Of a stretch of 64,000 bases of DNA, positions 1-64,000 are shown piece after piece (positions within the stretch are counted from its first letter, which is position 1; each line of letters begins with the position of its first letter). This DNA comes from Polyangiales bacterium (GTDB taxonomy: Bacteria > Myxococcota_A > Polyangia > Polyangiales > Polyangiaceae). The notes beneath the pieces were generated by a model. That model was given only the letters and a program-made list of their open reading frames with translations, was not told where the DNA came from and made no database searches. Where the stretch lies: contig JBBRLQ010000009.1 of NCBI GenBank assembly GCA_038231275.1, forward strand, positions 96,001 through 160,000. Reading direction: 5' to 3'. The position numbers and the translations under genes were made by a program.

Positions 1-1320
1 GACCTTGCCGGCCGCGTCCTTCTTCACTTCTTTGCACGTGACGAGGGCGGCATACCGGAGCCGGACCTCTGCGCCGGGCGCGAGGCGGAACCATTTCTTC
101 GCGGCCACCTCCATGAAGTCGTCCTGCTCGATGTAGAGGACGTTGCTGAAGGGCACTTTGCGCGACGGTCCGTCCGGCTTCTCCGGATCGTACGGGCAGT
201 CGAACCAGTGGACCTCGCCCTCCGCGAAATTCTCGATCGTCACCTTCAGCGGCCGAAGCACCGCCATCACACGGGGGCTCGTCGCGTTCAGGTGCTCGCG
301 GATCGCGTGCTCGAAGAGCGACACCTCGACGACCGCGTTGCGCGTCGACACGCCCGTGCGCTCGCAAAACGCTTTGATCGCCTCCGCCGTTACTCCGCGG
401 CGCCGCAAACCTGCGAGGGTCGGCATGCGCGGATCGTCCCACCCCGTGACGTGCTTCTCCTCGACGAGCTGCCGGAGCAGGCGCTTGCTCTGCACGGTGT
501 ACGTGATGGCGAGGCGCGCGAACTCGATCTGCACGGGCCGCGCGTCCGCCGGGGCGCCGATCTGATCGAGGAACCAGTTGTAGAGCGGCCGATGGTTCAC
601 GTACTCGAGCGAGCAGAGGGAGTGCGTGACGCCCTCGATGAAATCGCTCTGGCCGTGGGCCCAGTCGTACATCGGGTAAATCTTCCACGCGTCGCCGGTG
701 CGGTGGTGGTGCGCGTGGCGGATGCGGTACATGACCGGATCGCGCATCTTCACGTCGGTCCCCGCCATGTCCCCCTTCGCGCGGAGGACGTGCGCGCCGT
801 CCGGGAATTCGCCGGCCTTCATGCGGCGAAACAAATCGAGGCTCTCGGCGACCGAGCGGCTGCGGTGCGGGCTCTCCTCGCCCGGCTTGTAGAAGTCGCC
901 GCGGGTGGCGCGGATCTCCTCGAGCGTGCGCGAGTCGACGTAGGCCTTGCCGGCCTCGATCATCGCGACGGCGTAGTCGTAGAGCTTGCCGAAGTAGTCG
1001 CTCGCGTAAAATTCGCGATCCTTCCAGTCGTAGCCGAGCCAGCGGATGTCGGCCTTGATCTGGTCGACGTACGTGGCGTCCTCGACCTCGGGGTTCGTGT
1101 CGTCGAACCGCAGGTTGCACGTGCCGCCGTTGTCGGCGGCGCCGCTGAAGTTGATCCAGAGCGCCTTCGCGTGCCCGATGTGGAGGTAGCCGTTCGGCTC
1201 CGGAGGGAACCGCGTCACGACGCGCCCGCCATTCTTCCCCGCCGCGACGTCTGCGGCGATGGTCTCCGCGACGAAGTTTCCGGGCTGATCGGTGGGTTTT
1301 TCCGCGGTCTCGTTGCTCAC
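1..1320 (-). CDS. glnS: Glutaminyl-tRNA synthetase (3' end runs off window)
   Basis: Manual translation of the minus strand from GTG at 1320 gives MSNETAEKPTDQPGNFVAETIAADVAAGKNGGRVVTRFPPEPNGYLHIGHAK (class I HIGH motif), plus THSLCSLEY and MSKR-like LSKR; not in the ORF track because it is open at the window edge. Confidence 0.95.
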   Translation of the reverse strand, partial: MSNETAEKPTDQPGNFVAETIAADVAAGKNGGRVVTRFPPEPNGYLHIGHAKALWINFSGAADNGGTCNLRFDDTNPEVEDATYVDQIKADIRWLGYDWKDREFYASDYFGKLYDYAVAMIEAGKAYVDSRTLEEIRATRGDFYKPGEESPHRSRSVAESLDLFRRMKAGEFPDGAHVLRAKGDMAGTDVKMRDPVMYRIRHAHHHRTGDAWKIYPMYDWAHGQSDFIEGVTHSLCSLEYVNHRPLYNWFLDQIGAPADARPVQIEFARLAITYTVQSKRLLRQLVEEKHVTGWDDPRMPTLAGLRRRGVTAEAIKAFCERTGVSTRNAVVEVSLFEHAIREHLNATSPRVMAVLRPLKVTIENFAEGEVHWFDCPYDPEKPDGPSRKVPFSNVLYIEQDDFMEVAAKKWFRLAPGAEVRLRYAALVTCKEVKKDAAGKV

Positions 1321-1377
1321 GGACGGGACTTTAGAGCACCCCCCGGGCCTGGTCTACGCCGGTGGTACACTTCCCCA

Positions 1378-1488
1378 ATGGACCCGCACCTGCTCGCGGA
1401 GGAACGCAGCCTCGCGTACCACGCGCGCGTTGCGGAGCTCCAACGGCGCGACCCCGCGGTGCTCGCGCGCGCGAGGCTCTGCGGATGA
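1378..1488 (+). pseudogene. Truncated small protein (MDPHLLAEERSLAYHARVAE...), probable remnant of a toxin-antitoxin-like partner gene
   Basis: 36-codon ORF whose TGA overlaps the next ATG (ATGA); N-terminus resembles small proteins recalled upstream of DUF6036-type nucleotidyltransferases. Confidence 0.5.
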
Positions 1489-1655
1489 CGCGCACCCAGC
1501 TGGAGCACATCACCTTCGTCGCCGACGCGGTTGCGCATGGTCTCGTTCAGGAGGGCACTCTCCTCGAGCGCCTCGCCAAGACGACGATGCCAGAAGGAAC
1601 CATGGAGCTCACGAAGAGCCGGATCGCGCGCGATTTCAAGGCCGGCGGGCGTTGA
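1485..1655 (+). pseudogene. Internally deleted DUF6036-like nucleotidyltransferase remnant
   Basis: MTRTQLEHI (N-terminus-like) joined directly to TFVADAVAHGLVQEGTLLERLA...RIARDF (C-terminus-like); only 56 aa. Confidence 0.5.
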
Positions 1656-1674
1656 GCGACGTCCCGAACGGGAA

Positions 1675-2304
1675 TCAGATTCCGTTCGCCTCCGCGAGGT
1701 AAGGGAACGTCGCGTGGCTGCGGGTCGTCGCTTGATCGACGCCGTCGGTGATCGCCTCGTCGTCCTCCGCCGACGCGCCCGGGCCGCGAATCAAGAAATT
1801 CAGCGTCACGTCGAGCGCGTCCTCGTTGGGCATCCGGCCGCCGCAGGTCTGGTGCTCTTTGCCCGTCAGGCCCGCGCGCTCGATCTCGAGGTACGTGTGC
1901 GGCGCCGCGAAGTCGCACGGCTTCGACGTATCGACGACGAGGTAGTTTCCCGCCGCCATGCGCGACGTCCACGCCTCGGTCTGCGCCGGCGTCCACCCCA
2001 CGACGCCGTCCGCCGCGTCGTACTTGGCGAGGTTGCTCACGAACGTGTCCTTGAATTTGCCGGCCTCGATGTGGAACGGGTCCGCCGTGTTGAACGGGTC
2101 GAGCCCGCCGAGGTTCAGCGCGACGGGCGCCTTCACGAGCATCATCGTCGTCGCCTCGACGATCCCCGCGTGGTCGACGTTGCCCTTGAAGCCCACGAGC
2201 TGATCCTCGGTGTCGTCGGGCGGCGGCGTGGCGTTGTTCGCGCTGCACCCGTAGGCGGCGACGAGCGAGACGAGGGCGAGGGCTCCAAAGAGGGACGTCT
2301 TCAT
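1675..2304 (-). CDS. DUF4331-like lipoprotein (C-terminal-type half)
   Basis: Lipobox AAYGC, RBS GGAGAG, GGRMPNEDALD and FPYLA motifs typical of DUF4331 C-termini. Confidence 0.7.
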   Translation of the reverse strand: MKTSLFGALALVSLVAAYGCSANNATPPPDDTEDQLVGFKGNVDHAGIVEATTMMLVKAPVALNLGGLDPFNTADPFHIEAGKFKDTFVSNLAKYDAADGVVGWTPAQTEAWTSRMAAGNYLVVDTSKPCDFAAPHTYLEIERAGLTGKEHQTCGGRMPNEDALDVTLNFLIRGPGASAEDDEAITDGVDQATTRSHATFPYLAEANGI

Positions 2305-2318
2305 GGTTCTCTCCGTGC

Positions 2319-2984
2319 TCACTTTCGGACCGTTTGCGCGGCGACGGCGAGGAGGGGCCCTGCGAGGCGCGCCTTGTCGATCTCGACGACGATGCTGAGG
2401 ACGTTCTGGCCATGCAGGCCGTTCACTCCGGAGCTCTTCGCTACGTTGGTCCCGGAGATGAACTTGACGGTCTTGCCGAGATCCAAGAACCAGGAGTCCG
2501 AGCGGACCCCCGCGAAGACGCGGACGCCGTTCTTCGCCACGCTGCCGCCGGCGCCGAAGCTCGACGAGCGGGTGTCGAATTGGACCGACTCGCTGGAGGC
2601 GCCGCCGAGGTGGAAGGCGCACGTCGCGCGCTGCTTCGGCTCGATGACCGGCATGCCGCCCGCGAACGAGCAAACGATCTTCTGCTCGCGCGAGGCGTCG
2701 GCGGTCGGCTTGAGCGTCTTCGCGTCGTCGATGGGGCGGATGCGAAAGACGTAGTCGACCGCGTTCGAGAACCGCGAGCGGGTCGACGCGAACGGGGTGA
2801 CGTTCATGACGAGGACGAGCTTGCTGTCGTCCTCGGGGCTCGTGAACGTGTAGATGTCCGTGAGGTCTGCGGCGCGATCGAGCGTGGTCGTGAGACCGTC
2901 GGCATGATCGGACGCATGGCTCGGGGCCTCGGCGCCCAACACGACGGCCAGCGCGGCGAGCCCGAGGACGAAGGCGTTCTTCAT
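2319..2984 (-). CDS. DUF4331-like secreted protein (N-terminal-type half)
   Basis: Signal peptide, then ASDHADG...ADLTDIYTF, RVFAGVRSDSWFLD, NVLSIVVEI. Confidence 0.75.
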   Translation of the reverse strand: MKNAFVLGLAALAVVLGAEAPSHASDHADGLTTTLDRAADLTDIYTFTSPEDDSKLVLVMNVTPFASTRSRFSNAVDYVFRIRPIDDAKTLKPTADASREQKIVCSFAGGMPVIEPKQRATCAFHLGGASSESVQFDTRSSSFGAGGSVAKNGVRVFAGVRSDSWFLDLGKTVKFISGTNVAKSSGVNGLHGQNVLSIVVEIDKARLAGPLLAVAAQTVRK

Positions 2985-2996
2985 GGCGCAAGGGTC

Positions 2997-3012
2997 TGCA
3001 CCGGTTATGCCA
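2997..3012 (-). promoter_or_regulatory. Candidate sigma54 -24/-12 promoter
   Basis: Minus strand TGGCATAACCGGTGCA, GG-N10-GC spacing, immediately upstream of the ATG at 2984; AT-rich tract upstream. Confidence 0.55.
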
Positions 3013-3114
3013 CAATGTGGGTATGTAAATTACGCATGAATTCCCGGGCTAGGACCGATGTGTGTCCAGGTAGGATGTACCCAAGATCCACCACCCCGCG
3101 TAGGGTGGACGGTG

Positions 3115-4482
3115 ATGCGCACGCCTCCCGCGCGGACGTGGGTCGTCCGAGGGCTCGTCGTCGCGGCGGCCCTGGGCGTCGTCGTCATCGTCGTTCGCCG
3201 CAACGGCCCAGCGCCTCGTTCGGCGAGCGTCGCCGCGAGTCGCGACGCGCGCGCCCTGCGTGGGCGTCCGAAGACGGCGCGCGAGCTGCCGACGACGAGC
3301 GCGGACATCTACCTCGGCAACCTCGACGAAGAGATCGGCGAGCTCTTGCGCCTCACGCGCGAGCGGCCCGATCTGCTCACGAACCTCACGACGCTCAGCG
3401 CCGCGCACCACACGCGTGGTCGACTGCGCGACGATCCCGACGAGATTCAGCTCGGCATCGACGAGGCGACGAGATGCATCGCGCTCGCGAAGGATCCTCC
3501 CGACACGCCCGCAGCCGCGAGGCAGGACGCGAAGTGCTACTTGATGCGCGCGGAGCAGGAGCAGAGCCTCCATCGCTTCAAGGAGTCGCGCGCCGATCTG
3601 AAGCGGGCGCGCGACGCGTTCTCCGATCCCGCGCGCGGCGTCGATCTCGAGACCGAGCTGGACTGGAACGACGGGCTCTACGCGGTCTCCATCCCCAAGC
3701 TCCGTGAAGCGCGCCGACTGCGTCCGTCGACGTCGACGTGGATCCGCGAGGCGCAGCTCGAACACGATCTCGGGCACGAGGACGAGGCCGACGCGGCGTT
3801 CGAGGCGGCCGAGGATCTCATCATGGACACGAACCCGCTCATCGTGGCGCACCTGAACGTGCAGCGCGGCATCCAGAAGGTGGCGACCGGGAAGCTCGAC
3901 CTCGCGATCGATTTCTTTCGCGAGGCGGTGGCGCGCGTCCCCACGCACGTCGCGGCGGCCGAGCACCTCGCGGAGACGCTGGGGATGCAGGGCCGCCACG
4001 ACGCCGCGGCGGCGCGCTACGAGAAGGTCGTCGCGATGTCGGACGATCCAGAGTTTTCGCATGCCCTCGCGGCCGAGTACGCGCTGATCGGCGGACGCGA
4101 GAAGGAGACCGCCGCGCTCGAGGCGAAGGCGCGCGAGGGCTACGAGCGCCTCGTCGCGAAGTACCCGGAGGCCATGTACTGGCACGCGTCGGAGTACTAC
4201 CTCGCGACGAACGATGCGCCGCGCGCGCTCGCGCTCTTGGAAAAAAACGTGGCGCTGCGCCCAGGGAGCCCGAGCTACGTCGCCCTGGCGCGCGCGCAAC
4301 TCGCGAACGGGCGCGTCGCCGACGCGAAGGCCTCGATCGACAAGGCCCTCGCGATGCCGCTCGTGTCCGCGGACCTCTTCATGACGGCGTCGCGCGTCTA
4401 CGCCAAGTCCGGCGACGCCAAGGCCGCCGAGGGGTTTCGCGCACGAGCGCTTGGCATCAACCCTCGCGCCGAAGGCGACTGA
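3115..4482 (+). CDS. Membrane-anchored tetratricopeptide repeat protein
   Basis: N-terminal TM segment, Ala-rich helical TPR-like repeats; TPR genes commonly accompany DUF4331. Confidence 0.8.
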   Translation: MRTPPARTWVVRGLVVAAALGVVVIVVRRNGPAPRSASVAASRDARALRGRPKTARELPTTSADIYLGNLDEEIGELLRLTRERPDLLTNLTTLSAAHHTRGRLRDDPDEIQLGIDEATRCIALAKDPPDTPAAARQDAKCYLMRAEQEQSLHRFKESRADLKRARDAFSDPARGVDLETELDWNDGLYAVSIPKLREARRLRPSTSTWIREAQLEHDLGHEDEADAAFEAAEDLIMDTNPLIVAHLNVQRGIQKVATGKLDLAIDFFREAVARVPTHVAAAEHLAETLGMQGRHDAAAARYEKVVAMSDDPEFSHALAAEYALIGGREKETAALEAKAREGYERLVAKYPEAMYWHASEYYLATNDAPRALALLEKNVALRPGSPSYVALARAQLANGRVADAKASIDKALAMPLVSADLFMTASRVYAKSGDAKAAEGFRARALGINPRAEGD

Positions 4483-4485
4483 GCC

Positions 4486-5244
4486 TCACGGCACCGTGTC
4501 GCACGCGACGTCGTCGAAGAGGAAGTCGAACGGACCTCCGCCCTCGGTGTACACGAGACCCACGGCGAGCTGCGGTGCGGCGCCGGTCGCGACGGTCATC
4601 GTCTCGGTGTGCGCGGGCTGACCGTCGAAGGCGAACGAGATCGTCTTCCAGTCCGTATCGAAGCGGAGGTGGTGCCAGGCGCCGTTCTGGACGTCGGCGA
4701 CCGGGTTGAGGCTCGTGGTCTTGCCGCCGTCGGGGAAGGCGAGCTCTTGTCCCACGAGCGTGCCGGTGTCTGTGGCTTGCAGGTACGCGTAATAGAAGGT
4801 GCCGGCTGGAGCTGCGGAGAGGCGCAACTCGAAGACGTCCGCGGCGCCACCCGCGCGCTGGCGCAAGAGCACGTCGAGGTCGCAGCGGAGCTTGCCGGCG
4901 GACGGTTCGGGCAGCTTCTTGTAGAGGACGACCGAGCGCGCGGCGGCTTGGCTTGGCGAACGCGCACGCAGCGCGAACGGCGGCGAACGAAAGCTCGCGT
5001 CGTCGACGTCGAGCGGGCCGCCCGTCACGTTTCGGTCGTCCCAACGCGCGCCGAGCGCGCCCTGATCGAAATCGTCACAGAAGACGTGCGTGCTCCCACA
5101 TGGAGACACCGCCGCGTCCGCCGTTGAAACGGGCGCGGCGCCTCCGCTGCTCGAGGAGCAGCTCGCGAACGCGCCGAGCGCAGTGACGACGAGCGCGCAG
5201 CCCGCAAACCCGACCGCAAGCCCCGGCGGATGGCGGCCCCTCAC
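4486..5244 (-). CDS. Hypothetical lipoprotein with beta-sandwich (LamG/lectin-like) domain
   Basis: GTG overlaps the pgi stop (GTGA); lipobox FASC; FCDDFD...WHHL...FDDV pattern. Confidence 0.7.
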
Positions 5245-6887
5245 GACGTCCTCTGCCGCTTGTACCTGTTGATGAGGCCGTTCGTCGACGCGTCGTGCGT
5301 CGTCACCTCGCCCGCGCCTGCAAGCTCCGGCTCGATCTTCTTCGCGAGCTGCTTGCCGAGCTCCACGCCCCACTGGTCGAAGCTGTAGATGTCCCAGATG
5401 CAGCCTTGCGTGAAGATCTTGTGCTCGTACATGGCGACGAGCCGGCCGAGAGTCTTCGGCGTAAGCTTCTGGAAGAGGATCGACGTCGTCGGTCGGTTGC
5501 CGGTGAAGACCTTGTGCGGCGTGAGCTCCGCGACGCGCTCGGGCGGGACCTTCGCCGCCTCGAGCTCCGCCTTCGCCTCCGCCTCGGTTTTGCCCTTCAT
5601 CAGCGCCTCGGTCTGCGCGAAGAAATTCGCGAGGAGGACCTCGTGGTGGTGCCCGAGCGGGTTCTGGGTCTCGATAGGCGCGAGGAAGTCCGCGGGAACG
5701 ATGCGCGTCCCCTGGTGAATGAGCTGGTAGAAGGCGTGCTGGCCGTTGGTGCCGGGCTCGCCCCACACGATGGGGCCCGTCGAATAGTCGGTGATGCGCG
5801 CGCCGCCGCGGGTGACGCCTTTGCCGTTCGACTCCATGTCCCCCTGCTGGAAATACGCGGGGAAGCGGTGCATGTACTGGTCGTACGGCAAGATGGCGTG
5901 CGTCTCGGCGCCGAAGAAATTCATGTACCAGACGCCGAGCATGCCGAGGATGACCGGAATGTTCTTCTCGAGCGGCGCGGTGCGAAAGTGCTCGTCCATT
6001 TCGTGGGCGCCGGTGAGCAGCTCCTCGAACGCGTCCATACCGATGACCGTCGCGATGGGGAGGCCGATGGCGCTCCACAAAGAGTAGCGGCCGCCGACCC
6101 AGTCCCAGAACGCGAACATGTTGTTCGTGTCGATGCCGAACTTCTTCACCTCTTCGGTTGCCGTCGAGACCGCGACGAAGTGCTTGGGAACCGCGGCCTC
6201 GGTGCCGAGGCGGCCGACGAGCCAATCACGCGCGGACCGCGCGTTCATGAGCGTCTCCTGCGTCGTGAACGTCTTGGAGGCGACGATGAAGAGCGTGGTC
6301 TCCGGATCGAGCGGCTTCACCGTCTCCGTGAGGTGCGTGCCGTCGACGTTCGAGACGAAGTGCGCGGCGAGGCCTTTCTGCCAATACGGGCGCAGCGCCT
6401 CGGTCGCCATGACCGGTCCGAGATCGGATCCACCGATGCCGATGTTGACGACGTCGGTGATGCGCTTGCCGGTGTGGCCCTTCCACGCGCCGCTGCGGAC
6501 TTGCTCGGTGAAGATGCGCATCTTCGCGAGCACCGCGTTCACCTCCGGCATCACGTCTTTGCCGTCGACCAAGATCGGCGAATTTTTGCGGTTACGGAGC
6601 GCGACGTGGAGGACGGCGCGGTTCTCGGTGCCGTTGATGCGGCCGCCGGAGAACATCTTGTCGCGCCATTCGCCGACCTTCTGCTGCTCGGCGAGGGCGA
6701 GCAGCAGACCCATGGTCTGCTTGGTCACGCGGTGCTTCGAGTAGTCGACGAAGAGATCGCCGTGCTCGATTGAGAACCGCGAGAAGCGCTCCTTGTCCTC
6801 GGCGAAGAGCGCGCGCATGTGGACGCCCTTGATTTCGGCGTGGTGCGTGGCGAGCGCGGCCCATGCCGGCGACGTCGTGAGGCTCAT
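5241..6887 (-). CDS. pgi: Glucose-6-phosphate isomerase
   Basis: [53 protein letters not shown]; 548 aa from ATG 6887. Confidence 0.98.
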
Positions 6888-6917
6888 CGTGGATCCCTCC
6901 TCTTCCGTGGGCCACGG

Positions 6918-7850
6918 ATGGTAGCATCGCGGTCCTTGGCCACGACACGCCGAACGAAGGGGCAACAGCCGGAGACGAGCCCGACCGCGTTTCAGCCGCC
7001 GGGATACCCGGGCAAGCGCGCGTCCGGCGCGCAGGGGGCGTGCCTCGTCGTGATCTACGGACCGGAGCTGGGGCGTCGCGCGACGCTGGCGCGCGGCACG
7101 TTCGAGATCGGGCGCTCGGGGCGCTGTGACTTGCCGATCGATCAAGAGACCGTGAGTCGCCACCACGCGCGCATCACCTTCGCCGCCGGCTCGCACGTCA
7201 TCGAGGATCTCGGCTCCACGAACGGCACCTACATCCGCGACGTGAAGGCCTCGGGCCGGGTCATCCTCCAGCACGGCGACCAGATCAAGGTCGGCCTCTC
7301 CATCCTCAAGTACATGGCGGGCGACGATCTGGAGACGACGTACCACGAGGAGATCTACCGTCTCATGACGGTGGACGCGCTGACGCAGGCGTTCAACAAG
7401 CGCTACTTCGGCGAGGCCCTCGAGCGCGAGCACAACCGCTCGAAGCGATACCTCCGCGCGCTGTCGCTCGTCGCCTTCGACATCGATCGCTTCAAGGAGC
7501 TGAACGACACGCACGGCCACGTCGCAGGGGACAAGGCGCTCTCGCAGCTCGCCATCGCGATCAAGGCGCGCTTGCGGCAGCAGGACATCTTCTGCCGCAC
7601 CGGCGGCGAGGAGTTCGCGGTGCTCTTGCCGGAGGTCCCCATCGAGGGGGCGCGCATCACGGCGGAGAAGATCCGCGCGATCGCCGCGGCCACTCCGCTC
7701 GACCTGGGCGGCGCGACGGTCACGTGCACGGTGAGCCTCGGCGTCGCCACGCTGGGCGGCGCGATCGAGACCTCCGAGCAGCTCGTCGCCGCCGCCGATG
7801 CGCGTCTCTACGAGGCGAAAGGCCAGGGCCGCAATCGGGTGGTCGGGTAG
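6918..7850 (+). CDS. FHA-domain diguanylate cyclase
   Basis: FHA (IGR...VSRHHA...DLGSTNGT) plus GGEEF active site with RQQD I-site; start approximate. Confidence 0.92.
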
Positions 7851-7958
7851 AGGGACGGCGAGCCATCCACGTGGCTCGGCGCCGGGACCCCGACGGCCGC
7901 GCCGAAGTAGTCCGATTGGGGCCCGTTGCCGAGGTTCCCGCGTGCTAGGAACCTCCGA

Positions 7959-9551
7959 ATGACCGCGGATCAGCGAAGCGCTGAGCTCGAAGTGCTCACC
8001 ATCGGCGAAGCCGCGGCCATCCGCGAACAGGAGCGACGAATCGCCGATCGCTACCGGGCCTTGGTGAAAGCTACGGGGGACGTGGTCTGGACCAACTCAC
8101 CCACCGGCGAGATGAGCGGCCCGCAGCCGGACTGGTGCGCGTATACCGGGCAGACCGAAGAGGAAACCAAAGGCTACGGATGGGCGAGCGCCGTTCATCC
8201 AGAAGATGCGCAACCGACCATCCTTGCGTGGCAGCACGCCGTCAAGACGCGCACGATGTTCGTCTTCGAGCATAGGGTGCGGCGGCGTGACGGCGTGTAC
8301 CGATGGTTTGCGATCCGTGCCGTCCCCGTGCTCGACGAGCAGCATGGCACCATCCGCGAGTGGGTCGGGCTGCATCGCGACATCGAAGAAGACAAGGCTC
8401 TCGCCGAGCGCGAACGCGCCGCGCGGGTCGCCGCGGAAGAGGCGAGCCGTGCCAAGGACGATTTTCTCGCGATGCTCGGGCACGAGCTACGAAACCCGCT
8501 CGCGCCGATCGCGACGGCGGTGCATCTGCTGAAACTTAACAGCCAAGATGGCATCACGCGAGAGGTCAGCGTCATCGAACGCCAGTCTCAGCACATCGCG
8601 CGCCTCGTGGATGATCTGCTGGACGTATCGCGTATCGCGAGCGGAAAAGTCGTTCTGCACAAAGAAACCATCGGGGTAGCCGCCCTGGTCGCCGCGGCGA
8701 TCGAGATCGCGAGCCCAGCGATCGAGAACGGGCGACATACGCTCGTCGTCGACGTGCCGAAGCACGGCCTCGTCGTGGACGTAGACCGCGGGCGCATGAC
8801 GCAGGTCTTCGCAAACCTGCTCGCCAACGCCGCCAAGTACACACCCGCGGACGGACGAATCTCCATCACTGCCGCTTGCGAGGGGCCAGACGTCCTCATC
8901 TCCGTCGAAGACACGGGCGTCGGCATCTCGGACGAGCTCTTGCCGCGGGTGTTCGACCTCTTCGTCCAGGCTCGTCAGACGCTCGACCGTTCTCAAGGCG
9001 GCCTCGGACTCGGGCTCGCATTGGTCAAGAACCTGGCCGCCATGCACGGCGGGACGGTCTCGGCCCACAGTTTGGGGCGTGGGCATGGGAGCACGTTCAC
9101 GGTGCGTCTCCCGAGGAGCGAAGTTGCGGTGGCGGAGGGGAGTCCTTCGTTGCCTTCGCTCGTCGCCGCGGAGGCACACCACCAACGCGTCCTCGTCGTC
9201 GACGACAACGCGGATGGAGCGGACATGTTGGCCGAGGCGCTCAAGCACCTTGGCTACCGCGCGATGGTCGCCAACGACGGACCGGAAGCGCTCCGCATCG
9301 CCGGCGAATTCGCTCCGCAGGTTGCGCTCCTCGACATCGGCCTGCCCATCATGGACGGCTACGAATTGGCCGCGCGCTTGCGGGCTCAGCTGCCAAACGT
9401 GACGCTCGTGGCCATCACGGGCTATGGCCAGGAGCGCGATCGGCAGCGAACGCGCAGCGCGGGGTTCCAGGCGCATTTGACGAAACCTGTGGATCTCGAG
9501 GAGCTCGCAAGCTTCCTCGCGGACTTCTCGTTGGCGCGCCCTCCGCAGTAG
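7959..9551 (+). CDS. PAS hybrid sensor histidine kinase/response regulator
   Basis: PAS_3-like (VHPED...WFAIRAVP), H-box [10 protein letters not shown] boxes, C-terminal REC (DD, D, KP). Confidence 0.93.
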
Positions 9552-9640
9552 CCACGGCTCGACGAGGTCGCAGGTTGCACCACGAGAGGCGCGCTTTCGC
9601 TACAGGGTAAACGTCGCCAGGATCGGCTAGCCTGACAGGG

Positions 9641-11188
9641 ATGCAGACCGCGGGCGGCATCGGGCGGGCGCAGATGCGTCTCGGTCAGATGCTCGACGGA
9701 AAATGGCGACTCGATTCCCTCCTCGGGGTGGGCGGGAGCGCGGCCGTCTACGCCGCCACGCATCGCAACACCAAGCGCGCGGCGGTGAAGATCCTCCACC
9801 CCGAGCTGTCGACCCACGGCGAGCTCGTCGCGCGCTTCGTCCGCGAAGGGTACGTCGCCAACAAGATCGGGCACCCCGGCACCGTCGCGGTGCTCGACGA
9901 CGACACGAGCGAGGACGGCACCGTCTACCTCGTGATGGAGCTGCTCGACGGGCAGTCGCTCGATCGCTTCACGCGCCCCAACGAAGCACCGCTTCCGCTC
10001 CGCGACGTCGTCCGCTTGATGGATGATCTCCTCGAGGTGCTGACGGCGGCGCACGGGCATGGCGTCGTGCACCGCGACATCAAGCCGGCGAACCTCTTCC
10101 TGACGGATGATCAACGCCTCAAGGTCTTGGACTTCGGCATCGCGCGGCTCGCGGAGCCGCTCTCGGACGGGAGCGCGACGCAGACCGGGATGACGATCGG
10201 GACGCCCGCGTTCATGCCGCCCGAGCAGGCGCGCGGGCGATGGCAGCAGGTCGACGCGCGAACCGATTTGTGGGCGGTGGGGGCGACGATGTTCGCGCTG
10301 CTCACGCAGCGGCGGCCACGCATGGCGGAGACCGGCAACGAAGAGCTGCTCCTCGCGATGACCGCGCCGGTGCAGCCGATCCGGGAGGTCGAGCCGCGTG
10401 TCCCCGCCGAGATCGCGGGCATCGTCGATCGCGCGCTCGCCCTCGACATGGACAGCCGGTGGCAGGATGCGCGCGCGATGCAGCAAGCGCTGCGCGACGC
10501 CGTGAAGGCGCTCGCGGCGCGCGGCGCGGATTTGACGATGCCGGTCCCCACGGGCGGAGGCATGGGACCGCCGTCGCGGACGATCACGATGGGCGATCCG
10601 TCGAGCGCGCCTCTCGTGCCGCGAACGGCGGGGCTCGTGCCTCCCGCGCAGCTCACTCCGCCGCACCAGGTGACGCCGCCGCCGTATCCCCCGCCGGGCG
10701 CAGTGACCGGGCCGCGCGCGCCGCAGCACGTGCCGGCCGCGTTCGCGCAAACCGCGATGGGCGACGCGCTCACGACCGGCCGCGCGCTCCTTCAGAGCCA
10801 GCCCCCGCCGCCGAAGAGCGGGAAGGGCGCGCTGTTCCTCGGGCTCGGGCTCGGCCTCGTCGGGATCCTCACGCTGGGATTCGCGGCGCTCCGCTTCATG
10901 GGGACGCGCAGCGCGGCACCGGCCCGTCCCACCACCGCGATCGCGTCGCCCGCCCCGCCTCCGCCCGAGGTGAAGGATCTCCCGCCTCCGTTCGCGCCGA
11001 CCGCGGCCGCTTCGCCGACGCCGCCGCCGAGCGCCGACACCAACGCTGCCGTCCCGCCGCCGACCGCCGGCAAGCCGACCGCGAGCGCCGCGTCTCCGCC
11101 GCCGGGCCCTCCGCCGGTGACCCCGCGTCCGCGTCCGCGTCCTGCCGGCGGCGGAAAATCCGACGATCCGTTCGATCAGCGCTTCTGA
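9641..11188 (+). CDS. Membrane Ser/Thr protein kinase
   Basis: LGVGG, AVK, HRDIKPAN, DFG, Pro-rich linker, TM helix; start may be ATG 9674. Confidence 0.93.
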   Translation: MQTAGGIGRAQMRLGQMLDGKWRLDSLLGVGGSAAVYAATHRNTKRAAVKILHPELSTHGELVARFVREGYVANKIGHPGTVAVLDDDTSEDGTVYLVMELLDGQSLDRFTRPNEAPLPLRDVVRLMDDLLEVLTAAHGHGVVHRDIKPANLFLTDDQRLKVLDFGIARLAEPLSDGSATQTGMTIGTPAFMPPEQARGRWQQVDARTDLWAVGATMFALLTQRRPRMAETGNEELLLAMTAPVQPIREVEPRVPAEIAGIVDRALALDMDSRWQDARAMQQALRDAVKALAARGADLTMPVPTGGGMGPPSRTITMGDPSSAPLVPRTAGLVPPAQLTPPHQVTPPPYPPPGAVTGPRAPQHVPAAFAQTAMGDALTTGRALLQSQPPPPKSGKGALFLGLGLGLVGILTLGFAALRFMGTRSAAPARPTTAIASPAPPPPEVKDLPPPFAPTAAASPTPPPSADTNAAVPPPTAGKPTASAASPPPGPPPVTPRPRPRPAGGGKSDDPFDQRF

Positions 11189-11192
11189 AAAA

Positions 11193-12236
11193 ATGCCGAC
11201 ATCGCACCTTCCATCTACGACACGACGTCGCGCGAGCCGCTTCGCGTTGGCCGTGCGACTCGCGCAGATTTCGATCGCGAGTGGCGCCGTCGTCGTGAGC
11301 ACCACGACCGTCGCGTACGCCGAGCCGCGCGCCGATGAGCTCTTTCAGGAGGGACGCAAGGCGATGAAGTCCGGCGATTGGCCGGCGGCGCTCGCGAGCC
11401 TCTCCGCCAGCTACAAGATCGAGCCCGCGCCGGGGACGCTCCTCAACGTCGCCGAGTGCGAGCTGCACGTGGGCAAGCTCGTCGAGGCGCTCGAGCACTT
11501 CAAGCAAGTGGAGATCGCGCTACCGTCGCAAGACAAGCGACGCAACGTGGCGGTCGAGCGCGCGCTGTCGCTGGCGCCGCGTGTGCCGCGCGTCGTGGTG
11601 AAGCTCGGACCGTCGGCGCCGCCCGGCACCGAGGTGCTGCGCGGCGAGTCGCGCCTCGAGCCAGGCGCGACGACGCTCGTGAACCCAGGTCCCGTCGCGC
11701 TGCGCGTCACTGCGCCGGGCCGAAAAGAGCGCGCCCTCTCGATCACGGCGAAAGAGAACGAGACCGCCACCGTCGTCGCCGACTTCGGGGACGAGCCCGC
11801 GTCCACGACGTCTCCGGCGGTCGCGCCACCGCTCTCTTCGTCGCCGTCGAGCGCGGCGTCCTCGTCGGACTCGGGTCTGCGCGCGACCACGGCGGCATCG
11901 AACGGAAAGCGTACCGCGGGCTTCGTCGTCGGCGGCATCGGCATCGCGAGCCTCGGCGTCGGCGTCGTCACCGGCGTGATGGCGCTCGGCAAGGCGAGCA
12001 CGGTAAAAGACCACTGCGACCCGAACCTCGCGTGCGATCCCACCGGCGTGGACGCCGGCTCGAGCGGCAAGACGCTCTCGCTCGTCAGCACCATCACGGT
12101 GGCGGCGGGCGTCGTCGGGATCGGCGTGGGCGCCTTCCTCGTGCTCACCAGCAAAGGAAAATCGGCACCGACCACGGCCGTCGCGCCCGTGGTCACTCCC
12201 GACTTCGCCGGCGCGGCGCTCTGGAGGAGCTTCTGA
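11193..12236 (+). CDS. TPR/PEGA-like secreted-membrane protein
   Basis: Signal peptide, TPR helices, beta domain, Gly-rich hydrophobic C-terminal hairpin; typical myxobacterial kinase-downstream gene. Confidence 0.8.
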   Translation: MPTSHLPSTTRRRASRFALAVRLAQISIASGAVVVSTTTVAYAEPRADELFQEGRKAMKSGDWPAALASLSASYKIEPAPGTLLNVAECELHVGKLVEALEHFKQVEIALPSQDKRRNVAVERALSLAPRVPRVVVKLGPSAPPGTEVLRGESRLEPGATTLVNPGPVALRVTAPGRKERALSITAKENETATVVADFGDEPASTTSPAVAPPLSSSPSSAASSSDSGLRATTAASNGKRTAGFVVGGIGIASLGVGVVTGVMALGKASTVKDHCDPNLACDPTGVDAGSSGKTLSLVSTITVAAGVVGIGVGAFLVLTSKGKSAPTTAVAPVVTPDFAGAALWRSF

Positions 12237-13402
12237 TGGGCGCCCGCCCCAGCATCTTCGTCGGCGCGGCGATCCTCTTCGCCACCGGGTGCTCCATCGT
12301 CGCAGGCGTCAATTTCGGTGACGTGCACGGCAAGGACGAGATCGCCGGCGGCGCCGATGCCGGTGACGCAAGCACCGGAGGCGACGGCGGATCCATCGTG
12401 ATCGACGGCGGCGGCTCCGTCGTGGAGGACGGCGCGACGATCATCCTCGCCGACGCGGGCTGCGCCGCCGACGAGAGCTCGTGCAACGGCGCGTGCGTGA
12501 AGAAGACAGACCCGCAGTTCGGCTGCGGCTCCGCGGCGTGCATGCCGTGCTCCTTGCCGCTCACCACGAGCGCGAAGTGCGTCGCCGGAAAGTGCGTCCC
12601 CGACACCTGCGCGCAGGGGCGCGCCGACTGCGACCGCGATCCGGCGACGGGCTGCGAGGCGGATCTCTCCGCGCCCGCGAACTGCGGCTCGTGCTCGGTG
12701 GCGTGCAAAGCCCCGAGCGGCCTGTGCTCACCCACGGGCTGCGTGGGCGCGTGCCCGGCGGGGACCCAATCGTGCGGCACGTCCTGCGTCGACACGGGCA
12801 ACTCGGTGACCAACTGCGGGGCGTGCTCGAAGGTGTGCGGCTCGGCCGCGAACAGCGATCCGACCTGCGCCGGCGGGCAGTGCGGCATCGCGTGCCACAG
12901 CGGGTTCCAAGACTGCGACAGCAACGCGGGCAACGGCTGCGAGCCGCTCACGACGTTCTACCAAGACAGCGACGGCGACGGCGTGGGCGGCACCGGATCG
13001 ACGCTCGGATGCACGCCGCCCGCTGGCTACAAGGCGGCCGGCGGCGACTGCGACGACAACGAAGCGAGGGCGTTTCCCGGCCAAACGGCCTATTTCAACG
13101 CCGGCTACACCAACCTCGCCGGCGCCCTGTCGTTCGACTTCGACTGCGACGGCAACGAGATCGAATCGTCGACGAGCTCGTCCGATCACTTCATCGGGAC
13201 CTGCGGCACCGCGTGCGACAACCTCGGCTACCTCACCGCGTCCCCGGCGCGGAGCGGCGCCGGCGTGAACGCGTACTGCGGCAGCACGCGCTACCGCAAT
13301 TGCGTCCCGTCGGGCGTCCCCGTCGCGCCTCGCTCCAGCCAGCCCATCGGCGGCGGGTGCACGTCGACGATCGACGTGGCGGGCGCTGTATCCTGCAAGT
13401 GA
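12236..13402 (+). CDS. Cys-rich repeat lipoprotein with putative metal-binding (MopE-related) motif
   Basis: ATG overlaps upstream TGA; lipobox ATGC; NCG.C repeats; FYQDSDGDG...GDCDD..AFPG. Confidence 0.8.
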   Translation: MGARPSIFVGAAILFATGCSIVAGVNFGDVHGKDEIAGGADAGDASTGGDGGSIVIDGGGSVVEDGATIILADAGCAADESSCNGACVKKTDPQFGCGSAACMPCSLPLTTSAKCVAGKCVPDTCAQGRADCDRDPATGCEADLSAPANCGSCSVACKAPSGLCSPTGCVGACPAGTQSCGTSCVDTGNSVTNCGACSKVCGSAANSDPTCAGGQCGIACHSGFQDCDSNAGNGCEPLTTFYQDSDGDGVGGTGSTLGCTPPAGYKAAGGDCDDNEARAFPGQTAYFNAGYTNLAGALSFDFDCDGNEIESSTSSSDHFIGTCGTACDNLGYLTASPARSGAGVNAYCGSTRYRNCVPSGVPVAPRSSQPIGGGCTSTIDVAGAVSCK

Positions 13403-13450
13403 GCAAGTGAGCGGCGCAGGCACGACCGCACGCACGCCCGGGAGACGAAC

Positions 13451-14950
13451 GTGGCATCATTGAAAGCTCGAGTGGCGGCCATCCCCGACGGAGCGGGCGT
13501 GCTCTTCTTCGTCCAGCTCTTCGCGACGCTGGGCTTCGCGGTGCTGTACTCGACGCTGGTCCTGTACGCGACGAAGCACCTGCATTTCTCGACGAAGGAC
13601 GCGACCGCCGTCATGGGTGTGTTCGGCGCGTTCAACTACGGGTTGCACCTGTTCGGCGGGTACCTCGGCGGTCGCTTCTTGAGCAACCGCAACCTCTTCG
13701 TCGGCGGCATGGCGCTGCAGGTCTTCGGCTGCGGCTGCATCGCTGGCGGGACGGTGAGCCTGCTTTATTGGGGACTCGCGCTGTTTCTCACCGGCAGCGG
13801 GCTGAACGTCACGTGCCTCAACATGATGCTCACGCAGCGGTTCAAGCCGGACGACGTGCGCCGCGAGGGCGCCTTCCTCTGGAACTACGCCGGCATGAAC
13901 GTCGGCTTCTTCATCGGCTTCACCGCGGCAGGGCACTACCAGCTCACCGAAAATTATTCGGGCCTCTTCACCTTCGCGACGATCGGGAACATCGTGGCGA
14001 TCGTCCTCGCTGCAACCTTCTGGAAGACGCTCGCCGACCGCGACACGCCGCTCGTCGAGGTCGACGCCCGCAAGTTCAGGGTGCGCTTCGCGGTCGGTCT
14101 CGGCGTCCTCGGCGGTCTCGTGCCTATCGTCTGGTTCCTCCTCCAGCGGCCCCACGGCACCGAGACGCTGGTGAAGGGCATCAGCGCCGTCGTCGCGCTC
14201 TCGCTCGCGTGGCTCGCGTGGAAGCACCGCGACGCGCGCGAGCGGAACAACATGTGGGCCTACCTGATGCTCACGATCGGCTCGCTGGTGTTCTGGGCGC
14301 TCTACCAGATGGCACCGAGCGGGCTGCAGCTCTTCGCGGTGAACAACGTCGATCGCCAGGTGCTCGGCGTCGAGGTCGCGCCGCAGTGGATCCAGAACAT
14401 CAACACGGTGGTCATCGTGGTGGGTGGCCCGCTGATGGCGGCGCTCTTCACGCGGCTGCGCGCGCGCGGCTTCCGCATCGACGTGCCCAAGCAGTTCTCG
14501 GCGTCGCTCATCCTGATGGGTCTCGGCTTCCTCGCGCTCCCGGTGGGCATCGCGCTCGCGGACGACAAGGGGATGGTCGCCTTCTCGTGGCTCTTCGGGA
14601 GCTACGTCCTTCAGAGCATCGGCGAGCTCCTGATCTCGCCGGTCGGCTACGCGATGATCGGCAAGCTCGCGCCGCGGCAGTACCAAGGCATCATGATGGG
14701 CGCGTGGATGCTCGTCACCGGCCTCGCGTCGTTGTTCGCCGGCGACTTCTCGGGGATGGTGCCGGAGCCGAGCCAGGGCTCCGCGCTCGTGACCAACCCC
14801 GTCTACTCGAAGCTCTTCGCCACGCTCGGCAGCGGGAGTGTCGTCGTCGGCGTGGTGTTGGTGCTCCTGACGCCGCTCCTGCGGAGGCTCATCACCGACA
14901 AGGAGGCGCCCGCCGAGCCCGCGCTCGCGCCCGAGGGCGCCGGGGCGTAG
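13451..14950 (+). CDS. POT/PTR-family (MFS) oligopeptide:H+ symporter
   Basis: About 14 TM segments; YAGMNVG, GELLISPVG, LAP..YQGIMMG motifs. Confidence 0.9.
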   Translation: MASLKARVAAIPDGAGVLFFVQLFATLGFAVLYSTLVLYATKHLHFSTKDATAVMGVFGAFNYGLHLFGGYLGGRFLSNRNLFVGGMALQVFGCGCIAGGTVSLLYWGLALFLTGSGLNVTCLNMMLTQRFKPDDVRREGAFLWNYAGMNVGFFIGFTAAGHYQLTENYSGLFTFATIGNIVAIVLAATFWKTLADRDTPLVEVDARKFRVRFAVGLGVLGGLVPIVWFLLQRPHGTETLVKGISAVVALSLAWLAWKHRDARERNNMWAYLMLTIGSLVFWALYQMAPSGLQLFAVNNVDRQVLGVEVAPQWIQNINTVVIVVGGPLMAALFTRLRARGFRIDVPKQFSASLILMGLGFLALPVGIALADDKGMVAFSWLFGSYVLQSIGELLISPVGYAMIGKLAPRQYQGIMMGAWMLVTGLASLFAGDFSGMVPEPSQGSALVTNPVYSKLFATLGSGSVVVGVVLVLLTPLLRRLITDKEAPAEPALAPEGAGA

Positions 14951-15118
14951 CGGCGATCGGCGATCCAGAAACGCACGCGCTCGAGCGCTCGGCGAAGGTT
15001 GGAGTAGCCGATTCGTGCGGGTGTAGCCGTTCGAAGCACCACACGCGTCGCGCTCGCCGGTTTTCTGCGGGGATCGTCGCGGCACGCTGCGTGAAGAAGC
15101 AGGCCGCGGAGGTCCTGC

Positions 15119-16936
15119 ATGATCCATCTTTCGAAGAGGCACGTTCTTGCGCTCACGTTGCTCGGCTCCGTCGCCGCGTGCAGCGGTGACGCTCCCGAAG
15201 AGGCCGCGTCGACGGGCGCGAGCAGCTACGCCACGAGCTCCTTGCTCTGGGGCACGGCCCTGGGCTGGATCGACCGCGACGCCTGGGGCGGTCCCATCAA
15301 CATCGCGCGGCACGCCGACCAGATCGCGTGCGACATCCGATCCGTCGGCCTCACGTGGGTCCGCGTCGACGTGGGCGCCCACGACGGCGACGCCGACATG
15401 AACGCCGTGCGCGATTTCATCGGTCAAATGCACGATCGCGGCGGCAAGGTCCTCGTCCTCGTGAACGGCGAGAGCTTCTTGCCGGGGAACGTCGACCCGC
15501 TGGACCCCGGCGGCGAGACGCGCGCGTGGGCGGACGCGTACGTCGCGCGCATGAATCGTCTCATCGACAGCGAGCTCACCGGGCGTTCGCGCGCCGACGC
15601 GTACGAGATCGGGAACGAGTGGAACTCCACGCTGCCGGTGTCGCCGAGCGCCGACGCGTACCTCCTCGATCGCGTCTGGCGCGAGGTGAAGCTCCCCCAC
15701 GGCGGAGGCGCGCCGCTCATCGTCTCGGGCGGGACGCTCGAGGCGCGCATCGACGCGAGCTACGACGGCAACGGAGACCCCGCGCGATGGTGGAGCGGTC
15801 TGTTCGCGGCGCTCGGACGCCTCCGCGCGGTCGGGCGCGCGAGACCCTGGGACGCGTTCGGCGTCCATCCCTACAACGGCCGCGAATACCGCACGCTCAA
15901 GGACAATTTGGTCACCTGGACACGCGCCGACGAGGCCTGGAAAAACAGTGTTCTGAAAGACCTCGGCGACCTTCAGGGCGGTCTCTCCGCGATTTACGGC
16001 GGCCCGTCGCCCCTCTGGGCCACGGAGGTCGGTTGGTCCTCGTCGACCACGCATCCCTTGTGCCCCGGGGATACGCCGCCTGATGGGTGGGGTGCCGCGG
16101 CGAGCAATCCCGACGAACAAGCCAACACGTTCGGCTTGGCCGACCAAGTCTTGAGCGGGAACGTCGACGTGGCCTTTTGGTACACGTACAGGGACGACGA
16201 GTACGTGTGCCCGGGCGGGCAGAACTTCGTGAACGGCATGCGCCAGAACAGCGGCGCGGGGTACGCGCGAAAGCCGCTGTATTCGCGGATCGCCGCGCGC
16301 TTCGGAAAAAGCGGCGACGGAGCGTGCTACGGAGGCGCACCGTCGGCGGGCGCGAAGTTCTGTCCGGAGGGCAGCGTACCGCGCGATGACATGGCGGTGT
16401 TCCTCGAGCGCCTCAACCAGGCCTCCGGGTATCAGCCGCCTTCGTATCCGCTTCGCTTCGCCGACGTCGACCCGAACGATTGGCATGCGACGTTCATCGC
16501 GGCGCTCGATCACGACGGCATCACACACGGAGTCGGGCCCGACGCGTACGGGCGGCCGCTCTACGCGCCGCACGATTCGGTGCCGCGCGAGCAGATGGCC
16601 GCGTTCTTCGTCCGTAAGCGGTACGGCTCGAGCTTCCCGCGGACGACGACGCGCTTCTCCGACGTTCCCGAGTCGAACGTCTTCTCGGGCGACATCGAAG
16701 TCCTCGCCGGAATGAGCGTCACCAAAGGGTGCGGGCTCGACGAGCAGGGACGGCTGAAGTTCTGCCCCAGCCAGCTGATTCGGCGCGACGAGATGGCCGC
16801 GTTCCTGACGCGCTACGAGCGTGGGGCCTCGATGCCCAAGACGGCGACGCGCTTCTCCGACGTCGACCCGAACTCGGACTTCACGGGCGACGTCGAGCAC
16901 ATGGTCGACGAAGGGATCATGGCGCCGTGCCCGTAG
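15119..16936 (+). CDS. Lipoprotein: clan GH-A glycoside hydrolase plus S-layer homology repeats
   Basis: RBS GGAGG, lipobox VAAC, YEIGNE (acid/base), VHPY, WATEVG (nucleophile), FSDV...GIT.G...R.EMA.F repeats. Confidence 0.8.
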   Translation: MIHLSKRHVLALTLLGSVAACSGDAPEEAASTGASSYATSSLLWGTALGWIDRDAWGGPINIARHADQIACDIRSVGLTWVRVDVGAHDGDADMNAVRDFIGQMHDRGGKVLVLVNGESFLPGNVDPLDPGGETRAWADAYVARMNRLIDSELTGRSRADAYEIGNEWNSTLPVSPSADAYLLDRVWREVKLPHGGGAPLIVSGGTLEARIDASYDGNGDPARWWSGLFAALGRLRAVGRARPWDAFGVHPYNGREYRTLKDNLVTWTRADEAWKNSVLKDLGDLQGGLSAIYGGPSPLWATEVGWSSSTTHPLCPGDTPPDGWGAAASNPDEQANTFGLADQVLSGNVDVAFWYTYRDDEYVCPGGQNFVNGMRQNSGAGYARKPLYSRIAARFGKSGDGACYGGAPSAGAKFCPEGSVPRDDMAVFLERLNQASGYQPPSYPLRFADVDPNDWHATFIAALDHDGITHGVGPDAYGRPLYAPHDSVPREQMAAFFVRKRYGSSFPRTTTRFSDVPESNVFSGDIEVLAGMSVTKGCGLDEQGRLKFCPSQLIRRDEMAAFLTRYERGASMPKTATRFSDVDPNSDFTGDVEHMVDEGIMAPCP

Positions 16937-16944
16937 CGCGCTCG

Positions 16945-17733
16945 TCATCGACGACGCGTCGCGAGCACGAGTAAGAGAACGAAGAAGAAGAGCCACGGGG
17001 CGGCGGCGTGCTTCGGCGCGTCGCCGCTTTTTCGTGAGACGGTGCAGGACGACGACGTCAGGGGATCGACGTCGAGAAAGGGCTGGACGAACGCGAGGAC
17101 AGGGCCCGTGACACGCACCGCGAAGGCTTCGCGCGCGCAGGCGCCGTCTCCATGCGAGATGACGCCGACCACGCGCGTCACGCCGTCCTCGCCGAGGAGG
17201 AGCACGGGCCCGCCGGAGTCACCGATGCACGGGAGCGCGGGCGCTGGCGTCAGGAGAAGCAACGGGCCATCGCCCGTGGCCGCGCTCGTCCCGCGGCGCC
17301 GCGTCCCCCCTCCCTTGCCGGGGGACAGGTCGCCGAAACCGGCCACGCCGACGGGACCGCCCTGCGCGTCGCCCATCTCGAGCGGCCCGACCGGCGCGTC
17401 GGATGCGAGGACGAGGACGGCGACATCGGACGCGAGCGTCGCCGGATCGAACGAAGGCGCGACGTGCACCGACGCGACGGCGACCTCGGCGTCCCCGGCT
17501 TCCCCGACCCCCACCGCGTCCGGTGTTCCATCTTCCAGGCAATGCGCCGCCGTGAGCACGGCGCGTCGTGCGATCACGGCCCCCGAGCAGACGGTGCTCC
17601 CATGGGCGATGACGCGAACGACCGCGAGATCGCCCACGTCGCCCGCGCCATGCGAAATGGCGGCGGCGGTCGTCGTCATGAACGAGACCGCCGCCGCCAC
17701 GAAGCACGCATGAATTCCCATCCGGCGACGCAT
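16945..17733 (-). CDS. Trypsin-like (S1) serine protease with C-terminal membrane anchor
   Basis: TAAHC, DVAVL, GDSGGP triad; C-terminal Cys-linker-TM-RRR (MYXO-CTERM-like). Confidence 0.9.
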   Translation of the reverse strand: MRRRMGIHACFVAAAVSFMTTTAAAISHGAGDVGDLAVVRVIAHGSTVCSGAVIARRAVLTAAHCLEDGTPDAVGVGEAGDAEVAVASVHVAPSFDPATLASDVAVLVLASDAPVGPLEMGDAQGGPVGVAGFGDLSPGKGGGTRRRGTSAATGDGPLLLLTPAPALPCIGDSGGPVLLLGEDGVTRVVGVISHGDGACAREAFAVRVTGPVLAFVQPFLDVDPLTSSSCTVSRKSGDAPKHAAAPWLFFFVLLLVLATRRR

Positions 17734-17748
17734 CCGCCGCCCCTCGAG

Positions 17749-18432
17749 CTACTTGAGTCCGCCGGCGCCGCCGCCCCCGCCGCAGTACCCGCCGCACGGA
17801 TCGCCGTCGTCCGAGCCGCCGCAGCTGTCGGCCGCAGCACGGACGGACTCGTAGCACTCCGCGGTGCTGTTCGCGCAGAAGTCGACGGCGCCCGTCTCGA
17901 GCGCTTCGAGGCATTCGGGGATGGCGACGAGGCAGTGCAGGAGCGCCCACGCGGAGTCGGAGCCGCACCCGTACACGACCTTGTCGCCCGAGAGGTACGC
18001 CTTCAAGTCCGTCGACGCTGCGGTCGCGAAGTGCTTCTCGCTCGACGTGAGCGTGTTGACGCCGACCTTCCCGGTGCGCTCGATCTGCAAGACGCCCTTC
18101 GTCGCGCTCATCGACGCGAACGTCACCGGCGACCCTGCGGTCTCGGTGTCGACGAAGACGCGCGTTCCCATCACCGCCTTCCCGTCGGCGCCGACGCCCA
18201 CGATTTGCTTGCCGGTCTTTCGAGGCACGACCTTCCACGAGGCCACGCCGGTGGTGCGCGTCGTCTCCGCAGAAGCGGGGACGGTGTATCTCGAAGCCGG
18301 CGCCGAATAGCCGCTTCCCGTCGTCGTCTGCGCGCCGTCGCTCGTCGTCGGCGACGAGCACGAGAACACGGCGAACGACGCCAGAACGAACGCCGCAGAC
18401 GGGACGAGCTGCTTGGGCGATGCCTTTTTCAT
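17749..18432 (-). CDS. Hypothetical lipoprotein with Cys-rich C-terminal peptide
   Basis: RBS AAGGAG, lipobox VFSC, 8 Cys in the last ~70 aa. Confidence 0.75.
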   Translation of the reverse strand: MKKASPKQLVPSAAFVLASFAVFSCSSPTTSDGAQTTTGSGYSAPASRYTVPASAETTRTTGVASWKVVPRKTGKQIVGVGADGKAVMGTRVFVDTETAGSPVTFASMSATKGVLQIERTGKVGVNTLTSSEKHFATAASTDLKAYLSGDKVVYGCGSDSAWALLHCLVAIPECLEALETGAVDFCANSTAECYESVRAAADSCGGSDDGDPCGGYCGGGGGAGGLK

Positions 18433-18484
18433 GAGGTTCTCCTTGATGGTCGTGATCGCGGGCGATGCCCGCACGACCGCCTTG

Positions 18485-18501
18485 AGCAGGTTGCGCGCCA
18501 A
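18485..18501 (-). promoter_or_regulatory. Candidate sigma54 -24/-12 promoter
   Basis: Minus strand TTGGCGCGCAACCTGCT (GG-N10-GC) ~50 nt upstream of ATG 18432; divergent sigma54 activator nearby. Confidence 0.6.
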
Positions 18502-18638
18502 CGAAGAATCGCCTTCGTGCCCGTGGGGCGGCGCGCGAGGCCCGCTCGATCCGGCTACTGCCTTCGCGCGCGGTGTAGCGGAACGCAGCAGTTCGCACGT
18601 CCCCGGCGCGCTCCGGGCGGCGTGGTAGGCTCGTAACG

Positions 18639-20918
18639 ATGGCGCACGACGACACCGGTGCTCCGACCGACGTCGATGAGGTGGATTCACGCACGTGGAC
18701 GACGCCCGCGCCCAGCGTGATCGGCGGTCGCTACCGCGCAGAGGCGCTGCTCGGCAGCGGCGCGATGGGCACGGTCTACCGCGTGCGCGACCTCGAGCTC
18801 GACGAGACCGTCGCCCTCAAGATGCTCAAGTCGCAGATGGACCTCGCTTCCCACGAGTTCTTTCGGCGCGAGGTCAGGCTCGCGCGCCGGGTCACGCACC
18901 GGAACGTGGTTCGCACGTTCGACATCGGGGAGCACGCGGGCGCGAGGTTCGTCACCCTCGAGTACGTCGACGGCATGAGCCTGCGTCGCGCGCTCGGCCA
19001 GGGACGCATCGACGTCGACCGCGGGCTGTCGATCGCCGCCCGCGTGTGCCTCGGGCTCGCCGCGATCCACGACGCGAGCATCGTCCATCGTGATCTCAAG
19101 CCCGACAACGTGCTGCTGGGCTACGCCGGCGAGGTCAAGGTCGCCGACTTCGGGGTCGCCTTCGCGGCCGGCAGTGTCGGCCGGGAGCTCGGCGGAGGTA
19201 CGCCGGGATACATGTCACCCGAGCAGATCGAGGAGCGCCCGGTAGACGCGCGCTCGGATCTCTACGCTCTCGGGGTGCTCCTCTTCGAGCTTTTCGCCGG
19301 TCGACGGCCGTGGACGGGGATGATCGCGCCGGCGGACTTGCCGCCCCTCACCGCGGCGGCGCCGGTTCCCGCCGTCCTCTCCGACGTCGTGTCGCGGTGC
19401 CTTCAGCGAGATCCGAGCCGGCGCCCCATCAGCGTGATGTCGGTCGCGAACGCCATCCACGAGCTCGCGTCCCTCGCTGAGCCCGCGTCCCTCGCGCCGC
19501 GCTCCCATGGCTGGCTCGACCCGAGGGCGACGAGCGTGGGTGTCGTCAGGTGGCGAGAAGACGGCGACACCTCGGTGGCCGCTGCCCTCGCGAGTGACCT
19601 CGTGCGCGAGCTCGCGGCGTTTCGTTCGCTCAGCGTCCGGCCGATCCTCATCGAGCGAACCCACGCCGATGTTCGTCTGGACGCGCTGGCAGCCGGAGTC
19701 GACGTCGTCGTCGACGGATCCGTACGAGACTCCGGCGACGAGATTTCGCTCGCCCTCCGTCTCGTCACCGCGAAGGACGGCGTGCTCCTTTGGGGCCGTG
19801 CTCTACGGTCTGCGCCCGCGGACGTGCTCGTCACAATCGCCGAGTCCGCGACCGCGATCGCGGCGGCGCTCGAGACCACCTCGACCCCGGCACGCGCGTC
19901 GGCGCCGCGCGACCCGGAAGCGGTGTCCCTCTACTTGCGTGCGGTGGACCTCTCCAGCCGCTCCTTCTCCGAGCTCTCGTCGGAGTGCATCACGCTGATC
20001 GAGCGCGCCCTCGAGCGCTCGCCGGACGATCCGGTCTTCCTCGCCGCGCTGGGAGAGACCTGGTCGCGCACCTTCTTCAGCGAAATCGACGGCGCGCGCG
20101 TGCGGTCCTGCGTCGAGCGCGCCGTGCAACTGGCGCCGGGGTACTCGGAGGCCCATACGGCGCTCGCGGCGGTGCTCTTCATCCAGAACGACGACGTCGG
20201 AACCGTACGCGCTCTCCTCCGCGCCCTCACGCTCACGCCGGCGTCCGTACAGGCGCGGTCGATGTTCGGCTGCGTGCTCGCGGCCGTCGGACGCGTGGAC
20301 GAAGGGCTCGAGTACTTGAGGTCGGCGTACGCGCTCGAGCCTCGCTTCGACATCGCGCGTTTCACGTTCGCGCGCGTCAACGAGCTCATTGGCCAGCCGG
20401 CCGCCGCCGATGCGCTGCTCGTGGACCCTCCTCCTCCGTCGGCGGCGCGCGTCGACTGGATGCATTGGCTTCAGCGCGTTCGCTTCGCCTTCACGCGGCG
20501 CGACGACGCGTACACGCAGGCTCTGCGAGAGAAGATCGCGCCAGCAGCCTTCGAGGTGCACCCGGTGCTCTTCGTCATGCGCCGGATCCTCGCGCGGGAG
20601 GGATCTCCGGGCGAGCTGCTTGCTCCGCTCGTGCAGGTCTCTAGCGCGCTCGCGTCGCGCCCCCGCGCGCGTCAGTTCATGACGCAGCTCACCGTCGAGG
20701 CCGCGACGTTCCTCGGGGACTTGGACGCGGCGGAGGAGAGCCTGGATCGCGCGGAACGTGAAGGAGCGATGGTCGATTGGCTCTGGGTCGAGCGAAGTCA
20801 GGGGCTCGCGCCCCTTCGGGGGAGGCCGCGCTTCGAGTCGATTCGCGCGCGGGTGGACCGAACGAGATCGGCGACGCGCGCAGAGCTGGACGCGCTCGCG
20901 CCCGTAGGCGGTCTCTGA
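18639..20918 (+). CDS. Cytoplasmic Ser/Thr kinase with TolB-like and TPR domains
   Basis: LGSGAMG, VALK, HRDLKPDN, DFG; VVDGSVR...LLWG segment; TPR helices. Confidence 0.9.
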   Translation: MAHDDTGAPTDVDEVDSRTWTTPAPSVIGGRYRAEALLGSGAMGTVYRVRDLELDETVALKMLKSQMDLASHEFFRREVRLARRVTHRNVVRTFDIGEHAGARFVTLEYVDGMSLRRALGQGRIDVDRGLSIAARVCLGLAAIHDASIVHRDLKPDNVLLGYAGEVKVADFGVAFAAGSVGRELGGGTPGYMSPEQIEERPVDARSDLYALGVLLFELFAGRRPWTGMIAPADLPPLTAAAPVPAVLSDVVSRCLQRDPSRRPISVMSVANAIHELASLAEPASLAPRSHGWLDPRATSVGVVRWREDGDTSVAAALASDLVRELAAFRSLSVRPILIERTHADVRLDALAAGVDVVVDGSVRDSGDEISLALRLVTAKDGVLLWGRALRSAPADVLVTIAESATAIAAALETTSTPARASAPRDPEAVSLYLRAVDLSSRSFSELSSECITLIERALERSPDDPVFLAALGETWSRTFFSEIDGARVRSCVERAVQLAPGYSEAHTALAAVLFIQNDDVGTVRALLRALTLTPASVQARSMFGCVLAAVGRVDEGLEYLRSAYALEPRFDIARFTFARVNELIGQPAAADALLVDPPPPSAARVDWMHWLQRVRFAFTRRDDAYTQALREKIAPAAFEVHPVLFVMRRILAREGSPGELLAPLVQVSSALASRPRARQFMTQLTVEAATFLGDLDAAEESLDRAEREGAMVDWLWVERSQGLAPLRGRPRFESIRARVDRTRSATRAELDALAPVGGL

Positions 20919-20919
20919 G

Positions 20920-22650
20920 ATGACGCGCCCCGCAGGGAGCGCCTCTGGCGAGCTCCTCGTCGTGGTGGGCGGCGGCGGCGACGCGACCTCTCGCTTGCTC
21001 GTCGGAGCGGATTCGCGTGTCGTCGGTCGCTCCAAGGACGCCGATCTCGTCGTGCACGATCCGAACGTGTCTCGGCGACATCTGAGTGTCCGCGCCGATG
21101 GGCGCGTCGTGGTGGTGGAAGCGATGCCGGGCGCGGCCCCTTTTCTGCACGGCGGCAAGCCGACGACGGTGGCGAGCGTGGGGCCCGGCGATCACGTCAT
21201 CGTCGGCAGCACCATCCTCTCGGTGTTTCTCGCCGAGGACGGCGCGGGCACCTCGGGCGCCGACGGTTCGACGGTTCTCGGCGGACTCAGCGCGGACGTC
21301 CGAGGCCTCTCCGCGGTGGTCTCGCTCCTCGAAGGGCTCGCGCACGCCGGCGATCGCGATGAGATCGTCCTTGCGACCGACGCCTGGGCGCGCACACACC
21401 TCGGAGCGGCCTCGGCGAGCGTCACGGCGAAGGAGGCTCTCGGGAATCCAGGACGGGGGGAGTTGCCCGTCGCGCTGGCGGTGGAAGCGGCGCCAGGCAC
21501 GCGCGGGCAGGGCGCGGAGCTGGTCGCGCGCCTCGCAGGGGACGCGGGTTGCCTGGTGGTGTCGTTCGCGCGGCAGCCCGAGGACGTCGAAGAGGGCGTC
21601 CGTGCGATCGCAGCGGTCGGCGCGTCGATCGTCTCCGCGAGCCTCGCGTCGGTCAGCGCCAAACGGGCGCTTTTGGCACAATCCGCCGATCTTCGGACCC
21701 TCGCGGTCGGCAGCGCGCGCACGTTCCTCGGCCACTCCAAGGCGGCGACCCAGGTGGACGCGCTCGTGCGCAAGCTCGCTGCCTCCGACACTACGGTGCT
21801 CCTCGCCGGCGAGAGCGGGACGGGAAAGACGTTCGCCGCGAGGCTCATCCACGAAGCCGGCGCGCGCGCGAACGCTCCCCTTCGCGTGCTCAATTGCGCG
21901 GCGGTGCCCGAGGCGCTCCTCGAGAGCGAGCTCTTCGGCAGCGAGCGCGGAGCCTTCAGCGGCGCCATCGCGACGCGCATCGGCGCCTTCGAGTCGGCGG
22001 GCGAAGGCACGCTCCTCCTCGACGAGATCGGAGAGCTCTCCCTCACGGGTCAGGCCAAGATCCTGCGCGCCGTGGAGGAGCGCCGTTTCGAGCGCGTCGG
22101 CTCGAACAAATCCCTCACGCTGAGAGCGCGGATCCTGGCGGCAACGAACCGAGACCTCCGCGAGATGGTCGAGCTCGGCACGTTCCGCCGCGACCTGTTC
22201 TTCCGCATCTCCGTCGTGACCATGACCCTCCCGCCGCTCCGTGATCGCGGGGACGACATCGTGCTGCTCGCCGAGCGGATGCTCGCCGATTTCGGTCCGA
22301 CGGCCGCGCGACGGGTGACGGGTTTCACCGCGGAGGCCCGCGCAGCGCTGTGTGCGTACGCATGGCCGGGCAACGCGCGGGAGCTCAGGAACGCCGTCGA
22401 GCACGCGCTCGTCCTCGGCGAGGACGAGACGATCGGCGTGGAGGATCTCCCGGAGCTCGTGCGGGGAGCCGTCGCCAGCGCGCGCGCCTCCGCCGATCCG
22501 ATGGTCGTGAATCTCCCTGCCGATCTGCGGTGGCTCGAAGAACGCGCCATCGAGGCCGCCCTGATCCACACCGGCGGCAACCGCACGCGCGCCGCGGCGT
22601 TGCTGGGAATCAACCGCGTCACGCTCCAGAAGAAGCTCGCCGCCAAGTAG
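20920..22650 (+). CDS. FHA-domain sigma54-dependent transcriptional activator
   Basis: FHA (VGR...VSRRH), GESGTGKT, ESELFG..GAFSGA, LDEIG, WPGNAREL, Fis-type HTH. Confidence 0.92.
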   Translation: MTRPAGSASGELLVVVGGGGDATSRLLVGADSRVVGRSKDADLVVHDPNVSRRHLSVRADGRVVVVEAMPGAAPFLHGGKPTTVASVGPGDHVIVGSTILSVFLAEDGAGTSGADGSTVLGGLSADVRGLSAVVSLLEGLAHAGDRDEIVLATDAWARTHLGAASASVTAKEALGNPGRGELPVALAVEAAPGTRGQGAELVARLAGDAGCLVVSFARQPEDVEEGVRAIAAVGASIVSASLASVSAKRALLAQSADLRTLAVGSARTFLGHSKAATQVDALVRKLAASDTTVLLAGESGTGKTFAARLIHEAGARANAPLRVLNCAAVPEALLESELFGSERGAFSGAIATRIGAFESAGEGTLLLDEIGELSLTGQAKILRAVEERRFERVGSNKSLTLRARILAATNRDLREMVELGTFRRDLFFRISVVTMTLPPLRDRGDDIVLLAERMLADFGPTAARRVTGFTAEARAALCAYAWPGNARELRNAVEHALVLGEDETIGVEDLPELVRGAVASARASADPMVVNLPADLRWLEERAIEAALIHTGGNRTRAAALLGINRVTLQKKLAAK

Positions 22651-22718
22651 GTCCTCGATGCGTCAGTGCCGCGCTTCCCCGTGCTCAGGGCCTCGCCGGC
22701 GCTGGGGACGCCACGAGG

Positions 22719-23132
22719 TCAGACTGAAGCCGGGGGGGCGCGTCGTGCAAGGATCGCACGACGGACGAGGAGACCGCCGACCAGCGTGGCGCCGAGGAGC
22801 GTCGCAGCGCCTCCGACCTCGAACCATATGGGGTTCGCGCCGCGGCGGTAGAGCACGATGAACGTGCTTTCGACGAGGATGATGGCCGCGGTGACGAGGA
22901 CGGGAATGCGCGAGCCTCCGCCGCCCGCCAGGGTGCCCGCGGCGCCGCCGAGCAGGCCGGAGACGATCGCAACGAGTGTCGCGAGGACATGGATGTGGAT
23001 CGGCGCCGAGACTTCGATGATTCCGCCGAGGGGCGTGAAGCCGACGATGGTGGCGATTTCGATCACGACGAAGCCCGCGAAACCCGCAACGAACCTCCAA
23101 AGAACGCGCAAGAACGCGACGAGCCATTTCAT
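22719..23132 (-). CDS. Small four-TM membrane protein
   Basis: RBS GAGGAG, four hydrophobic segments; divergent from a two-component pair. Confidence 0.7.
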   Translation of the reverse strand: MKWLVAFLRVLWRFVAGFAGFVVIEIATIVGFTPLGGIIEVSAPIHIHVLATLVAIVSGLLGGAAGTLAGGGGSRIPVLVTAAIILVESTFIVLYRRGANPIWFEVGGAATLLGATLVGGLLVRRAILARRAPPASV

Positions 23133-23289
23133 GATGCTGCTCCTCTCGACGAGCGTGGTGCTCGAGAAAGACGCTAGGAGAGCGCGCGCGCCCCCGCATG
23201 TGCCGGAGGGCACCCCCGCGGGAATTCCGAAGCCCATGACTTTCGGCAGGGGTGGCGACCGAGCGGGGCGACTACACTTCCTGCGCACG

Positions 23290-24435
23290 ATGAATTTGCC
23301 CGACGACTACCGACGACACCTTCGCATCGGCGGCACCGCGATCTGGGCGGCGGTGGGGGCGCCGGTGCTCGCTTCGGGCGCGCTTGATCCGAAGGCGAAT
23401 GGGGGAGCCGTGGCGCTCGTCGCGTGGGGCGCGGCGTTCCTGCTTTTCGGCGCGACGTTCCGGTGGGCGACGCGCGGGAACGTCGCAAGGAGCGCAGCCG
23501 TCGCGTTGGTCGCGCTGCAGACGACGCTCGCTCTCGCGCTGCTCGCGTTGCCCCCGTGCTTCGGGCTCGAGGCGGCGCTCCTTGTCCTCGTCGCTCTCGA
23601 GTTGGGCGGGCTCTTTTCGCGCCGCGGCGCCGGCGCGTGGATCGCGGCGCAGAGCACGGGCTTCTGCGCGATCACGTGGGCGCAGTGGGGGTGGCATTGG
23701 GCCGTCGTCCTCACGTTCGTCTACTGCGCGTTCCAGCTCGTCGCCGACGCGACGACGCGCCTGTTCAAGGACGGCGCCGCGACGCGCGCACGGCTCACCG
23801 CGCGCACCGCCGAGCTCGAAGCCACGCGCGAGCTCCTCGCGCAGAGCACGCGCCTCGCCGAGCGCGCCAAGATCGCGCGCGACCTCCACGATGTGCTCGG
23901 CCACCACCTGACCGCCCTCTCGTTGAACCTCGAGATCGCCAGTCACCTGACCGAAGGAGACGCCCTTGCGCGTGTGGAGACCGCGCAGTCGGTGACGCGC
24001 CTACTCCTCGGGGACGTGCGCGGCGTCGTGGGAACGCTGCGGCGCGAGACGCGCCTCGATCTCTCGCTCGCCCTCAAAAAGCTGGCCGACGGCATCCCCC
24101 GGCCACGGATCCACGTCGACGTCGCGCCGGGCTTCTCGCTCGACGATCCGGCCGCCGGCGAGGTCGTGCTGCGCTGCGCACAGGAGATCGTGACCAACGC
24201 GGTCCGTCACGCGCACGCCGACAACCTTCGGCTCGAGGTGACGGAAAGCCCCACCGGCATCCAAATCCACGCGCGCGACGACGGGCGCGGCGCCGGCGAG
24301 CTGCGCCTAGGCGGCGGCCTCTCGGGCATGCGCGATCGGCTCGAACAGCGCGGCGGCGGCCTCTCGGTGGAGACCGCACCGGGGAGAGGGTTCTCGCTGA
24401 CCGGGACCTTGCCGCGAACGAGGGCGCTGTCGTGA
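23290..24435 (+). CDS. DesK/NarX-type (HisKA_3) membrane sensor kinase
   Basis: About 5 TMs, ERAKIARDLHDVLGH, QEIVTNAVRHA, DDGRG, GLSGMRDR. Confidence 0.93.
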   Translation: MNLPDDYRRHLRIGGTAIWAAVGAPVLASGALDPKANGGAVALVAWGAAFLLFGATFRWATRGNVARSAAVALVALQTTLALALLALPPCFGLEAALLVLVALELGGLFSRRGAGAWIAAQSTGFCAITWAQWGWHWAVVLTFVYCAFQLVADATTRLFKDGAATRARLTARTAELEATRELLAQSTRLAERAKIARDLHDVLGHHLTALSLNLEIASHLTEGDALARVETAQSVTRLLLGDVRGVVGTLRRETRLDLSLALKKLADGIPRPRIHVDVAPGFSLDDPAAGEVVLRCAQEIVTNAVRHAHADNLRLEVTESPTGIQIHARDDGRGAGELRLGGGLSGMRDRLEQRGGGLSVETAPGRGFSLTGTLPRTRALS

Positions 24436-25073
24436 TCCGGGTCTTCCTCGTCGAGGATCAAGAGCTCGTGCGCGAAGGGATCCGGAGCCTCCTCGCGCTC
24501 GATCGCCGCGTGGAGGTCGTGGGGACCGCGTCGGACGGCGAAGAGGCGCTCGCCGCGATCCCCGCTGCGCGCGCCGACGTCGTCCTCCTCGACCTGCTCC
24601 TTCCTAAGCTCTCCGGCCTCGATGTCCTTCGGCGCCTCGGCGCGGCGGACTCGCTCCCTCCGGTCATCATCCTCACGACGTTCGATGACGACGAGGCGCT
24701 CGTCGAGGGGCTTCGCGCAGGCGCGCGCGGCTACCTGCTCAAAGACGTCTCGCTCGCGGAGCTCGTCGATGCGATCCTGACCGTCGCGTCGGGCGGCACC
24801 GCGGTGCGTCCCGTCGTCTCCGAGCGCGTGGTGCGTGGGCTCGAGGCAGCGCCGGCCGAGTTCCCGCACCTCGATCCCCCGGATCGGCTCACCGAGCGCG
24901 AGATCGACGTGCTCCGGCTTATGACCGGCGGCTATAGCAACCGCGAGATCGCGCGTGCGCTCGTCCTGTCCGAGGGCACGGTGAAGAACCACGTCTCGAG
25001 CATCCTCTCGAAGCTCGGCGTCCGCGACCGCACGCGCGCGGTGCTCCAGGCCGTCAAGGCCGGTTACTTCTGA
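24432..25073 (+). CDS. NarL/LuxR-family response regulator
   Basis: GTGA overlap with the kinase; REC plus LTEREIDVL...SNREIA...TVKNHVS HTH. Confidence 0.95.
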   Translation: MIRVFLVEDQELVREGIRSLLALDRRVEVVGTASDGEEALAAIPAARADVVLLDLLLPKLSGLDVLRRLGAADSLPPVIILTTFDDDEALVEGLRAGARGYLLKDVSLAELVDAILTVASGGTAVRPVVSERVVRGLEAAPAEFPHLDPPDRLTEREIDVLRLMTGGYSNREIARALVLSEGTVKNHVSSILSKLGVRDRTRAVLQAVKAGYF

Positions 25074-25082
25074 GCCGCTCGT

Positions 25083-26465
25083 CTACAGCGCACAAACGCA
25101 CTCGGTGGGGATCTTTGCGCCCTGCGCGATCCACAGGCGCACGCGCTCGAGCTCGTCGAACGTGAACCCTGGGTTCCCGTTCGTCGGGCCGTTCGGGCCG
25201 ATGTTCGGGTACGGCATCTCACGCCCGAGGATGAAGTCGGAGAGGATCGTGCGCTCGGTGACGTCGGGCGCCGTCGCGAACGGCCTCGCGAGGAGACCGC
25301 TCACCGGCGCGGCGACGAGGGGCAGCGAGCACAGCTTCGCGTCGGGCTTCGTTGGGTCCGGGGCTTGGCACACGCGCCGCCATCCCGCCGTCGCGCCGCA
25401 GTCGGAGTCCTTTTGGCAGTTCAACCCGAAATTTGGAGGGAGCGTATTGCACTTCTGCCCCGCGGTGTCGCAGCCGCCGGTCGCACAGTCGGAGTCCTTC
25501 TCGCAGCCGTCGAGGCACGTGCTCGTGCCGGAGTTGCATACTACACCGGTCGCCGTTTGGCCGAGCGTGCAGTCGGCCGTCTTCGTGCAGGCATCGCCTC
25601 GGGAAGAGATGATTCGGCCGTCGCATCGACCGAACGTCGCGGGCGGCGTCGTCGCGGGATCGCTCGGCGCGGCGAGGAGCAGCTTGTACATGAGCCAGCT
25701 CCGGTCCGGGAATCCCGGCTCGACGATCGCCATGTCGATCCCGAAGACACGCGCCGGCTCCGACGCCGCCGCGCGCGCGCCGGTGTTCGAGCCGTTGGCG
25801 ACGCGTCCGATCGCGTGGCGCATTCCCGCGCTCGTCTCGAGGATGAGCCCTGCCGCTGGGCTGCTCATCCCGTCGCCGAAGCGCGCCGTGTCGCCGCCGG
25901 TGTTTCGCGCGCCGTGGCACGACGACGCCGAGCACCTCTGCTGGAAGAGCGGCGCGACGTCGCGACAATAGTCCGCCGTCGGTTCGCCGCTGCCCGCGCC
26001 CGAAGCCGCCGACGTCAAGAACCCGATCTGGAGGTGTGTGTCTCCCGCGAAGAGCGGCGCGCGATCGATCGCGCGGAAGCCAAACGGATCCGAGTCACCC
26101 TTGGCGACGCGAAGGAACACCTTGTATGGCTGGTCCGGCTTGAGCCACGCGTCGTTCCCTTGCGGCGACAGCGTCACCACGCGCGCAACCGGATCGTACG
26201 AGACGACCGGGATCAGCGGCACGTTGTTCGCGTCGACGAGGGCTATGCCCTGGCGGTTCACCGTCGACGGCAAGAGCATCCGATCGAACTGGATGCGAAT
26301 CGCGGCGTCCGCCGGGAAGGTGCGATCGGTGCCGATGTTCGCGCCGACCACGCTGACGAGCGGACCGTACGTGACCTGATCGTGCTGCTTGCCCTGATCG
26401 CAGCCACCGGCGCTCCCCCCGAGCGCGGCGACGGCGACGAAGGCCAGGAGACCTGCGACGCTCAG
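25083..26465 (-). CDS. Lipoprotein with Ig-like domain and putative c-type heme domain (CX4CH) containing a Cys-rich insertion
   Basis: Lipobox AGGC, IRIQFDR/L.P..Y Big_5-like domain, CSASSCH, REMP, WIAQGA; start uncertain (only CTG available at 26465). Confidence 0.7.
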   Translation of the reverse strand: MSVAGLLAFVAVAALGGSAGGCDQGKQHDQVTYGPLVSVVGANIGTDRTFPADAAIRIQFDRMLLPSTVNRQGIALVDANNVPLIPVVSYDPVARVVTLSPQGNDAWLKPDQPYKVFLRVAKGDSDPFGFRAIDRAPLFAGDTHLQIGFLTSAASGAGSGEPTADYCRDVAPLFQQRCSASSCHGARNTGGDTARFGDGMSSPAAGLILETSAGMRHAIGRVANGSNTGARAAASEPARVFGIDMAIVEPGFPDRSWLMYKLLLAAPSDPATTPPATFGRCDGRIISSRGDACTKTADCTLGQTATGVVCNSGTSTCLDGCEKDSDCATGGCDTAGQKCNTLPPNFGLNCQKDSDCGATAGWRRVCQAPDPTKPDAKLCSLPLVAAPVSGLLARPFATAPDVTERTILSDFILGREMPYPNIGPNGPTNGNPGFTFDELERVRLWIAQGAKIPTECVCAL

Positions 26466-26716
26466 CTCTCGGCGTAGAGGGAGAGCTGCTCGCGGACGAC
26501 CGGCTCGCTCACGCCCGAGCGAATGTGCTCCTTCAGGCAGTCGGCGAGGGTCAGAAGGAGATCGTCGACCCCCTTGTCCTCGATGAGCTTCGCCAGGAGC
26601 GCCTTCGCCTCGCGGCTGTCGTCCCCCCGGAGAAACTGGCGCACGTTGTCCAGCGAGATCTCGCCCTGGAAATCCAGGTACATGTTCTCCATCAAATAAC
26701 GGACGAGCTCTTTCAC
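26462..26716 (-). CDS. Small acidic helical hypothetical protein (84 aa)
   Basis: Strong RBS AGGAGG before GTG, host-like codon usage. Confidence 0.8.
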   Translation of the reverse strand: MKELVRYLMENMYLDFQGEISLDNVRQFLRGDDSREAKALLAKLIEDKGVDDLLLTLADCLKEHIRSGVSEPVVREQLSLYAES

Positions 26717-26830
26717 GCAAGACCTCCTGGGGACGGGGGGTGAGCGGCGATAGATACCGCCCGGTCCCCTCGCGGCGCAAGGGATTACGCCAGGCGAGCG
26801 TGAATTTCCGCGTGGATTTGCGCCGCAATT

Positions 26831-28195
26831 TCAACGGCATTGCGCGAGGACTCCGTCGCCGGGGTTGTGGCAGACAAAGCAGGGGCGCGGGTTTCTCCGC
26901 ATCTGGGTGGCGCATCCGCCCGCGAAACCGGACTTGTGGGGGTTGAAGCCGCCCCCGACGCCCTGCCCGCCGTGGCACACGACGCAGTCGCGCTCGACGT
27001 GGCACGACACGCACGCATTCAGGTTTCGCTGCGCTTCGAACGCGTGGTGGCCGGGCCTCCGCGGCGCGTTGCTCCACACGTCCTTCGCGGGGTGGAAGCG
27101 GCCGTTGTCGCGCACGCCGGACGGCCCGCTCATCGACACGCCGAGCCGCTGGTGGCACTGCAGGCAGAAGCTCTGCTCGCGGTGGCAGCTCGTGCACTTC
27201 TGCGCGGCTTGGCGCGCCTCGATGGGGTGCATCGAGATGTAGTCGTTGGGGTGGATGCTGCGCGGGCGGACGCGACCGTCGTGGCAGTCGGCGCAGAACT
27301 CCTCTTTGTGGCAGTTGCCGCAGAACGACGAGTCGTTGGCGGCGACCATCTTGTGGCGCTCGATCCAATCGGGCGTGTGCTGCGCGTTGTGGAGCCATCG
27401 CGGCGGCATCAGCTTGCCGGTCGCGAAGACGGTCTGCATGCGCCCGCCCTCCTTGATCGTGTTGCGCACGTGGCACGTCTCGCACGCGCCCTTGGCCTCG
27501 CCGCGCGCGGCGCTGTCGGTCATTTGGTGGCAGCCGAAGCAGCCGCGCATGCGGGGGAGCTGGTCGCGCGTCGCGAGCTCGAGATCCTGGACCGCGCCGT
27601 GGCACTGCGGGCAGGCGATGTTCCGGTCGTTGTGCTTCTTGTGGTTGAAGACGAGGTTCGGCCGCGGAATCTGGAACGCGGCGACCTTGTTGCCGTCGCC
27701 GTCCTTGTACCCAACGTGGCAGAAGGCGCATTTGCTGGCGGCGTCGTCGCTGCCCTTCACCGCGTCGAGGTTGTCGTGGTCGACGCTGTGGCAGTCGTCG
27801 CACACGTTGCCCTTGGGCGTGAGGTGATCCTGAACCGACGTGCTCGTCGCCGCGTCTTTGTGGCAGCTCGTGCACTTCTGCTTCTGGTCGACGACGTGGA
27901 AGCGGTGGTTGAAGCGGATCGTGAGCTTCTGCGACGGGTAGACGACGTCGCTCGGCCCGGTGTCGGGATCGAACGAGCCGGGCGGGAGGAGCTTGGCGGG
28001 GACGCGCTGATCGTTCGGCAGGGGAGCGAGGCCGGTGTGGAACGCGGCGCCCGGAGTCGGCGTCGGGGTCGGAGTCGGGGTCGGGGTCGGAGTCGGGGTC
28101 GGAGTCGGAGTCGGAGTCGGAGTCGGACCCTGCGCGACGGCGAGGGACACCGCGAGGACCAGCGCGAGCAGGAGGAGCCAGAACGTCGACTTCAT
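26831..28195 (-). CDS. Periplasmic multiheme c-type cytochrome (13 CXXCH)
   Basis: Signal peptide, PT linker, 13 CXXCH motifs counted, FNH motifs of cytochrome c3/c7 type; ATGA overlap with upstream gene. Confidence 0.92.
   Translation of the reverse strand: MKSTFWLLLLALVLAVSLAVAQGPTPTPTPTPTPTPTPTPTPTPTPTPGAAFHTGLAPLPNDQRVPAKLLPPGSFDPDTGPSDVVYPSQKLTIRFNHRFHVVDQKQKCTSCHKDAATSTSVQDHLTPKGNVCDDCHSVDHDNLDAVKGSDDAASKCAFCHVGYKDGDGNKVAAFQIPRPNLVFNHKKHNDRNIACPQCHGAVQDLELATRDQLPRMRGCFGCHQMTDSAARGEAKGACETCHVRNTIKEGGRMQTVFATGKLMPPRWLHNAQHTPDWIERHKMVAANDSSFCGNCHKEEFCADCHDGRVRPRSIHPNDYISMHPIEARQAAQKCTSCHREQSFCLQCHQRLGVSMSGPSGVRDNGRFHPAKDVWSNAPRRPGHHAFEAQRNLNACVSCHVERDCVVCHGGQGVGGGFNPHKSGFAGGCATQMRRNPRPCFVCHNPGDGVLAQCR
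28052..28126 (-). repeat. Hexamer tandem repeat encoding (Pro-Thr)12-Pro linker
   Basis: (CCGACN)x12 with varying third codon positions. Confidence 0.95.
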
Positions 28196-29706
28196 TTCGT
28201 CACCGCCACGGTCAGCCACAGCATCCCGCGGAAACGCTGCCCGACGAGCCTGTTCATCGAGTGATCGAACTCGAACGACGCACGCGCGCGCGGGGCGAAG
28301 ATGTAGCCGACGCCGGCCATGTACGCGAAGCTCGTCGCGCTGCGATCGGGGCGCAGCTTGTCCTCCCACTGGAAGAGCGACGTGCGCGCGGAGAAGAGGT
28401 AGCGCGTCTCGACCGTCCGTTCGCCGTAAATTTCGCCTCCGGCGCGATCGCCGCCGTCGCCGAAGTTGCCGGTCGCGCGCGCGCCGTAGATGCCTGCGCC
28501 GCTGCGGTAGCGCGCGCCGAGGGTGCCGCCCTCGTCGAACGGGGTGCCGTTGGACGGGTAGTAGTTGGGGTTCACCTGCGAGGTGATGTTGGGCGACGAG
28601 GTGTTCGAGTCGGACGACGTGCGGACGTTGTACATGCGCGCGTGCGCGGAGCCGGAGAGGGAGAGCTTCTCGCTCGCGTCGTAGACGCCGCGGATGCCGA
28701 AGTCGTTCATCGGCTCGCTCGCGAAGAAATTCCAGATCGAGTCGGCGTCGAACGTCGGCTGGTAGAAGTCGTAGTCGAGGCTCAAGGTGAGCCTGCGCGT
28801 CACGAAGGCGTCGACCGACGCGAAGACGCTCGCGAACTTCGCGAGGTACATGTCGTAGGCGAGGCCGCCCTTGAAGCCGCCGTAGTCGGCGTGCGTCGCG
28901 TCGATCGAGTAGCCGAGGCGCTCGCTCGAGACGCGTGAGCCGTTGTAGGTGACGGGCGTGGTGAGGCCGCTGGCGAACTGGGACGTGTTCACCTCGCCGG
29001 TGTTGAGGACGCGGCGGTACGACAAGCGGCCGTGCAGCCACGAGACGCCCGCGCTCTCCGCGGCGACGCCGATGGCCGGCGCGACGTCGCTCGGCTGGTA
29101 CGACGGGTACATCGACGGATCGAAATTCGAGCGATCGCCGCGCCACACGCCTTCACGCTCCCAGCGGGGCGTCGACAGCGGCATGCCGCCGCGCACCTCG
29201 AGGCCACCGTACGCCTCGACCGCCACGAACACGGGCGTGGTGACCTTGACCGACGCGCCGTCGAAGCTCCACCAGCCGAGCGCGTCGGTCGTGTATTGGC
29301 GACCGAGTTTGAAGCCGAGCCAACCCTTGAAGAAGCGGCGCCCTTCGACGTAGCCGTACATCAGGTCGACGGGGCCGCGCGTGAAGCCGGGGGTGTAGCG
29401 CGCGTAGTTGCCGGCGTCCTCTTCGGCGGAGCTCGCGCCGTAGTCGGCGTCGTAGCGCATGCGTGCGCGGAACGAGAGCTCGGGGCCGAGCGAGCCGTCG
29501 AGGGGCCGCTCGAACCAGAGGTTGTACGCGGCGACGCCCAGGGAGGTGGTGAAGCGGCGGCGCGACACGATGGTCTCGCCGGTGGGGCTGCGCATGTCGT
29601 AAAATTGGGTGGTCGTGTTGCTCGAGACCTCCACGTCCGCGGCGCGCGCGGGGGAGGCGGCAAACACCGCGACGGCGAGAATGGGGCTGACCCTGACGAG
29701 GCGCAT
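28192..29706 (-). CDS. Putative outer-membrane beta-barrel protein
   Basis: Signal peptide (ARA-A), alternating Tyr/Phe/Gly-rich beta strands, KLGRQY motif, no internal TM helices. Confidence 0.75.
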   Translation of the reverse strand: MRLVRVSPILAVAVFAASPARAADVEVSSNTTTQFYDMRSPTGETIVSRRRFTTSLGVAAYNLWFERPLDGSLGPELSFRARMRYDADYGASSAEEDAGNYARYTPGFTRGPVDLMYGYVEGRRFFKGWLGFKLGRQYTTDALGWWSFDGASVKVTTPVFVAVEAYGGLEVRGGMPLSTPRWEREGVWRGDRSNFDPSMYPSYQPSDVAPAIGVAAESAGVSWLHGRLSYRRVLNTGEVNTSQFASGLTTPVTYNGSRVSSERLGYSIDATHADYGGFKGGLAYDMYLAKFASVFASVDAFVTRRLTLSLDYDFYQPTFDADSIWNFFASEPMNDFGIRGVYDASEKLSLSGSAHARMYNVRTSSDSNTSSPNITSQVNPNYYPSNGTPFDEGGTLGARYRSGAGIYGARATGNFGDGGDRAGGEIYGERTVETRYLFSARTSLFQWEDKLRPDRSATSFAYMAGVGYIFAPRARASFEFDHSMNRLVGQRFRGMLWLTVAVTK

Positions 29707-29710
29707 CCGG

Positions 29711-30157
29711 CTACTGATCCGAAGCCCGCGCGCCGCCGAACTCGGCGACCAGCTTGTCATCGAACGTGTCCGCCACGGCCGAGACCTGACGGATCATCTG
29801 CTCGACCTCCCCTTGATCGAGCCCCTCGGTGGGACGCTCGCTCAGCGCCACGATGCGCTCGCCGATCTTGCCAAACGCGCTATTTCCGAGCCCGTTCGCG
29901 TTCAGCTCGAGGAGCCGGACGAAGAGCGCCTCGCGCTTCGGGGCCTCCGGCATCGTCATCACCGGGGAGACCACTCGGAGGAAAATCTGCCTCTGCGGCT
30001 CGCGACGGGCCAGCGCGATCAAGATCTGCGCGCTGCCGCGCTTCAGCGACCAGCTCGCGACGTCGGGCGCGTCTTTGCCTCGGACGGTGTCCGGATCGAC
30101 GCCGATCTTCTTGAGCGCCTCGTCCACGAGGCCCTTTGCAGTCGCGAAATCGTCCAC
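29711..30157 (-). CDS. YbjN/CesT-like (T3SS chaperone fold) protein
   Basis: W...GSA...LFVRLLELNA...AF...LD..EV...ADTFDD.L..EFGG pattern. Confidence 0.75.
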   Translation of the reverse strand: MDDFATAKGLVDEALKKIGVDPDTVRGKDAPDVASWSLKRGSAQILIALARREPQRQIFLRVVSPVMTMPEAPKREALFVRLLELNANGLGNSAFGKIGERIVALSERPTEGLDQGEVEQMIRQVSAVADTFDDKLVAEFGGARASDQ

Positions 30158-30204
30158 GCCGCCTCCGTTTGCTTTCGCGAGAATCGAAGGCCCGGCGCTG
30201 GAAG

Positions 30205-31911
30205 TCAATCGGCTTTCGGGGAACGCCCGTCGAGGACCTCGCGGATCTTGAGCCACATGGCCTCGAGGGTGAAGGGCTTGGCGAGGTAGGGGGCGCTCGG
30301 GTCGAAACCCGCCGTGCCCTGCGGATCGCCGGACATGTAGATCGCGCGCGTCTCGGGGCGGACCGTCGCGAGGCGGCGGACGAGCTCGACTCCGCCCATC
30401 CCTGGCATGCGCAAATCGGTGAGCACGACGTCGACGGGTCCCTCTTGCTCCGCGCACGCGCGGAGCGCGTCCTCGCCGCTCTCGGCCGTGAGGACCCGAT
30501 AACCCGCGGTCCGCAGGCTGCGTTCGAGCGCGACGCGAACCGGCCGGCTGTCCTCGACCAGGAGCACCGTCTCGCCGCGTCCGCGCATCGGGCTGGGGCG
30601 CGGAACGAGCGAGACGGGCGAAGGAGGCCCAGCGCACGGCAGGTAAATCGTCACTGCGGTCCCGCGGCCGGGCCCCGTCGTCACGGCGATGTCGCCACCG
30701 CCTTGCTTCACGATGCCGTAGACCGTGGAGAGCCCGAGGCCAGTCGAGGCGCCGCCTTTCGTCGTGAAGAACGGTTCGAACATTCGGGACCGCGTCGCGT
30801 CGTCGATGCCCGCGCCCGTATCGCGAACGGTGATCTTGACGTAGACGCCGGGCGGCGCACCGAAAATCCGCGCGCTGCGCTCGGCGTCGAGAGCGGCGTT
30901 CGCGGTCTCGATCGTGACCGTCCCGTGTCCATCGACGAGCGCGGCACCGGCGTTGCCCACGAGGTTCATGAGCACCTGCTCGACTTGCGCGGCGTCGGCT
31001 TTGACGATGCGGAGATCCCGAGCGAGCGACTGCACGAGCTCGGCGTTGGCCCCGATGAGGCCGCGCAGCACCGGCGAGAGGAGCGTCGTCAGCGAGTTGA
31101 GGTCGAGGCGCGTCGGTCGAACGGGCTGCCGTCTCCCGAACGCCAGCAGCTGCTGCGTGAGCGCGCCGGCGCGCTGCGACGCGATCGCGATGTCGCGCAC
31201 CGCCGCATACGCCGCGTGGCTCTCGGCAAGGCACTCGGTCGCGTAGCCGGCGCTGCTCATGATCGCCGTCAGCAGGTTGTTGAACTCGTGCGCGACTCCG
31301 CCGGCCAACCGACCTACGGCATCCATCTTCTGTGCGACCCCGAGCTGCTCTTCGGCCCGCCGTTGCGCCGTAACGTCCGCCAAGATGACGCGGCACTCCT
31401 GCCCACCGTCCGCCGGCGCGAGCGTGCACCGGAGGCGCAGCGCCTCGGCTGCTTCGGCGGCGTCCGTGGCGAGGCTCGCCTCACTGGTCGTCTCGACGCC
31501 GTCCGCGAACGTCTTGTCGAGGGCGACCGCGAGCTCGGGCCGGTCCCGCGCGTCGAAGAAGAGGACGAGGCGTCGCTCGAGGAGTCGCGAGCGCTCCCCG
31601 CCCAGCATGCGCGCCGCGGCGAGGTTCAGCCTCGAAATCGATCCGTCGCGTCCAACCGAGAGGTAACCCACCGGCGCGAAGTCGTAGAGGCTCGCGTAGT
31701 CGGCGAGGCTCGCCTCGAGATCGGTCCGCGCGGCGACGAGCTCCTCGTTCTGGATCTCGAGCTCGATCTCGTGGACCTGGAGCTCGTGAACCAGTCGGCG
31801 CAGATCCGCGACGCGGGGACGAGCGGCGGTCGTCGCGCGCGCACGCATGCGCTCCTCCGCTCTCTGCCGGAGCGTGCTCGCCTTCGCGTCCCGCGGCCGG
31901 GCCTTCTTCAC
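30205..31911 (-). CDS. PAS hybrid histidine kinase
   Basis: LVHELQVHEIELEIQNEEL coil, LYDFAPVGY PAS, AHEFNNLL, FEPFFTTK, REC; GTGA overlap with the CheB/CheR stop. Confidence 0.92.
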   Translation of the reverse strand: MKKARPRDAKASTLRQRAEERMRARATTAARPRVADLRRLVHELQVHEIELEIQNEELVAARTDLEASLADYASLYDFAPVGYLSVGRDGSISRLNLAAARMLGGERSRLLERRLVLFFDARDRPELAVALDKTFADGVETTSEASLATDAAEAAEALRLRCTLAPADGGQECRVILADVTAQRRAEEQLGVAQKMDAVGRLAGGVAHEFNNLLTAIMSSAGYATECLAESHAAYAAVRDIAIASQRAGALTQQLLAFGRRQPVRPTRLDLNSLTTLLSPVLRGLIGANAELVQSLARDLRIVKADAAQVEQVLMNLVGNAGAALVDGHGTVTIETANAALDAERSARIFGAPPGVYVKITVRDTGAGIDDATRSRMFEPFFTTKGGASTGLGLSTVYGIVKQGGGDIAVTTGPGRGTAVTIYLPCAGPPSPVSLVPRPSPMRGRGETVLLVEDSRPVRVALERSLRTAGYRVLTAESGEDALRACAEQEGPVDVVLTDLRMPGMGGVELVRRLATVRPETRAIYMSGDPQGTAGFDPSAPYLAKPFTLEAMWLKIREVLDGRSPKAD

Positions 31912-34496
31912 GACTTGCCCTTCCGCCGGAGATTGGCCTCGAGCGCCTTCGCCGCACTGATGTCGAGGAACGTGATGACGGCGCCGTCGATCCGGTTGTC
32001 GAGGGTGCGGTACGGCATGATGCGCACGGTGAACCACCGCCCGTCCTTGGTGCCGACCTGCTTCTCGGCCGAGACGAGGCGTCGCAGCACCTCGCGCGCG
32101 TCATCGTGAAGATCCGGGTAAATGAAATCCTGAGCGAGATCGGTGATGGGCCGGCCGGCGTCGCTCGGGATGAGCTTGATGAGCTTCGCCATCTGGGTCG
32201 TGAAGCGCCGCACGTTGAGATCGCCGTCGAGGAAGAGCGTCGCGATGTCGGTGCTGTCGAGGAGGTTCTTCATGTCGCTGCTGGCGCGGAGCAGCTCGTC
32301 CACCTTCGCTTGCAGCTCGTGGTTCAGGGACTGAAGCTCCTCGTTCATCGACTGCATCTCTTCTTTCGACGTCGTCAGCTCCTCGTTCGTGGACTGGAGC
32401 TCCTCGTTCGCCGACTGGAGCTCTTCGTTGGTGGAGGTCAGCTCCTCGGCGGCGATCTGCATCTCCTCGCGCGTCGCGTGCAGCTCATCGCGCGCCACGC
32501 GGAGCTCGCTCTCGCGCGTCGCGCCGCGAGCCCCCCTGAGCCGCTCGGGGGGCGGCGCCGCGGGCTTTCCAACCTCCGCGAAGAGGACCATCGCCGTGCC
32601 GCGCAAGGACGGCGGCTCCTTCAGCGGCTCGATCGTGACGTCAACGCGCCGCGCGCGGTCCATCCTCACGCCCGTAGCAATGACCGTCTGCTTCTTGCGA
32701 AACGCCTTGCGGAAGGCGGGCTCAAGCGCGTTGGCGAGGCCTCCGCGCGCCATCGCGAAGACGTTCCAGTTGGCCTTCCCCGCCGCCGGCTCGAGGAACG
32801 CGCCGATCCTGCCGCTGATGTAGAGGACGTCCCCGCGATCGTTCGCGAGGACGGCCGCTGGACCGAAGCGCTGGAGCAGCAGCCGATCGGCTTGCGACTG
32901 GAACGAGGGCTGCATCGCCTGGATCTCGGCCGCGGCCGAGACGCGTGCTCGTGGGAGCGGAGTAGGAGAAGAAGGGACCTCGGGACGGGAGGCGGCGCGG
33001 CCCTGCTCGAGGCGATGGTAGACGCGGCTCCGGTGCCCTTCCTGCGCGAACAGCCCCGTGAAGCCGCCGACCGTCTCCGACGTCCCGAGGACGAGCACCC
33101 CGCCGGGCCTCAGGCTGTAGTGAAAGAGAGGCAGGAGCTTCTGCTGGAGCGCCGGGCTCAAGTAGATGAGGACGTTCCTGCACACGAGGAGATCGAGCTT
33201 CGTGAATGGCGGGTCCTGGATGACGTTCTGGACCGCGAAGACGATCCGCTCGCGGACCTCCGCGTTGACGCGGTACCCGCGCGGATCGGCGACGAAGAAA
33301 CGGCGCAGTCGTTCGGGCGAGACCTCGGCGGCGATGCTCGCGGGATACACGCCCTGGCGCGCGCGCTCGATCGCGTCGGGATCGAGATCGGTCGCGAAGA
33401 CCTGGAGCATCAGCTTTCGCGGCGGCTCGAGCGCGGCGATCGCCTCTCTCAGGACGATGGCGAGGGTGTACGCCTCCTCGCCCGTCGAGCAGCCGGTGAC
33501 CCACGCGCGGACGGTGGAGCCCGCCGCGCGCGCGCCGAGGAGCGTCGGGAGCACGTCGCCTCGAAGCTTCTCCCAGACGTCGGGATCGCGGAAAAACGAG
33601 GTCACGCCGATGAGGAGCTCCCGGAACAGGAGCTGCAGCTCCTTCGGGTTGTCGCGGAGGTACCGGAGGTATGCCGGGAGCGCGTCGAGCTGGTGGAGCC
33701 CCATTCGTCGCTCGATGCGCCGGTAGATCGTATTCCGCTTGTACAGCGAGAAGTCGTGGCCGGTCTCCGCTTGGAGCAAGCCGACGATCTGCTCGATGGC
33801 GCTCTTCGCCGCGGCCTCGAGCGAAGCGTTCGACGCGGGCGACGGAGTGGGTGCGCGCCGGCCGCCAAGAATCCGCTGCACGAGCTCGTGGGCTGGCGCG
33901 ACCCCATCGACCTGCCCCGCGTCGATGGCGCTCCGTGGCATGCTGTCGAACTTCGCGGAGGCGGGCGTCTCCGCGAAGGTCCGCCCGCCCTTCTCTTTGA
34001 TCGCGCGGAGGCCGAGCGTGCCGTCCGAGCCCATGCCGGACAGGATCACGCCGACCGCGTGCTCTCCTTGATCCTCGGCGAGCGTTTGGAAAAACGAGTC
34101 GATGGGCAGGCGACGTCCGCGCGCGCCCGCGGGAGCGAGCAGATGGAGTGAGCCGTGCCGGATCGCGAGATCTTTGTTCGGCGGGATGACGTACACGTTG
34201 CCCGGCTCCACCCGCGAACCGTCGCGCGCTTGCGCCACCGGCATCGCGCTGACGCGTTGGAGGAGCTCGACGAGGAGCCCCTTGTGCGTCGGGTCCATGT
34301 GCTGCACGACGACGAACGCGAGGCCGCAGGCCTGCGGCACGTTCTCGAAAAAGCGCTCGAGGGCTTCGAGGCCGCCCGCCGACGCTCCGATCCCGACGAC
34401 CGCAAACGCGTGCGGAACGGACGTCCTCGCGATGGGCTTTCGCGACGCGGTTCGCGCGCGGCGCGCTCGTGCATCGGGCCTGTCGGACTTCCTCAC
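31908..34496 (-). CDS. CheB methylesterase-CheR methyltransferase-PAS fusion
   Basis: GASAGG, VQHM, GMGSDG (CheB triad); GVTSFFRD, GCSTGEEAY, CRNVLIY (CheR); NEELQS heptads; start 34496 or 34526. Confidence 0.93.
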   Translation of the reverse strand: MRKSDRPDARARRARTASRKPIARTSVPHAFAVVGIGASAGGLEALERFFENVPQACGLAFVVVQHMDPTHKGLLVELLQRVSAMPVAQARDGSRVEPGNVYVIPPNKDLAIRHGSLHLLAPAGARGRRLPIDSFFQTLAEDQGEHAVGVILSGMGSDGTLGLRAIKEKGGRTFAETPASAKFDSMPRSAIDAGQVDGVAPAHELVQRILGGRRAPTPSPASNASLEAAAKSAIEQIVGLLQAETGHDFSLYKRNTIYRRIERRMGLHQLDALPAYLRYLRDNPKELQLLFRELLIGVTSFFRDPDVWEKLRGDVLPTLLGARAAGSTVRAWVTGCSTGEEAYTLAIVLREAIAALEPPRKLMLQVFATDLDPDAIERARQGVYPASIAAEVSPERLRRFFVADPRGYRVNAEVRERIVFAVQNVIQDPPFTKLDLLVCRNVLIYLSPALQQKLLPLFHYSLRPGGVLVLGTSETVGGFTGLFAQEGHRSRVYHRLEQGRAASRPEVPSSPTPLPRARVSAAAEIQAMQPSFQSQADRLLLQRFGPAAVLANDRGDVLYISGRIGAFLEPAAGKANWNVFAMARGGLANALEPAFRKAFRKKQTVIATGVRMDRARRVDVTIEPLKEPPSLRGTAMVLFAEVGKPAAPPPERLRGARGATRESELRVARDELHATREEMQIAAEELTSTNEELQSANEELQSTNEELTTSKEEMQSMNEELQSLNHELQAKVDELLRASSDMKNLLDSTDIATLFLDGDLNVRRFTTQMAKLIKLIPSDAGRPITDLAQDFIYPDLHDDAREVLRRLVSAEKQVGTKDGRWFTVRIMPYRTLDNRIDGAVITFLDISAAKALEANLRRKGKS

Positions 34497-34606
34497 CGCG
34501 TCCCTACCCCTTTTGATCGGCCCCATGCCGCGCCCCGGCGAGAACTGTACTCGCTTTGGGCGAAGCGCGCGCTGCTCTCTCGGCGCTCGCCTGATACCCT
34601 TCCTGA

Positions 34607-35752
34607 GTGTCGACCCTCGAGTCCTCTGCCTCAACCCTCCGGCGTGCGATCGCGTCTGCGAGTCGCGGCCTCGTCGAGCGCGAGGCCCTCGTCGAGCTCA
34701 TCGCGCTCTCGGCTGTCGCCGGCGAGCACATGCTCGTGGTGGGGCCGCCGGGTACGGCGAAGAGCGAGGCCGTCCGTCGCATCGCCGGCGCGTTCGGGGG
34801 CAGGTACTTCGAGTACTTGCTGGGTCGGTTCACCGAGCCGAGCGAGATCTTCGGCCCGGTCGATCTGCGAAAGTTGCGCGAGGGGACCGTGGAGACGGAG
34901 ACGCGCGGGATGCTCCCCGAGGCGGAGATCGCCTTTCTCGACGAGGTGTTCCTCGGCTCGACGGCCATCCTGAACACGCTCCTCGGCGTCCTGAACGAAC
35001 GGACGTTCCGTCGCGGTCACACGCAGCTCGCGTGCCCGCTGCGTGTGTGCGTCGGCGCGTCGAACCAGCTCCCGGAGGACGAGATGCTGGCGGCGTTCGC
35101 CGATCGCTTCCTCGTGCGCGCGTTCGTGGAGCCGATCGCCGACGCGCGGATCGAGGATCTCCTGGAGGGCGCGTGGGCGATGGGGCAGAGCCCGAGAAAG
35201 GTGCATTCTGCACCGATGCTCGACGACCTCGACACGCTGGCGCGTGCGGCCGGCGCGGCGGACATGACCGGCGTACGCGACACGCTCGCGCACGCGCTTC
35301 GGAAGCTGCGCGCGGCGGGGATCGTGCTGTCGGATCGGCGCGCGACCAAGATTCAGCGGCTCGTCGCTGCGGCCGCCGCGCTGGCGGGGCGAGCGACACC
35401 AACCGGCGCCGATCTCTGGCCGATCGTGTACGCGGTACCGACGGAGCCGGCGCAGCGGACCGCCCGTGAGGCGCTGCGTGCGTTGCTCGAGGCGTCGGAG
35501 AACACGGCGCTCCAGTCGGCGGCGCTCGAGGCTTCGCAAGGCCCGCGCGCGCGGGCGACGCGCATCGTGACCGCCGGTCGCGCGCTCCTCGCCGAGGCGT
35601 CGCCCGGGGCCGGCGACGGCGCGGCAGAGGGCAGGCGGCTCAAGGTCGAGGGCATCCTCCGCGAGATCGACGCGGCGTTCGGCGAGGAGCAGCTCACCGA
35701 GGATCTGCGCACGCTGCGCGCGGATCTCGCCCGTACACTGCCCTCGTCGTGA
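34607..35752 (+). CDS. MoxR/RavA-like AAA+ ATPase
   Basis: Walker A GPPGTAKS, RFTEPSEIFGP, Walker B FLDEVF, ASN, DRF, LSDRR. Confidence 0.92.
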   Translation: MSTLESSASTLRRAIASASRGLVEREALVELIALSAVAGEHMLVVGPPGTAKSEAVRRIAGAFGGRYFEYLLGRFTEPSEIFGPVDLRKLREGTVETETRGMLPEAEIAFLDEVFLGSTAILNTLLGVLNERTFRRGHTQLACPLRVCVGASNQLPEDEMLAAFADRFLVRAFVEPIADARIEDLLEGAWAMGQSPRKVHSAPMLDDLDTLARAAGAADMTGVRDTLAHALRKLRAAGIVLSDRRATKIQRLVAAAAALAGRATPTGADLWPIVYAVPTEPAQRTAREALRALLEASENTALQSAALEASQGPRARATRIVTAGRALLAEASPGAGDGAAEGRRLKVEGILREIDAAFGEEQLTEDLRTLRADLARTLPSS

Positions 35753-36162
35753 AGCTCGCGTGGGGACTTCGTGAGCCACCGCTCGGCGCGACGGCGGCCG
35801 CAGCAGAAGGGGACGCGGCGCGCGCGATGGCCAAGCGCTTGATGGCGCGTGCGCCCGCTGACCTCGCGCGCCTGCGCGGCGTGGCGTCGACGTCGGTGCT
35901 CGTCGTCCTCGGCGAGGCGGACGATCTCCCGTGGGTGGAGGGGGCGAGCTACCTCGGTCGCGATCCGATCGCGCCGTCGCTTTGGTTGCCGACGACGCGC
36001 GCGCCGAGCGTCTCGGCCGCGTTGCTCGAGCGCGCGCTCGTTCATTTGCCGTCGCGGGGTCCATGCGCGGTGCTCCTCGCGCCGTCGCGCATCGTGCCGC
36101 TCTCGGCGGCGCGCCCCGTCGTGCACGAGCGCTTGGCGGCGTTCCTCGCGGAGGCGTCGTAG
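35749..36162 (+). CDS. Small ternary-system component (bpX5-like)
   Basis: GTGA-coupled to the ATPase; W..REPPL...LPWVEGASYLGRDP.AP.LWLPT. Confidence 0.7.
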   Translation: MKLAWGLREPPLGATAAAAEGDAARAMAKRLMARAPADLARLRGVASTSVLVVLGEADDLPWVEGASYLGRDPIAPSLWLPTTRAPSVSAALLERALVHLPSRGPCAVLLAPSRIVPLSAARPVVHERLAAFLAEAS

Positions 36163-37931
36163 TGCGCCTCCCTCGCGCGCTCGCGGCGTGGGAGGCGGAG
36201 CTCTCGCTGTTTCCGGAGGAGGTGGCGCTGGGCCTCGGTGGTGTCGTCGCGCGCCTCGCGCTCGCGATCGGACCGATGCGGGCGCGCGCGCAGCGGGGCC
36301 TCGGCACGCCCGACGGGTACGACGGCCTCTCCCGCCGCGGTGACTACGCGCGCCTCGTCATGACCGAGTGGCTGCTCGCCGACGAGATCCCCGAGGAGTT
36401 CGTGCGCCGCGTGGCGATGGGTGAGCACGCGTTCCTGGCGCGCGCGTTCGAGCAGCCGGCCTCGTCGCGGAGGAGCGTGGTGCTCTTCGACGCCGGCCCG
36501 GAGCAGCTCGGGGCGCCGCGCGTCGCGCAGCTGGCGGCGCTCGTCACGTTCGCGCAGCGTGCCGCCGATGCGCGAGCAGAGCTGGCGTGGGGGACGTTGC
36601 AAGCGCATCACGCCTCACTCGCCGAGGCGGTGACGCCGGCCGGCGTCGCGGCGCTCCTCGATGCACGGACGCGGAACCTCGCGCGGGCGGCCGATGTCGA
36701 GGTCGCGGTACGCCGGGCGGGAGCTCGTGGGGCGCACGACGAGCTGTGGATCGTGGGCAGCGCGGCGCTCGCCGAGGCGGCGGCGCGTGTCGGCGCGTCG
36801 TTCGTTCAGATCGACGACGTCCTCGAGCCAGAGGCCCACGAGCTGCGCGTGCGCGTCGTCCCTTCGCGCGGCGCCGAGCGGGGTGTCGTCCTCGAGCTCC
36901 CGTCCCCCCAAGTGACGACGCGGCTGCTCCGCGACCCGTTCCAGGTGGCGACGTCCACGGCGACCGGCGCCGATCATGCGCCGTCGCGCGCGCCCGGCAA
37001 CGTTGTCTTCTCCGCCGACGGGCGGAAGATCTTCGCGCGGACCGACGACGGGAGCCTCCTCTCCCTCGCGCTCCCCGGCTCGCCGCGCGCGGCCCCTGCC
37101 CCCGTCGCGCGTTATCGTCCTCCGTCCGGTCAGCGCGTCGTCGCCGCGGGATGGTCGCGCTCGCAGAAGCGCGTCCAGGTGATGACGCAAAAAGGTGACG
37201 GCGCGATGGTGCTGCACACGCTCTCGCGTCGCGGGAGCCAGTCCATCTCGGAGACGAGCTTCGCCGCCCTCGATCCGCCGGCTCCGGCGGGAGATCTCGC
37301 GGCGCTCTACCGTGAGCGGGAGGGCGCGATGTGCATGCTCGATGCGTGCGGGCGCCTCCTACGTCTGAACAAAGAGGCGGACGTCGACTGGATCAGCGTG
37401 GTCGCCGTCGTGTCGGGCTCCGGCCGCAGCGAGTGCGCCGCGATCGCGCTCGGTGAGTTCGTCGAGCTCGTGACGAAGCAGGGAGACGCGCCGGTCTCGA
37501 CGGTGCGCGTCCCGGTGCAGCTCGCGCGCGCGCCACGCGTCTTCTTCGGCGCGCGGCCGCCTCGGTGGCTCGCGGTGGTGGAGACCGGCGAGGACGAGTG
37601 GACCCTCGTGCGTCCGGAGCCAGGAGACGCGATCCGCGAGCGATGGGTCGTCCCCGCCGGGCGCGAGGTCTGCGGAGTGCTCGAGACCGAGTGGGCGCCG
37701 CCGAAGCCCGCGCTCGTGATGCTCGACGGCGAAGGTCAGGCGCTCCGGCTGTTTCGGCCGGAGGGCACCGAGCAGATCGTCACCTCGGAGCCGCGCATCC
37801 TGCACGCGACGGTGAGCCCGGGCGCCCGCGACATCGCGTACGGCACGGAGCGCGGCGAGCTCGTCGTCCACTCGCTCGCGGCGCGTGCCGTGATCGCGCG
37901 CATCGCGCCGAGCGCGCCCGAGGCGAAATGA
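36162..37931 (+). CDS. ViaA-like/degenerate vWA domain plus beta-propeller protein
   Basis: GTG overlaps upstream TAG; GYDGLSRRG...RLVMTEWLLA..F.RR, then VVLFDAGPEQLGAPR; C-terminal FS.DG/VSPG beta repeats. Confidence 0.7.
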   Translation: MRLPRALAAWEAELSLFPEEVALGLGGVVARLALAIGPMRARAQRGLGTPDGYDGLSRRGDYARLVMTEWLLADEIPEEFVRRVAMGEHAFLARAFEQPASSRRSVVLFDAGPEQLGAPRVAQLAALVTFAQRAADARAELAWGTLQAHHASLAEAVTPAGVAALLDARTRNLARAADVEVAVRRAGARGAHDELWIVGSAALAEAAARVGASFVQIDDVLEPEAHELRVRVVPSRGAERGVVLELPSPQVTTRLLRDPFQVATSTATGADHAPSRAPGNVVFSADGRKIFARTDDGSLLSLALPGSPRAAPAPVARYRPPSGQRVVAAGWSRSQKRVQVMTQKGDGAMVLHTLSRRGSQSISETSFAALDPPAPAGDLAALYREREGAMCMLDACGRLLRLNKEADVDWISVVAVVSGSGRSECAAIALGEFVELVTKQGDAPVSTVRVPVQLARAPRVFFGARPPRWLAVVETGEDEWTLVRPEPGDAIRERWVVPAGREVCGVLETEWAPPKPALVMLDGEGQALRLFRPEGTEQIVTSEPRILHATVSPGARDIAYGTERGELVVHSLAARAVIARIAPSAPEAK

Positions 37932-40900
37932 AGCTCCTCCGCGTCGCCCACGCGGGCCGCGTCCTCTGCCGCGGCTTCTTTTTCGGGCCGCCACTAGGCG
38001 AGGACGAGGCGCGCGCGCGCATCCTCGCGCGGTTTCGTCCGGGCGCCACGGTTCGCCGGACCGAGGGAGGGCTCGTGCTCCTCCTCGCAGAGCCTACGTG
38101 GGTTCGTGTGGACGCGTCGCCCGGCGCTCCGCTCGTCGCGCAGGCGCACGTCCTGTCGTCGGCGCCGCTGACGAACGCAGAGCTCGTCGCCCTCGCGGCG
38201 CCGCCCGAGGCGCTCGTGCTTGCGCGCGCCGGTGCCGCGGTGGTGCTCGCGCCGCGCGCCGGCGACGAAGAGGACCCGGCGCGGTGGCTCGACACCTCCG
38301 AGGTCATCGTGCTCGGCGTGACATCGCTCGGCGCGCCGCCGCCCGCGCCCCGCGTCGCGCCCGCCCCGCCGCCGCTCGACGTCCGCGCCGCGTTGAAAGC
38401 GCCGGCCGCGTCGGCAGAGCTCGCCGCGGTGCGCGCGGCGCTCGAACAGATGCGCGCCGGCGTGGAGTCGTCGGCGGGTCGCTCCCTGGCGCGCGCCGAA
38501 ACGTCCAGCGGGGGAATGGACGCCTTCGCGCGCGCCGCTCGTACGGCGCTGGCAGGCGTCGCGCGCCTCTTCGCGTCCGTTCTCGGTCTCTTCGGGCGCG
38601 CGGCGTCGGCGTCGGAGTCCGCGTCCCGTCGAACCTCCGAGGCCGCGAGCTCGCGGGCTCTCGCGGCGCGTCCGGCGCCGCCGAGCGGACCAAGCTTCCT
38701 CGAGCGTCTCCGCGCGCGCGTCCTCGACGTCGCGGCGCGGCTCCTCGTTCTTTCGCGAATCGCCCGCTTTTTCGAGCGCGCCCACGCGCAGTACCTCTCG
38801 AAAATGATCGACATGTTCGAACGCGGCGATCTCGAGGACGCGCTGCGCCACGCGATCCCGCTCGGTCAAGGAGACGGTTCGAGCGGTCCACCCGCGCTCC
38901 TCCCCGGAGGACCGCGCGCGGATCTCTCGATCTCGCCATGGCGCGCTCCCGCCCGAGGCGCGATCGGCCTCGGCGGCGCCCTGTTCGAGGATCTTCGCAC
39001 CATGTACCGGCGCGCGTTCGAGCGGCTCGTGGCCATGGGCGCGATCGAGCGCGCGGCCTTCGTCCTCGCGGAGCTGCTCGGCGCGAACGAAGAGGCCGTG
39101 TCGTTCCTCGAACGCCACGGGAAATACGAGCTCGCTGCGCAGATCGCCGAGGCGCGGGACCTGCCGCCGGGGCTCGTCGTTCGCCAGTGGCTCCTCGCGG
39201 GCGACACCCCGCGGGCGATCGCGATCGCCCGCGCGAAGGGGGCGTTCGCCGACGCCGTCGCGCGCCTCGAGCGCGCGGGGCCGCCGTACGCGAGCCTCGC
39301 CGTGCCGCTCCGCCTCCGGTGGGCCGACGTCCTCGCCGAAAGCGGGGCGTACGCCGCCGCCGTCGACGTCGTGTGGCCGGTCGAGAGCGCCCGTCCGCTC
39401 GCGCGCGCGTGGATCGAGCGCGCGCTCCTCGTCGGCGGCGCGACGGCAGGGACGATGCTCGCGCGGAAGGCGTCGCTGCCTGGCACGTTCGCGGAGGTGC
39501 GCGCGCAGGTCCTCACGCTTTTTGGTGACGCCGAGCCGGAGATCGACGCCACGCGCGTGGCCTTCGCGTCTGCGCTCGCCGCAGGACCCGCGACTGCGGA
39601 GACGCGCGTCCTCGCGAGGCCGGCTGCGCGCGCGCTCCTCGCAGGTCGCGCCGCCGCCGCCGCGCTCGGCCGCCGAAAGAGCGCCGCCCTCGCCGAGCGC
39701 CTCGCCGTCTTCTCCAACGATCCGGCGCTGCGCGCCGACATGCGCCCGCTCGTCGTCACGCCGCGCGTCCCCAACATCCGAATCTCCGTTGCAGGCTTCT
39801 CCATGATCGGCGAACGGAACATCAACGAGGACGCGATCGACTTCGGTCACCTGATGGAGGGTGGCCGTCGCGCCCATGGCACCAACCTCACGGTTCATGG
39901 CTTCTTCCTCCATGTTCTCGACGGGAGCGGGGGCGGCGAACCCCCTCGTCACCCCGCGACGATCGCTGCGGACGCGGTCCATGACGTCCTCACGCGCGAC
40001 GCCGGCGCAGGTCGGACCCGCGATGCGCTCGCGCGGGACCTGCGCGCCGCCGTTCGTGAGGCCAACCGGCGCATCTTCGAGGCGTCGACGCGCGATGTCC
40101 GGATGCGCGGCATGGGCAGCACGAGCACGTGCGCGGCGCTCGTCGACGGCGCGCTCGTCGTGTCGCAGGTCGGCGACTCGCGCGCGTACCTCCTGCGCGG
40201 AATGCGCTTCGAGCAGCTGACGCGCGACGACTCGCTCCTCGAGGCCTACAAGGACCAGCCCGGCTCGTTCACGGAGGTTGAGCTCGCCGACCTCCCGCAG
40301 AACATCATCACCAAGGCGCTCGGCATGGCGAGCGAGCTAGAGCCGCGCATCTCCGTCGTCCCGCTCCAGCGCGGGGACGTGGTGCTCTTGACGACCGACG
40401 GCGTCCACGCGCTCCTGCCGTCCGAGGCGCTTCCGACGCTCGCCCGCGGCGCCCGCGACGCACGCGGCCTCATCGAGGCCATTCGCGCCCGCATGGCTGT
40501 CGCGCAGGCCGCGGACAACTACAGCGCGGTGGTCGCGCGCTTCGACGGGACCGATCTGCCGGTGGAGCTTTCACCAGGCCCCTCGGCGTCCCCTTACGAG
40601 CCGGCGCCATCGTCGCTCGCCAACGTCGGCGAGGTGTCGCTCACCAGCCGCGTCGATCCGCTCGTGCACGCGCGCGAGGAGGGGGACGTCGGCGCGCTCG
40701 CCATTCACGACGCAGCGCTTCTTCCGGACGGCCGGCTCCTCGTCGCGCTCGGCGAGCTCGGCGTGCGGCTCCTCTCGCCGGCCGGAAAGACGCTCGCCCA
40801 TTTCGGCGAGCCCGCGCACCACCTCGTCGTGAGCACCTTCGGCGATCGCGCGATCGCGCTGGCCTCTCGCGGCGACGCCTGGCGCGTCGCGAAGATCGAT

Positions 40901-41413
40901 CTCGTCGGCCGCCGCGTACGCGCATGGCACGACGCGCGCTTCGATCGGTGGGCCCCGTCGTTCGACGGCGCGCGCTTCTTCTGCTCCCTCGGCGCGCGCG
41001 TCTTCGCGGTCGACGCCATCGCGGACGACTGGAGCGCGACATGGACCGTGACCGTCGACGAAGGAAAGCCGAGCGCGTTGTCGGTCGACGCGAATGAGCT
41101 CTGCGTCGTCGTCACGCGCGCGAAGGACGCGCACGTCCTGTGGCGCTACGATCTCGCGACGATGACGCTTCGCGGTCGCACCCCGAGCATGGTGCCGCCG
41201 CGGCTCGGCTGGTCGTGGGAATCGTCCGACGACATGGTCTCCCTGCTCGACGCGGACGGCCGTGCCCGACTCGCACTCCGGCTTCGTGGCGCCCGCTCTC
41301 CATGTGCGCGCGTGGACGGCGCCGACTTCGTGGTCTTCGACGACCGCGGCAGGCTGATCGTCCTCTCACGCGCGACCGGCGAGGTCCTCCGCGAGCACCG
41401 CGTCGCCCCGTGA
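37928..41413 (+). CDS. Large ternary-system protein (bpX6-like N-terminus, helical repeats, inserted PP2C phosphatase, C-terminal beta-propeller)
   Basis: ATGA-coupled, 1161 aa; PGAPL..LSSAPL, MFERGDLEDALRHAIPL, PP2C motifs NED/DG.GG/GDSRAY/DG/DN, DAALLPDGRLLVALGE. Confidence 0.8.
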   Translation: MKLLRVAHAGRVLCRGFFFGPPLGEDEARARILARFRPGATVRRTEGGLVLLLAEPTWVRVDASPGAPLVAQAHVLSSAPLTNAELVALAAPPEALVLARAGAAVVLAPRAGDEEDPARWLDTSEVIVLGVTSLGAPPPAPRVAPAPPPLDVRAALKAPAASAELAAVRAALEQMRAGVESSAGRSLARAETSSGGMDAFARAARTALAGVARLFASVLGLFGRAASASESASRRTSEAASSRALAARPAPPSGPSFLERLRARVLDVAARLLVLSRIARFFERAHAQYLSKMIDMFERGDLEDALRHAIPLGQGDGSSGPPALLPGGPRADLSISPWRAPARGAIGLGGALFEDLRTMYRRAFERLVAMGAIERAAFVLAELLGANEEAVSFLERHGKYELAAQIAEARDLPPGLVVRQWLLAGDTPRAIAIARAKGAFADAVARLERAGPPYASLAVPLRLRWADVLAESGAYAAAVDVVWPVESARPLARAWIERALLVGGATAGTMLARKASLPGTFAEVRAQVLTLFGDAEPEIDATRVAFASALAAGPATAETRVLARPAARALLAGRAAAAALGRRKSAALAERLAVFSNDPALRADMRPLVVTPRVPNIRISVAGFSMIGERNINEDAIDFGHLMEGGRRAHGTNLTVHGFFLHVLDGSGGGEPPRHPATIAADAVHDVLTRDAGAGRTRDALARDLRAAVREANRRIFEASTRDVRMRGMGSTSTCAALVDGALVVSQVGDSRAYLLRGMRFEQLTRDDSLLEAYKDQPGSFTEVELADLPQNIITKALGMASELEPRISVVPLQRGDVVLLTTDGVHALLPSEALPTLARGARDARGLIEAIRARMAVAQAADNYSAVVARFDGTDLPVELSPGPSASPYEPAPSSLANVGEVSLTSRVDPLVHAREEGDVGALAIHDAALLPDGRLLVALGELGVRLLSPAGKTLAHFGEPAHHLVVSTFGDRAIALASRGDAWRVAKIDLVGRRVRAWHDARFDRWAPSFDGARFFCSLGARVFAVDAIADDWSATWTVTVDEGKPSALSVDANELCVVVTRAKDAHVLWRYDLATMTLRGRTPSMVPPRLGWSWESSDDMVSLLDADGRARLALRLRGARSPCARVDGADFVVFDDRGRLIVLSRATGEVLREHRVAP

Positions 41414-41542
41414 AAGAGCCCTCGTCCAAGAAAGGCCGGTCCCGGAAGGCCCGACTCGGCGTATCCTAGAGGTGCCCCGCATCGCACCTTGACCCCCATC
41501 CGCAGCGGATGGCACCATTTCAGGTAAGAGGCCCCCCGCTCC

Positions 41543-43021
41543 ATGTCCGAGTCGCAGCAGCGGTACCGCGTCGTCGAGAAGCTCGAGTCGGGCGGCATGG
41601 CCGAGGTTTTCCGCGCGGAGAGCGAGGGGCTGCAGGGCTTCAAGAAGCAGGTCGCGATCAAGCGCGTCCTGCCGCACCTGTCCGAGAAGAAGAAGTTCAT
41701 CTCGATGTTCCTCGACGAGGCGCGCCTCTCCGCGCAGCTCTCGCACTCGAACTGCGTGCAGGTCTTCGACATCGGCGTCGGCGACAACGCGTACTTCATC
41801 GTCATGGAGTTCGTCGACGGGGCGAACCTCAAGGCCATCGCCGAGGCGATCAAGAAGAGCGGGCGCGACTTCCCGGTTCCTGCGGCGGCGCTCATCGCGC
41901 TCGAGATCACGAAGGGCCTCTCCTACGCGCACGAGATGCGCGACCCCAACGGGATGGATCTCCACATCGTGCACCGCGACATGTCGCCGCCGAACGTGCT
42001 GGTGACCAAGTACGGCGAGATCAAAATCGTGGACTTCGGTCTCGCGAAGGCGAACTCGCAGCTCGAGAAGAGCGAGCCCGGCATCATCAAGGGGAAGTTC
42101 TCGTACCTGTCGCCCGAGGCGGCGATGGGGCAAGAGGTCGACGCGCGGACCGACATCTTCGCGGTCGGCATCATCTTGTGGGAGCTGCTCGCGGGGCAGC
42201 GGCTGTTCTTGGGCGAGACCGATTTCCAGACGGTGAAGAAGGTCCAGCAGGCCGTCGTCCCGTCGATCTCGAACATCAACAAGCGCGTGCCGCCGGAGCT
42301 GGAGCGCATCATCAACAAGACGCTCGCGCGCGAGCCCGCCGCCCGTTACCAGACGGCGCGTGATCTCGGGATGGAGCTGTCGAAGTTCCTCTTCTCGAAC
42401 GGCCAGCCCGTGAGCACATTCGACATCGCGTCACTCGTCGTCGGCGCGATGAAGGACAAGGCCAAGCATCGCGCGCCGCAAGGATCCATCATCGACAAGC
42501 TCATCGAGGAGGCGCTCCTCGAGTTCACGTCGCTCACCGACGACGCGCGCGAGGCGGCGCAGAAGCTCTCCGGGTCGAAGAAGCCGCCGCCCCTCGCCGC
42601 CGGCTCCGCGCCGCTGCGCGCCGATCAGTTCGTGGATCCGACGAACTGGGCGAAGGAGATCTCGCTCGGTGACATCACCGGCGGTGCCGACGACTCGATT
42701 CGTGCCTCGCTCCCGCCCGACGTCTTCCAGGCAGGGAATCTCTCCGCGCTCGAGGACGAGCCGCACTCCTCGCCGATGCCGTCGCCGCGCGGTGGAACGC
42801 CGCAGCCGTCTCCCGCGATGCAGGGGTCGCCCGGCTCGAACCCGCACCACATGAGGTCGTCGTACCCGCCGCCGATGATCCCGATGCCCCGGCACGGCAT
42901 GCAGCAGGCGCCGCCGCAAAAGAAGGGCGGCCTCGCCGGCGCGATCGTGGGCGTCGCCGTGGTCCTGTTCGCCGCCGCCGCCGCTGCCGCCGCGTGGTTC
43001 ACGCACTTGATTCCGCACTGA
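41543..43021 (+). CDS. Ser/Thr protein kinase with C-terminal TM
   Basis: GGMAEV, VAIK, HRDMSPPN, DFG, KGKFSYLSPE. Confidence 0.95.
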   Translation: MSESQQRYRVVEKLESGGMAEVFRAESEGLQGFKKQVAIKRVLPHLSEKKKFISMFLDEARLSAQLSHSNCVQVFDIGVGDNAYFIVMEFVDGANLKAIAEAIKKSGRDFPVPAAALIALEITKGLSYAHEMRDPNGMDLHIVHRDMSPPNVLVTKYGEIKIVDFGLAKANSQLEKSEPGIIKGKFSYLSPEAAMGQEVDARTDIFAVGIILWELLAGQRLFLGETDFQTVKKVQQAVVPSISNINKRVPPELERIINKTLAREPAARYQTARDLGMELSKFLFSNGQPVSTFDIASLVVGAMKDKAKHRAPQGSIIDKLIEEALLEFTSLTDDAREAAQKLSGSKKPPPLAAGSAPLRADQFVDPTNWAKEISLGDITGGADDSIRASLPPDVFQAGNLSALEDEPHSSPMPSPRGGTPQPSPAMQGSPGSNPHHMRSSYPPPMIPMPRHGMQQAPPQKKGGLAGAIVGVAVVLFAAAAAAAAWFTHLIPH

Positions 43022-43034
43022 AGTGCGGAATCAA
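43007..43034 (+). terminator. Perfect inverted repeat spanning the kinase stop codon (terminator-like)
   Basis: TTGATTCCGCAC-TGAA-GTGCGGAATCAA, followed shortly by CCTTTGTTTG. Confidence 0.6.
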
Positions 43035-43040
43035 ATGACG

Positions 43041-43170
43041 CCTTTGTTTGTGTGGGCTTGCAGCCCCTCCACGCCGGACGGCGTGGAGACCTCCCCGCGT
43101 CGCCCTTCGGGCGAAGTCGCGGGGCGCGACGGCGGACCCTGACGACTTGCCGGGGGGGAGAATTTTGGGG
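43041..43170 (+). repeat. Structured intergenic element, copy 1 (three hairpins)
   Basis: Collinear with the reverse complement of 62062-62217; shared CCTTTGTTTG, loops and GAATTTTGGGG. Confidence 0.75.
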
Positions 43171-43185
43171 TATGCGAGGGGGGCC

Positions 43186-43950
43186 GTGGTGGGTTCTCGC
43201 AGTATTCGACTTTTTTTTGGGGGGGCGCTCGCTGGGGGGGTCCTCGTGGCGACGGTGCCGGTGGCGGAGGGGCGGGGAGGGGCGTGTCCGAGCGGGATGG
43301 CGCTGATCGCTCCGCCTGAGGATGGGGCGCTGACGGAGCGGTATTGCATCGATCGGTGGGAGGCGTCGCTCGTCGAAGTGACCACCCACGGGAGCGCGCC
43401 GTTCTCGCCGTACGAGATGGTGAAGGGGCGGACTGTGAAGGCTGTCTCGCGCTCGGGCGTCGTTCCGCAGGCGTACCTCTCACGCAACGAAGCCGCCGCC
43501 GCGTGCAAGGCGTCGAAGAAGCGTCTGTGCACCGAAGAGGAGTGGACGACGGCGTGTCAGGGCAAGCGCCCGACCACGTACCCGTACGGCGACACCGCCC
43601 GCCCCGGCTCGTGCAACGACAGCGGTACCGCGCCGCTCCCCGCGCTCTATCCGGAGAACGACGAGGCCGCGCACTCGTTCGAGCCGATGAACGATTCACG
43701 CCTCAACCAGCAGCCGAACACGCTCAGCCGCACGGGCGCGCATCGTCGCTGCACGAACAGCTACGGCGTCTTCGACATGGTCGGCAACCTGCACGAGTGG
43801 GTGGACGATCCGAACGGCACCTTCCGCGGCGGCTACTACCTCGACACCCACATCAACGGTGATGGGTGCCGTTACCGTACGGTCGCGCACGACGCCGCGT
43901 ACCACGACTATTCGACCGGCTTTCGCTGCTGCGCCGATCTCGCGCGTTAG
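43186..43950 (+). CDS. Secreted formylglycine-generating-enzyme (SUMF1/FGE-sulfatase) family protein
   Basis: CPSGM, KRLCTEEEW..AC, YPYG, GVFDMVGNLHEW, RGG, GFRCC; start approximate. Confidence 0.9.
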   Translation: MVGSRSIRLFFGGALAGGVLVATVPVAEGRGGACPSGMALIAPPEDGALTERYCIDRWEASLVEVTTHGSAPFSPYEMVKGRTVKAVSRSGVVPQAYLSRNEAAAACKASKKRLCTEEEWTTACQGKRPTTYPYGDTARPGSCNDSGTAPLPALYPENDEAAHSFEPMNDSRLNQQPNTLSRTGAHRRCTNSYGVFDMVGNLHEWVDDPNGTFRGGYYLDTHINGDGCRYRTVAHDAAYHDYSTGFRCCADLAR

Positions 43951-44023
43951 GCGCGAGATCTCGGCGTACCCTCAAGGGTTCGCGTGGCGCGCCGTTCGTC
44001 GCCGCCAGGGGGAGAATCCATCA

Positions 44024-45205
44024 ATGACGACCCGCATCGCCACGTCCATCGCCCGCGGCACGCCCGCCGCCGCCGCGTCGCAGCTCGCGAACGATCTCAC
44101 ATCCCAACTCGGCGGCGCTCCGCCGGTCCTCGTCGTCGTCTTCGCATCGACCGCGCAGCCGCTCGGCGAGGTCGTACGGCACCTGGCTCCGTCGGTGGGC
44201 GGCGCGGTGCTCCTCGGCGCCTCCACCGCTGGAGAGTTCACCGAGAAGGGGGACGCGAAGGGAGCGGTCTGCGCGTTCGCCCTCGCGGGCGACTACAAGG
44301 TGTACGCGGGGATGGGTCGTCGTCTCAAGGAAGCGCCCGCCGAGGCCGTCAAGCACGCCATCTCCGAGCTTCCGCGCACCATTCCTGGTTATGGGCACCG
44401 CACCGGCATTTTGCTGCTCGATCCGCTCGCGGGCAATGGTGAGGAGGTCACGCTGCTCACCGCCTCGCATCTCGGCGCCGACGAGCCGCTCGCGGGCGGC
44501 GCCGCGGGGGACGATCTGCACATGGCGTCGACGCTCGTGTCGTGCGGCACGGACGCGGCCTCCGACGCGCTCGTCGTCGCGCAAATCTTCTCGAAGCAGG
44601 CGCTCGGCCTCGGGGTCTGCCACGGTCACACGCCGCTCAGTGAGCCGCTCCGCGTCACCCGCGCGAGCGGAAACGTCGTCGAGCAGATCGACGGACGACC
44701 TGCGTGGGACGTATGGCTCGAGCGCACCACGACGCGCGCCCGAGAGCGCGGCGTCGACCTCGCCACGATGCCCGCGGCCGACGAGGGGGCTTACCTCTTG
44801 CGCTACGAGGCGGGCATCGCCGCAGGCACCGAGCTCAAGATCCGAGCGCCGCTCTCCCGCAGCGCCAACGGCGCGATCAGCTTCGCGTGCGGCATCCCCG
44901 AGGGCACGGTCTTCCGGATCACCGAGAGCGCGCCCGAGTCACAAGTGGCGAGCGCGCGCGAGGCGGCACGTCGGGCCCGCGCACAGCTCGGAGGCAGCAC
45001 CGCGGCCGGCGCGCTCGTCTTCGACTGCATCTGCCGCAACCTCATCCTCGGCGACGGCTTCTCGGCAGCGGTGAAGGGCATGAGCGAAGAGCTGGGCGGC
45101 GTGCCGCTCGCGGGCTTCGAGACCTACGGCGAGATCGCGCTCGACGCGGGGGATCTGAGCGGCTTCCACAACACGACGAGCGTAGTCCTCGCCTTCCCGA
45201 CCTGA
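44024..45205 (+). CDS. FIST (NosP-like) signal-transduction protein
   Basis: GASTAGE, GGAAGD, IDGRPA, DCICR, GFETYGEI, HN.T. Confidence 0.9.
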   Translation: MTTRIATSIARGTPAAAASQLANDLTSQLGGAPPVLVVVFASTAQPLGEVVRHLAPSVGGAVLLGASTAGEFTEKGDAKGAVCAFALAGDYKVYAGMGRRLKEAPAEAVKHAISELPRTIPGYGHRTGILLLDPLAGNGEEVTLLTASHLGADEPLAGGAAGDDLHMASTLVSCGTDAASDALVVAQIFSKQALGLGVCHGHTPLSEPLRVTRASGNVVEQIDGRPAWDVWLERTTTRARERGVDLATMPAADEGAYLLRYEAGIAAGTELKIRAPLSRSANGAISFACGIPEGTVFRITESAPESQVASAREAARRARAQLGGSTAAGALVFDCICRNLILGDGFSAAVKGMSEELGGVPLAGFETYGEIALDAGDLSGFHNTTSVVLAFPT

Positions 45206-45216
45206 GGGGTTCAGCC

Positions 45217-45783
45217 GTGGCGAGGGACCACCTTTCGAGGAGGACAATAAAGCGGAGCCAGCTCGTGGGGCTCCTCGAGCCGACCCTTGGCTTGGACAAG
45301 AGCGAGACGTTGGTGTTGACGGCGTCGCGCGAGCTCGTCATCCCGCAGGGTGACGAGATCCGTGTCGACCATGTGCTCGCGATCCTCGACCGTCTCGGAG
45401 AGATGGACGGAATCGCGGGGGTGGCCGCCCGGTTCGTGCGCGCGCGGGGTGAGCTCGACGCGCTGATCGCCCCGTCGGCGGCGAGCGCGCCGGCCCCCGC
45501 GCTCACGACGACGACCCCGGGCGGTGGCGTCGCGTTCGCGCGCCCCGCCGCAACGCCGCACGTGCCGTTCGAGGAGATCGCGATGTTCGTCGCGCCCGCG
45601 CTTGGCGATGCGGTGGCTCGAGCGTCGGTCGCGAAGCACGCCGCCGCGCTTGGCATCAAAGGCTACGACGCGACACGCGCCGAGGCGGCCCAGATCCTCG
45701 ACGGAATGTCGAAGGCGGAGGGCATCCTCGGCATCGTCGCGAGCTTCGCGAAAGCTCGCTTCATCCTCAAGTATCCGACGTGA
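45217..45783 (+). CDS. Hypothetical protein with two tandem ~70-aa helical domains
   Basis: Internal repeat P.LG...ILD.....GI.G..A.F..AR; 11 nt downstream of the FIST gene. Confidence 0.75.
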   Translation: MARDHLSRRTIKRSQLVGLLEPTLGLDKSETLVLTASRELVIPQGDEIRVDHVLAILDRLGEMDGIAGVAARFVRARGELDALIAPSAASAPAPALTTTTPGGGVAFARPAATPHVPFEEIAMFVAPALGDAVARASVAKHAAALGIKGYDATRAEAAQILDGMSKAEGILGIVASFAKARFILKYPT

Positions 45784-45786
45784 CGC

Positions 45787-46545
45787 TTACTGGCAGTCGA
45801 TCCGGTTGTACGCCGTGATGTGGCAGCCGGCGCGCTTGCAGTCGCGCGCGTGGACGAACTTACCGCCCTGGCACGTCAGCTCGCTCTTCGTGTCCATCGA
45901 GCAGACGACCATCCCGGGGACGCCGCAGGGATCGTTGAGCTCCGCCACCGACTCGTCACAGTTGTAGTCGCCGCTCGCTTTGATCGAGCACGCGGTGGCG
46001 CCGCGGCAGTAGCGGTAGAGATCGAACTTGCCGTCCTTGCACTGGAGGAGCTGCTTGAAATCGGCGCTGCACGCGAACGTGCCGGGCTTCTTGCAGGGAT
46101 CGTCCTTGGCCTGGAGGCTCGTGTCGCAGCTGACCGTGTCCTGCAGCGTCGCCCAGTCGTGCTTGATGCTGCACGACTTGGGGCCGCGGCAGTTGTAGTT
46201 CAGCTTGAACTTGCCCTCGTCGCAGATGAGCGCGCGCTTCTTGTCGAGCGAGCATGCCCAGTTCTCCGACTGGTTCAGCATGCAGCCGTCGCCTTCGTCG
46301 GCGATCTCGTCGTCGCACTGCACCTTCTTGGTGGCGCGGTCCTGCGTGCAGCCTTGCGGGCCTTTGCAGGGGACGAGCTGGAGCGTCATGTCGGCGCCAC
46401 ACGCGAGCGCGTTGTGGGCGTCGCCGCAGGTGGCCTGACCAGGGGAGCATTTGCCGCCCAGCTTCGGCTTGCAGCTCGCCAATACGACGAGCAGGCACAT
46501 CACGACGAAGAGGATCAACGACCGGCGAAGGAAACGTGACGACAT
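45787..46545 (-). CDS. Cys-rich repeat lipoprotein
   Basis: RBS GGAG, lipobox LASC, about 4 repeats of C..D....L.C..GKF.....C.G...C. Confidence 0.85.
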   Translation of the reverse strand: MSSRFLRRSLILFVVMCLLVVLASCKPKLGGKCSPGQATCGDAHNALACGADMTLQLVPCKGPQGCTQDRATKKVQCDDEIADEGDGCMLNQSENWACSLDKKRALICDEGKFKLNYNCRGPKSCSIKHDWATLQDTVSCDTSLQAKDDPCKKPGTFACSADFKQLLQCKDGKFDLYRYCRGATACSIKASGDYNCDESVAELNDPCGVPGMVVCSMDTKSELTCQGGKFVHARDCKRAGCHITAYNRIDCQ

Positions 46546-46674
46546 GGATTCTCCGTGCGGGTGGGTACTTCGCGAGACGTTTGCACCGAAGCTACTCGCC
46601 GCGGTCGTCCTAAGAAAACAGGGCAAATGGCCCCAGTAAAGGATTTTGCGCCGAGGCCCCCTAAAAACGCGGAT

Positions 46675-47961
46675 TCAGCTCACGAAAAAGCGCGCGAGCA
46701 CGCGCGTCATCATCTCCGGATCCTTCGCGCCGCCCATTTCTCGGCAGGAGTGCATGCTCAGCATCGGGTTGCCGACGTCGACGGTGGGGATGCCGAGGAG
46801 CGTCGAGGTGATCGGGCCGATGGTGGTGCCGCACGGGAGGTCCGTGCGATGCGCGTACTGCTGGAGCGGCACCTCGGCGGCGCGGCACAGCTCCGTGAAC
46901 ATCGCGGCGGTGCGGCCGCTGGTCGCGTAGCGCTGCTGGGCGTTGACCTTGAGGACGGGGCCGCCGTTGAGGACTGGGCGGTGGCGTGCCTCGTGGCGCT
47001 CGGGGTAGTTCGGGTGGATTGCGTGCGCCATGTCGGCGGACACGCAGAGGGAGCTCGCGGTCGCGCGCGCGACGTGGTCGGCGGTGCCCCCGGTCGCGGT
47101 GACGATGCGCGTGAGGACGCGCGGGAGGAACGCCGACTCGGCGCCGCTGGCGCTCTTGCTTCCCACCTCTTCGTGATCGAAGAGCGCCGCCATCGGCACG
47201 AGCCCGGTCCCCGCCGCGCCAGGCGCCGCCTGCACGAGCGCGGCGATCGCGGCGTGCGACATGGCCAAGTTGTCGAGTCGTGCCGAGAAGAGGAGCTCGT
47301 CCTTCGCGCCGCCCAGCGCGGGGGCGAGCGTGTCGTAGAGCATGAGATCGAGGGTCACGATGTCGGTCCGCGCGACGCCCGCCGCACGGGCGCAAAGGTC
47401 GGCGAGCTCCTCTGAGCCCTTCTCGGCGAGGCCGAGCACTGGCGCGAGGTGCTCCTGCTTGTTGAGGACCAGGCCCTTCTCGGTGACGTCGCGATCGAAG
47501 TGAATCGCGAGCTGCGGCACGCGCAGGAGGGGCTTGTCGAGCTTCACGAGGCGCGTCGTGATCTCGCCGGCGGTGCCACGGACGAGCAGGCGCCCGGCGA
47601 GCGCCAGATCGCGATCGAGCCATGAATTGAGGAGCACGCCGCCGTACACCTCGACGCCGAGCTGGAGGTACCCCTCCTTCGTGTACTCGGCCTTCGGCTT
47701 GAGCCGCAGGTTGGGGCTGTCGGTGTGCGCGCCGACGAGCCGGAACGCGCGCGGCGGCTTCGCGTCGGGGACGACGAACGCCAAGAGCGCGCTGTCCTCT
47801 TGCACGACGTAGTAGCGGCCCGCGGCGAGGCCATCCCACGACGCGCGCTCGTCGAGGCGCCCGAACCCTGCGCTGCCGAGGCGCGCGATCGCGCTGGCCA
47901 CGGCATGGTACGGCGTCGGCGAGTCGCGGAGGAAGGAGAGGAGGTCGGCGAGGATGGTCAC
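46675..47961 (-). CDS. M18 family aminopeptidase
   Basis: SPTPYHAV, GAHTDSP, RLDNL, DHEEVGS, SADMAHA.HPNY, CGTTIGP, SMHS.RE; start 47961 or 47982. Confidence 0.95.
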   Translation of the reverse strand: MTILADLLSFLRDSPTPYHAVASAIARLGSAGFGRLDERASWDGLAAGRYYVVQEDSALLAFVVPDAKPPRAFRLVGAHTDSPNLRLKPKAEYTKEGYLQLGVEVYGGVLLNSWLDRDLALAGRLLVRGTAGEITTRLVKLDKPLLRVPQLAIHFDRDVTEKGLVLNKQEHLAPVLGLAEKGSEELADLCARAAGVARTDIVTLDLMLYDTLAPALGGAKDELLFSARLDNLAMSHAAIAALVQAAPGAAGTGLVPMAALFDHEEVGSKSASGAESAFLPRVLTRIVTATGGTADHVARATASSLCVSADMAHAIHPNYPERHEARHRPVLNGGPVLKVNAQQRYATSGRTAAMFTELCRAAEVPLQQYAHRTDLPCGTTIGPITSTLLGIPTVDVGNPMLSMHSCREMGGAKDPEMMTRVLARFFVS

Positions 47962-48007
47962 GATGACGGGAAGGTAGACCATCTTCCGGCCGTTTCGCGG
48001 CGGAAAG

Positions 48008-48637
48008 TCACGCGGGCGCTCCACGTGCGATGCGCGCGATCTCCGGGTGCTCGGCGAGACGCTTCATCGCGCGCGCCAGCAGTGTCTTTCCGGGCTCCAT
48101 CTTCGGCCACGGGCTCGCGCCGCTGGGGTGCGGCAGGCAGATCGCGTCCATCTCGACGCCGTGGTAGCGCACCTGCTCCGTGGTGCCGATCACGTCGGCC
48201 AGCTTCCGTCCCTTACCGAGCACCTCGTCGATCGCAAGCGTGCCGACCGGGATGACCAAGGACGGCTTCAAGATCGCGACCTCGCGCGCGAGGAAGGTCT
48301 TGCACGCGGCGATCTCCGTCGCGTCGGGTCGCCGATCGCCGCCGCCCGAGGATTTCCCGGGAAAGCACCGCGCGACCGCCGCCATGTAGATTCTCTGGCG
48401 GAACGTGTCCTCGTCGATCCCGGTCCCTTCGAGGAACCAGCGGAAGAGCGTCCTGCCCGCGGTCCACGCGAACGGACGACCGAACGAGCCCTCGCGCGGC
48501 CCCGGCGCTTGACCGACGAGAATCACCTTCGACGGCACCGGCGGTCCGTGCACGACCGGTCCGATCATCTTCGGGCACGCCTTGCACGCGTCGAGCTCTT
48601 CGTGGAGCACCTCGAGGGCGCGGACGACGCTGCTCAT
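48008..48637 (-). CDS. Uracil-DNA glycosylase superfamily protein
   Basis: CKAC, VGQAPG, CFPG, LPHPSG; ATGA-coupled to the upstream gene. Confidence 0.9.
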   Translation of the reverse strand: MSSVVRALEVLHEELDACKACPKMIGPVVHGPPVPSKVILVGQAPGPREGSFGRPFAWTAGRTLFRWFLEGTGIDEDTFRQRIYMAAVARCFPGKSSGGGDRRPDATEIAACKTFLAREVAILKPSLVIPVGTLAIDEVLGKGRKLADVIGTTEQVRYHGVEMDAICLPHPSGASPWPKMEPGKTLLARAMKRLAEHPEIARIARGAPA

Positions 48638-50025
48638 CGTCGCGTGACGTAGAAAAAGTCGCGGGTGGTCGGGTTCACCGTGTATTCGCCCTTGTGGTAG
48701 ACGAAGCCTTCGAAGAGGAGCTGCCCCTCGCGCTGCCCGCCGCCGCCGCGCTTGAAGAGCACGAAGTGCGGATACGACCAGTTCACGTCGAGCTGCACGA
48801 CGTCGGCGGCCCCGACGTGCTTCATGCCGAGCGCGATCGCGCGCGCGGTCGTGTAGTTGCTCACCGAGACGAAGACCGTGCGGCCGTCCGCCGAGATTCC
48901 GAGCGCCGAGCGGCGAATCACGGTGTCGCCGCCGACCGCCGAGCCCCACGACATCGCCTCCTCGTTGACGAGGCCGGGATGGATCGCGCCGTCCTCGACG
49001 AGGCAGCTCGGGCCCTGCCGCCACCACGTCATCGTCGCAGCGGACGGCTCGAGCGTCGTCCATGTACCCACGCGCAGCGTCTCGTCGCCGGACGCGTCCT
49101 TGTAGGCGGCGACGGTGCACGACGTCTTCTTCGGCGGCAGGAGCGTCACGCCGTCCACGTTCATGCCGAGCTGCCCGTGCTCGGCCTTGAAGCCGCCGTT
49201 GAACGCCGCGACGAGCGCGTCGCGCTCCGCCTCGGGGACGAGCCCTTTTCGGCTGCGGGGGTACGCCATGCCTTCGCGTGTCGAGGCGATCGGCTCTTTG
49301 GTTCCGGCGACGAGCGCCAAGTGGAGCGCGCGCACGTCCATCGCCACGACGAAGAGCTCGGCCCACGGCCGCTTCGCGTCGACGTGGACGAGCGTCTTGT
49401 AGAGGACGGTGCTCTCGTCGGGGTGCCCGGGATCGACGACGGGGACCCAGACGCCGTCTCCCTTCGCGGCGACCTCCGGGAAGAGCGGGCCGACCTTCTT
49501 CGGGTGAAATGGGACATGAGGGGGAGGTGAGCTCGTGGCCACCGCGGCATCACCCGCCGCTGCAGCGCCGGCGTCTCTCACGCTCGCGACTCCCGCGTCG
49601 CCGTGACGCCATCCGATCCCGTCCCCGGGCGGCGCGACGGGTTCGGGATCGGGCGGTGGAGGCGGCGGCGGCGGCGTCGAGTCGGCCGTCGGCACGTCCC
49701 AGTGCGCTTGCGGGGCTTCGCCGCGTCGCGACCAGCGGTTGTATCGGTCCTCAATACGGTACGCGCGGTCCTCCATCCAGCTGACGGCGTCGGGGCCGAG
49801 CACCGCGCGCGCCGCGTCGGCCAGCCACGGGCCGAGCCACGGCACGTGGTGGATCGCGTACCAGAGGATGAGGAGCGAGATCGGCGTGCCGACGAGGATC
49901 GTGACGAGCGTTCGTTTAATGCGCCGTCGCCACTTTCCGATGGGCTTCGCCTTCGCCCTTCCCGCCGCGGGGCGCGCCGGCGCGTGAGTCGTCACAGGCG
50001 CTACGGGGTGGGGGCCGCTCTGCAT
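48634..50025 (-). CDS. Membrane-anchored phosphodiester glycosidase (NAGPA)-like protein
   Basis: N-terminal TM, Pro-rich stalk, AAFNGGF, RRSALG, QLDVN; start approximate. Confidence 0.65.
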   Translation of the reverse strand: MQSGPHPVAPVTTHAPARPAAGRAKAKPIGKWRRRIKRTLVTILVGTPISLLILWYAIHHVPWLGPWLADAARAVLGPDAVSWMEDRAYRIEDRYNRWSRRGEAPQAHWDVPTADSTPPPPPPPPDPEPVAPPGDGIGWRHGDAGVASVRDAGAAAAGDAAVATSSPPPHVPFHPKKVGPLFPEVAAKGDGVWVPVVDPGHPDESTVLYKTLVHVDAKRPWAELFVVAMDVRALHLALVAGTKEPIASTREGMAYPRSRKGLVPEAERDALVAAFNGGFKAEHGQLGMNVDGVTLLPPKKTSCTVAAYKDASGDETLRVGTWTTLEPSAATMTWWRQGPSCLVEDGAIHPGLVNEEAMSWGSAVGGDTVIRRSALGISADGRTVFVSVSNYTTARAIALGMKHVGAADVVQLDVNWSYPHFVLFKRGGGGQREGQLLFEGFVYHKGEYTVNPTTRDFFYVTRR

Positions 50026-50174
50026 CGCGCAGCCCCTCGGCTCGGGGCCCGGCCATTGTCGCCGCGCGGGTCGCCCGGCGCAACGCGTACCTCGCCGGTA
50101 CTCGCACACCCGCACGTACCTCGTCCCGTCGGCCGTAGCGCGCAGAGCTGGCGCCAGGGCGTAGACTCTTCCTC

Positions 50175-53100
50175 GTGCGCATCGCCTTTGTCCTCGTCGC
50201 GCTGCACGTCGCGGCCCTGACGGTCGCGCAGCCTGCAGGCGCAGGCGAGCCGGCGCTCGTCGACGCCGTCTGGCGCAACGAAGAGGGGCTGCCTCAGGCG
50301 ACGGTCCGCGCGGTCGCGGAGACCCCTGATGGGTACGTGTGGGTAGGCACGGACAGCGCCCTCGCACGCTTCGATGGGCAACGCTTCGAGACGTTCGACG
50401 TCCGCGCGGCGATCGGCTGTCAGGCGGTCACCGCGCTCGCGCTGGATCCGAAGTCACGGCTCGTGCTCGGAACTCCGTGCGGCGTCCTCTTCACGGACGA
50501 GGCCGGCCGTCCCGCGCGCGCCGTGCGGCTTCCCGACCGTCGCTCGCACCCTCTCACGAGCCTCGCGATCGGCAACGACGGCACGATCTGGGTTGGCACG
50601 TCGGCCGGTCTGGGTCGCGTTCGTGGCGACGCCGTGGAGATGGTGCCGCTCGACGCGCCGCTCAACGTCGCCACGATCGCGGCCGCGCGCGACGGTGGCG
50701 CGTGGGTGGGCGCGTGGGGATCGGTCGGCCACGTCGACGCGACGGGGAAGTACCAACCCATCGCGAACATGGTCGGCCAAGTCCACGCCGTCCTCGAGGC
50801 CCACGACGGGAACGTTTGGGTCGGCACGACCGACGGCCTCAAGCGCCTCGACGGCAAGCTCCTCGTCGACGAGCCGCGCGCCGCGCTTCTGCGCGACGAA
50901 GAGATCCTCTCGCTCGACGAAGGGGCGGATGGGCAGCTCTACATCGGACTCCAGGCGGGCGGCGGCATTCGTGTCCTCGACGCGACGGCGACGCGACAGA
51001 TCTCGCGCACCCGCAACGCCGTCATTGCGGTGCACGCCGACCGCGCCGGCGGCCTCCTCTACGGGACGCCCGCCGACGGCCTGCACCGCCTCCATCGCCC
51101 GCTCTTCCGCGTCGTGCCTCAGGGGCCTTCGACGCGGGAGCCGGTGTGGTCGCTCTTCGTCGGCGGCGACGACGATCTGTGGATCGGTTCGCGCGTCGGC
51201 TTGACGCACCTGACCGAGACGGCGGAGCCGCGTGTGGTCGGCGCGGTGCCGGTCGTCCGCACCGACGTGCTCTCCGTCCTTCGCACGCGCGACGGAGCGG
51301 TGTGGGCCGGCATGCGCGATCAGCTCGTGCGCGTCGCCCGGGACGGCGCGAAGCCGCGAACGTTCGGGATCAAGGACGGCCTCCCCGACGCGCTCATCGG
51401 CGGAATGCTGGAGGACCGTCGCGGTCGCGTGTGGGTCGGTACGGGGTACGGCCTCTCGTTCCTCGACGGGGAGCGCTTCGTTCCGCACGCTCCGGCGCAG
51501 ACGCGTGTCCGCGCGCTGCTCGAAGGGGAGGGCGACGAGATTTGGGTGGCGACGGACGACGGCATCGTCCTCCTTCGCGACGGCAAGGTGGCCCTCGAGC
51601 TGCGCGCGCAGGACGGCCTCGCGGAGTCTTCGACCTTTTCCATCGCGAAGACACGCATGGGGCTGCTCGCCGGGAGCTCGGCGGGGGTGTCGCTCGTCCG
51701 GGACGGCAAGGTCGTCGGTGTCCTCCACAAGCAAGAGGGGCTCGTCGCTGACGACATCCTGGGCATTTTGGCCGACGGCCTCGGCCGTGTCTGGTTCACG
51801 ACGGACTTCGGGATCTTCTTCGTCACCGAAGACGAGCTCGCCGCCTACTTCGAGCGCAAGGCGAGCGTGGTCCACGCGCGAGCGTTCGGAGTGGGCGACG
51901 GCCTGCCGGTGCTCGAGTGCAACGGCGGCACGAGCTCGACGCCGATCGCGCGCCTGTCGAATGGCGAGATCGCGTTCCCCACGATGCGCGGCCTCGTCGC
52001 GTTCGACCCCGCCCTCGTTGGACCCCCGCCGGCGCCCGCGCACGCCGTCGTCGAAGGGATCCGCTTGGCCGACGGCACGCTCCACTGGCGCGTCACGCGC
52101 GCGCTCTCGCCGCAGGAGCGCAACGTCCGATTCGAGTTCACCGCCATCGCGCTGGCCGGCCCGTCGCGCGTCCGCTTCGTGCACGAGCTCGAAGGCTTCG
52201 ACTCTGCGCGCTCCGAGCCGAGCCCCGAGCGCTTCGCGTACTACACGAACCTTCCGCCAGGCAGCTACCGCTTCCGGGTCCGCGGGTGCGACGTCGACGG
52301 TGCGTGCGAGCCCGAGGGGGCGGTCCTCGACGTGGCGATCGAGCCGCGGTTCTACGAGCGGCGGGGCTTTTGGCCGGGGCTCGCCTTCGCGGCGGCGGCG
52401 CTGGCGCTCCTCGCGTACGTTCGCCGGACACGCACGTTGCGCGCGAGGGCGCGGCAGCTCGGCGATCGCGTCGCCGAACGAACGCGCGAGCTGGCGCGCG
52501 CGAACGACGAGCTCAAATCGGCGTTTCGCGCGGCCGCCGAGGCGCAGTCCGCCGTCGAGGCGCTCCTCGCCGAGATCCCGCTGCCCATCCTCGTCTACCG
52601 CGAGGGCACGCTCCGCTACGTGAACGCCGCTGCGTGCGCGCTCCTCTCTGCGAAGGCGGACGATCTCGTCGGGACGACGACCGGCGCGGAGTGGCGGGCC
52701 GGCCCCGAGATCACCATCGACACCAAGAGCGGCGCGCACATCGTCGCCGAGATCTCGCGCTCGCCCTTCGTGTGGATCGGCGAGCCGGCCGATCTCGTCA
52801 TCGCGCGCGACGTGACCGAGGCGCGCCAGCTCGAGCTGCGCCTCGCCACCAACGAGCGCCTCGCCGCGCTGGGAACCCTCGCCGCGGGCGTCGCGCACGA
52901 GATCAACAACCCCCTCGCGTACGTGACCGCCAACGTCGAGCATGTGCGGAGCGTCCTCGCGAAGCTCCCTGGGATCAGCGCCGACTCGCGAGAGGCGCTC
53001 GAGGAGGCCGCCGACGGCGCCAAGCGCATCGCGACGATCGTGAAGGGCCTCACGACGGTCGCGCGCGCCGCCGACGATCGCGTCGAGGCGGTCGATCTCG

Positions 53101-53969
53101 GCGCGGTCGTGACGTCGGCGCTCAACATCGCCGCCGCAGAGCTTCGACGAAGGGCGCGCACCGAGGTCGTCGGCTTCGAAAGCCTCCCGCGCGTGAGCGG
53201 GGACACGACGCGCCTCGGCCAGGTCGTCCTGAACCTCGTCACCAACGCGGCGCAGTCGTTCGCGGGGGAGCCGGATCCGAACAACGTCGTGACCGTCCGA
53301 GGCGCGCGCGGCGAGGGGGACACCGTGCAGCTCCAGGTGATCGACACCGGCGCAGGGATCCCGCGCGAGCTCCTGTCGAAGATCTTCGATCCGTTCTTCA
53401 CGACCAAGCCGGTCGGGGAGGGGACCGGCCTGGGCTTGTCGGTCTGCCACGGGATCGTGCGCGCCCTCGGTGGCGACATCGCCATCGAGAGCGAGGTCGG
53501 CGTGGGGACCACCGTGACCGTGACGTTGCCGGTGTGGCGCGGGACGGCGCAGGTGGCGGTGTCACGCGTCAGCGAGCACCCGGAGGAGCGAGCGAAGGTT
53601 CTCGTCATCGACGACGATCCGCGCGTCGCGCGCGCGATTGGCAGGACGCTGCGCGCCCACGACGTGACCCTCGAGCCGTCCGCGGTCTCTGCGCTGGAGC
53701 GAATTCGCGGCGGGGAAAAATACGACGTCGTCCTCTGCGATCTCATGATGCCGGGAATGGACGGCATCGGTTTTTACACCGCGCTCGAGCGCGAACGCTC
53801 GCCGCTCTTGGCCACCCTCGTGTTCATGACGGGCGGCGTCTTCTCCCAGGACGTCGCGCGGTTCATCGAGTCGAGCCCGGTGCCGTGCCTGCAAAAACCG
53901 GTGAGCGCCGACGCGCTGAACCGGCTCGTCCGCGCGCGAACGCGCCGCGCCGTGGCGCCGCGTCCGTGA
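50175..53969 (+). CDS. Hybrid sensor kinase with two-component regulator beta-propellers and Y_Y_Y domain
   Basis: DG.+WVGT..GL repeats, [16 protein letters not shown]-like, [19 protein letters not shown]. Confidence 0.93.
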
Positions 53970-53985
53970 TGGTATCCTCGTACCC

Positions 53986-54675
53986 GTGCCGAAGATCCTG
54001 CTGGTCGACGACGACGTCGCGCTGCTCGACGTCCTTTCGCTCGCGTTCGAGGACGCGGGGCACGAGGTCCAGCGCGCGAAGGACGGCGTCGAGGCCCTCG
54101 CGAGCCTGAAGCGGGCGCGGTCCGAGCTCGTCGTCTGCGACGTGACGATGCCGCGCCTCGACGGCCTCTCCCTCTGCCGCCAGCTCCGCGCAGCCGGCGA
54201 CGCGATCCCCATCGTGCTCCTCACGTCGCGCGACACGGAGATCGACGAGGCGTTCGGCCTGGAGCTCGGCGCCGACGACTACGTCACGAAGCCCTTCAGC
54301 ACGCGCGTCCTCCTCGCGCGCGTCGCGGCGCTGCTCCGCCGCGAGCAGGCCAAGGGGGGCGGCGGCGCCGGGACCACCACCCTGCGCGCCGGCGATCTCT
54401 CCCTCGACGCCGAGCGAATGCGCGTCGTGTACAAGGGGACCGAGGTGCAGGTCACCGTCACCGAGTTCCGCATGCTGGAGGTCCTCGCCAAGCGGCCCGG
54501 CGTCGTGTTCTCGCGCGCGCAGCTCCTTCAGCTCGTGCGCGGCGACGACTCGGTGGTGGTCGATCGCATCATCGACACGTACGTGCGTCGCCTCCGTCGG
54601 AAGCTCGAGGCGATCGACGCCGGCTTCGCGTCGATCGACACGGTGGTGGGCGCGGGCTACCGCTGGCGCGAGTAG
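53986..54675 (+). CDS. OmpR-family response regulator
   Basis: REC (GADDYVTKPF) plus winged helix (R.ID.YVRRLR.K, TVVGAGY). Confidence 0.95.
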   Translation: MPKILLVDDDVALLDVLSLAFEDAGHEVQRAKDGVEALASLKRARSELVVCDVTMPRLDGLSLCRQLRAAGDAIPIVLLTSRDTEIDEAFGLELGADDYVTKPFSTRVLLARVAALLRREQAKGGGGAGTTTLRAGDLSLDAERMRVVYKGTEVQVTVTEFRMLEVLAKRPGVVFSRAQLLQLVRGDDSVVVDRIIDTYVRRLRRKLEAIDAGFASIDTVVGAGYRWRE

Positions 54676-54676
54676 G

Positions 54677-56158
54677 ATGCGGCGCCGACGGTCTCTCCGC
54701 TGGAACGCGCTGCTCGTCGTCCTCGCGGTCGCGCTCTTCCCGCTCGTGTACGTCCTTGCGTCGGCGACCGTCGAGCAGCTCTTCGTGGGCCGCACGCTGA
54801 CGCGCGCGCGGGCGTCGGCCGACGAGATCGAGCGCGTCCTCGCCGGCGGAGACGCCACGGCGGCGTCCGAACGGATCGACGCGATCGCCCGCGCTTGCGA
54901 TCAGCGCGTGAGGGTCGTGCGGCCCGACGGCAAGGTCCTCGTCGACGCCGACCACGTGCTCGGTGAGAGTTGGGTCTTCCGGTTCGGCGACGTCTTCTAC
55001 GGCCCCGGTCGCCCGGCCGGCTTCCAAATGCTCGAAGAGCGCGAAGGCGCGCTGGCGTCACGTCCCGAGGTGCTGCGTGCGCTCGCCGCGCCATCCGGCG
55101 ACGACGGGGGATGCGAGCACTCCGTCATGGGCAACCTCGAGGTGTGTCACGTCGCGCGTCGCGTCGACTTGCCGAACGCCGCGCCTATCGTCATTCACGT
55201 GCAAGGCAGCTCCCGCCGCGCGCTGGAGGCGCTCTACGACTCGCGGCGGCAGCTCGTGAAGCTGACCGCGTTCGTCCTCGCGGCGGGCCTCCTCTTGTCC
55301 TGGTGGATGGGCAAGAAGATGGTTCGCCCCGTCGAGAATCTGCGCGAGGAGGTCCTCGGACGCGCGCGCGCGGCGGTTCCCGGCGCGGAGCTCGCGGTCG
55401 TGCGAGAAGACGAGGTCGGCGATCTCACCGTCGCGTTCAACGCGTTGCTCGGCGCGCTGGCGTCGCGCGCGAACGAGAACCAGGAGTTCGCCCAGGATCT
55501 GGCGCACGAGCTCAAGAACCCGGTCGCGGCGATCCGCGCGTGCGCCGAGCGGATCGCCGACGGTGAAGCCCTCGACGCCCCGCGCCGCAAGCGCCTCGCG
55601 GAGGTCCTCGATCAGAGCTCGCGACGACTCGACGCGCTGGTAACGCAGTTCCTCGAGCTCGCGCGCGCCGAGGCGGGCCTCCCCAACGAAGGCCGCGAGG
55701 ACGTCGACCTCGGCGCGCTCGCGCGCGGCATCGTCGGCGCTACCGAGCCACGCTTCGTGCGCGTCACCTTCGAGGTGAAGGCCGAGGGCCGCGCGATGGT
55801 CCACGGCGTGCAAAATCGGCTGGAATCCGCGCTCCGCAACCTCGTCGACAACGCCGCGTCCTTTGCGGGCGACGACGGGCGCGTGGTCGTCGAGGTGGCG
55901 TCGCGCGACGGCGGCGTCGAGGTCTCGGTGTCGGACACCGGGCCCGGCATCGCCAAGGACGATCTCCCGAAGATTTTCGATCGCTTCTTCACGAAGCGCG
56001 AGCGCGAAGGAGGCACCGGTCTCGGCCTCGCCCTCGTGCGCGCGGTGGTGCACGCGCACGGAGGGAACGTTCACGCCGAGTCGCCGCCGGGAGAAGGCGC
56101 GCGCTTCGTCGTCCGACTCGCCGCCGCGACGACTACTCCTGACGCCCCAGCGCCATGA
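54677..56158 (+). CDS. HAMP sensor histidine kinase
   Basis: 2 TMs, DEVGDL..AFN, AHELKNP, NLVDNA, DTGPGI, GTGLGL. Confidence 0.93.
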   Translation: MRRRRSLRWNALLVVLAVALFPLVYVLASATVEQLFVGRTLTRARASADEIERVLAGGDATAASERIDAIARACDQRVRVVRPDGKVLVDADHVLGESWVFRFGDVFYGPGRPAGFQMLEEREGALASRPEVLRALAAPSGDDGGCEHSVMGNLEVCHVARRVDLPNAAPIVIHVQGSSRRALEALYDSRRQLVKLTAFVLAAGLLLSWWMGKKMVRPVENLREEVLGRARAAVPGAELAVVREDEVGDLTVAFNALLGALASRANENQEFAQDLAHELKNPVAAIRACAERIADGEALDAPRRKRLAEVLDQSSRRLDALVTQFLELARAEAGLPNEGREDVDLGALARGIVGATEPRFVRVTFEVKAEGRAMVHGVQNRLESALRNLVDNAASFAGDDGRVVVEVASRDGGVEVSVSDTGPGIAKDDLPKIFDRFFTKREREGGTGLGLALVRAVVHAHGGNVHAESPPGEGARFVVRLAAATTTPDAPAP

Positions 56159-57851
56159 GCGCGCGGTCACCGCTCGGCAACGTCAGCTCCGCCGCGCGGT
56201 TCTGGAAGGCGATGCGCGCCACCGTAAGGCTGTCCTTCAGCGACGCCGACTCGGCGGTCGCCTTCGACTGGCTACGCTCGACCTCGGCGAGGAGCTTCTG
56301 GAGCTCTTTCTGGAGCGCTGTACCCGTATGCGCGGTGCGAAGCTCCGCGATCTGCGCCTTGAGCTCCGTCGCGCGATCGACGTAGGCCGCGAGCTCGCGC
56401 TGGAGAAGCGCCTCACGCAGCGTGCCGTCGCGGACCGTCTTGTCGATCGCGACGAGCGACGCCACCCGCGCGCGAAGCGGTGCGTCCGGCGGCGACGCGT
56501 CGAGGAACGCTTGCACCAGCTCGAGCGAGCCGGGCACGCGCACGTCGATCGCGCGGGCGACCGGCGCCTCTTCCTCGATGGCAAGCTCCGTCTGCGAGCT
56601 TCCATCGACCGTCACGCGAAACAGCTGCGAATCGCCGAGCTTCTCCGACGCCGGCGTCGTGAGGTGATACCCCGGCGAGACGACGTGGCGCACGTACACG
56701 GGGACGAGATCGCTCTGGCGGTTCTTGATGACGTAGGACCGCTTCACGGCGTGGCGCATCTCGGCTTGCACGATGCCGTTCTCGATCGAAGAAATCTTGG
56801 CGATCGACTCGTGCGACGTCGGCGCCGCGGGCGCGACCACGATTTGACGATCGAGCGCGAAGGAGATGAACGCGACGCCGTGCGCAGGGATCGGGTCGGG
56901 CAACCCCTCCCCGATGAATCGTCCCTCGCCGAAGAGCGCGAACGGGCCGCTCTCGAGCACCGAGCTGGTCGGGTTCTTGAGGCGCACGACGCGGTACGGA
57001 AACGCGGCGTCGGGGCTCGTCGACTTGGGGTCGTAGAGGTAGGCGATCTCGCCTTGCGTGCGTTCGTGGAGGATCGAGATCATCGCGGACGTTCCGCGGC
57101 GCACCGTCATCGGCACCGGCGACTCGAAGAGCGAGCTGCCGATGGCCTCGGTGCTCGCGGGCGCCGTCGGCCTTGGGGGCGTCGGCGTAGTCGTCGGAGT
57201 GATCGCCGGAGTCGGCGCCGCCTTCGCGCCCGGATCCTCCGCGGTGCCGAGCAGCGCGAAAGGCGCGTTCGGCCTCAGCGCGTCGCGCGGCACGTCACGC
57301 ACCGATCGCAGATCGTGCCGGAAAGACAGCGCGGCGCTCGAACCGACGCCGACGCGCACGCCGCTCCAATCCTCGCCGGACGCGTTGTCGATGACGGTCC
57401 ACCCTTGGAGATCGATCTCCCCGTCCGCGCCCATGACGACGCGGTAGCTCGGCTTCCACGCGGGCGCCTCCGCCACGTAAGAGAGGAGGAGATCGTGTGG
57501 CGCGGGCCCGGGCAGCGTGATGGTCATCTCGACCACGGAGTCGTGCCCGGGCGGAACGTCGGTTCGGTACGCCACGGGGGTCGGGAGCTTCGTGCGTTCG
57601 TCCGTGACGGTCAGCGACTTGAGGAGATCGTCGATCTTGTCCGTGGGAACCGAGAGGACGAGCGTGTCGCCGGTCACGTGCGCGTGACGCTCGAAATAGG
57701 CCACGCCGTTGCGATAGACGACGACGCGACCGAGCGTGGTGTTCTCGGCGAGAGCTGGCGACCTCGCGGCGGCGGGTTGCGTGGCCGGCTTCGTCGCCCG
57801 CGCGCCGCACCCTGCGACGAGCATCATCGAGCAGAGGATGAGCCTCTTCAT
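56133..57851 (-). CDS. DUF4139/DUF4140-type lipoprotein
   Basis: RBS GGAGG, lipobox VAGC, VVVYRNGVAYFER, DDLLKSL, WKPSYR, DNASGEDW. Confidence 0.8.
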   Translation of the reverse strand: MKRLILCSMMLVAGCGARATKPATQPAAARSPALAENTTLGRVVVYRNGVAYFERHAHVTGDTLVLSVPTDKIDDLLKSLTVTDERTKLPTPVAYRTDVPPGHDSVVEMTITLPGPAPHDLLLSYVAEAPAWKPSYRVVMGADGEIDLQGWTVIDNASGEDWSGVRVGVGSSAALSFRHDLRSVRDVPRDALRPNAPFALLGTAEDPGAKAAPTPAITPTTTPTPPRPTAPASTEAIGSSLFESPVPMTVRRGTSAMISILHERTQGEIAYLYDPKSTSPDAAFPYRVVRLKNPTSSVLESGPFALFGEGRFIGEGLPDPIPAHGVAFISFALDRQIVVAPAAPTSHESIAKISSIENGIVQAEMRHAVKRSYVIKNRQSDLVPVYVRHVVSPGYHLTTPASEKLGDSQLFRVTVDGSSQTELAIEEEAPVARAIDVRVPGSLELVQAFLDASPPDAPLRARVASLVAIDKTVRDGTLREALLQRELAAYVDRATELKAQIAELRTAHTGTALQKELQKLLAEVERSQSKATAESASLKDSLTVARIAFQNRAAELTLPSGDRALMALGRQE

Positions 57852-57957
57852 GTGGTCCTCCGTGCGCAGACGAGTCGCGCGCCGTCCCCTTCCGACGCGC
57901 GAACGCGTGAAACGATCTGACGCGATTTCGGCAATTCCCTTCCGGTACCCTCGGCGT

Positions 57958-59184
57958 ATGAGCCCCGCAAAAAAAGCGGCGAAGGAAAAGAAGAAGAGCG
58001 CGAATCCCAAGCCCAAGCCCGGGCCGAAACCCAAGCCCACGGCGAAGGCCTCGAAGAAGACCTCGCCGCTCGCGTTGTCCAAGGGGGACGCGCCGCCCAA
58101 GGACGTCACCCGCGATCTCTTCCTCGTCTGGCGCGCGCCGCGCATCGGCATGGCCAATCCGCAGCGGCTCACCAATGCGGCGTGGACATGGCTCGCGCGC
58201 CACAAGGAGATGAACGCGTACGTGGCGAACGCGCACTTCGCCGGGCCGAGCTCGATGGCGGTGGGACCGTGCTTCTGCGCGAACCGCTTCGGTCAGAGCA
58301 TCACCGACCTGCCCGACGGCCGCGTCTTTGCCATTGCGGGCGAGCACGAGGACTACTACGACCCCGACTTCTTCATCTACAACGACGTCATCGTCACGGA
58401 CGCCGCGGGGCGCGTGGAGATCTTCGGCTATCCGCGCGAGGTCTTTCCCCCGACCGATTTCCACACCGCCACGCTCGTCGGAAATCGCATCATCGTGATC
58501 GGGTGCCTGGGGTACCCGTCGCAGCGCGATCCTGGCACAACGCCGGTCTTTGCCGTCGACACGACCACGCTCGCGATCACGCGGCTCACGACGACCGGAA
58601 TGCTGCCCGGGCGAATCTTCAACCACGAGGCCGAGCTCGCGGCGGACGCGCGCACGATCGTGATCCGCAAGGGCGAGCGCGCGATGCTCGTGCACGGGGC
58701 CGAAAAGATCTGCGACAACCACGACGACTGGTCCCTCGATCTCGAGACCCTGACGTGGAGACGGCTGACCGAGCGCCGGTGGCCGGTGTGGGAGCTCGCG
58801 CGCGCGGACGGCGAGCGCAACCACCTCTGGGAGATCGAGGGAATGTCGTGGCACGCGGACGGCAAGACCCCGTTCGATCGCGCGCAATTCGCTGCGCACC
58901 GAAAGGCGCTCGGCCGCGTCCCTGACCTCGATGTCTTCGCGACGCGCTTTTCACCGCCCATCGCGCACACCAAGGTCGAGGACGCGGAGGCGCGGCACGA
59001 CACCACGACCATCGAGGCCGCGGGCATGCTCGTTCGCTATCGGCAGGAGTCGCGATGCGTGCGCATCACCGTGTGCGGCCGCCTCCCGGAGGAGACGGTC
59101 GCAACACTGGTGGACGACGCGCGGCGGAAGCTCGAGGTGCTCGAGCAGTTCGCCTACGAAGCGCGCCTCGTGCCGGCATTCTGA
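57958..59184 (+). CDS. Hypothetical protein with Kelch-like beta repeats
   Basis: Lys-rich N-tail; RFGQSITDLPDGR..IAGEHEDYYDPDFFIYND, FPPTDFHTATL. Confidence 0.7.
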   Translation: MSPAKKAAKEKKKSANPKPKPGPKPKPTAKASKKTSPLALSKGDAPPKDVTRDLFLVWRAPRIGMANPQRLTNAAWTWLARHKEMNAYVANAHFAGPSSMAVGPCFCANRFGQSITDLPDGRVFAIAGEHEDYYDPDFFIYNDVIVTDAAGRVEIFGYPREVFPPTDFHTATLVGNRIIVIGCLGYPSQRDPGTTPVFAVDTTTLAITRLTTTGMLPGRIFNHEAELAADARTIVIRKGERAMLVHGAEKICDNHDDWSLDLETLTWRRLTERRWPVWELARADGERNHLWEIEGMSWHADGKTPFDRAQFAAHRKALGRVPDLDVFATRFSPPIAHTKVEDAEARHDTTTIEAAGMLVRYRQESRCVRITVCGRLPEETVATLVDDARRKLEVLEQFAYEARLVPAF

Positions 59185-61970
59185 CGACGACGACGGCGGA
59201 GCGCGCCGAGCATCGCCAAGCCGCCGAAGCCCACGAACGCCCACGACGGGGTCCGCTTCGCGTCGACCGTGCGGCAGCCGCAGCCGCCGCTGTCGCCCGT
59301 GCCGCCGCTTCCGCCGTCGGCCGCCGCGTCCGAGCCAGGGTTCCCGGAGTCGCGTCCGCTGCCCGAATCGGTGCCGCCGCTGCTTCCGGAGTCGGCGGTG
59401 GAACCGGAGTCGTCACCGGAGCCGGAGTCGACGCCGCCGCTGCTCCCGGAGTCGTTGCCGGAGCCGGAGTCGTTGCCGGACCCCGAGTCTTTCCCGGCGT
59501 CGGCGCCCGAGTCGGAGCCCGCGTCGGAACCGGCGTCGGAACCGGCGTCGGGACCGGCGTCGGTGCCTCCGCCGCCGCAGACGTTCGCGGTGCCGCCGCC
59601 GCCGCAGGTCTGCGGTGCGGCGCACGCGGCGCCGCACGAGACGGTCCCTCCGCAGCCGTTGGGGATGGTCCCGCAGTTGTCGGGGGCGGGGCAGGTGGTG
59701 ATGGGCGTACAGCCGCAGACGTTCGCGGTGCCTCCGCCGCCGCAGGTCTGCGGTGCGGTGCACGCGGCGCCGCACGAGACCGTGCCGCCGCAGCCGTCAG
59801 GGATGGTCCCGCAGTTGTCGGGGGCAGGGCAGGTCGTGATCGGAACGCAGCCCGTGACCGACACGGTCGCCGTCGCGGCGTGGACTGCTGACGGGGCCTT
59901 GCCGATGACCGTGAAGGTCACCGGGCTCGCGGTCACCGGGGCGCCAGCCGCGGCCGTCAGGGTCAACGTCGAGGTCGCCCCGGCCGTCACGCTCGCAGGC
60001 AGGAACGCGCCGGCCACACCGGTCGGCAAATCCTGCACGTTGAGCGCGATGCTCTCGGCGACACCTTTGGTCGACGCCGTGGTCACCGTGAACGTGGTCG
60101 TCGCGCCCGGGGCGACGGTGCGGCTCGCGGGCGACAGCGAGATCGAGAAGTCGTTCGCGCCGCAGTTCGGGAACTTCGTGCTCGCGATGAACGTCCTCCA
60201 GTTCGAGGCGCTGTTCACCTGGTAGAGCTCCTGCGTGTACCAGAAGGTGCAGTCGTCGACCGGATCGACGGTCATGTTGCTGTAGTCGCCCCAGCGGCCC
60301 TGGGTCTGGTTGCCCGCGCCGGTGTCGATGACCGCTTCGGACTGGCCCATCGTTCCCGCGGGATCCGCCGCGGTGCGACCGGTCCACGCGATCGACGGGT
60401 TCGTCGTCGCGCTCGAGATCGAGTAGCCGAGCGCCATGTCTTGCGCCATGTCCTGCGCGAGGCTGCCCATCCAGCGCCAGTTCGCGTCGCTCGGCGCGTA
60501 GGTGCCTTGCTGGAAGAGGGTCGGAGTGCCGGCAGGCAACCGGATCTCGTACCAGCGGATGCCGCCAGTCGCGCCCGCCACGACCGAGTGATTGACCATC
60601 AACGCCTGATGCGTCCCGAAGTTGCGGTAGGTGAACCGGAACATCAGGCGGTCATCGAGCCCCGCGATCTTGGCGTTGCTCTTCTCGGGGACGCAGTCGG
60701 CGCCTTGGGTCGAGTAACAGGTGGGGGTGAAGTTCGCGACTTGGAGCGCGGTCGGGCCGGTGAGCTTGCTGTTCGACGGCGTCGTCCAATCCAGCTTGAG
60801 CGACCAGAGGTCCACCTGGTTGTAGGTTGGGCCGCACTGGCTGTAGTCGAACTGCATGAACCAGCCGGGCGCGCCGACCGGCGGGTGAATCTTGCCATCG
60901 AGGCTGATCGGCAGCGCGCCGCCAATCTGGAAGGGTTCGACCGGAGGCGGTCCGCCGTCCGTCGGGCACGCGGTCACCGCGGGGAACGGCTGGACGAAGC
61001 ACTGCTGCGCGGCCGGCTGGCCCGACAGCATCTTCACGCGATCGTAGGCGCAGAAGTCCGCGCCCTTGAAGTCGTAGCTCCCGGCGTTCGAGTCGAAGAT
61101 GTTAAACGTCGCGTAGTAGCCGTCCGGCCAGATGCCGAACTTGCCGTAGTCGTTGATCGAGTAGTTGTATTTGAAGTCGTAGAGCCAGTAGGCGCCGGTC
61201 GGGTCGGCGGTCTTCGAGACGGCGATGCACTGGTAGGACGGGCCGCCCGCCGTGTTGGCCCCGGGCAGCGAGAACTGGGTGATGAACCAGCGATCGGCGA
61301 GCTGGTCATAGACGACCACTGGATCGCCGTCGTTGTTCGTTCCGCAGCCGTTGCCGGCGTTGGTGCCGACGTAGCCGGTCCAGAGGTTGACGAGCGGTTT
61401 GCCCGCCGCGGCGACGGTGCCGTTCTTGTTCCAGATCTCGAGGTTCGTGTTGACGGTCTGGACGAAGTGGTTCGGGCCGACGGCGCCGTTGGTGTCCGGG
61501 GGATAGCCGCCGAACGCGGTGCCGCTTTGCCCCGAGAAGTTCAGGAGGGTCGCCGGCATGCTCGAGATCGGGACCTCGGTCTGGGCGATCGGGTCGACGG
61601 TCAGGCCGTGGAGCGGGAGGTACGTGCGCGGCGCCTTGAGCGGCCGGTGCTCGCGCCCCTCGTCCTCCTCCTCCCTGACCGGCACACTCGGTGCGGTCGC
61701 GAACGGCACCGAGCTCTCGGCGTGGGAGACTTGGATCGAAGGGTTCCCCTGCACCGCAGATCGCGACGTGTCGGCCGGTCCATAGCTCGGCGACCGCTCG
61801 CTCACCGCGCCGCGCGTCGGCGCCGTGGTCGCTACGCGATCTGCCTCCTGCGTCTTCCCGACGTCCGGCCCGTTCCCCTGCGAGCATGCAGCGGCCACCG
61901 ACACGACACCCAGCGCCACGAGCGCGAGCGCCCGACCTTTGGTCCCCGCCACGAACGAAAATCTACTCAC
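59154..61970 (-). CDS. Large secreted lipoprotein with Ig-like domain, Cys-rich repeats, DSG linker and MYXO-CTERM-like anchor
   Basis: Lipobox AAAC; PPDTNGAVGPNH, GDPVVVYD, DYGK, RWGDYS; GCGC-TM-RRRRR tail. Confidence 0.85.
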   Translation of the reverse strand: MSRFSFVAGTKGRALALVALGVVSVAAACSQGNGPDVGKTQEADRVATTAPTRGAVSERSPSYGPADTSRSAVQGNPSIQVSHAESSVPFATAPSVPVREEEDEGREHRPLKAPRTYLPLHGLTVDPIAQTEVPISSMPATLLNFSGQSGTAFGGYPPDTNGAVGPNHFVQTVNTNLEIWNKNGTVAAAGKPLVNLWTGYVGTNAGNGCGTNNDGDPVVVYDQLADRWFITQFSLPGANTAGGPSYQCIAVSKTADPTGAYWLYDFKYNYSINDYGKFGIWPDGYYATFNIFDSNAGSYDFKGADFCAYDRVKMLSGQPAAQQCFVQPFPAVTACPTDGGPPPVEPFQIGGALPISLDGKIHPPVGAPGWFMQFDYSQCGPTYNQVDLWSLKLDWTTPSNSKLTGPTALQVANFTPTCYSTQGADCVPEKSNAKIAGLDDRLMFRFTYRNFGTHQALMVNHSVVAGATGGIRWYEIRLPAGTPTLFQQGTYAPSDANWRWMGSLAQDMAQDMALGYSISSATTNPSIAWTGRTAADPAGTMGQSEAVIDTGAGNQTQGRWGDYSNMTVDPVDDCTFWYTQELYQVNSASNWRTFIASTKFPNCGANDFSISLSPASRTVAPGATTTFTVTTASTKGVAESIALNVQDLPTGVAGAFLPASVTAGATSTLTLTAAAGAPVTASPVTFTVIGKAPSAVHAATATVSVTGCVPITTCPAPDNCGTIPDGCGGTVSCGAACTAPQTCGGGGTANVCGCTPITTCPAPDNCGTIPNGCGGTVSCGAACAAPQTCGGGGTANVCGGGGTDAGPDAGSDAGSDAGSDSGADAGKDSGSGNDSGSGNDSGSSGGVDSGSGDDSGSTADSGSSGGTDSGSGRDSGNPGSDAAADGGSGGTGDSGGCGCRTVDAKRTPSWAFVGFGGLAMLGALRRRRRQNAGTRRAS
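59577..59852 (-). repeat. Two near-identical 138-bp tandem repeats (46-aa Cys-rich unit)
   Basis: GC.PITTCPAPDNCGTIP.GCGGTVSCGAAC.APQTCGGGGTANVC twice; CCGCAGACGTTCGCGGTGCC at 59575 and 59713. Confidence 0.9.
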
Positions 61971-62061
61971 GATGAACCTCTTGGGAAGACGCGGCCAACT
62001 CCCGCGCGCGCGTACTCTGCAGCAACCCCACCTCAACCGCAACGCCCCCGCCCATCTCCCC

Positions 62062-62217
62062 CCCCAAAATTCCCCTATTTCCCTGCCCATGCTTGCTCGC
62101 CCCCCGTCGCCCCCCGTCGCCCCCCTCGCGCCCTGCGCGAGTGCGCCAAAGGCGCCGCAGGGGAGGCTCGCCGCCCTCCGGCGGCGAGGGGGCACGCAGT
62201 GCCCCACCAAACAAAGG
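62062..62217 (-). repeat. Structured intergenic element, copy 2 (three hairpins)
   Basis: Reverse complement is collinear with 43041-43170, with compensatory stem changes. Confidence 0.75.
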
Positions 62218-62225
62218 AAACCCCA

Positions 62226-62274
62226 CCCGCTGCATGGGTTCGTTCGCAAAGGCGAACGAACCCCATGCAGCGGG
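62226..62274. other. 22-bp near-perfect inverted repeat
   Basis: CCCGCTGCATGGGTTCGTTCGC-AAAG-GCGAACGAACCCCATGCAGCGGG (one bulged C). Confidence 0.8.
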
Positions 62275-62403
62275 ATGGAGTGCGATGGAGTGCGAGCCAG
62301 TGCGAGCAAAATGAGCCCACAGATCGACAAACGAAATTAACTTTGGTTGAAGTGGTGGCTCGTCCGCCGCGCACGATCGCACGGCGGACTTGGATCGGAC
62401 TCG

Positions 62404-64000
62404 ATGCTGCAAGGGATCTCCGCTTCTCACGCGACGTCGCGTGGACCTTTCGTTCCTCACATTCGCCTCTTCGCCGAGCCGGTGCTCGTCGCGAGCAGGA
62501 GTGGCCTCTCGAACGACTACGACGAGATGGTCGCGCCGCTGATCGAGCTCTCGTTCGACTACGGCGGCACCCGCGTCCGCGCGAGCGACGAGCGTCAGCG
62601 CATCTTCAAGCCGGAGGGCGGCTCGCTCGTCCACGTCGATCGCGACGCGGCGGGGGAGGCTGGCGCCCGGCGGCTCCTCGAGCGCCTCGGCGCGCTGGAG
62701 CTCGCGTGCTTCGACGATCTCGCGGCGCCGCCCGGCTGCGACGCCGAGTACGTGGTGCGCATCGACGCCGGTTCGCACGCGTTCTGCGCGTTCACGACGC
62801 ACGCGCTCCCTCAGCTGCGCGCGGCAGGATTCCAGATCGACATCGATCCCGAGTTCCCGTTCCGCGTCGCGCCCGCCGACGCGCCGTGGTTCGCGAAGGT
62901 CTCCCCCGACGACGAGCTCCCCGGCTGGTTCAGCCTGGAGCTCGGCATCGAGGTCGACGGCGTGCAGGTCGATCTTCTCCCCCTGATCGTCGAGCTCCTC
63001 GACGATGCCGACGAGGCCGACGGCCTGCGTGCGCTCTCCCGTCGCTTCCGCTCGTCGTACGCGCTCAAAGTCGACGCCACGCACCACGTCAGCGTCACAC
63101 CCGACCGCCTGCGGGCGCTCCTCCACGTTGTCATCGAGCTCTATCAAGGCATCAAGCAGAAGAAGCACGCGAAGGCCGCGAAGATCTCGTTCCCCGCCGT
63201 GCGTGCGTCGGCGCTCGCCAAGCTCGACGCCGCGTTCAAGAGCCAGGGCACGCCGCTCGCGTGGCAAGACCCCGCGCGCCTCACCGATCGCGCGCGCGCG
63301 CTCACGTCGCGTCCTGCCGCCGCGCCGCCGCCCGCCCTGCTTCAGGCCACGCTGCGCCCCTACCAGGCCGAGGGGGTCGCGTTTCTCCAGCACCTCGTAG
63401 ACGAGGAGGTGGGCGGCGTGCTCGCCGACGACATGGGGCTCGGCAAGACGCTCCAGACGATCGCGCACCTCGTCACCGAGAAGGCGGCGGGTCGCCTCAC
63501 GTCACCGGCGCTGATCGTCGCGCCCACGAGCCTCGTCGGCAATTGGGCGCGCGAGCTCGAACGCTTCGCGCCGCACCTCACGGTCACGATCCTCCACGGC
63601 ACCGCCCGCCACGGAAGGCGCGCGCACATCGCAGAGAGCGACGTCGTCATCACCACCTACCCGCTGCTCGTACGCGACGAGGATCTCTTCGCCGGCAACA
63701 CGTTCCACATCCTCGTCATGGACGAGGCGCAGGCGATCAAGAACACGCGCAGCCAGGTGCACCGCGCGATCAAGGGCGTGCCGGCGAAGCACCGCCTGGC
63801 GCTGAGCGGCACTCCTGTCGAAAATAACCTGAGCGAGCTCTGGGCGCTCTTCGACGTCTTGAACCCTGGCCTCCTCGGCGACGAGCTCGCGTTCGTGCGC
63901 TGGTACCGAAAGCCGATCGAGCAGCTCCGCGACGAAGAGCGCCTCACCGCGCTGCGCGATCTCGTCGCGCCCTACATCTTGCGCCGCGTGAAGCGCGACG
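62404..64000 (+). CDS. SNF2-family helicase/ATPase (3' end runs off window)
   Basis: Manual translation of frame 1: LRPYQ.EG, LADDMGLGKT, DEAQAIKN, LSGTPVENNL.ELW, ILRR.K; start approximate. Confidence 0.92.
   Translation, partial: MLQGISASHATSRGPFVPHIRLFAEPVLVASRSGLSNDYDEMVAPLIELSFDYGGTRVRASDERQRIFKPEGGSLVHVDRDAAGEAGARRLLERLGALELACFDDLAAPPGCDAEYVVRIDAGSHAFCAFTTHALPQLRAAGFQIDIDPEFPFRVAPADAPWFAKVSPDDELPGWFSLELGIEVDGVQVDLLPLIVELLDDADEADGLRALSRRFRSSYALKVDATHHVSVTPDRLRALLHVVIELYQGIKQKKHAKAAKISFPAVRASALAKLDAAFKSQGTPLAWQDPARLTDRARALTSRPAAAPPPALLQATLRPYQAEGVAFLQHLVDEEVGGVLADDMGLGKTLQTIAHLVTEKAAGRLTSPALIVAPTSLVGNWARELERFAPHLTVTILHGTARHGRRAHIAESDVVITTYPLLVRDEDLFAGNTFHILVMDEAQAIKNTRSQVHRAIKGVPAKHRLALSGTPVENNLSELWALFDVLNPGLLGDELAFVRWYRKPIEQLRDEERLTALRDLVAPYILRRVKRD

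Follow-up and report, generated by a model that had tools for sequence, protein, structure and literature searches.

What does an operon that joins a MoxR-type ATPase to beta-propeller proteins do in the cell, and through which activity does it act? The question is raised by four genes on the forward strand, at positions 34607-41413 of the window (the whole stretch of DNA that was analysed, 64 kb in length). A preliminary description had read them as a MoxR-vWA-beta-propeller ternary system and had proposed that they encode an anti-invader or surveillance complex.

Gene order and family assignment

The four genes are as follows:

34607-35752, + strand, gene 1: bpMoxR AAA+ ATPase, 381 aa
35749-36162, + strand, gene 2: bpX5 small protein, 137 aa
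36162-37931, + strand, gene 3: vWA-like and propeller protein, 589 aa
37928-41413, + strand, gene 4: bpX6/PP2C protein, 1161 aa

Consecutive genes overlap by 4, 1 and 4 nt, and their stop and start codons share the letters GTGA (cgtcGTGAagc), TAGTG (gtcgTAGTGcgc) and ATGA (aaATGAagc), respectively. These overlaps had been noticed in the preliminary description and are borne out by the open reading frames and the junction letters. Judged from them, we consider the four genes a bona fide operon, predicted to be translationally coupled and coupled in expression. In-frame third-position GC is 0.83-0.88 for the frames of genes 1, 3 and 4; the 137-aa gene 2 fell outside the frame filter of this measure. 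A promoter scan of positions 34000-45500 returned 0 promoter-like sites, terminator-like sites over the same interval were at chance level, and Rfam had no match in the entire 64-kb window. The surroundings of the operon in the window are chemotaxis, two-component and kinase genes, as on an ordinary signalling-rich chromosome. The DNA appears to come from a myxobacterium belonging to the Polyangium/Sorangium group.

Pfam recognizes bpMoxR in gene 1 (PF20030; 7.3e-87; score 290 bits, cut-off 27), bpX5 in gene 2 (PF19921; 7.9e-32) and bpX6 in residues 7-163 of gene 4 (PF19922; 3.1e-23). The bpX5 and bpX6 labels, previously given from motifs without a search, thus hold well above the cut-offs; of the other Pfam domains that had been suggested for checking, AAA_5 was matched and vWA was not. 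The third component, encoded by gene 4, has the domain order of the family, a bpX6 N-domain followed by a helical region and then a propeller-like region. To place the operon among its relatives, we used a search pattern derived from a 15-sequence alignment subset, which gave 80 loci, a sample shaped by the search patterns; 158 relatives were found in one-genome-per-species data. Where a related locus had room on both sides (54 cases), the four genes stand in the same order in 52, so that the lack of co-occurrence named beforehand as a refuting result was not observed; counting every locus with room on one side or more, those that depart from the cassette are L025, L046, L052 and L074. Acidobacteriota (24), Myxococcota (21), Armatimonadota (10) and Melainabacteria (8) are represented among the 80 loci, and the cassette is patchily spread over at least ten phyla. 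No conserved fifth gene flanks it at the 80 loci.

The recurrence of this gene order across phyla supports assignment of the operon to the beta-propeller ternary family, which was described computationally by Kaur, Burroughs, Iyer and Aravind (2020, eLife; PMC7159879). The P-loop of gene 1, GPPGTAKS, fits the GXXXTAKS form that these authors give for the MoxR component, which adds support. Further features of their system have counterparts here: a protein with a helical N-domain, a divergent domain whose vWA fold is weakly supported in this copy, and a C-terminal propeller; a third component whose variable N-domain precedes a helical region, TPR in their account, and a propeller or, here, a propeller-like region; a small accessory protein without an assigned fold; and a single operon that holds all four genes (PMC7159879). 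Their account differs in giving the propeller "about four blades", compared to seven in our model of gene 3, and in describing a segment of the third component as membrane-spanning, compared to no 19-residue window of gene 4 reaching a Kyte-Doolittle value of 1.6. The phyla recovered here also differ from their list, our sample being shaped by the search patterns. Our literature search found no experimental paper on the system, in agreement with what the preliminary description had said.

The ATPase, the small protein and the vWA-like protein

Gene 1 carries both a Walker A motif (G46PPGTAKS53, with the catalytic Lys K52) and a Walker B motif (IAFLDE, with D112 and E113), and the ATPase is predicted from these residues to be active. 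It also matches AAA_5 (2e-24) and AAA_lid_8 (1.6e-5), and its relatives at other loci are 56-68% identical. Its earlier description as RavA-like is apt for the AAA+ module, which aligns to the NCBIfam RavA model over residues 13-270 (5.1e-46), at a score of 158 bits that lies far below the equivalog cut-off of 681. In Escherichia coli, RavA-ViaA likewise pairs an AAA+ MoxR ATPase with a vWA-type partner; gene 3 has no detectable ViaA/VWA sequence similarity and lacks the MIDAS serines. To our knowledge, propellers, bpX5, bpX6 and PP2C are all missing from RavA-ViaA.

Gene 2, whose start codon overlaps the stop codon of gene 1, encodes the bpX5 protein, with the conserved motifs LPW.DG..YLG and LLLPT. 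Of 66 loci with room upstream, 64 have a bpX5 gene placed after the MoxR gene and before the vWA gene. No fused bpX5 forms were seen among longer proteins, which is weak evidence, and the protein atlas gave no fold lead above 0.83. The idea that bpX5 and bpX6 are paralogous domains was ruled out (hhalign probability 0.65%, E 0.088).

Gene 3 divides into three parts:

36162..36446, + strand, residues 1-95: conserved alpha-helical N-domain (AF2 helices 5-36 and 62-85)
36447..36947, + strand, residues 96-262: divergent vWA-like alpha/beta domain
36948..37931, + strand, residues 263-589: seven-bladed beta-propeller, as modelled

Conservation in the protein peaks in the N-domain, which has no Pfam match; its mean pairwise identity among 64 homologues is 0.54. 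In the second part, DAGPE (D110-A-G-P-E, in the context VVLFDAGPEQLG) occupies the position of the MIDAS DxSxS. This degenerate site, already recognized from the sequence, is no local accident: across the 64 homologues, conservation of D110 is 90% or more, and G112 and P113 do not vary. The serines of the DxSxS...T...D pattern of a functional MIDAS are replaced by G112 and P113.

A vWA fold for this domain is weakly supported by structure modelling (pLDDT 91.6). The highest-probability, low-rmsd Foldseek matches were vWA folds at TM 0.41-0.45, intermixed with generic Rossmann folds and none at E <= 1e-3. The highest-probability vWA matches include Ku80, CLCA1, ITIH1 and a 26S proteasome chain, which we take to be Rpn10, with TM 0.38-0.45 when the best chain of each is taken. 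Pfam detected vWA in 0 of 36 members of the gene 3 family, a PDB profile search for vWA in gene 3 yielded nothing beyond a chance match (E 6.9), and gene 3 had no Pfam-A family at E <= 0.1 by hmmscan and no NCBIfam or PADLOC match, leaving "ViaA-like" as an analogy. By language-model features, residues 1-262 lie nearest to the bpX0 and ivWA clusters (0.88, with VWA_CoxE at 0.81), protein-atlas scores below 0.9 being leads only. The ivWA domain (PF19997) belongs to the FtsH ternary system, which according to Kaur et al. shares divergent vWA domains and the TAKS P-loop with the beta-propeller systems (PMC7159879); unlike that system, the operon has no FtsH-type gene.

The remainder of gene 3, previously noted as a beta-repeat tail, does consist of beta repeats and is modelled as a full propeller of seven blades, with 28 strands at residues 268-583 (whole-protein pLDDT 88). 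Its top PDB fold matches are all WD40-type propellers, and its similarity to the gene 4 propeller is marginal (BLASTP E 0.012). No other globular part of the protein evolves as fast: the mean pairwise identity of the propeller is 0.25, compared to 0.42-0.54 for the N-terminal parts, and its fast divergence relative to the N-domain suggests a sensor-like role.

A PP2C domain within gene 4

The 1161-aa fourth protein was present in the preliminary description, but its PP2C domain was overlooked. Its regions are:

37928..38416, + strand, residues 1-163: bpX6 domain, its ATG overlapping the gene 3 stop codon (ATGA)
38423..38782, + strand, residues ~166-285: Ala/Arg/Ser-rich linker
38783..39802, + strand, residues ~286-625: conserved helical region
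39803..40567, + strand, residues ~626-880: PP2C (PPM) Ser/Thr phosphatase domain
40628..41413, + strand, residues ~900-1161: C-terminal beta-propeller-like region

Mean pairwise identity is 0.33 for the bpX6 domain, 0.27 for the poorly conserved linker (whose composition was counted over residues 166-330) and 0.47 for the helical region, the best-conserved part. All 60 loci with room downstream conserve the helical region as well as the C-terminal one. Hints of TPR in the helical region are weak (a designed TPR-like repeat at E 0.043 in the PDB profile search and Pfam TPR_GEMI5 at E 0.79), and the C-terminal region searched alone gives Pfam PQQ_2, a BamB-like propeller, at a sub-threshold E of 1.3e-4.

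The PP2C domain, which follows the helical region and precedes the C-terminal propeller, matches Pfam PP2C_2 (1.4e-8) and PP2C (3.4e-7), and its best PDB match is Stp1 (2pk0; 1.3e-16). Over residues 660-870 it matches the NCBIfam Stp1/IreP model at 3.4e-34, with a score of 118 bits that is below the equivalog cut-off of 230 and thus marks it as a PP2C, not an Stp1 equivalog. Active PP2C/PPM phosphatases have metal-binding Asp residues in motifs 1, 2, 8 and 11 (PPM motif numbering) together with GDSR. All of the motifs are there in gene 4: NED (D635), DGSGGG (D665/G666), GDSR (749), TDG (D824) and DN (D863/N864). Given the intact motifs, the domain is predicted to be catalytically active. In its catalytic core and metal-binding motifs it is like the stand-alone PP2Cs of the Stp1/IreP, PstP and PphA types, with ~35-42% identity to ordinary PP2Cs and comparable similarity to distant fused forms. 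It differs from them in being embedded in a large protein, with a helical region and a propeller on either side, and in a MoxR operon.

The PP2C form is confined to one clade and comprises 27 of 68 relatives. The three closest relatives are 67%, 52% and 50% identical and come from metagenomes. In a tree built on the non-PP2C columns, all 27 PP2C rows fall inside one clade of 32 (SH-aLRT 99), and the domain appears to have been gained once, by insertion between two conserved domains. The four metal-binding Asp residues are intact in 19 of the 27 PP2C-bearing relatives, as they are in gene 4, and the domain is degenerate in the other 8; 5 nested rows lost it later. Among the 60 genomic loci with room downstream, PP2C is present at 2 (L031 and L053). 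Since PP2C is missing at 58 of these 60 loci, has decayed in 8 of the 27 fused forms and was secondarily lost in 5 nested rows, it cannot serve as the system's general output.

Kinases at this and related loci

A kinase gene begins 130 nt downstream of gene 4:

41543..43021, + strand, neighbour kinase: Hanks-type Ser/Thr kinase, 492 aa (Pfam Pkinase 1.9e-37)

It has the motifs VAIK, HRD and DFG and a hydrophobic C-terminal tail, and is predicted to be active and membrane-anchored. The window contains three kinases, so the adjacency could be due to chance. At other loci, phospho-signalling links recur in Myxococcota copies, either as kinase genes or as kinase fusions. In a Sandaracinus locus (L062), the stop codon of a kinase gene overlaps the MoxR start; when this kinase was compared with the three in the window, the neighbour kinase was the best match (39% identity, 193 bits, compared to 105 and 96 bits for the others). 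At another locus (L079) an inserted kinase gene separates genes 3 and 4, two gene 3 homologues (P0159 and P0188) are fused to kinase domains, and GGDEF fusions also occur on the vWA component. Ser/Thr kinases are the commonest flanking family, at 11 of 80 loci with side and strand varying, and within the DNA retrieved for each locus kinases occur at 13 of 80, counting either side and either strand; no kinase was found near the PP2C-bearing loci L031 and L053. The neighbour kinase is possibly linked to the operon, but a kinase in this place is not conserved.

Proposed function and alternatives

The presence of PP2C and an adjacent kinase shifts the likeliest output of this operon from an "unknown effector" to phospho-signalling, and the intact PP2C domain hints that the system signals by protein dephosphorylation. 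The best reading of the whole, in which we have about as much confidence as doubt, is that of an ATP-gated sensor switch with phospho-signalling output via PP2C in a ternary-family operon. One or both propellers would bind a macromolecular ligand, the fast-evolving gene 3 propeller being the likelier of the two to do so. By way of the MIDAS-less vWA-like adaptor and bpX5, the AAA+ MoxR ring would spend ATP on remodelling or releasing the bpX6 protein, and this remodelling may turn PP2C on or off towards the phospho-Ser/Thr proteins of Hanks kinases. The downstream membrane-anchored kinase is a plausible partner of the phosphatase. The output would be a shift in the phospho-signalling state of the cell, not a toxin. 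The genes, their domains, the intact catalytic motifs, the conserved gene order and the gain of PP2C within one clade are observed; that a complex forms, that it senses a ligand and is gated by ATP, and which substrate and kinase take part, we infer.

A similar logic is found in the Esr epibiont-sensing pathway of the actinobacterium Schaalia odontolytica, for which the preprint reports genetic and phosphoproteomic evidence (bioRxiv 10.64898/2026.09.08.750141). The likeness is drawn in logic only. As described there, genes for a propeller sensor, MoxR, vWA, a Ser/Thr kinase and a phosphatase are grouped together, with protein phosphorylation as the output; Esr differs in that sensing falls to a secreted filament that carries Ig repeats and is linked to the surface, its phosphatase and kinase are separate proteins and an FHA protein serves as readout (10.64898/2026.09.08.750141).

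Alternatively, the operon may be a classical conflict or defence system, in which the complex would detect an invader such as a phage and bring about containment or cell death, with PP2C as an effector that might, for instance, dephosphorylate host or invader proteins and so arrest growth. Kaur et al. class the family in this way, based on the variable N-terminus of the third component and the enrichment in multicellular bacteria (PMC7159879). A self-contained cassette without a conserved flanking gene, its patchy distribution among phyla and the fast evolution of the gene 3 propeller are also consistent with conflict. The context of the operon, however, gives no support to an anti-invader or surveillance complex: there is no defence island, no mobile-element or defence genes were found near the operon in the window, and the operon has no toxin-like domain. 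When the four proteins were searched against PADLOC-DB v2, the P-loop region of gene 1 gave a weak AAA match to mad8 (2.5e-4) and the other three proteins gave none, so that no match was specific. Flanking ORFs at related loci (75 scanned of 118 collected) were without a PADLOC match at 1e-8 in 69 of 75 cases, and the other six matched generic domains, two of these ORFs a desaturase and one each a kinase, a cysteine desulfurase, an AAA+ protein and PDC-M51A, an uncharacterised candidate model. The literature search, which returned no experimental paper, likewise lends conflict no support, and we consider this explanation rather unlikely.

Still less probable, in our view, is a housekeeping module in which, as in RavA-ViaA or CoxD-CoxE, the MoxR-vWA pair would act as a chaperone and mature or assemble a client, here the bpX6/PP2C/propeller protein or its partners, and which would take part neither in conflict nor in the sensing of threats. 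The resemblance of the gene 1 AAA+ module to RavA, which remains below the model's cut-off, the assembly roles listed for MoxR-vWA pairs (PMC7159879) and the location among chemotaxis, two-component and kinase genes all suit such a module. Against it, no client operon for an enzyme or respiratory complex is conserved beside the cassette, and two propellers, one of them fast-evolving, resemble ligand sensors more than a fixed client; moreover, the MIDAS serines are missing from the vWA-like domain family-wide, so canonical client binding would not apply. We think it improbable to a greater degree yet that PP2C is a pseudo-phosphatase, serving as bait or scaffold, for instance by binding phosphoproteins or by being targeted by an invader. 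Loss of the metal-binding Asp residues or of the whole domain in some relatives points in that direction, as do the emphasis of Kaur et al. on module acquisition "typically in inactive form" (PMC7159879) and the pseudophosphatase domain described for EsrG1 of the Esr pathway (10.64898/2026.09.08.750141). Gene 4 nevertheless retains D635, D665/G666, GDSR, D824 and D863/N864 and is as similar to active PP2Cs as to distant fused forms, which argues for continued purifying selection on its catalytic core.

Implications for the family

Among the bacteria of soils and sediments, beta-propeller ternary systems are widespread, and Pfam models exist for them with no output assigned. In the main text of Kaur et al. 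they are said to lack effector modules of a conventional kind; the PP2C in the third component is a departure from that text, and Figure 1-source data 1 of the same paper may list it (PMC7159879). It is a tentative and doubtful generalization that such systems are ATP-gated switches plugged into Hanks-kinase/PP2C networks, as revealed by the PP2C clade. If it is true, the enzyme would be in the third component in the Polyangium/Sorangium clade, on the vWA component where kinase or GGDEF fusions occur, or in a coupled neighbour as at L062 and L079. A PP2C would then be controlled by a MoxR chaperone and a MIDAS-less vWA adaptor, a mode of regulation not found in the literature that we searched. 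The gain, decay and loss of PP2C constitute a natural experiment on the capture and discard of enzymatic modules. With the clade that has an intact PP2C, a concrete biochemical activity that can be assayed becomes available for the family for the first time. The recurrent fusions to kinases and the coupled kinase genes in Myxococcota strengthen this, and together the phosphatase and the kinases yield a testable hypothesis, that of MoxR-gated dephosphorylation.

Results

Organization of the cassette

The preliminary description placed four plus-strand genes at 34607-41413, and the ORF coordinates coincide with that interval exactly:

34607-35752, + strand: gene 1, MoxR ATPase, 381 aa
35749-36162, + strand: gene 2, bpX5 protein, 137 aa
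36162-37931, + strand: gene 3, vWA-like and propeller protein, 589 aa
37928-41413, + strand: gene 4, bpX6 protein with a PP2C domain, 1161 aa

The junctions GTGA, TAGTG and ATGA, read directly in the sequence, are also as first described, so that neighboring genes share 4, 1 and 4 nt, as is typical of translationally coupled genes. GC3 is 0.83-0.88 in the three frames that pass the GC3 gene filter (genes 1, 3 and 4); the 137-aa gene 2 is not among them. Window G+C is about 70%. Across genes 3 and 4 (36001-40000) it is 0.742-0.745, compared to mostly 0.67-0.72 elsewhere in the window, and first-codon-position G+C is 0.79-0.81, reflecting Ala/Arg/Gly-rich proteins. Either amino acid composition or foreign origin could account for the high G+C of these two genes.

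Gene 1 matches Pfam bpMoxR (7.3e-87) and AAA_5 (2e-24), with Walker A GPPGTAKS (K52) and Walker B IAFLDE. Its P-loop agrees with the GXXXTAKS variant reported for the propeller ternary system in the available text of Kaur et al. (PMC7159879). Gene 2 matches Pfam bpX5 (7.9e-32) and residues 7-163 of gene 4 match bpX6 (3.1e-23), and the bpX5 and bpX6 labels, which had been assigned from motifs, are therefore correct.

Conservation across genomes

A genome scan with a 15-sequence gene 3 alignment yielded 158 relatives, from which 80 loci were kept (by record title, Acidobacteriota 24, Myxococcota 21, Armatimonadota 10, Melainabacteria 8, Abditibacteriota 5, and others), a sample that depends on the two peptide patterns of the scan. 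The window proteins were compared to these loci by tblastn and counted only where the DNA sufficed on the relevant side. MoxR was present in 63 of 66 loci, bpX5 in 64 of 66, and the helical and C-terminal regions of the third component, the counterpart of gene 4, each in 60 of 60. The preliminary description depended on the four genes occurring together in other genomes, and they are colinear in 52 of 54 loci. Loci L025, L046, L052 and L074 are short of a gene. L046, from a Myxococcaceae MAG, has the vWA-propeller and bpX6 genes, but MoxR was not found in the 10 kb upstream and the sole bpX5-like match lies 9.7 kb upstream; this cassette may be rearranged or degraded.

No further gene family is conserved in the flanks of the 80 loci, the commonest being Ser/Thr kinases (11/80), on varying sides and strands. 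Given this and the colinearity, the cassette is a self-contained four-gene unit. The locus belongs to a known, computationally defined family, the MoxR-vWA-beta-propeller systems.

Gene 3 is predicted to combine a vWA-like domain with a propeller

Gene 3 has no match in Pfam, NCBIfam or PADLOC. A structure model built on an alignment of 64 homologues (mean pLDDT 88, pTM 0.75) predicts the following elements:

residues 5-36 and 62-85: N-terminal helices
residues 104-257: alpha/beta domain, strand 1 ending at D110 of DAGPE
residues 268-583: propeller, 28 strands in seven four-stranded blades

The top matches of the whole model to PDB folds are all WD40-type propellers. The propeller is the most variable globular element, with an identity of 0.25 compared to 0.54 for the N-domain.

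The proposed vWA identity was evaluated on a separate model of residues 96-262 (pLDDT 91.6). Foldseek gave no match at E <= 1e-3 for this region; vWA domains are the matches that score high in probability and low in rmsd, and in the list they are mixed with methyltransferases, formyltransferases and KaiC.

vWA matches of gene 3 residues 96-262 in Foldseek (probability; TM query/target)
Ku80 vWA, 6tyv: 0.92; 0.41/0.34
26S proteasome chains: 0.84-0.93; 0.39-0.45/0.40-0.43
CLCA1 VWA, 6pyo: 0.85; 0.43/0.44
ITIH1: 0.63-0.80; 0.35-0.38/0.12-0.13

The proteasome chain is unnamed in the output, and we take it to be Rpn10. At the sequence level, Pfam VWA models matched none of 36 family members, and searching the PDB with a gene 3 profile returned no vWA, just a chance match. 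We therefore call the modeled domain vWA-like, a weakly supported assignment. As a lead only, the clusters closest to gene 3 in language-model features are bpX0 and the FtsH-system ivWA (0.88).

The degenerate MIDAS noted previously (DAGPE) extends to the family: the MIDAS serines are replaced throughout the 64 homologues, with invariant G112 and P113 and a conservation of at least 90% for D110. This loss is in line with the remark, in the available text of Kaur et al. (PMC7159879), that vWA domains in the FtsH and propeller systems diverge and sometimes may be without MIDAS residues.

Gene 4 carries a PP2C phosphatase domain

A PP2C domain, absent from the preliminary description, was identified in gene 4 by Pfam (PP2C_2, 1.4e-8; PP2C, 3.4e-7), by the NCBIfam Stp1/IreP-type PP2C model (residues 660-870, 3.4e-34), and by comparison to solved PP2Cs (e.g., Stp1 2pk0, 1.3e-16). 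The motifs NED (D635), DGSGGG (D665), GDSR (749), TDG (D824) and DN (D863) are present. Elsewhere in the protein, residues ~166-285 are weakly conserved, Ala, Arg, Leu and Ser abound in residues 166-330, and residues ~286-625, with only weak hints of TPRs, form the best-conserved stretch (mean pairwise identity 0.47). The C-terminal 260 residues have a BamB/PQQ propeller match below threshold, and the C-terminal region has only marginal similarity to the gene 3 propeller (E 0.012). Because the Kyte-Doolittle score stays below 1.6 in every 19-residue window of the protein, no clear membrane segment is seen, unlike the general description of the third component in the available text of Kaur et al. 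(PMC7159879).

By length, gene 4 relatives separate into two groups, of ~1130-1320 aa with PP2C and ~790-1025 aa without it. Named PP2C-bearing members are from Polyangium aurulentum, Sorangium sp. So ce131 and S. cellulosum (SOCE26_059040); among the genomic loci, the segment is found in just 2 of 60, L031 (Polyangiaceae) and L053 (Sandaracinaceae). The insert is present in 27 of 68 aligned relatives, and motif columns were displayed by a separate alignment of 28 long forms. In a quick IQ-TREE analysis of the non-PP2C columns (SH-aLRT support; midpoint root, used for drawing), a single 32-row clade (support 99) takes in all 27 PP2C-bearing rows, and five rows without PP2C are nested in it beside a degenerate group. 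The minimum history on this tree is two changes, for which one gain and one loss, conditional on the midpoint root, is the simplest reading.

The four metal-binding Asp residues are all kept in 19 of the 27 insert-bearing relatives and lost in 8. In a search of 1.84 billion representative proteins, the closest relative of the domain is an orthologue at 66% identity, beyond which ordinary PP2Cs (35-42% identity) are interleaved with remoter fused forms. Judged by sequence similarity, this pattern would be expected of a conserved, working catalytic core. That the domain instead acts as a non-catalytic bait seems quite improbable.

Databases already label such proteins PPM-type or PrpC-like, and a PP2C-bearing third component is a variant not described in the main text of Kaur et al. 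(PMC7159879).

Neighboring genes

Three genes lie directly 3' of the operon, with short gaps or overlaps between them:

41543-43021: Hanks kinase, 492 aa, starting 130 nt after gene 4; VAIK, HRD and DFG motifs and a C-terminal hydrophobic tail (tail-anchored)
43048-43950: FGE-sulfatase (FGS) domain protein with an N-terminal hydrophobic stretch
43859-45205: FIST sensor protein

FGS domains are effector or sensor modules in other MoxR-vWA systems, according to the available text of Kaur et al. (PMC7159879). FIST and FGE matches in related loci are rare and distant (L042, L046).

Several observations link the cassette to phospho-signaling. In L062, a locus of Sandaracinus, the gene of a membrane-anchored kinase runs into the MoxR start with a GTGA overlap. 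Compared to the three kinases of our window, it matches the operon-adjacent one far better (193 bits) than the other two (105 and 96). In an uncultured Myxococcales locus (L079, 11897-15422), the cassette is split between genes 3 and 4, where a PEGA-domain kinase, a TPR protein and an unknown 357-aa ORF intervene. Two gene 3 homologues (P0159, 921 aa; P0188, 902 aa) are fused to kinase-like domains that have weak Pfam scores and may be inactive, and a third (P0142, 799 aa) to GGDEF. Other counts speak against a constant kinase partner: a kinase occurs anywhere in the fetched DNA at only 13 of 80 loci, and none is near the PP2C-carrying L031 and L053. With three kinases within the 64 kb of the window, adjacency by chance is plausible. 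The window is dense in Ser/Thr phospho-signaling parts (6819-7850, 9641-11188, 18639-20918, 20920-22650). They comprise an FHA-GGDEF protein, an additional pair of Hanks kinases (TPRs in one of them) and, right after the second kinase, an FHA-sigma54 activator.

Further window features are:

31908-34634, - strand: CheB-methylesterase/CheR-methyltransferase/PAS fusion, 908 aa, divergent from the operon
30205-32037, - strand: PAS hybrid histidine kinase, next after the fusion
25083-27875, - strand: 930-aa ORF
59157-62330, - strand: 1058-aa ORF
15119-16933, + strand: 605-aa ORF

From its listed TTG, the fusion would overlap the start of gene 1 by 28 nt; since its first domain starts only at residue 80, the true start is probably further in. 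The last three ORFs have no Pfam match at the thresholds used, and the 930-aa frame fails the GC3 gene filter and so may not be a gene.

Discussion

The preliminary description suggested an anti-invader or surveillance complex, and a true defense or abortive system now appears unlikely. PADLOC gave a lone match among the four proteins, of the P-loop to mad8 (2.5e-4). From related loci we collected 118 flanking ORFs and screened the 75 no longer than 720 aa at 1e-8; some of these longest ORFs may be artifacts of high G+C. Among the 75, 69 had no PADLOC match, and six had generic ones (kinase, cysteine desulfurase, AAA+ protein, desaturase in two ORFs, and a candidate model). The operon's window neighbors, namely a CheB-CheR-PAS fusion, hybrid histidine kinases, FHA proteins and peptidases, lend defense no support, nor does the literature: our search found no experimental work on the MoxR-vWA-beta-propeller system and, from the text available, just one Pseudomonas syringae genomics paper using bpX labels elsewhere. 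A housekeeping chaperone module is less probable still.

We consider it roughly an even chance that the cassette is an ATP-gated sensor switch whose output, in the PP2C-bearing clade, is PP2C-mediated dephosphorylation. In this scheme the gene 3 propeller is the candidate ligand sensor. Putative gating would fall to MoxR together with bpX5 and the MIDAS-less vWA-like domain, and the bpX6 protein would be the output that is regulated; we infer complex formation, gating and substrates alike. The closest experimental precedent in logic is Esr, the epibiont-sensing pathway of Schaalia odontolytica, likened here by description and not by sequence. In the available text of that report, Esr comprises a propeller sensor, MoxR, vWA, a kinase and a phosphatase, with FHA-protein phosphorylation as output (bioRxiv 10.64898/2026.09.08.750141). 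Any of the FHA proteins of our window could be a reader of the kinase and PP2C activities.

Follow-up and report, generated by a model that had tools for sequence, protein, structure and literature searches.

A mobile-DNA-like family of four-hairpin repeats behind gene ends in seven Polyangiaceae genomes

Among described systems, the closest to the element reported here are small structured repeats and insertion sequences (IS) linked to hairpins. RUP of Streptococcus pneumoniae is a MITE mobilised by IS630 (PMC2229807). REP sequences, which also occur as BIMEs and REPINs, are defined by a GTAG or GTGG located 0-2 nt 5' of a stem of 7-20 bp (PMC6006769). IS1272 and TnSha1 are associated with hairpins at gene ends, and IS1272 deletes a pre-existing target stem-loop upon insertion (PMC5678879, PMC4923244). 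In SPRITE, another repeat of S. pneumoniae, the mover is unknown and co-option as terminators has been proposed (PMC3049150). The locus described here lies in a window of 64,000 nucleotides (the whole stretch of DNA analysed) from a Polyangiales bacterium. An initial annotation, made from the letters of the window, had described a covarying intergenic element with three hairpins, and read it as a cis-regulatory RNA or sRNA family, or as a REP/MITE-like element. Both copies were found where it had put them, at 43041..43170 on the plus strand and 62062-62217 on the minus strand; their parts and the genes around them are given in Table 1.

Table 1. Parts of the two window copies and neighbouring genes (positions in the window)
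Feature	Position	Strand	Remarks
Ser/Thr kinase gene	41543..43021	+	Pkinase, E 1.9e-37
TGA stop of the kinase gene	43019-43021		with the gene's final codons, left arm and loop of copy 1 H0
Copy 1 H0	43004..43034	+	right arm reverse-complementary to the end of the kinase gene, 15/16 pairs
Copy 1 T-rich linker	43041..43053	+	
Copy 1 H1	43054..43066	+	loop TGC, GCA on the antisense strand
Copy 1 H2	43067..43088	+	most variable stem
Copy 1 C-rich unpaired linker, conserved	43089..43096	+	near-invariant alignment columns; G-rich on the antisense strand
Copy 1 H3	43100..43114	+	loop TTC, GAA on the antisense strand
Copy 1 H4	43116..43130	+	
Copy 1 variable G-rich tail	43131..43170	+	outside the conserved core
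Gene downstream of copy 1	43186..43950	+	FGE-sulfatase domain; predicted start
Copy 2 H0	62231..62269	-	built from intergenic DNA between divergent genes
Copy 2 T-rich linker	62206..62217	-	
Copy 2 H1	62189..62205	-	
Copy 2 H2	62167..62188	-	
Copy 2 H3	62143..62155	-	
Copy 2 H4	62126..62140	-	
Copy 2 tail	62062..62125	-	G-rich simple repeat
MYXO-CTERM protein gene downstream of copy 2	59154..61970	-	

The element had been thought to be present twice, which proved wrong. A profile built from the two copies retrieved 43 copies (E<0.5) with nhmmer from the genome of the window (G000; 9.28 Mb, 69% GC) and none from the reversed genome, and the covariance-model search that the initial annotation had suggested gave 42 copies with a corrected model (R3). 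A 44th copy, diverged but with a strong leading hairpin, lies at C7:150838 below profile detection. The core, of about 90 nt, consists in this order of a linker, the hairpins H1 and H2, a C-rich unpaired linker, and the hairpins H3 and H4. Of the three hairpins reported initially, the third corresponds across the family to H3 and H4 as separate stems, which makes four in total: the long third hairpin appears when copy 1 is folded by itself to minimum energy, and copy 2 as DNA folds with H3 and H4 separate. With their leading hairpins, both copies reach fold energies of z -5.5 to -8.0 relative to shuffled sequences. The GAATTTTGGGG tail, which had been counted as part of the element, is not a family feature, since it occurs three times in the genome, each time behind a copy on contig C9 (window 43160-43170, window 62062-62072 and C9:234689). 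The tails behind H4 are G-rich and often simple-repeat, with a GC skew of +0.27 versus 0 in controls, positive in 35 of 42 copies. The copies of G000, whose median identity is 65% with a closest pair at 88%, are old.

In relatives, model R3 found 37 copies in G001, 26 in G002, 21 in G003, 6 in G015, 50 in G176 and 2 in G173, and no copy in 35 of the 40 other genomes of the same family. Among the genomes searched, the element was thus found only in seven of Polyangiaceae, G000 and these six. None of 150 genomes of the order had a copy with model R2, whose structure was out of register in H2-H4, and none of 150 genomes of the phylum with model R3; because the scans of the order and the phylum scored the best 28 candidates per genome, weak relatives can escape them. 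Viral contigs, PLSDB plasmids and phages gave no match to one exact pattern and one 96-nt query.

The initial observation that the stems differ while pairing is retained extends to the family as a whole. In an alignment of 56 copies, changes on both sides were found in 18 of 25 pairs, 86% of the cells were paired in the corrected structure, and none of 500 shuffles matched. A second set of 56 copies, fitted to the model and partly overlapping the first, gave double changes in 21 of 25 pairs and 96% of cells paired, again with 0/500 shuffles matching; pairing was lower in shuffled and slid controls than in the real alignments. Since the stems vary in length, RNAalifold detected no more than H1 and H4 when given a plain MAFFT alignment. 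The covariation is therefore real, but the conclusion that had been drawn from it, namely selection on structure, is weakened by the possibility of template switching. This process is described as correcting inverted repeats of bacteria in one step (PMC5941160); it would yield compensatory changes in H1-H4 without selection, and covariation may thus arise without an RNA being under selection.

Several features point to the antisense strand as the one that folds. Over six genomes, H1 and H3 have 171 triloops, of which 144 are C-TNC-G in sense, that is C-GNA-G in antisense, and 2 are C-GNA-G in sense; hairpins behind stop codons used as controls had an antisense C-GNA-G in 10 of 203 cases. Triloops of the d(GNA) type with a C:G closing pair are reported to be especially stable in DNA (PMC3201870). 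Stem mismatches in sense are more often A-C than G-T in G000 (19:4 and 16:3 in two parses, p 0.003-0.004), and weakly, not significantly so in G001 (7:3, p 0.34), and therefore correspond to wobble pairs on the antisense strand. This strand also folds better in 39 of 42 copies as DNA and in 35 of 42 as RNA. According to these sequence features, the conserved fold is probably that of antisense single-stranded DNA; alternatively, it may exist in an antisense RNA. No bias with respect to the replication strand was observed (17/41), judged with a weak skew proxy.

The sites themselves differ between sister species. Of 35 loci examined in G001, 25 have two-sided synteny to G000, where eight have a copy at the site or nearby and 17 have none; at the latter, G000 has a gap of less than 400 nt in 13 cases and more than 1 kb of other DNA in four. 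Ten of 14 loci of G002 are syntenic, and all ten are empty in G000. Copy 1 is common to G000 and G001 (L047), and one exact 653-nt contig of reads, probably from the source sample, spans it, with no empty allele. G002 lacks copy 2 (L353). In G001, its ortholog (L351:326-1500, C11) is interrupted 4 nt past the foot of H2 by a group II intron that contains a reverse transcriptase (RT) frame and has an internal deletion; H3 and H4 follow on the far side of the intron. Since the intron is truncated, its scores (RT 260 bits, Rfam 36.8 bits) are both below cut-off. As group IIC introns are reported to insert behind DNA hairpins (PMC1702495, PMC3898094), this site suggests that H2 can fold in vivo, in this case in the sense strand. 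A short tandem repeat lies just upstream of the H0 of copy 2 (window 62280-62310, minus strand), and is also found in G001 and G002 (L353) whether the element is present or not.

The placement of the copies relative to genes is equally marked. According to our own gene calls in G000, 34 of 43 copies start no more than 60 nt behind a same-strand stop codon, versus 22.6% for random intergenic placement, 37 of 43 follow a same-strand gene, versus 35.5%, and none lies inside a called gene. Two copies lie behind tRNA-Pro genes. The next gene, on the other hand, is in sense for 20 of 42 copies versus 65% by chance, and the 71 proteins that flank copies have no common function. These results bear on the reading as a leader RNA in cis or an sRNA family. 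It is true that the covariation is strong, that the RNA folds are stable and that both window copies precede likely secreted proteins, as had been noted: the downstream products have signal-like N-termini and, behind copy 2, a MYXO-CTERM, and the FGE-sulfatase protein is likely secreted. This description holds for the window copies but not for the family; the two downstream genes are bystanders, and their secreted character is a coincidence. Place behind stops, a next gene that is in sense less often than by chance and unrelated neighbours argue against a leader RNA. Moreover, sites are not kept in sister species, mismatches in sense are A-C rather than G-U, the loops are not of RNA tetraloop types and, like the mismatches, fit antisense DNA, and no promoter-like site was found at the copies. 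Rfam gave no match at gathering within the window, and six loci searched at E<=1 matched only the group II intron and, at chance level, one miRNA. The regulatory-RNA reading is thus largely refuted, and we regard it as most improbable. The option of a REP/MITE-like element is supported by copy number, by filled and empty sites and by IS ends around some copies. Altogether, our results make it very probable that we are dealing with mobile DNA rather than with a regulatory RNA.

The same core is joined to the ends of three unrelated insertion sequences, one of IS1182 and two of IS630 type. In G015, G001 and G000, inverted cores enclose pieces of a deleted IS1182 transposase between CTAG-flanked ends, and paired units with IS630-type ends and TA flanks are present in G001, G002, G173 and G176, so that TA or CTAG is found on both sides of paired units. 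The first IS630-type end occurs 96 times in G176, and an intact IS630 with these ends and without core is L278; the second occurs in G000, G001, G002, G003 and G173, and L310 is the corresponding core-less IS630 end. All three types of ends bound genuine transposases (IS1182 at L064, 336.8 bits; IS630 at L278, 261.8 bits; IS630 at L310, 139.2 bits), and none of these three loci carries the core. One unit (L241) is bounded on the left by an IS630 end and on the right by one of IS1182. In all three kinds of junction, H0 is a palindrome formed by folding of the IS end and lies about 11-17 nt upstream of H1. IS-borne cores are up to 98-99% identical between loci; therefore, these composites moved recently.

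That the core belongs to the native IS1182 end was rejected, because 158 related IS1182 loci that share this terminal repeat, 129 of them with both CTAG-flanked ends, all lack it; both intact IS1182 of G000 are without a core between their ends. One of these two, L064 (G000:C94:167-1853), has CTAG flanks and adjoins an IS630-type end. At L037 (G000:C110), a 155-bp unit bounded by CTAG is present on either side of an intact IS1182 (314.5 bits), its two copies being inverted, and this group stands directly before a core with CTAG in the linker. G176 also contains stand-alone palindromic mini-elements of 55 bp that have IS630 ends and are flanked by CTAG at left and right (L274, L279, L285), and many of its 96 IS630-type ends lie at contig breaks.

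The long hairpin that had been noticed in front of both window copies is real and general: a strong H0 is present in 26 of 42 copies versus 2.5% of 1500 control gene ends. It covers the stop and at least three coding bases in 15 of 35 copies versus 0.7% of controls, with arms of up to 25 bp that are wholly coding sequence, the stop being the loop. Among 7412 gene ends, 70 have a stop-covering hairpin, and 19 of those have a core. At six empty sites (L044, L045, L052, L339, L344, L349) no H0 was found, and the filled sites have one; however, one empty site (C1:406671) has H0 without a core, which counts against our best explanation. In three orthologous pairs (L033/L338, L016/L331, L026/L225) the H0 arm agrees in each genome with the local version of the gene end; in the first pair it follows a two-base synonymous change. 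In copy 1 the arm is one synonymous letter behind the gene, and the G001 ortholog has a perfect H0 of 16 bp. In G003, one inner H0 of IS630 type stands after C-TAA, T-TGA or C-TGA, with a right arm matching each. The match of the arms to their own gene ends across species argues that the arm was copied from the gene and later re-copied. The view of H0 as a frozen insertion scar, based on copy 1 and L339, was dropped because H0 tracks the gene in the three other orthologous pairs. A tract of 5 T in 8 is present in 19 of 42 linkers, and a terminator scan finds copy 2 and misses copy 1; termination is therefore plausible for some copies only.

Other repeats were seen at gene ends in G000. A second multi-hairpin family behind stops has a stop-covering leading hairpin (C1:632820, C10:132741, C12:21575, C23:9555, C27:3918, C8:244342), and two palindromic families are found at C1:511050, C14:17023, C20:82140 and C5:278025, and at C5:120682, C7:78843 and C18:102010.

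We propose, at slightly better than even confidence, that the element was carried by insertion sequences, followed by erosion and fold-back rewriting of its leading end. The four-hairpin core would spread as cargo inside miniature transposons made of IS630 and IS1182 ends, on which transposases would act in trans. The CTAG and TA targets, together with the purging of insertions in coding sequence, would leave survivors at stop codons. The IS end before the core would then erode and be overwritten by fold-back copying of the last codons of the host gene: template switching at this hairpin-rich site might lengthen H0 into the gene, shorten its inner part and keep the stems paired. The H1-H4 fold would matter in antisense single-stranded DNA, and in some copies H0 and the T-rich linker together may serve as an intrinsic terminator. 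Carriage is seen in the ends and flanks of paired units; for solo copies, we infer it from intermediates.

Several results count against this proposal. An IS-type end is absent upstream in 35 of the 43 G000 copies and present in 8; downstream, it is absent in 39 and present in 4, and 4 copies, in two paired units, have terminal inverted repeats at both ends. Both window copies are without IS ends. At solo sites no target duplication was seen, in relatives that are about 15% diverged. The stop upstream is TGA in 19 of 34 copies, and TGA corresponds to neither of the two targets, TA and CTAG. In five of six IS630-type sites the stop is TAA at the filled site versus TGA at the empty ortholog, although 71 of 76 stops are conserved otherwise. 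Neither the 158 IS1182 nor the 14 IS630 loci include an intact IS with the core, and the G176 assembly, with its 96 IS630-type ends, gave no IS630 transposase. Finally, copy 1 belongs to a clade of 17 rows from unrelated loci (97/90 support, from few columns of a short alignment) with no IS-labelled member; class labels in this tree come from loose patterns, and a few rows are mislabelled, for example L013 and L007.

These points leave room for an independent, REP-like unit of single-stranded DNA that inserts itself through a nuclease or is captured during break repair, IS carriage being secondary hitchhiking. H0 would then be made at insertion by folding back the DNA end to which the unit is joined, whether gene, tRNA or IS. 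One core on three unrelated IS ends, at gene ends and behind the two tRNA-Pro genes agrees with such a unit, as do the clade of solo copies only, the GNA loops in antisense, the all-coding H0 arms with the stop as loop and the stop codons that often differ between filled and empty sites; in addition, GGAG stands 0-2 nt before the antisense foot of H2 in 37 of 42 copies. However, the RAYT partner that the initial annotation had named as a thing to look for was not found. Y1 transposases gave one locus in G000, none in G001, G002, G003 and G015 and three weak ones in G176, and no core lies near any of these, nor near any Y2 or RT locus tested. The absence of replication-strand bias also speaks against this unit, and H0, which changes after insertion, need not be an insertion scar. 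On the whole we consider it unlikely, though the main rival. The single Y1 locus of G000 (L038, C70) is an IS605-type TnpA with, by eye, a TnpB-like ORF on a small phage-like contig, and five IS91-type Y2 transposase matches lie on other small contigs.

Retroposition was also considered, in which a reverse transcriptase would copy the transcribed 3' region, the cDNA being the folded antisense strand and slippage leaving the simple-repeat tails. The sense orientation in 3' regions (37/43), the G-rich tails and the identity of the folded strand with the one a cDNA would be are all in its favour. Yet none of the six RT loci of five genomes adjoins a core, except where the core is an intron target; G002, with 26 copies, has no RT match in an assembly that is 83% complete; target duplications were not seen at solo sites; and RT copying leaves the IS ends unexplained. 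Retroposition is therefore very unlikely.

A further reading, which we also hold to be unlikely, is that the core is a self-standing module of single-stranded DNA that caps free DNA ends, be they of a gene, a tRNA or a transposon, and is neither a REP nor an IS end. If this were true, each capped end would be folded back into a custom hairpin, site-specific terminators would be minted from coding sequence, unrelated IS ends would become new MITEs, and the module would represent an undescribed route of spread as well as a natural source of multi-base changes in last codons.

Whichever of these readings applies, the family carries a warning: strong covariation in intergenic hairpin families can stem from mobile, self-correcting DNA and not from a working RNA. 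It also constitutes a resource of more than 180 copies (model matches from the seven genomes) that includes orthologous sites as well as filled and empty ones, and is suited to asking if terminators arise, and terminal codons are altered, through template switching in hairpins at gene ends. In the literature searched, as far as its text was accessible, the element family is not described and no structured cargo common to three unrelated IS ends was found; the main text of PMC3733652, in its accessible part, contains no myxobacterial terms, and the supplements of PMC3733652 and PMC6006769 might list a relative.

Carriage by insertion sequences, our preferred reading, brings the element close to RUP, with which it shares a length below 200 bp, a non-coding, structured and intergenic nature, the lack of its own transposase and, in the paired units, IS630-type terminal repeats with TA flanks. 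It differs from RUP in being GC-rich, in having one core common to three unrelated IS ends and 35 of 43 local copies without terminal repeats, and in a leading hairpin drawn from host coding sequence (PMC2229807). Like REP, BIME and REPIN sequences, it forms extragenic multi-copy hairpins behind stops with loops of DNA type (PMC6006769, PMC3733652), and some copies are inverted doublets (in G000, two pairs on C13 and one each on C27 and C46). In contrast to REP, GT[AG]G stands 0-2 nt before the foot of H1 in 2 of 42 copies and overlaps the stem in 35, the hairpins are four in tandem, copies are about 65% alike, and no TnpA-REP (RAYT) gene is flanked by copies. The subset of copies inside CTAG-flanked IS1182 remnants recalls IS1182-family ends, and the link with hairpins at gene ends recalls IS1272 and TnSha1 (PMC5678879, PMC4923244). 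Here the situation is the reverse of that of IS1272: empty sites are mostly without a stem-loop, and filled sites have gained one. SPRITE, finally, is similar in its 30-40 or so copies near gene 3' ends, in its stem followed by a T-rich tract, and in its unknown mover and proposed use as a terminator. It is AT-rich with a fixed stem, whereas in our element the terminator-like stem differs at each site and is followed by four more hairpins (PMC3049150). The copy set described here is suited to the question of how small structured repeats, whether SPRITE-like or orphan REP-like, spread when no enzyme is known for them.
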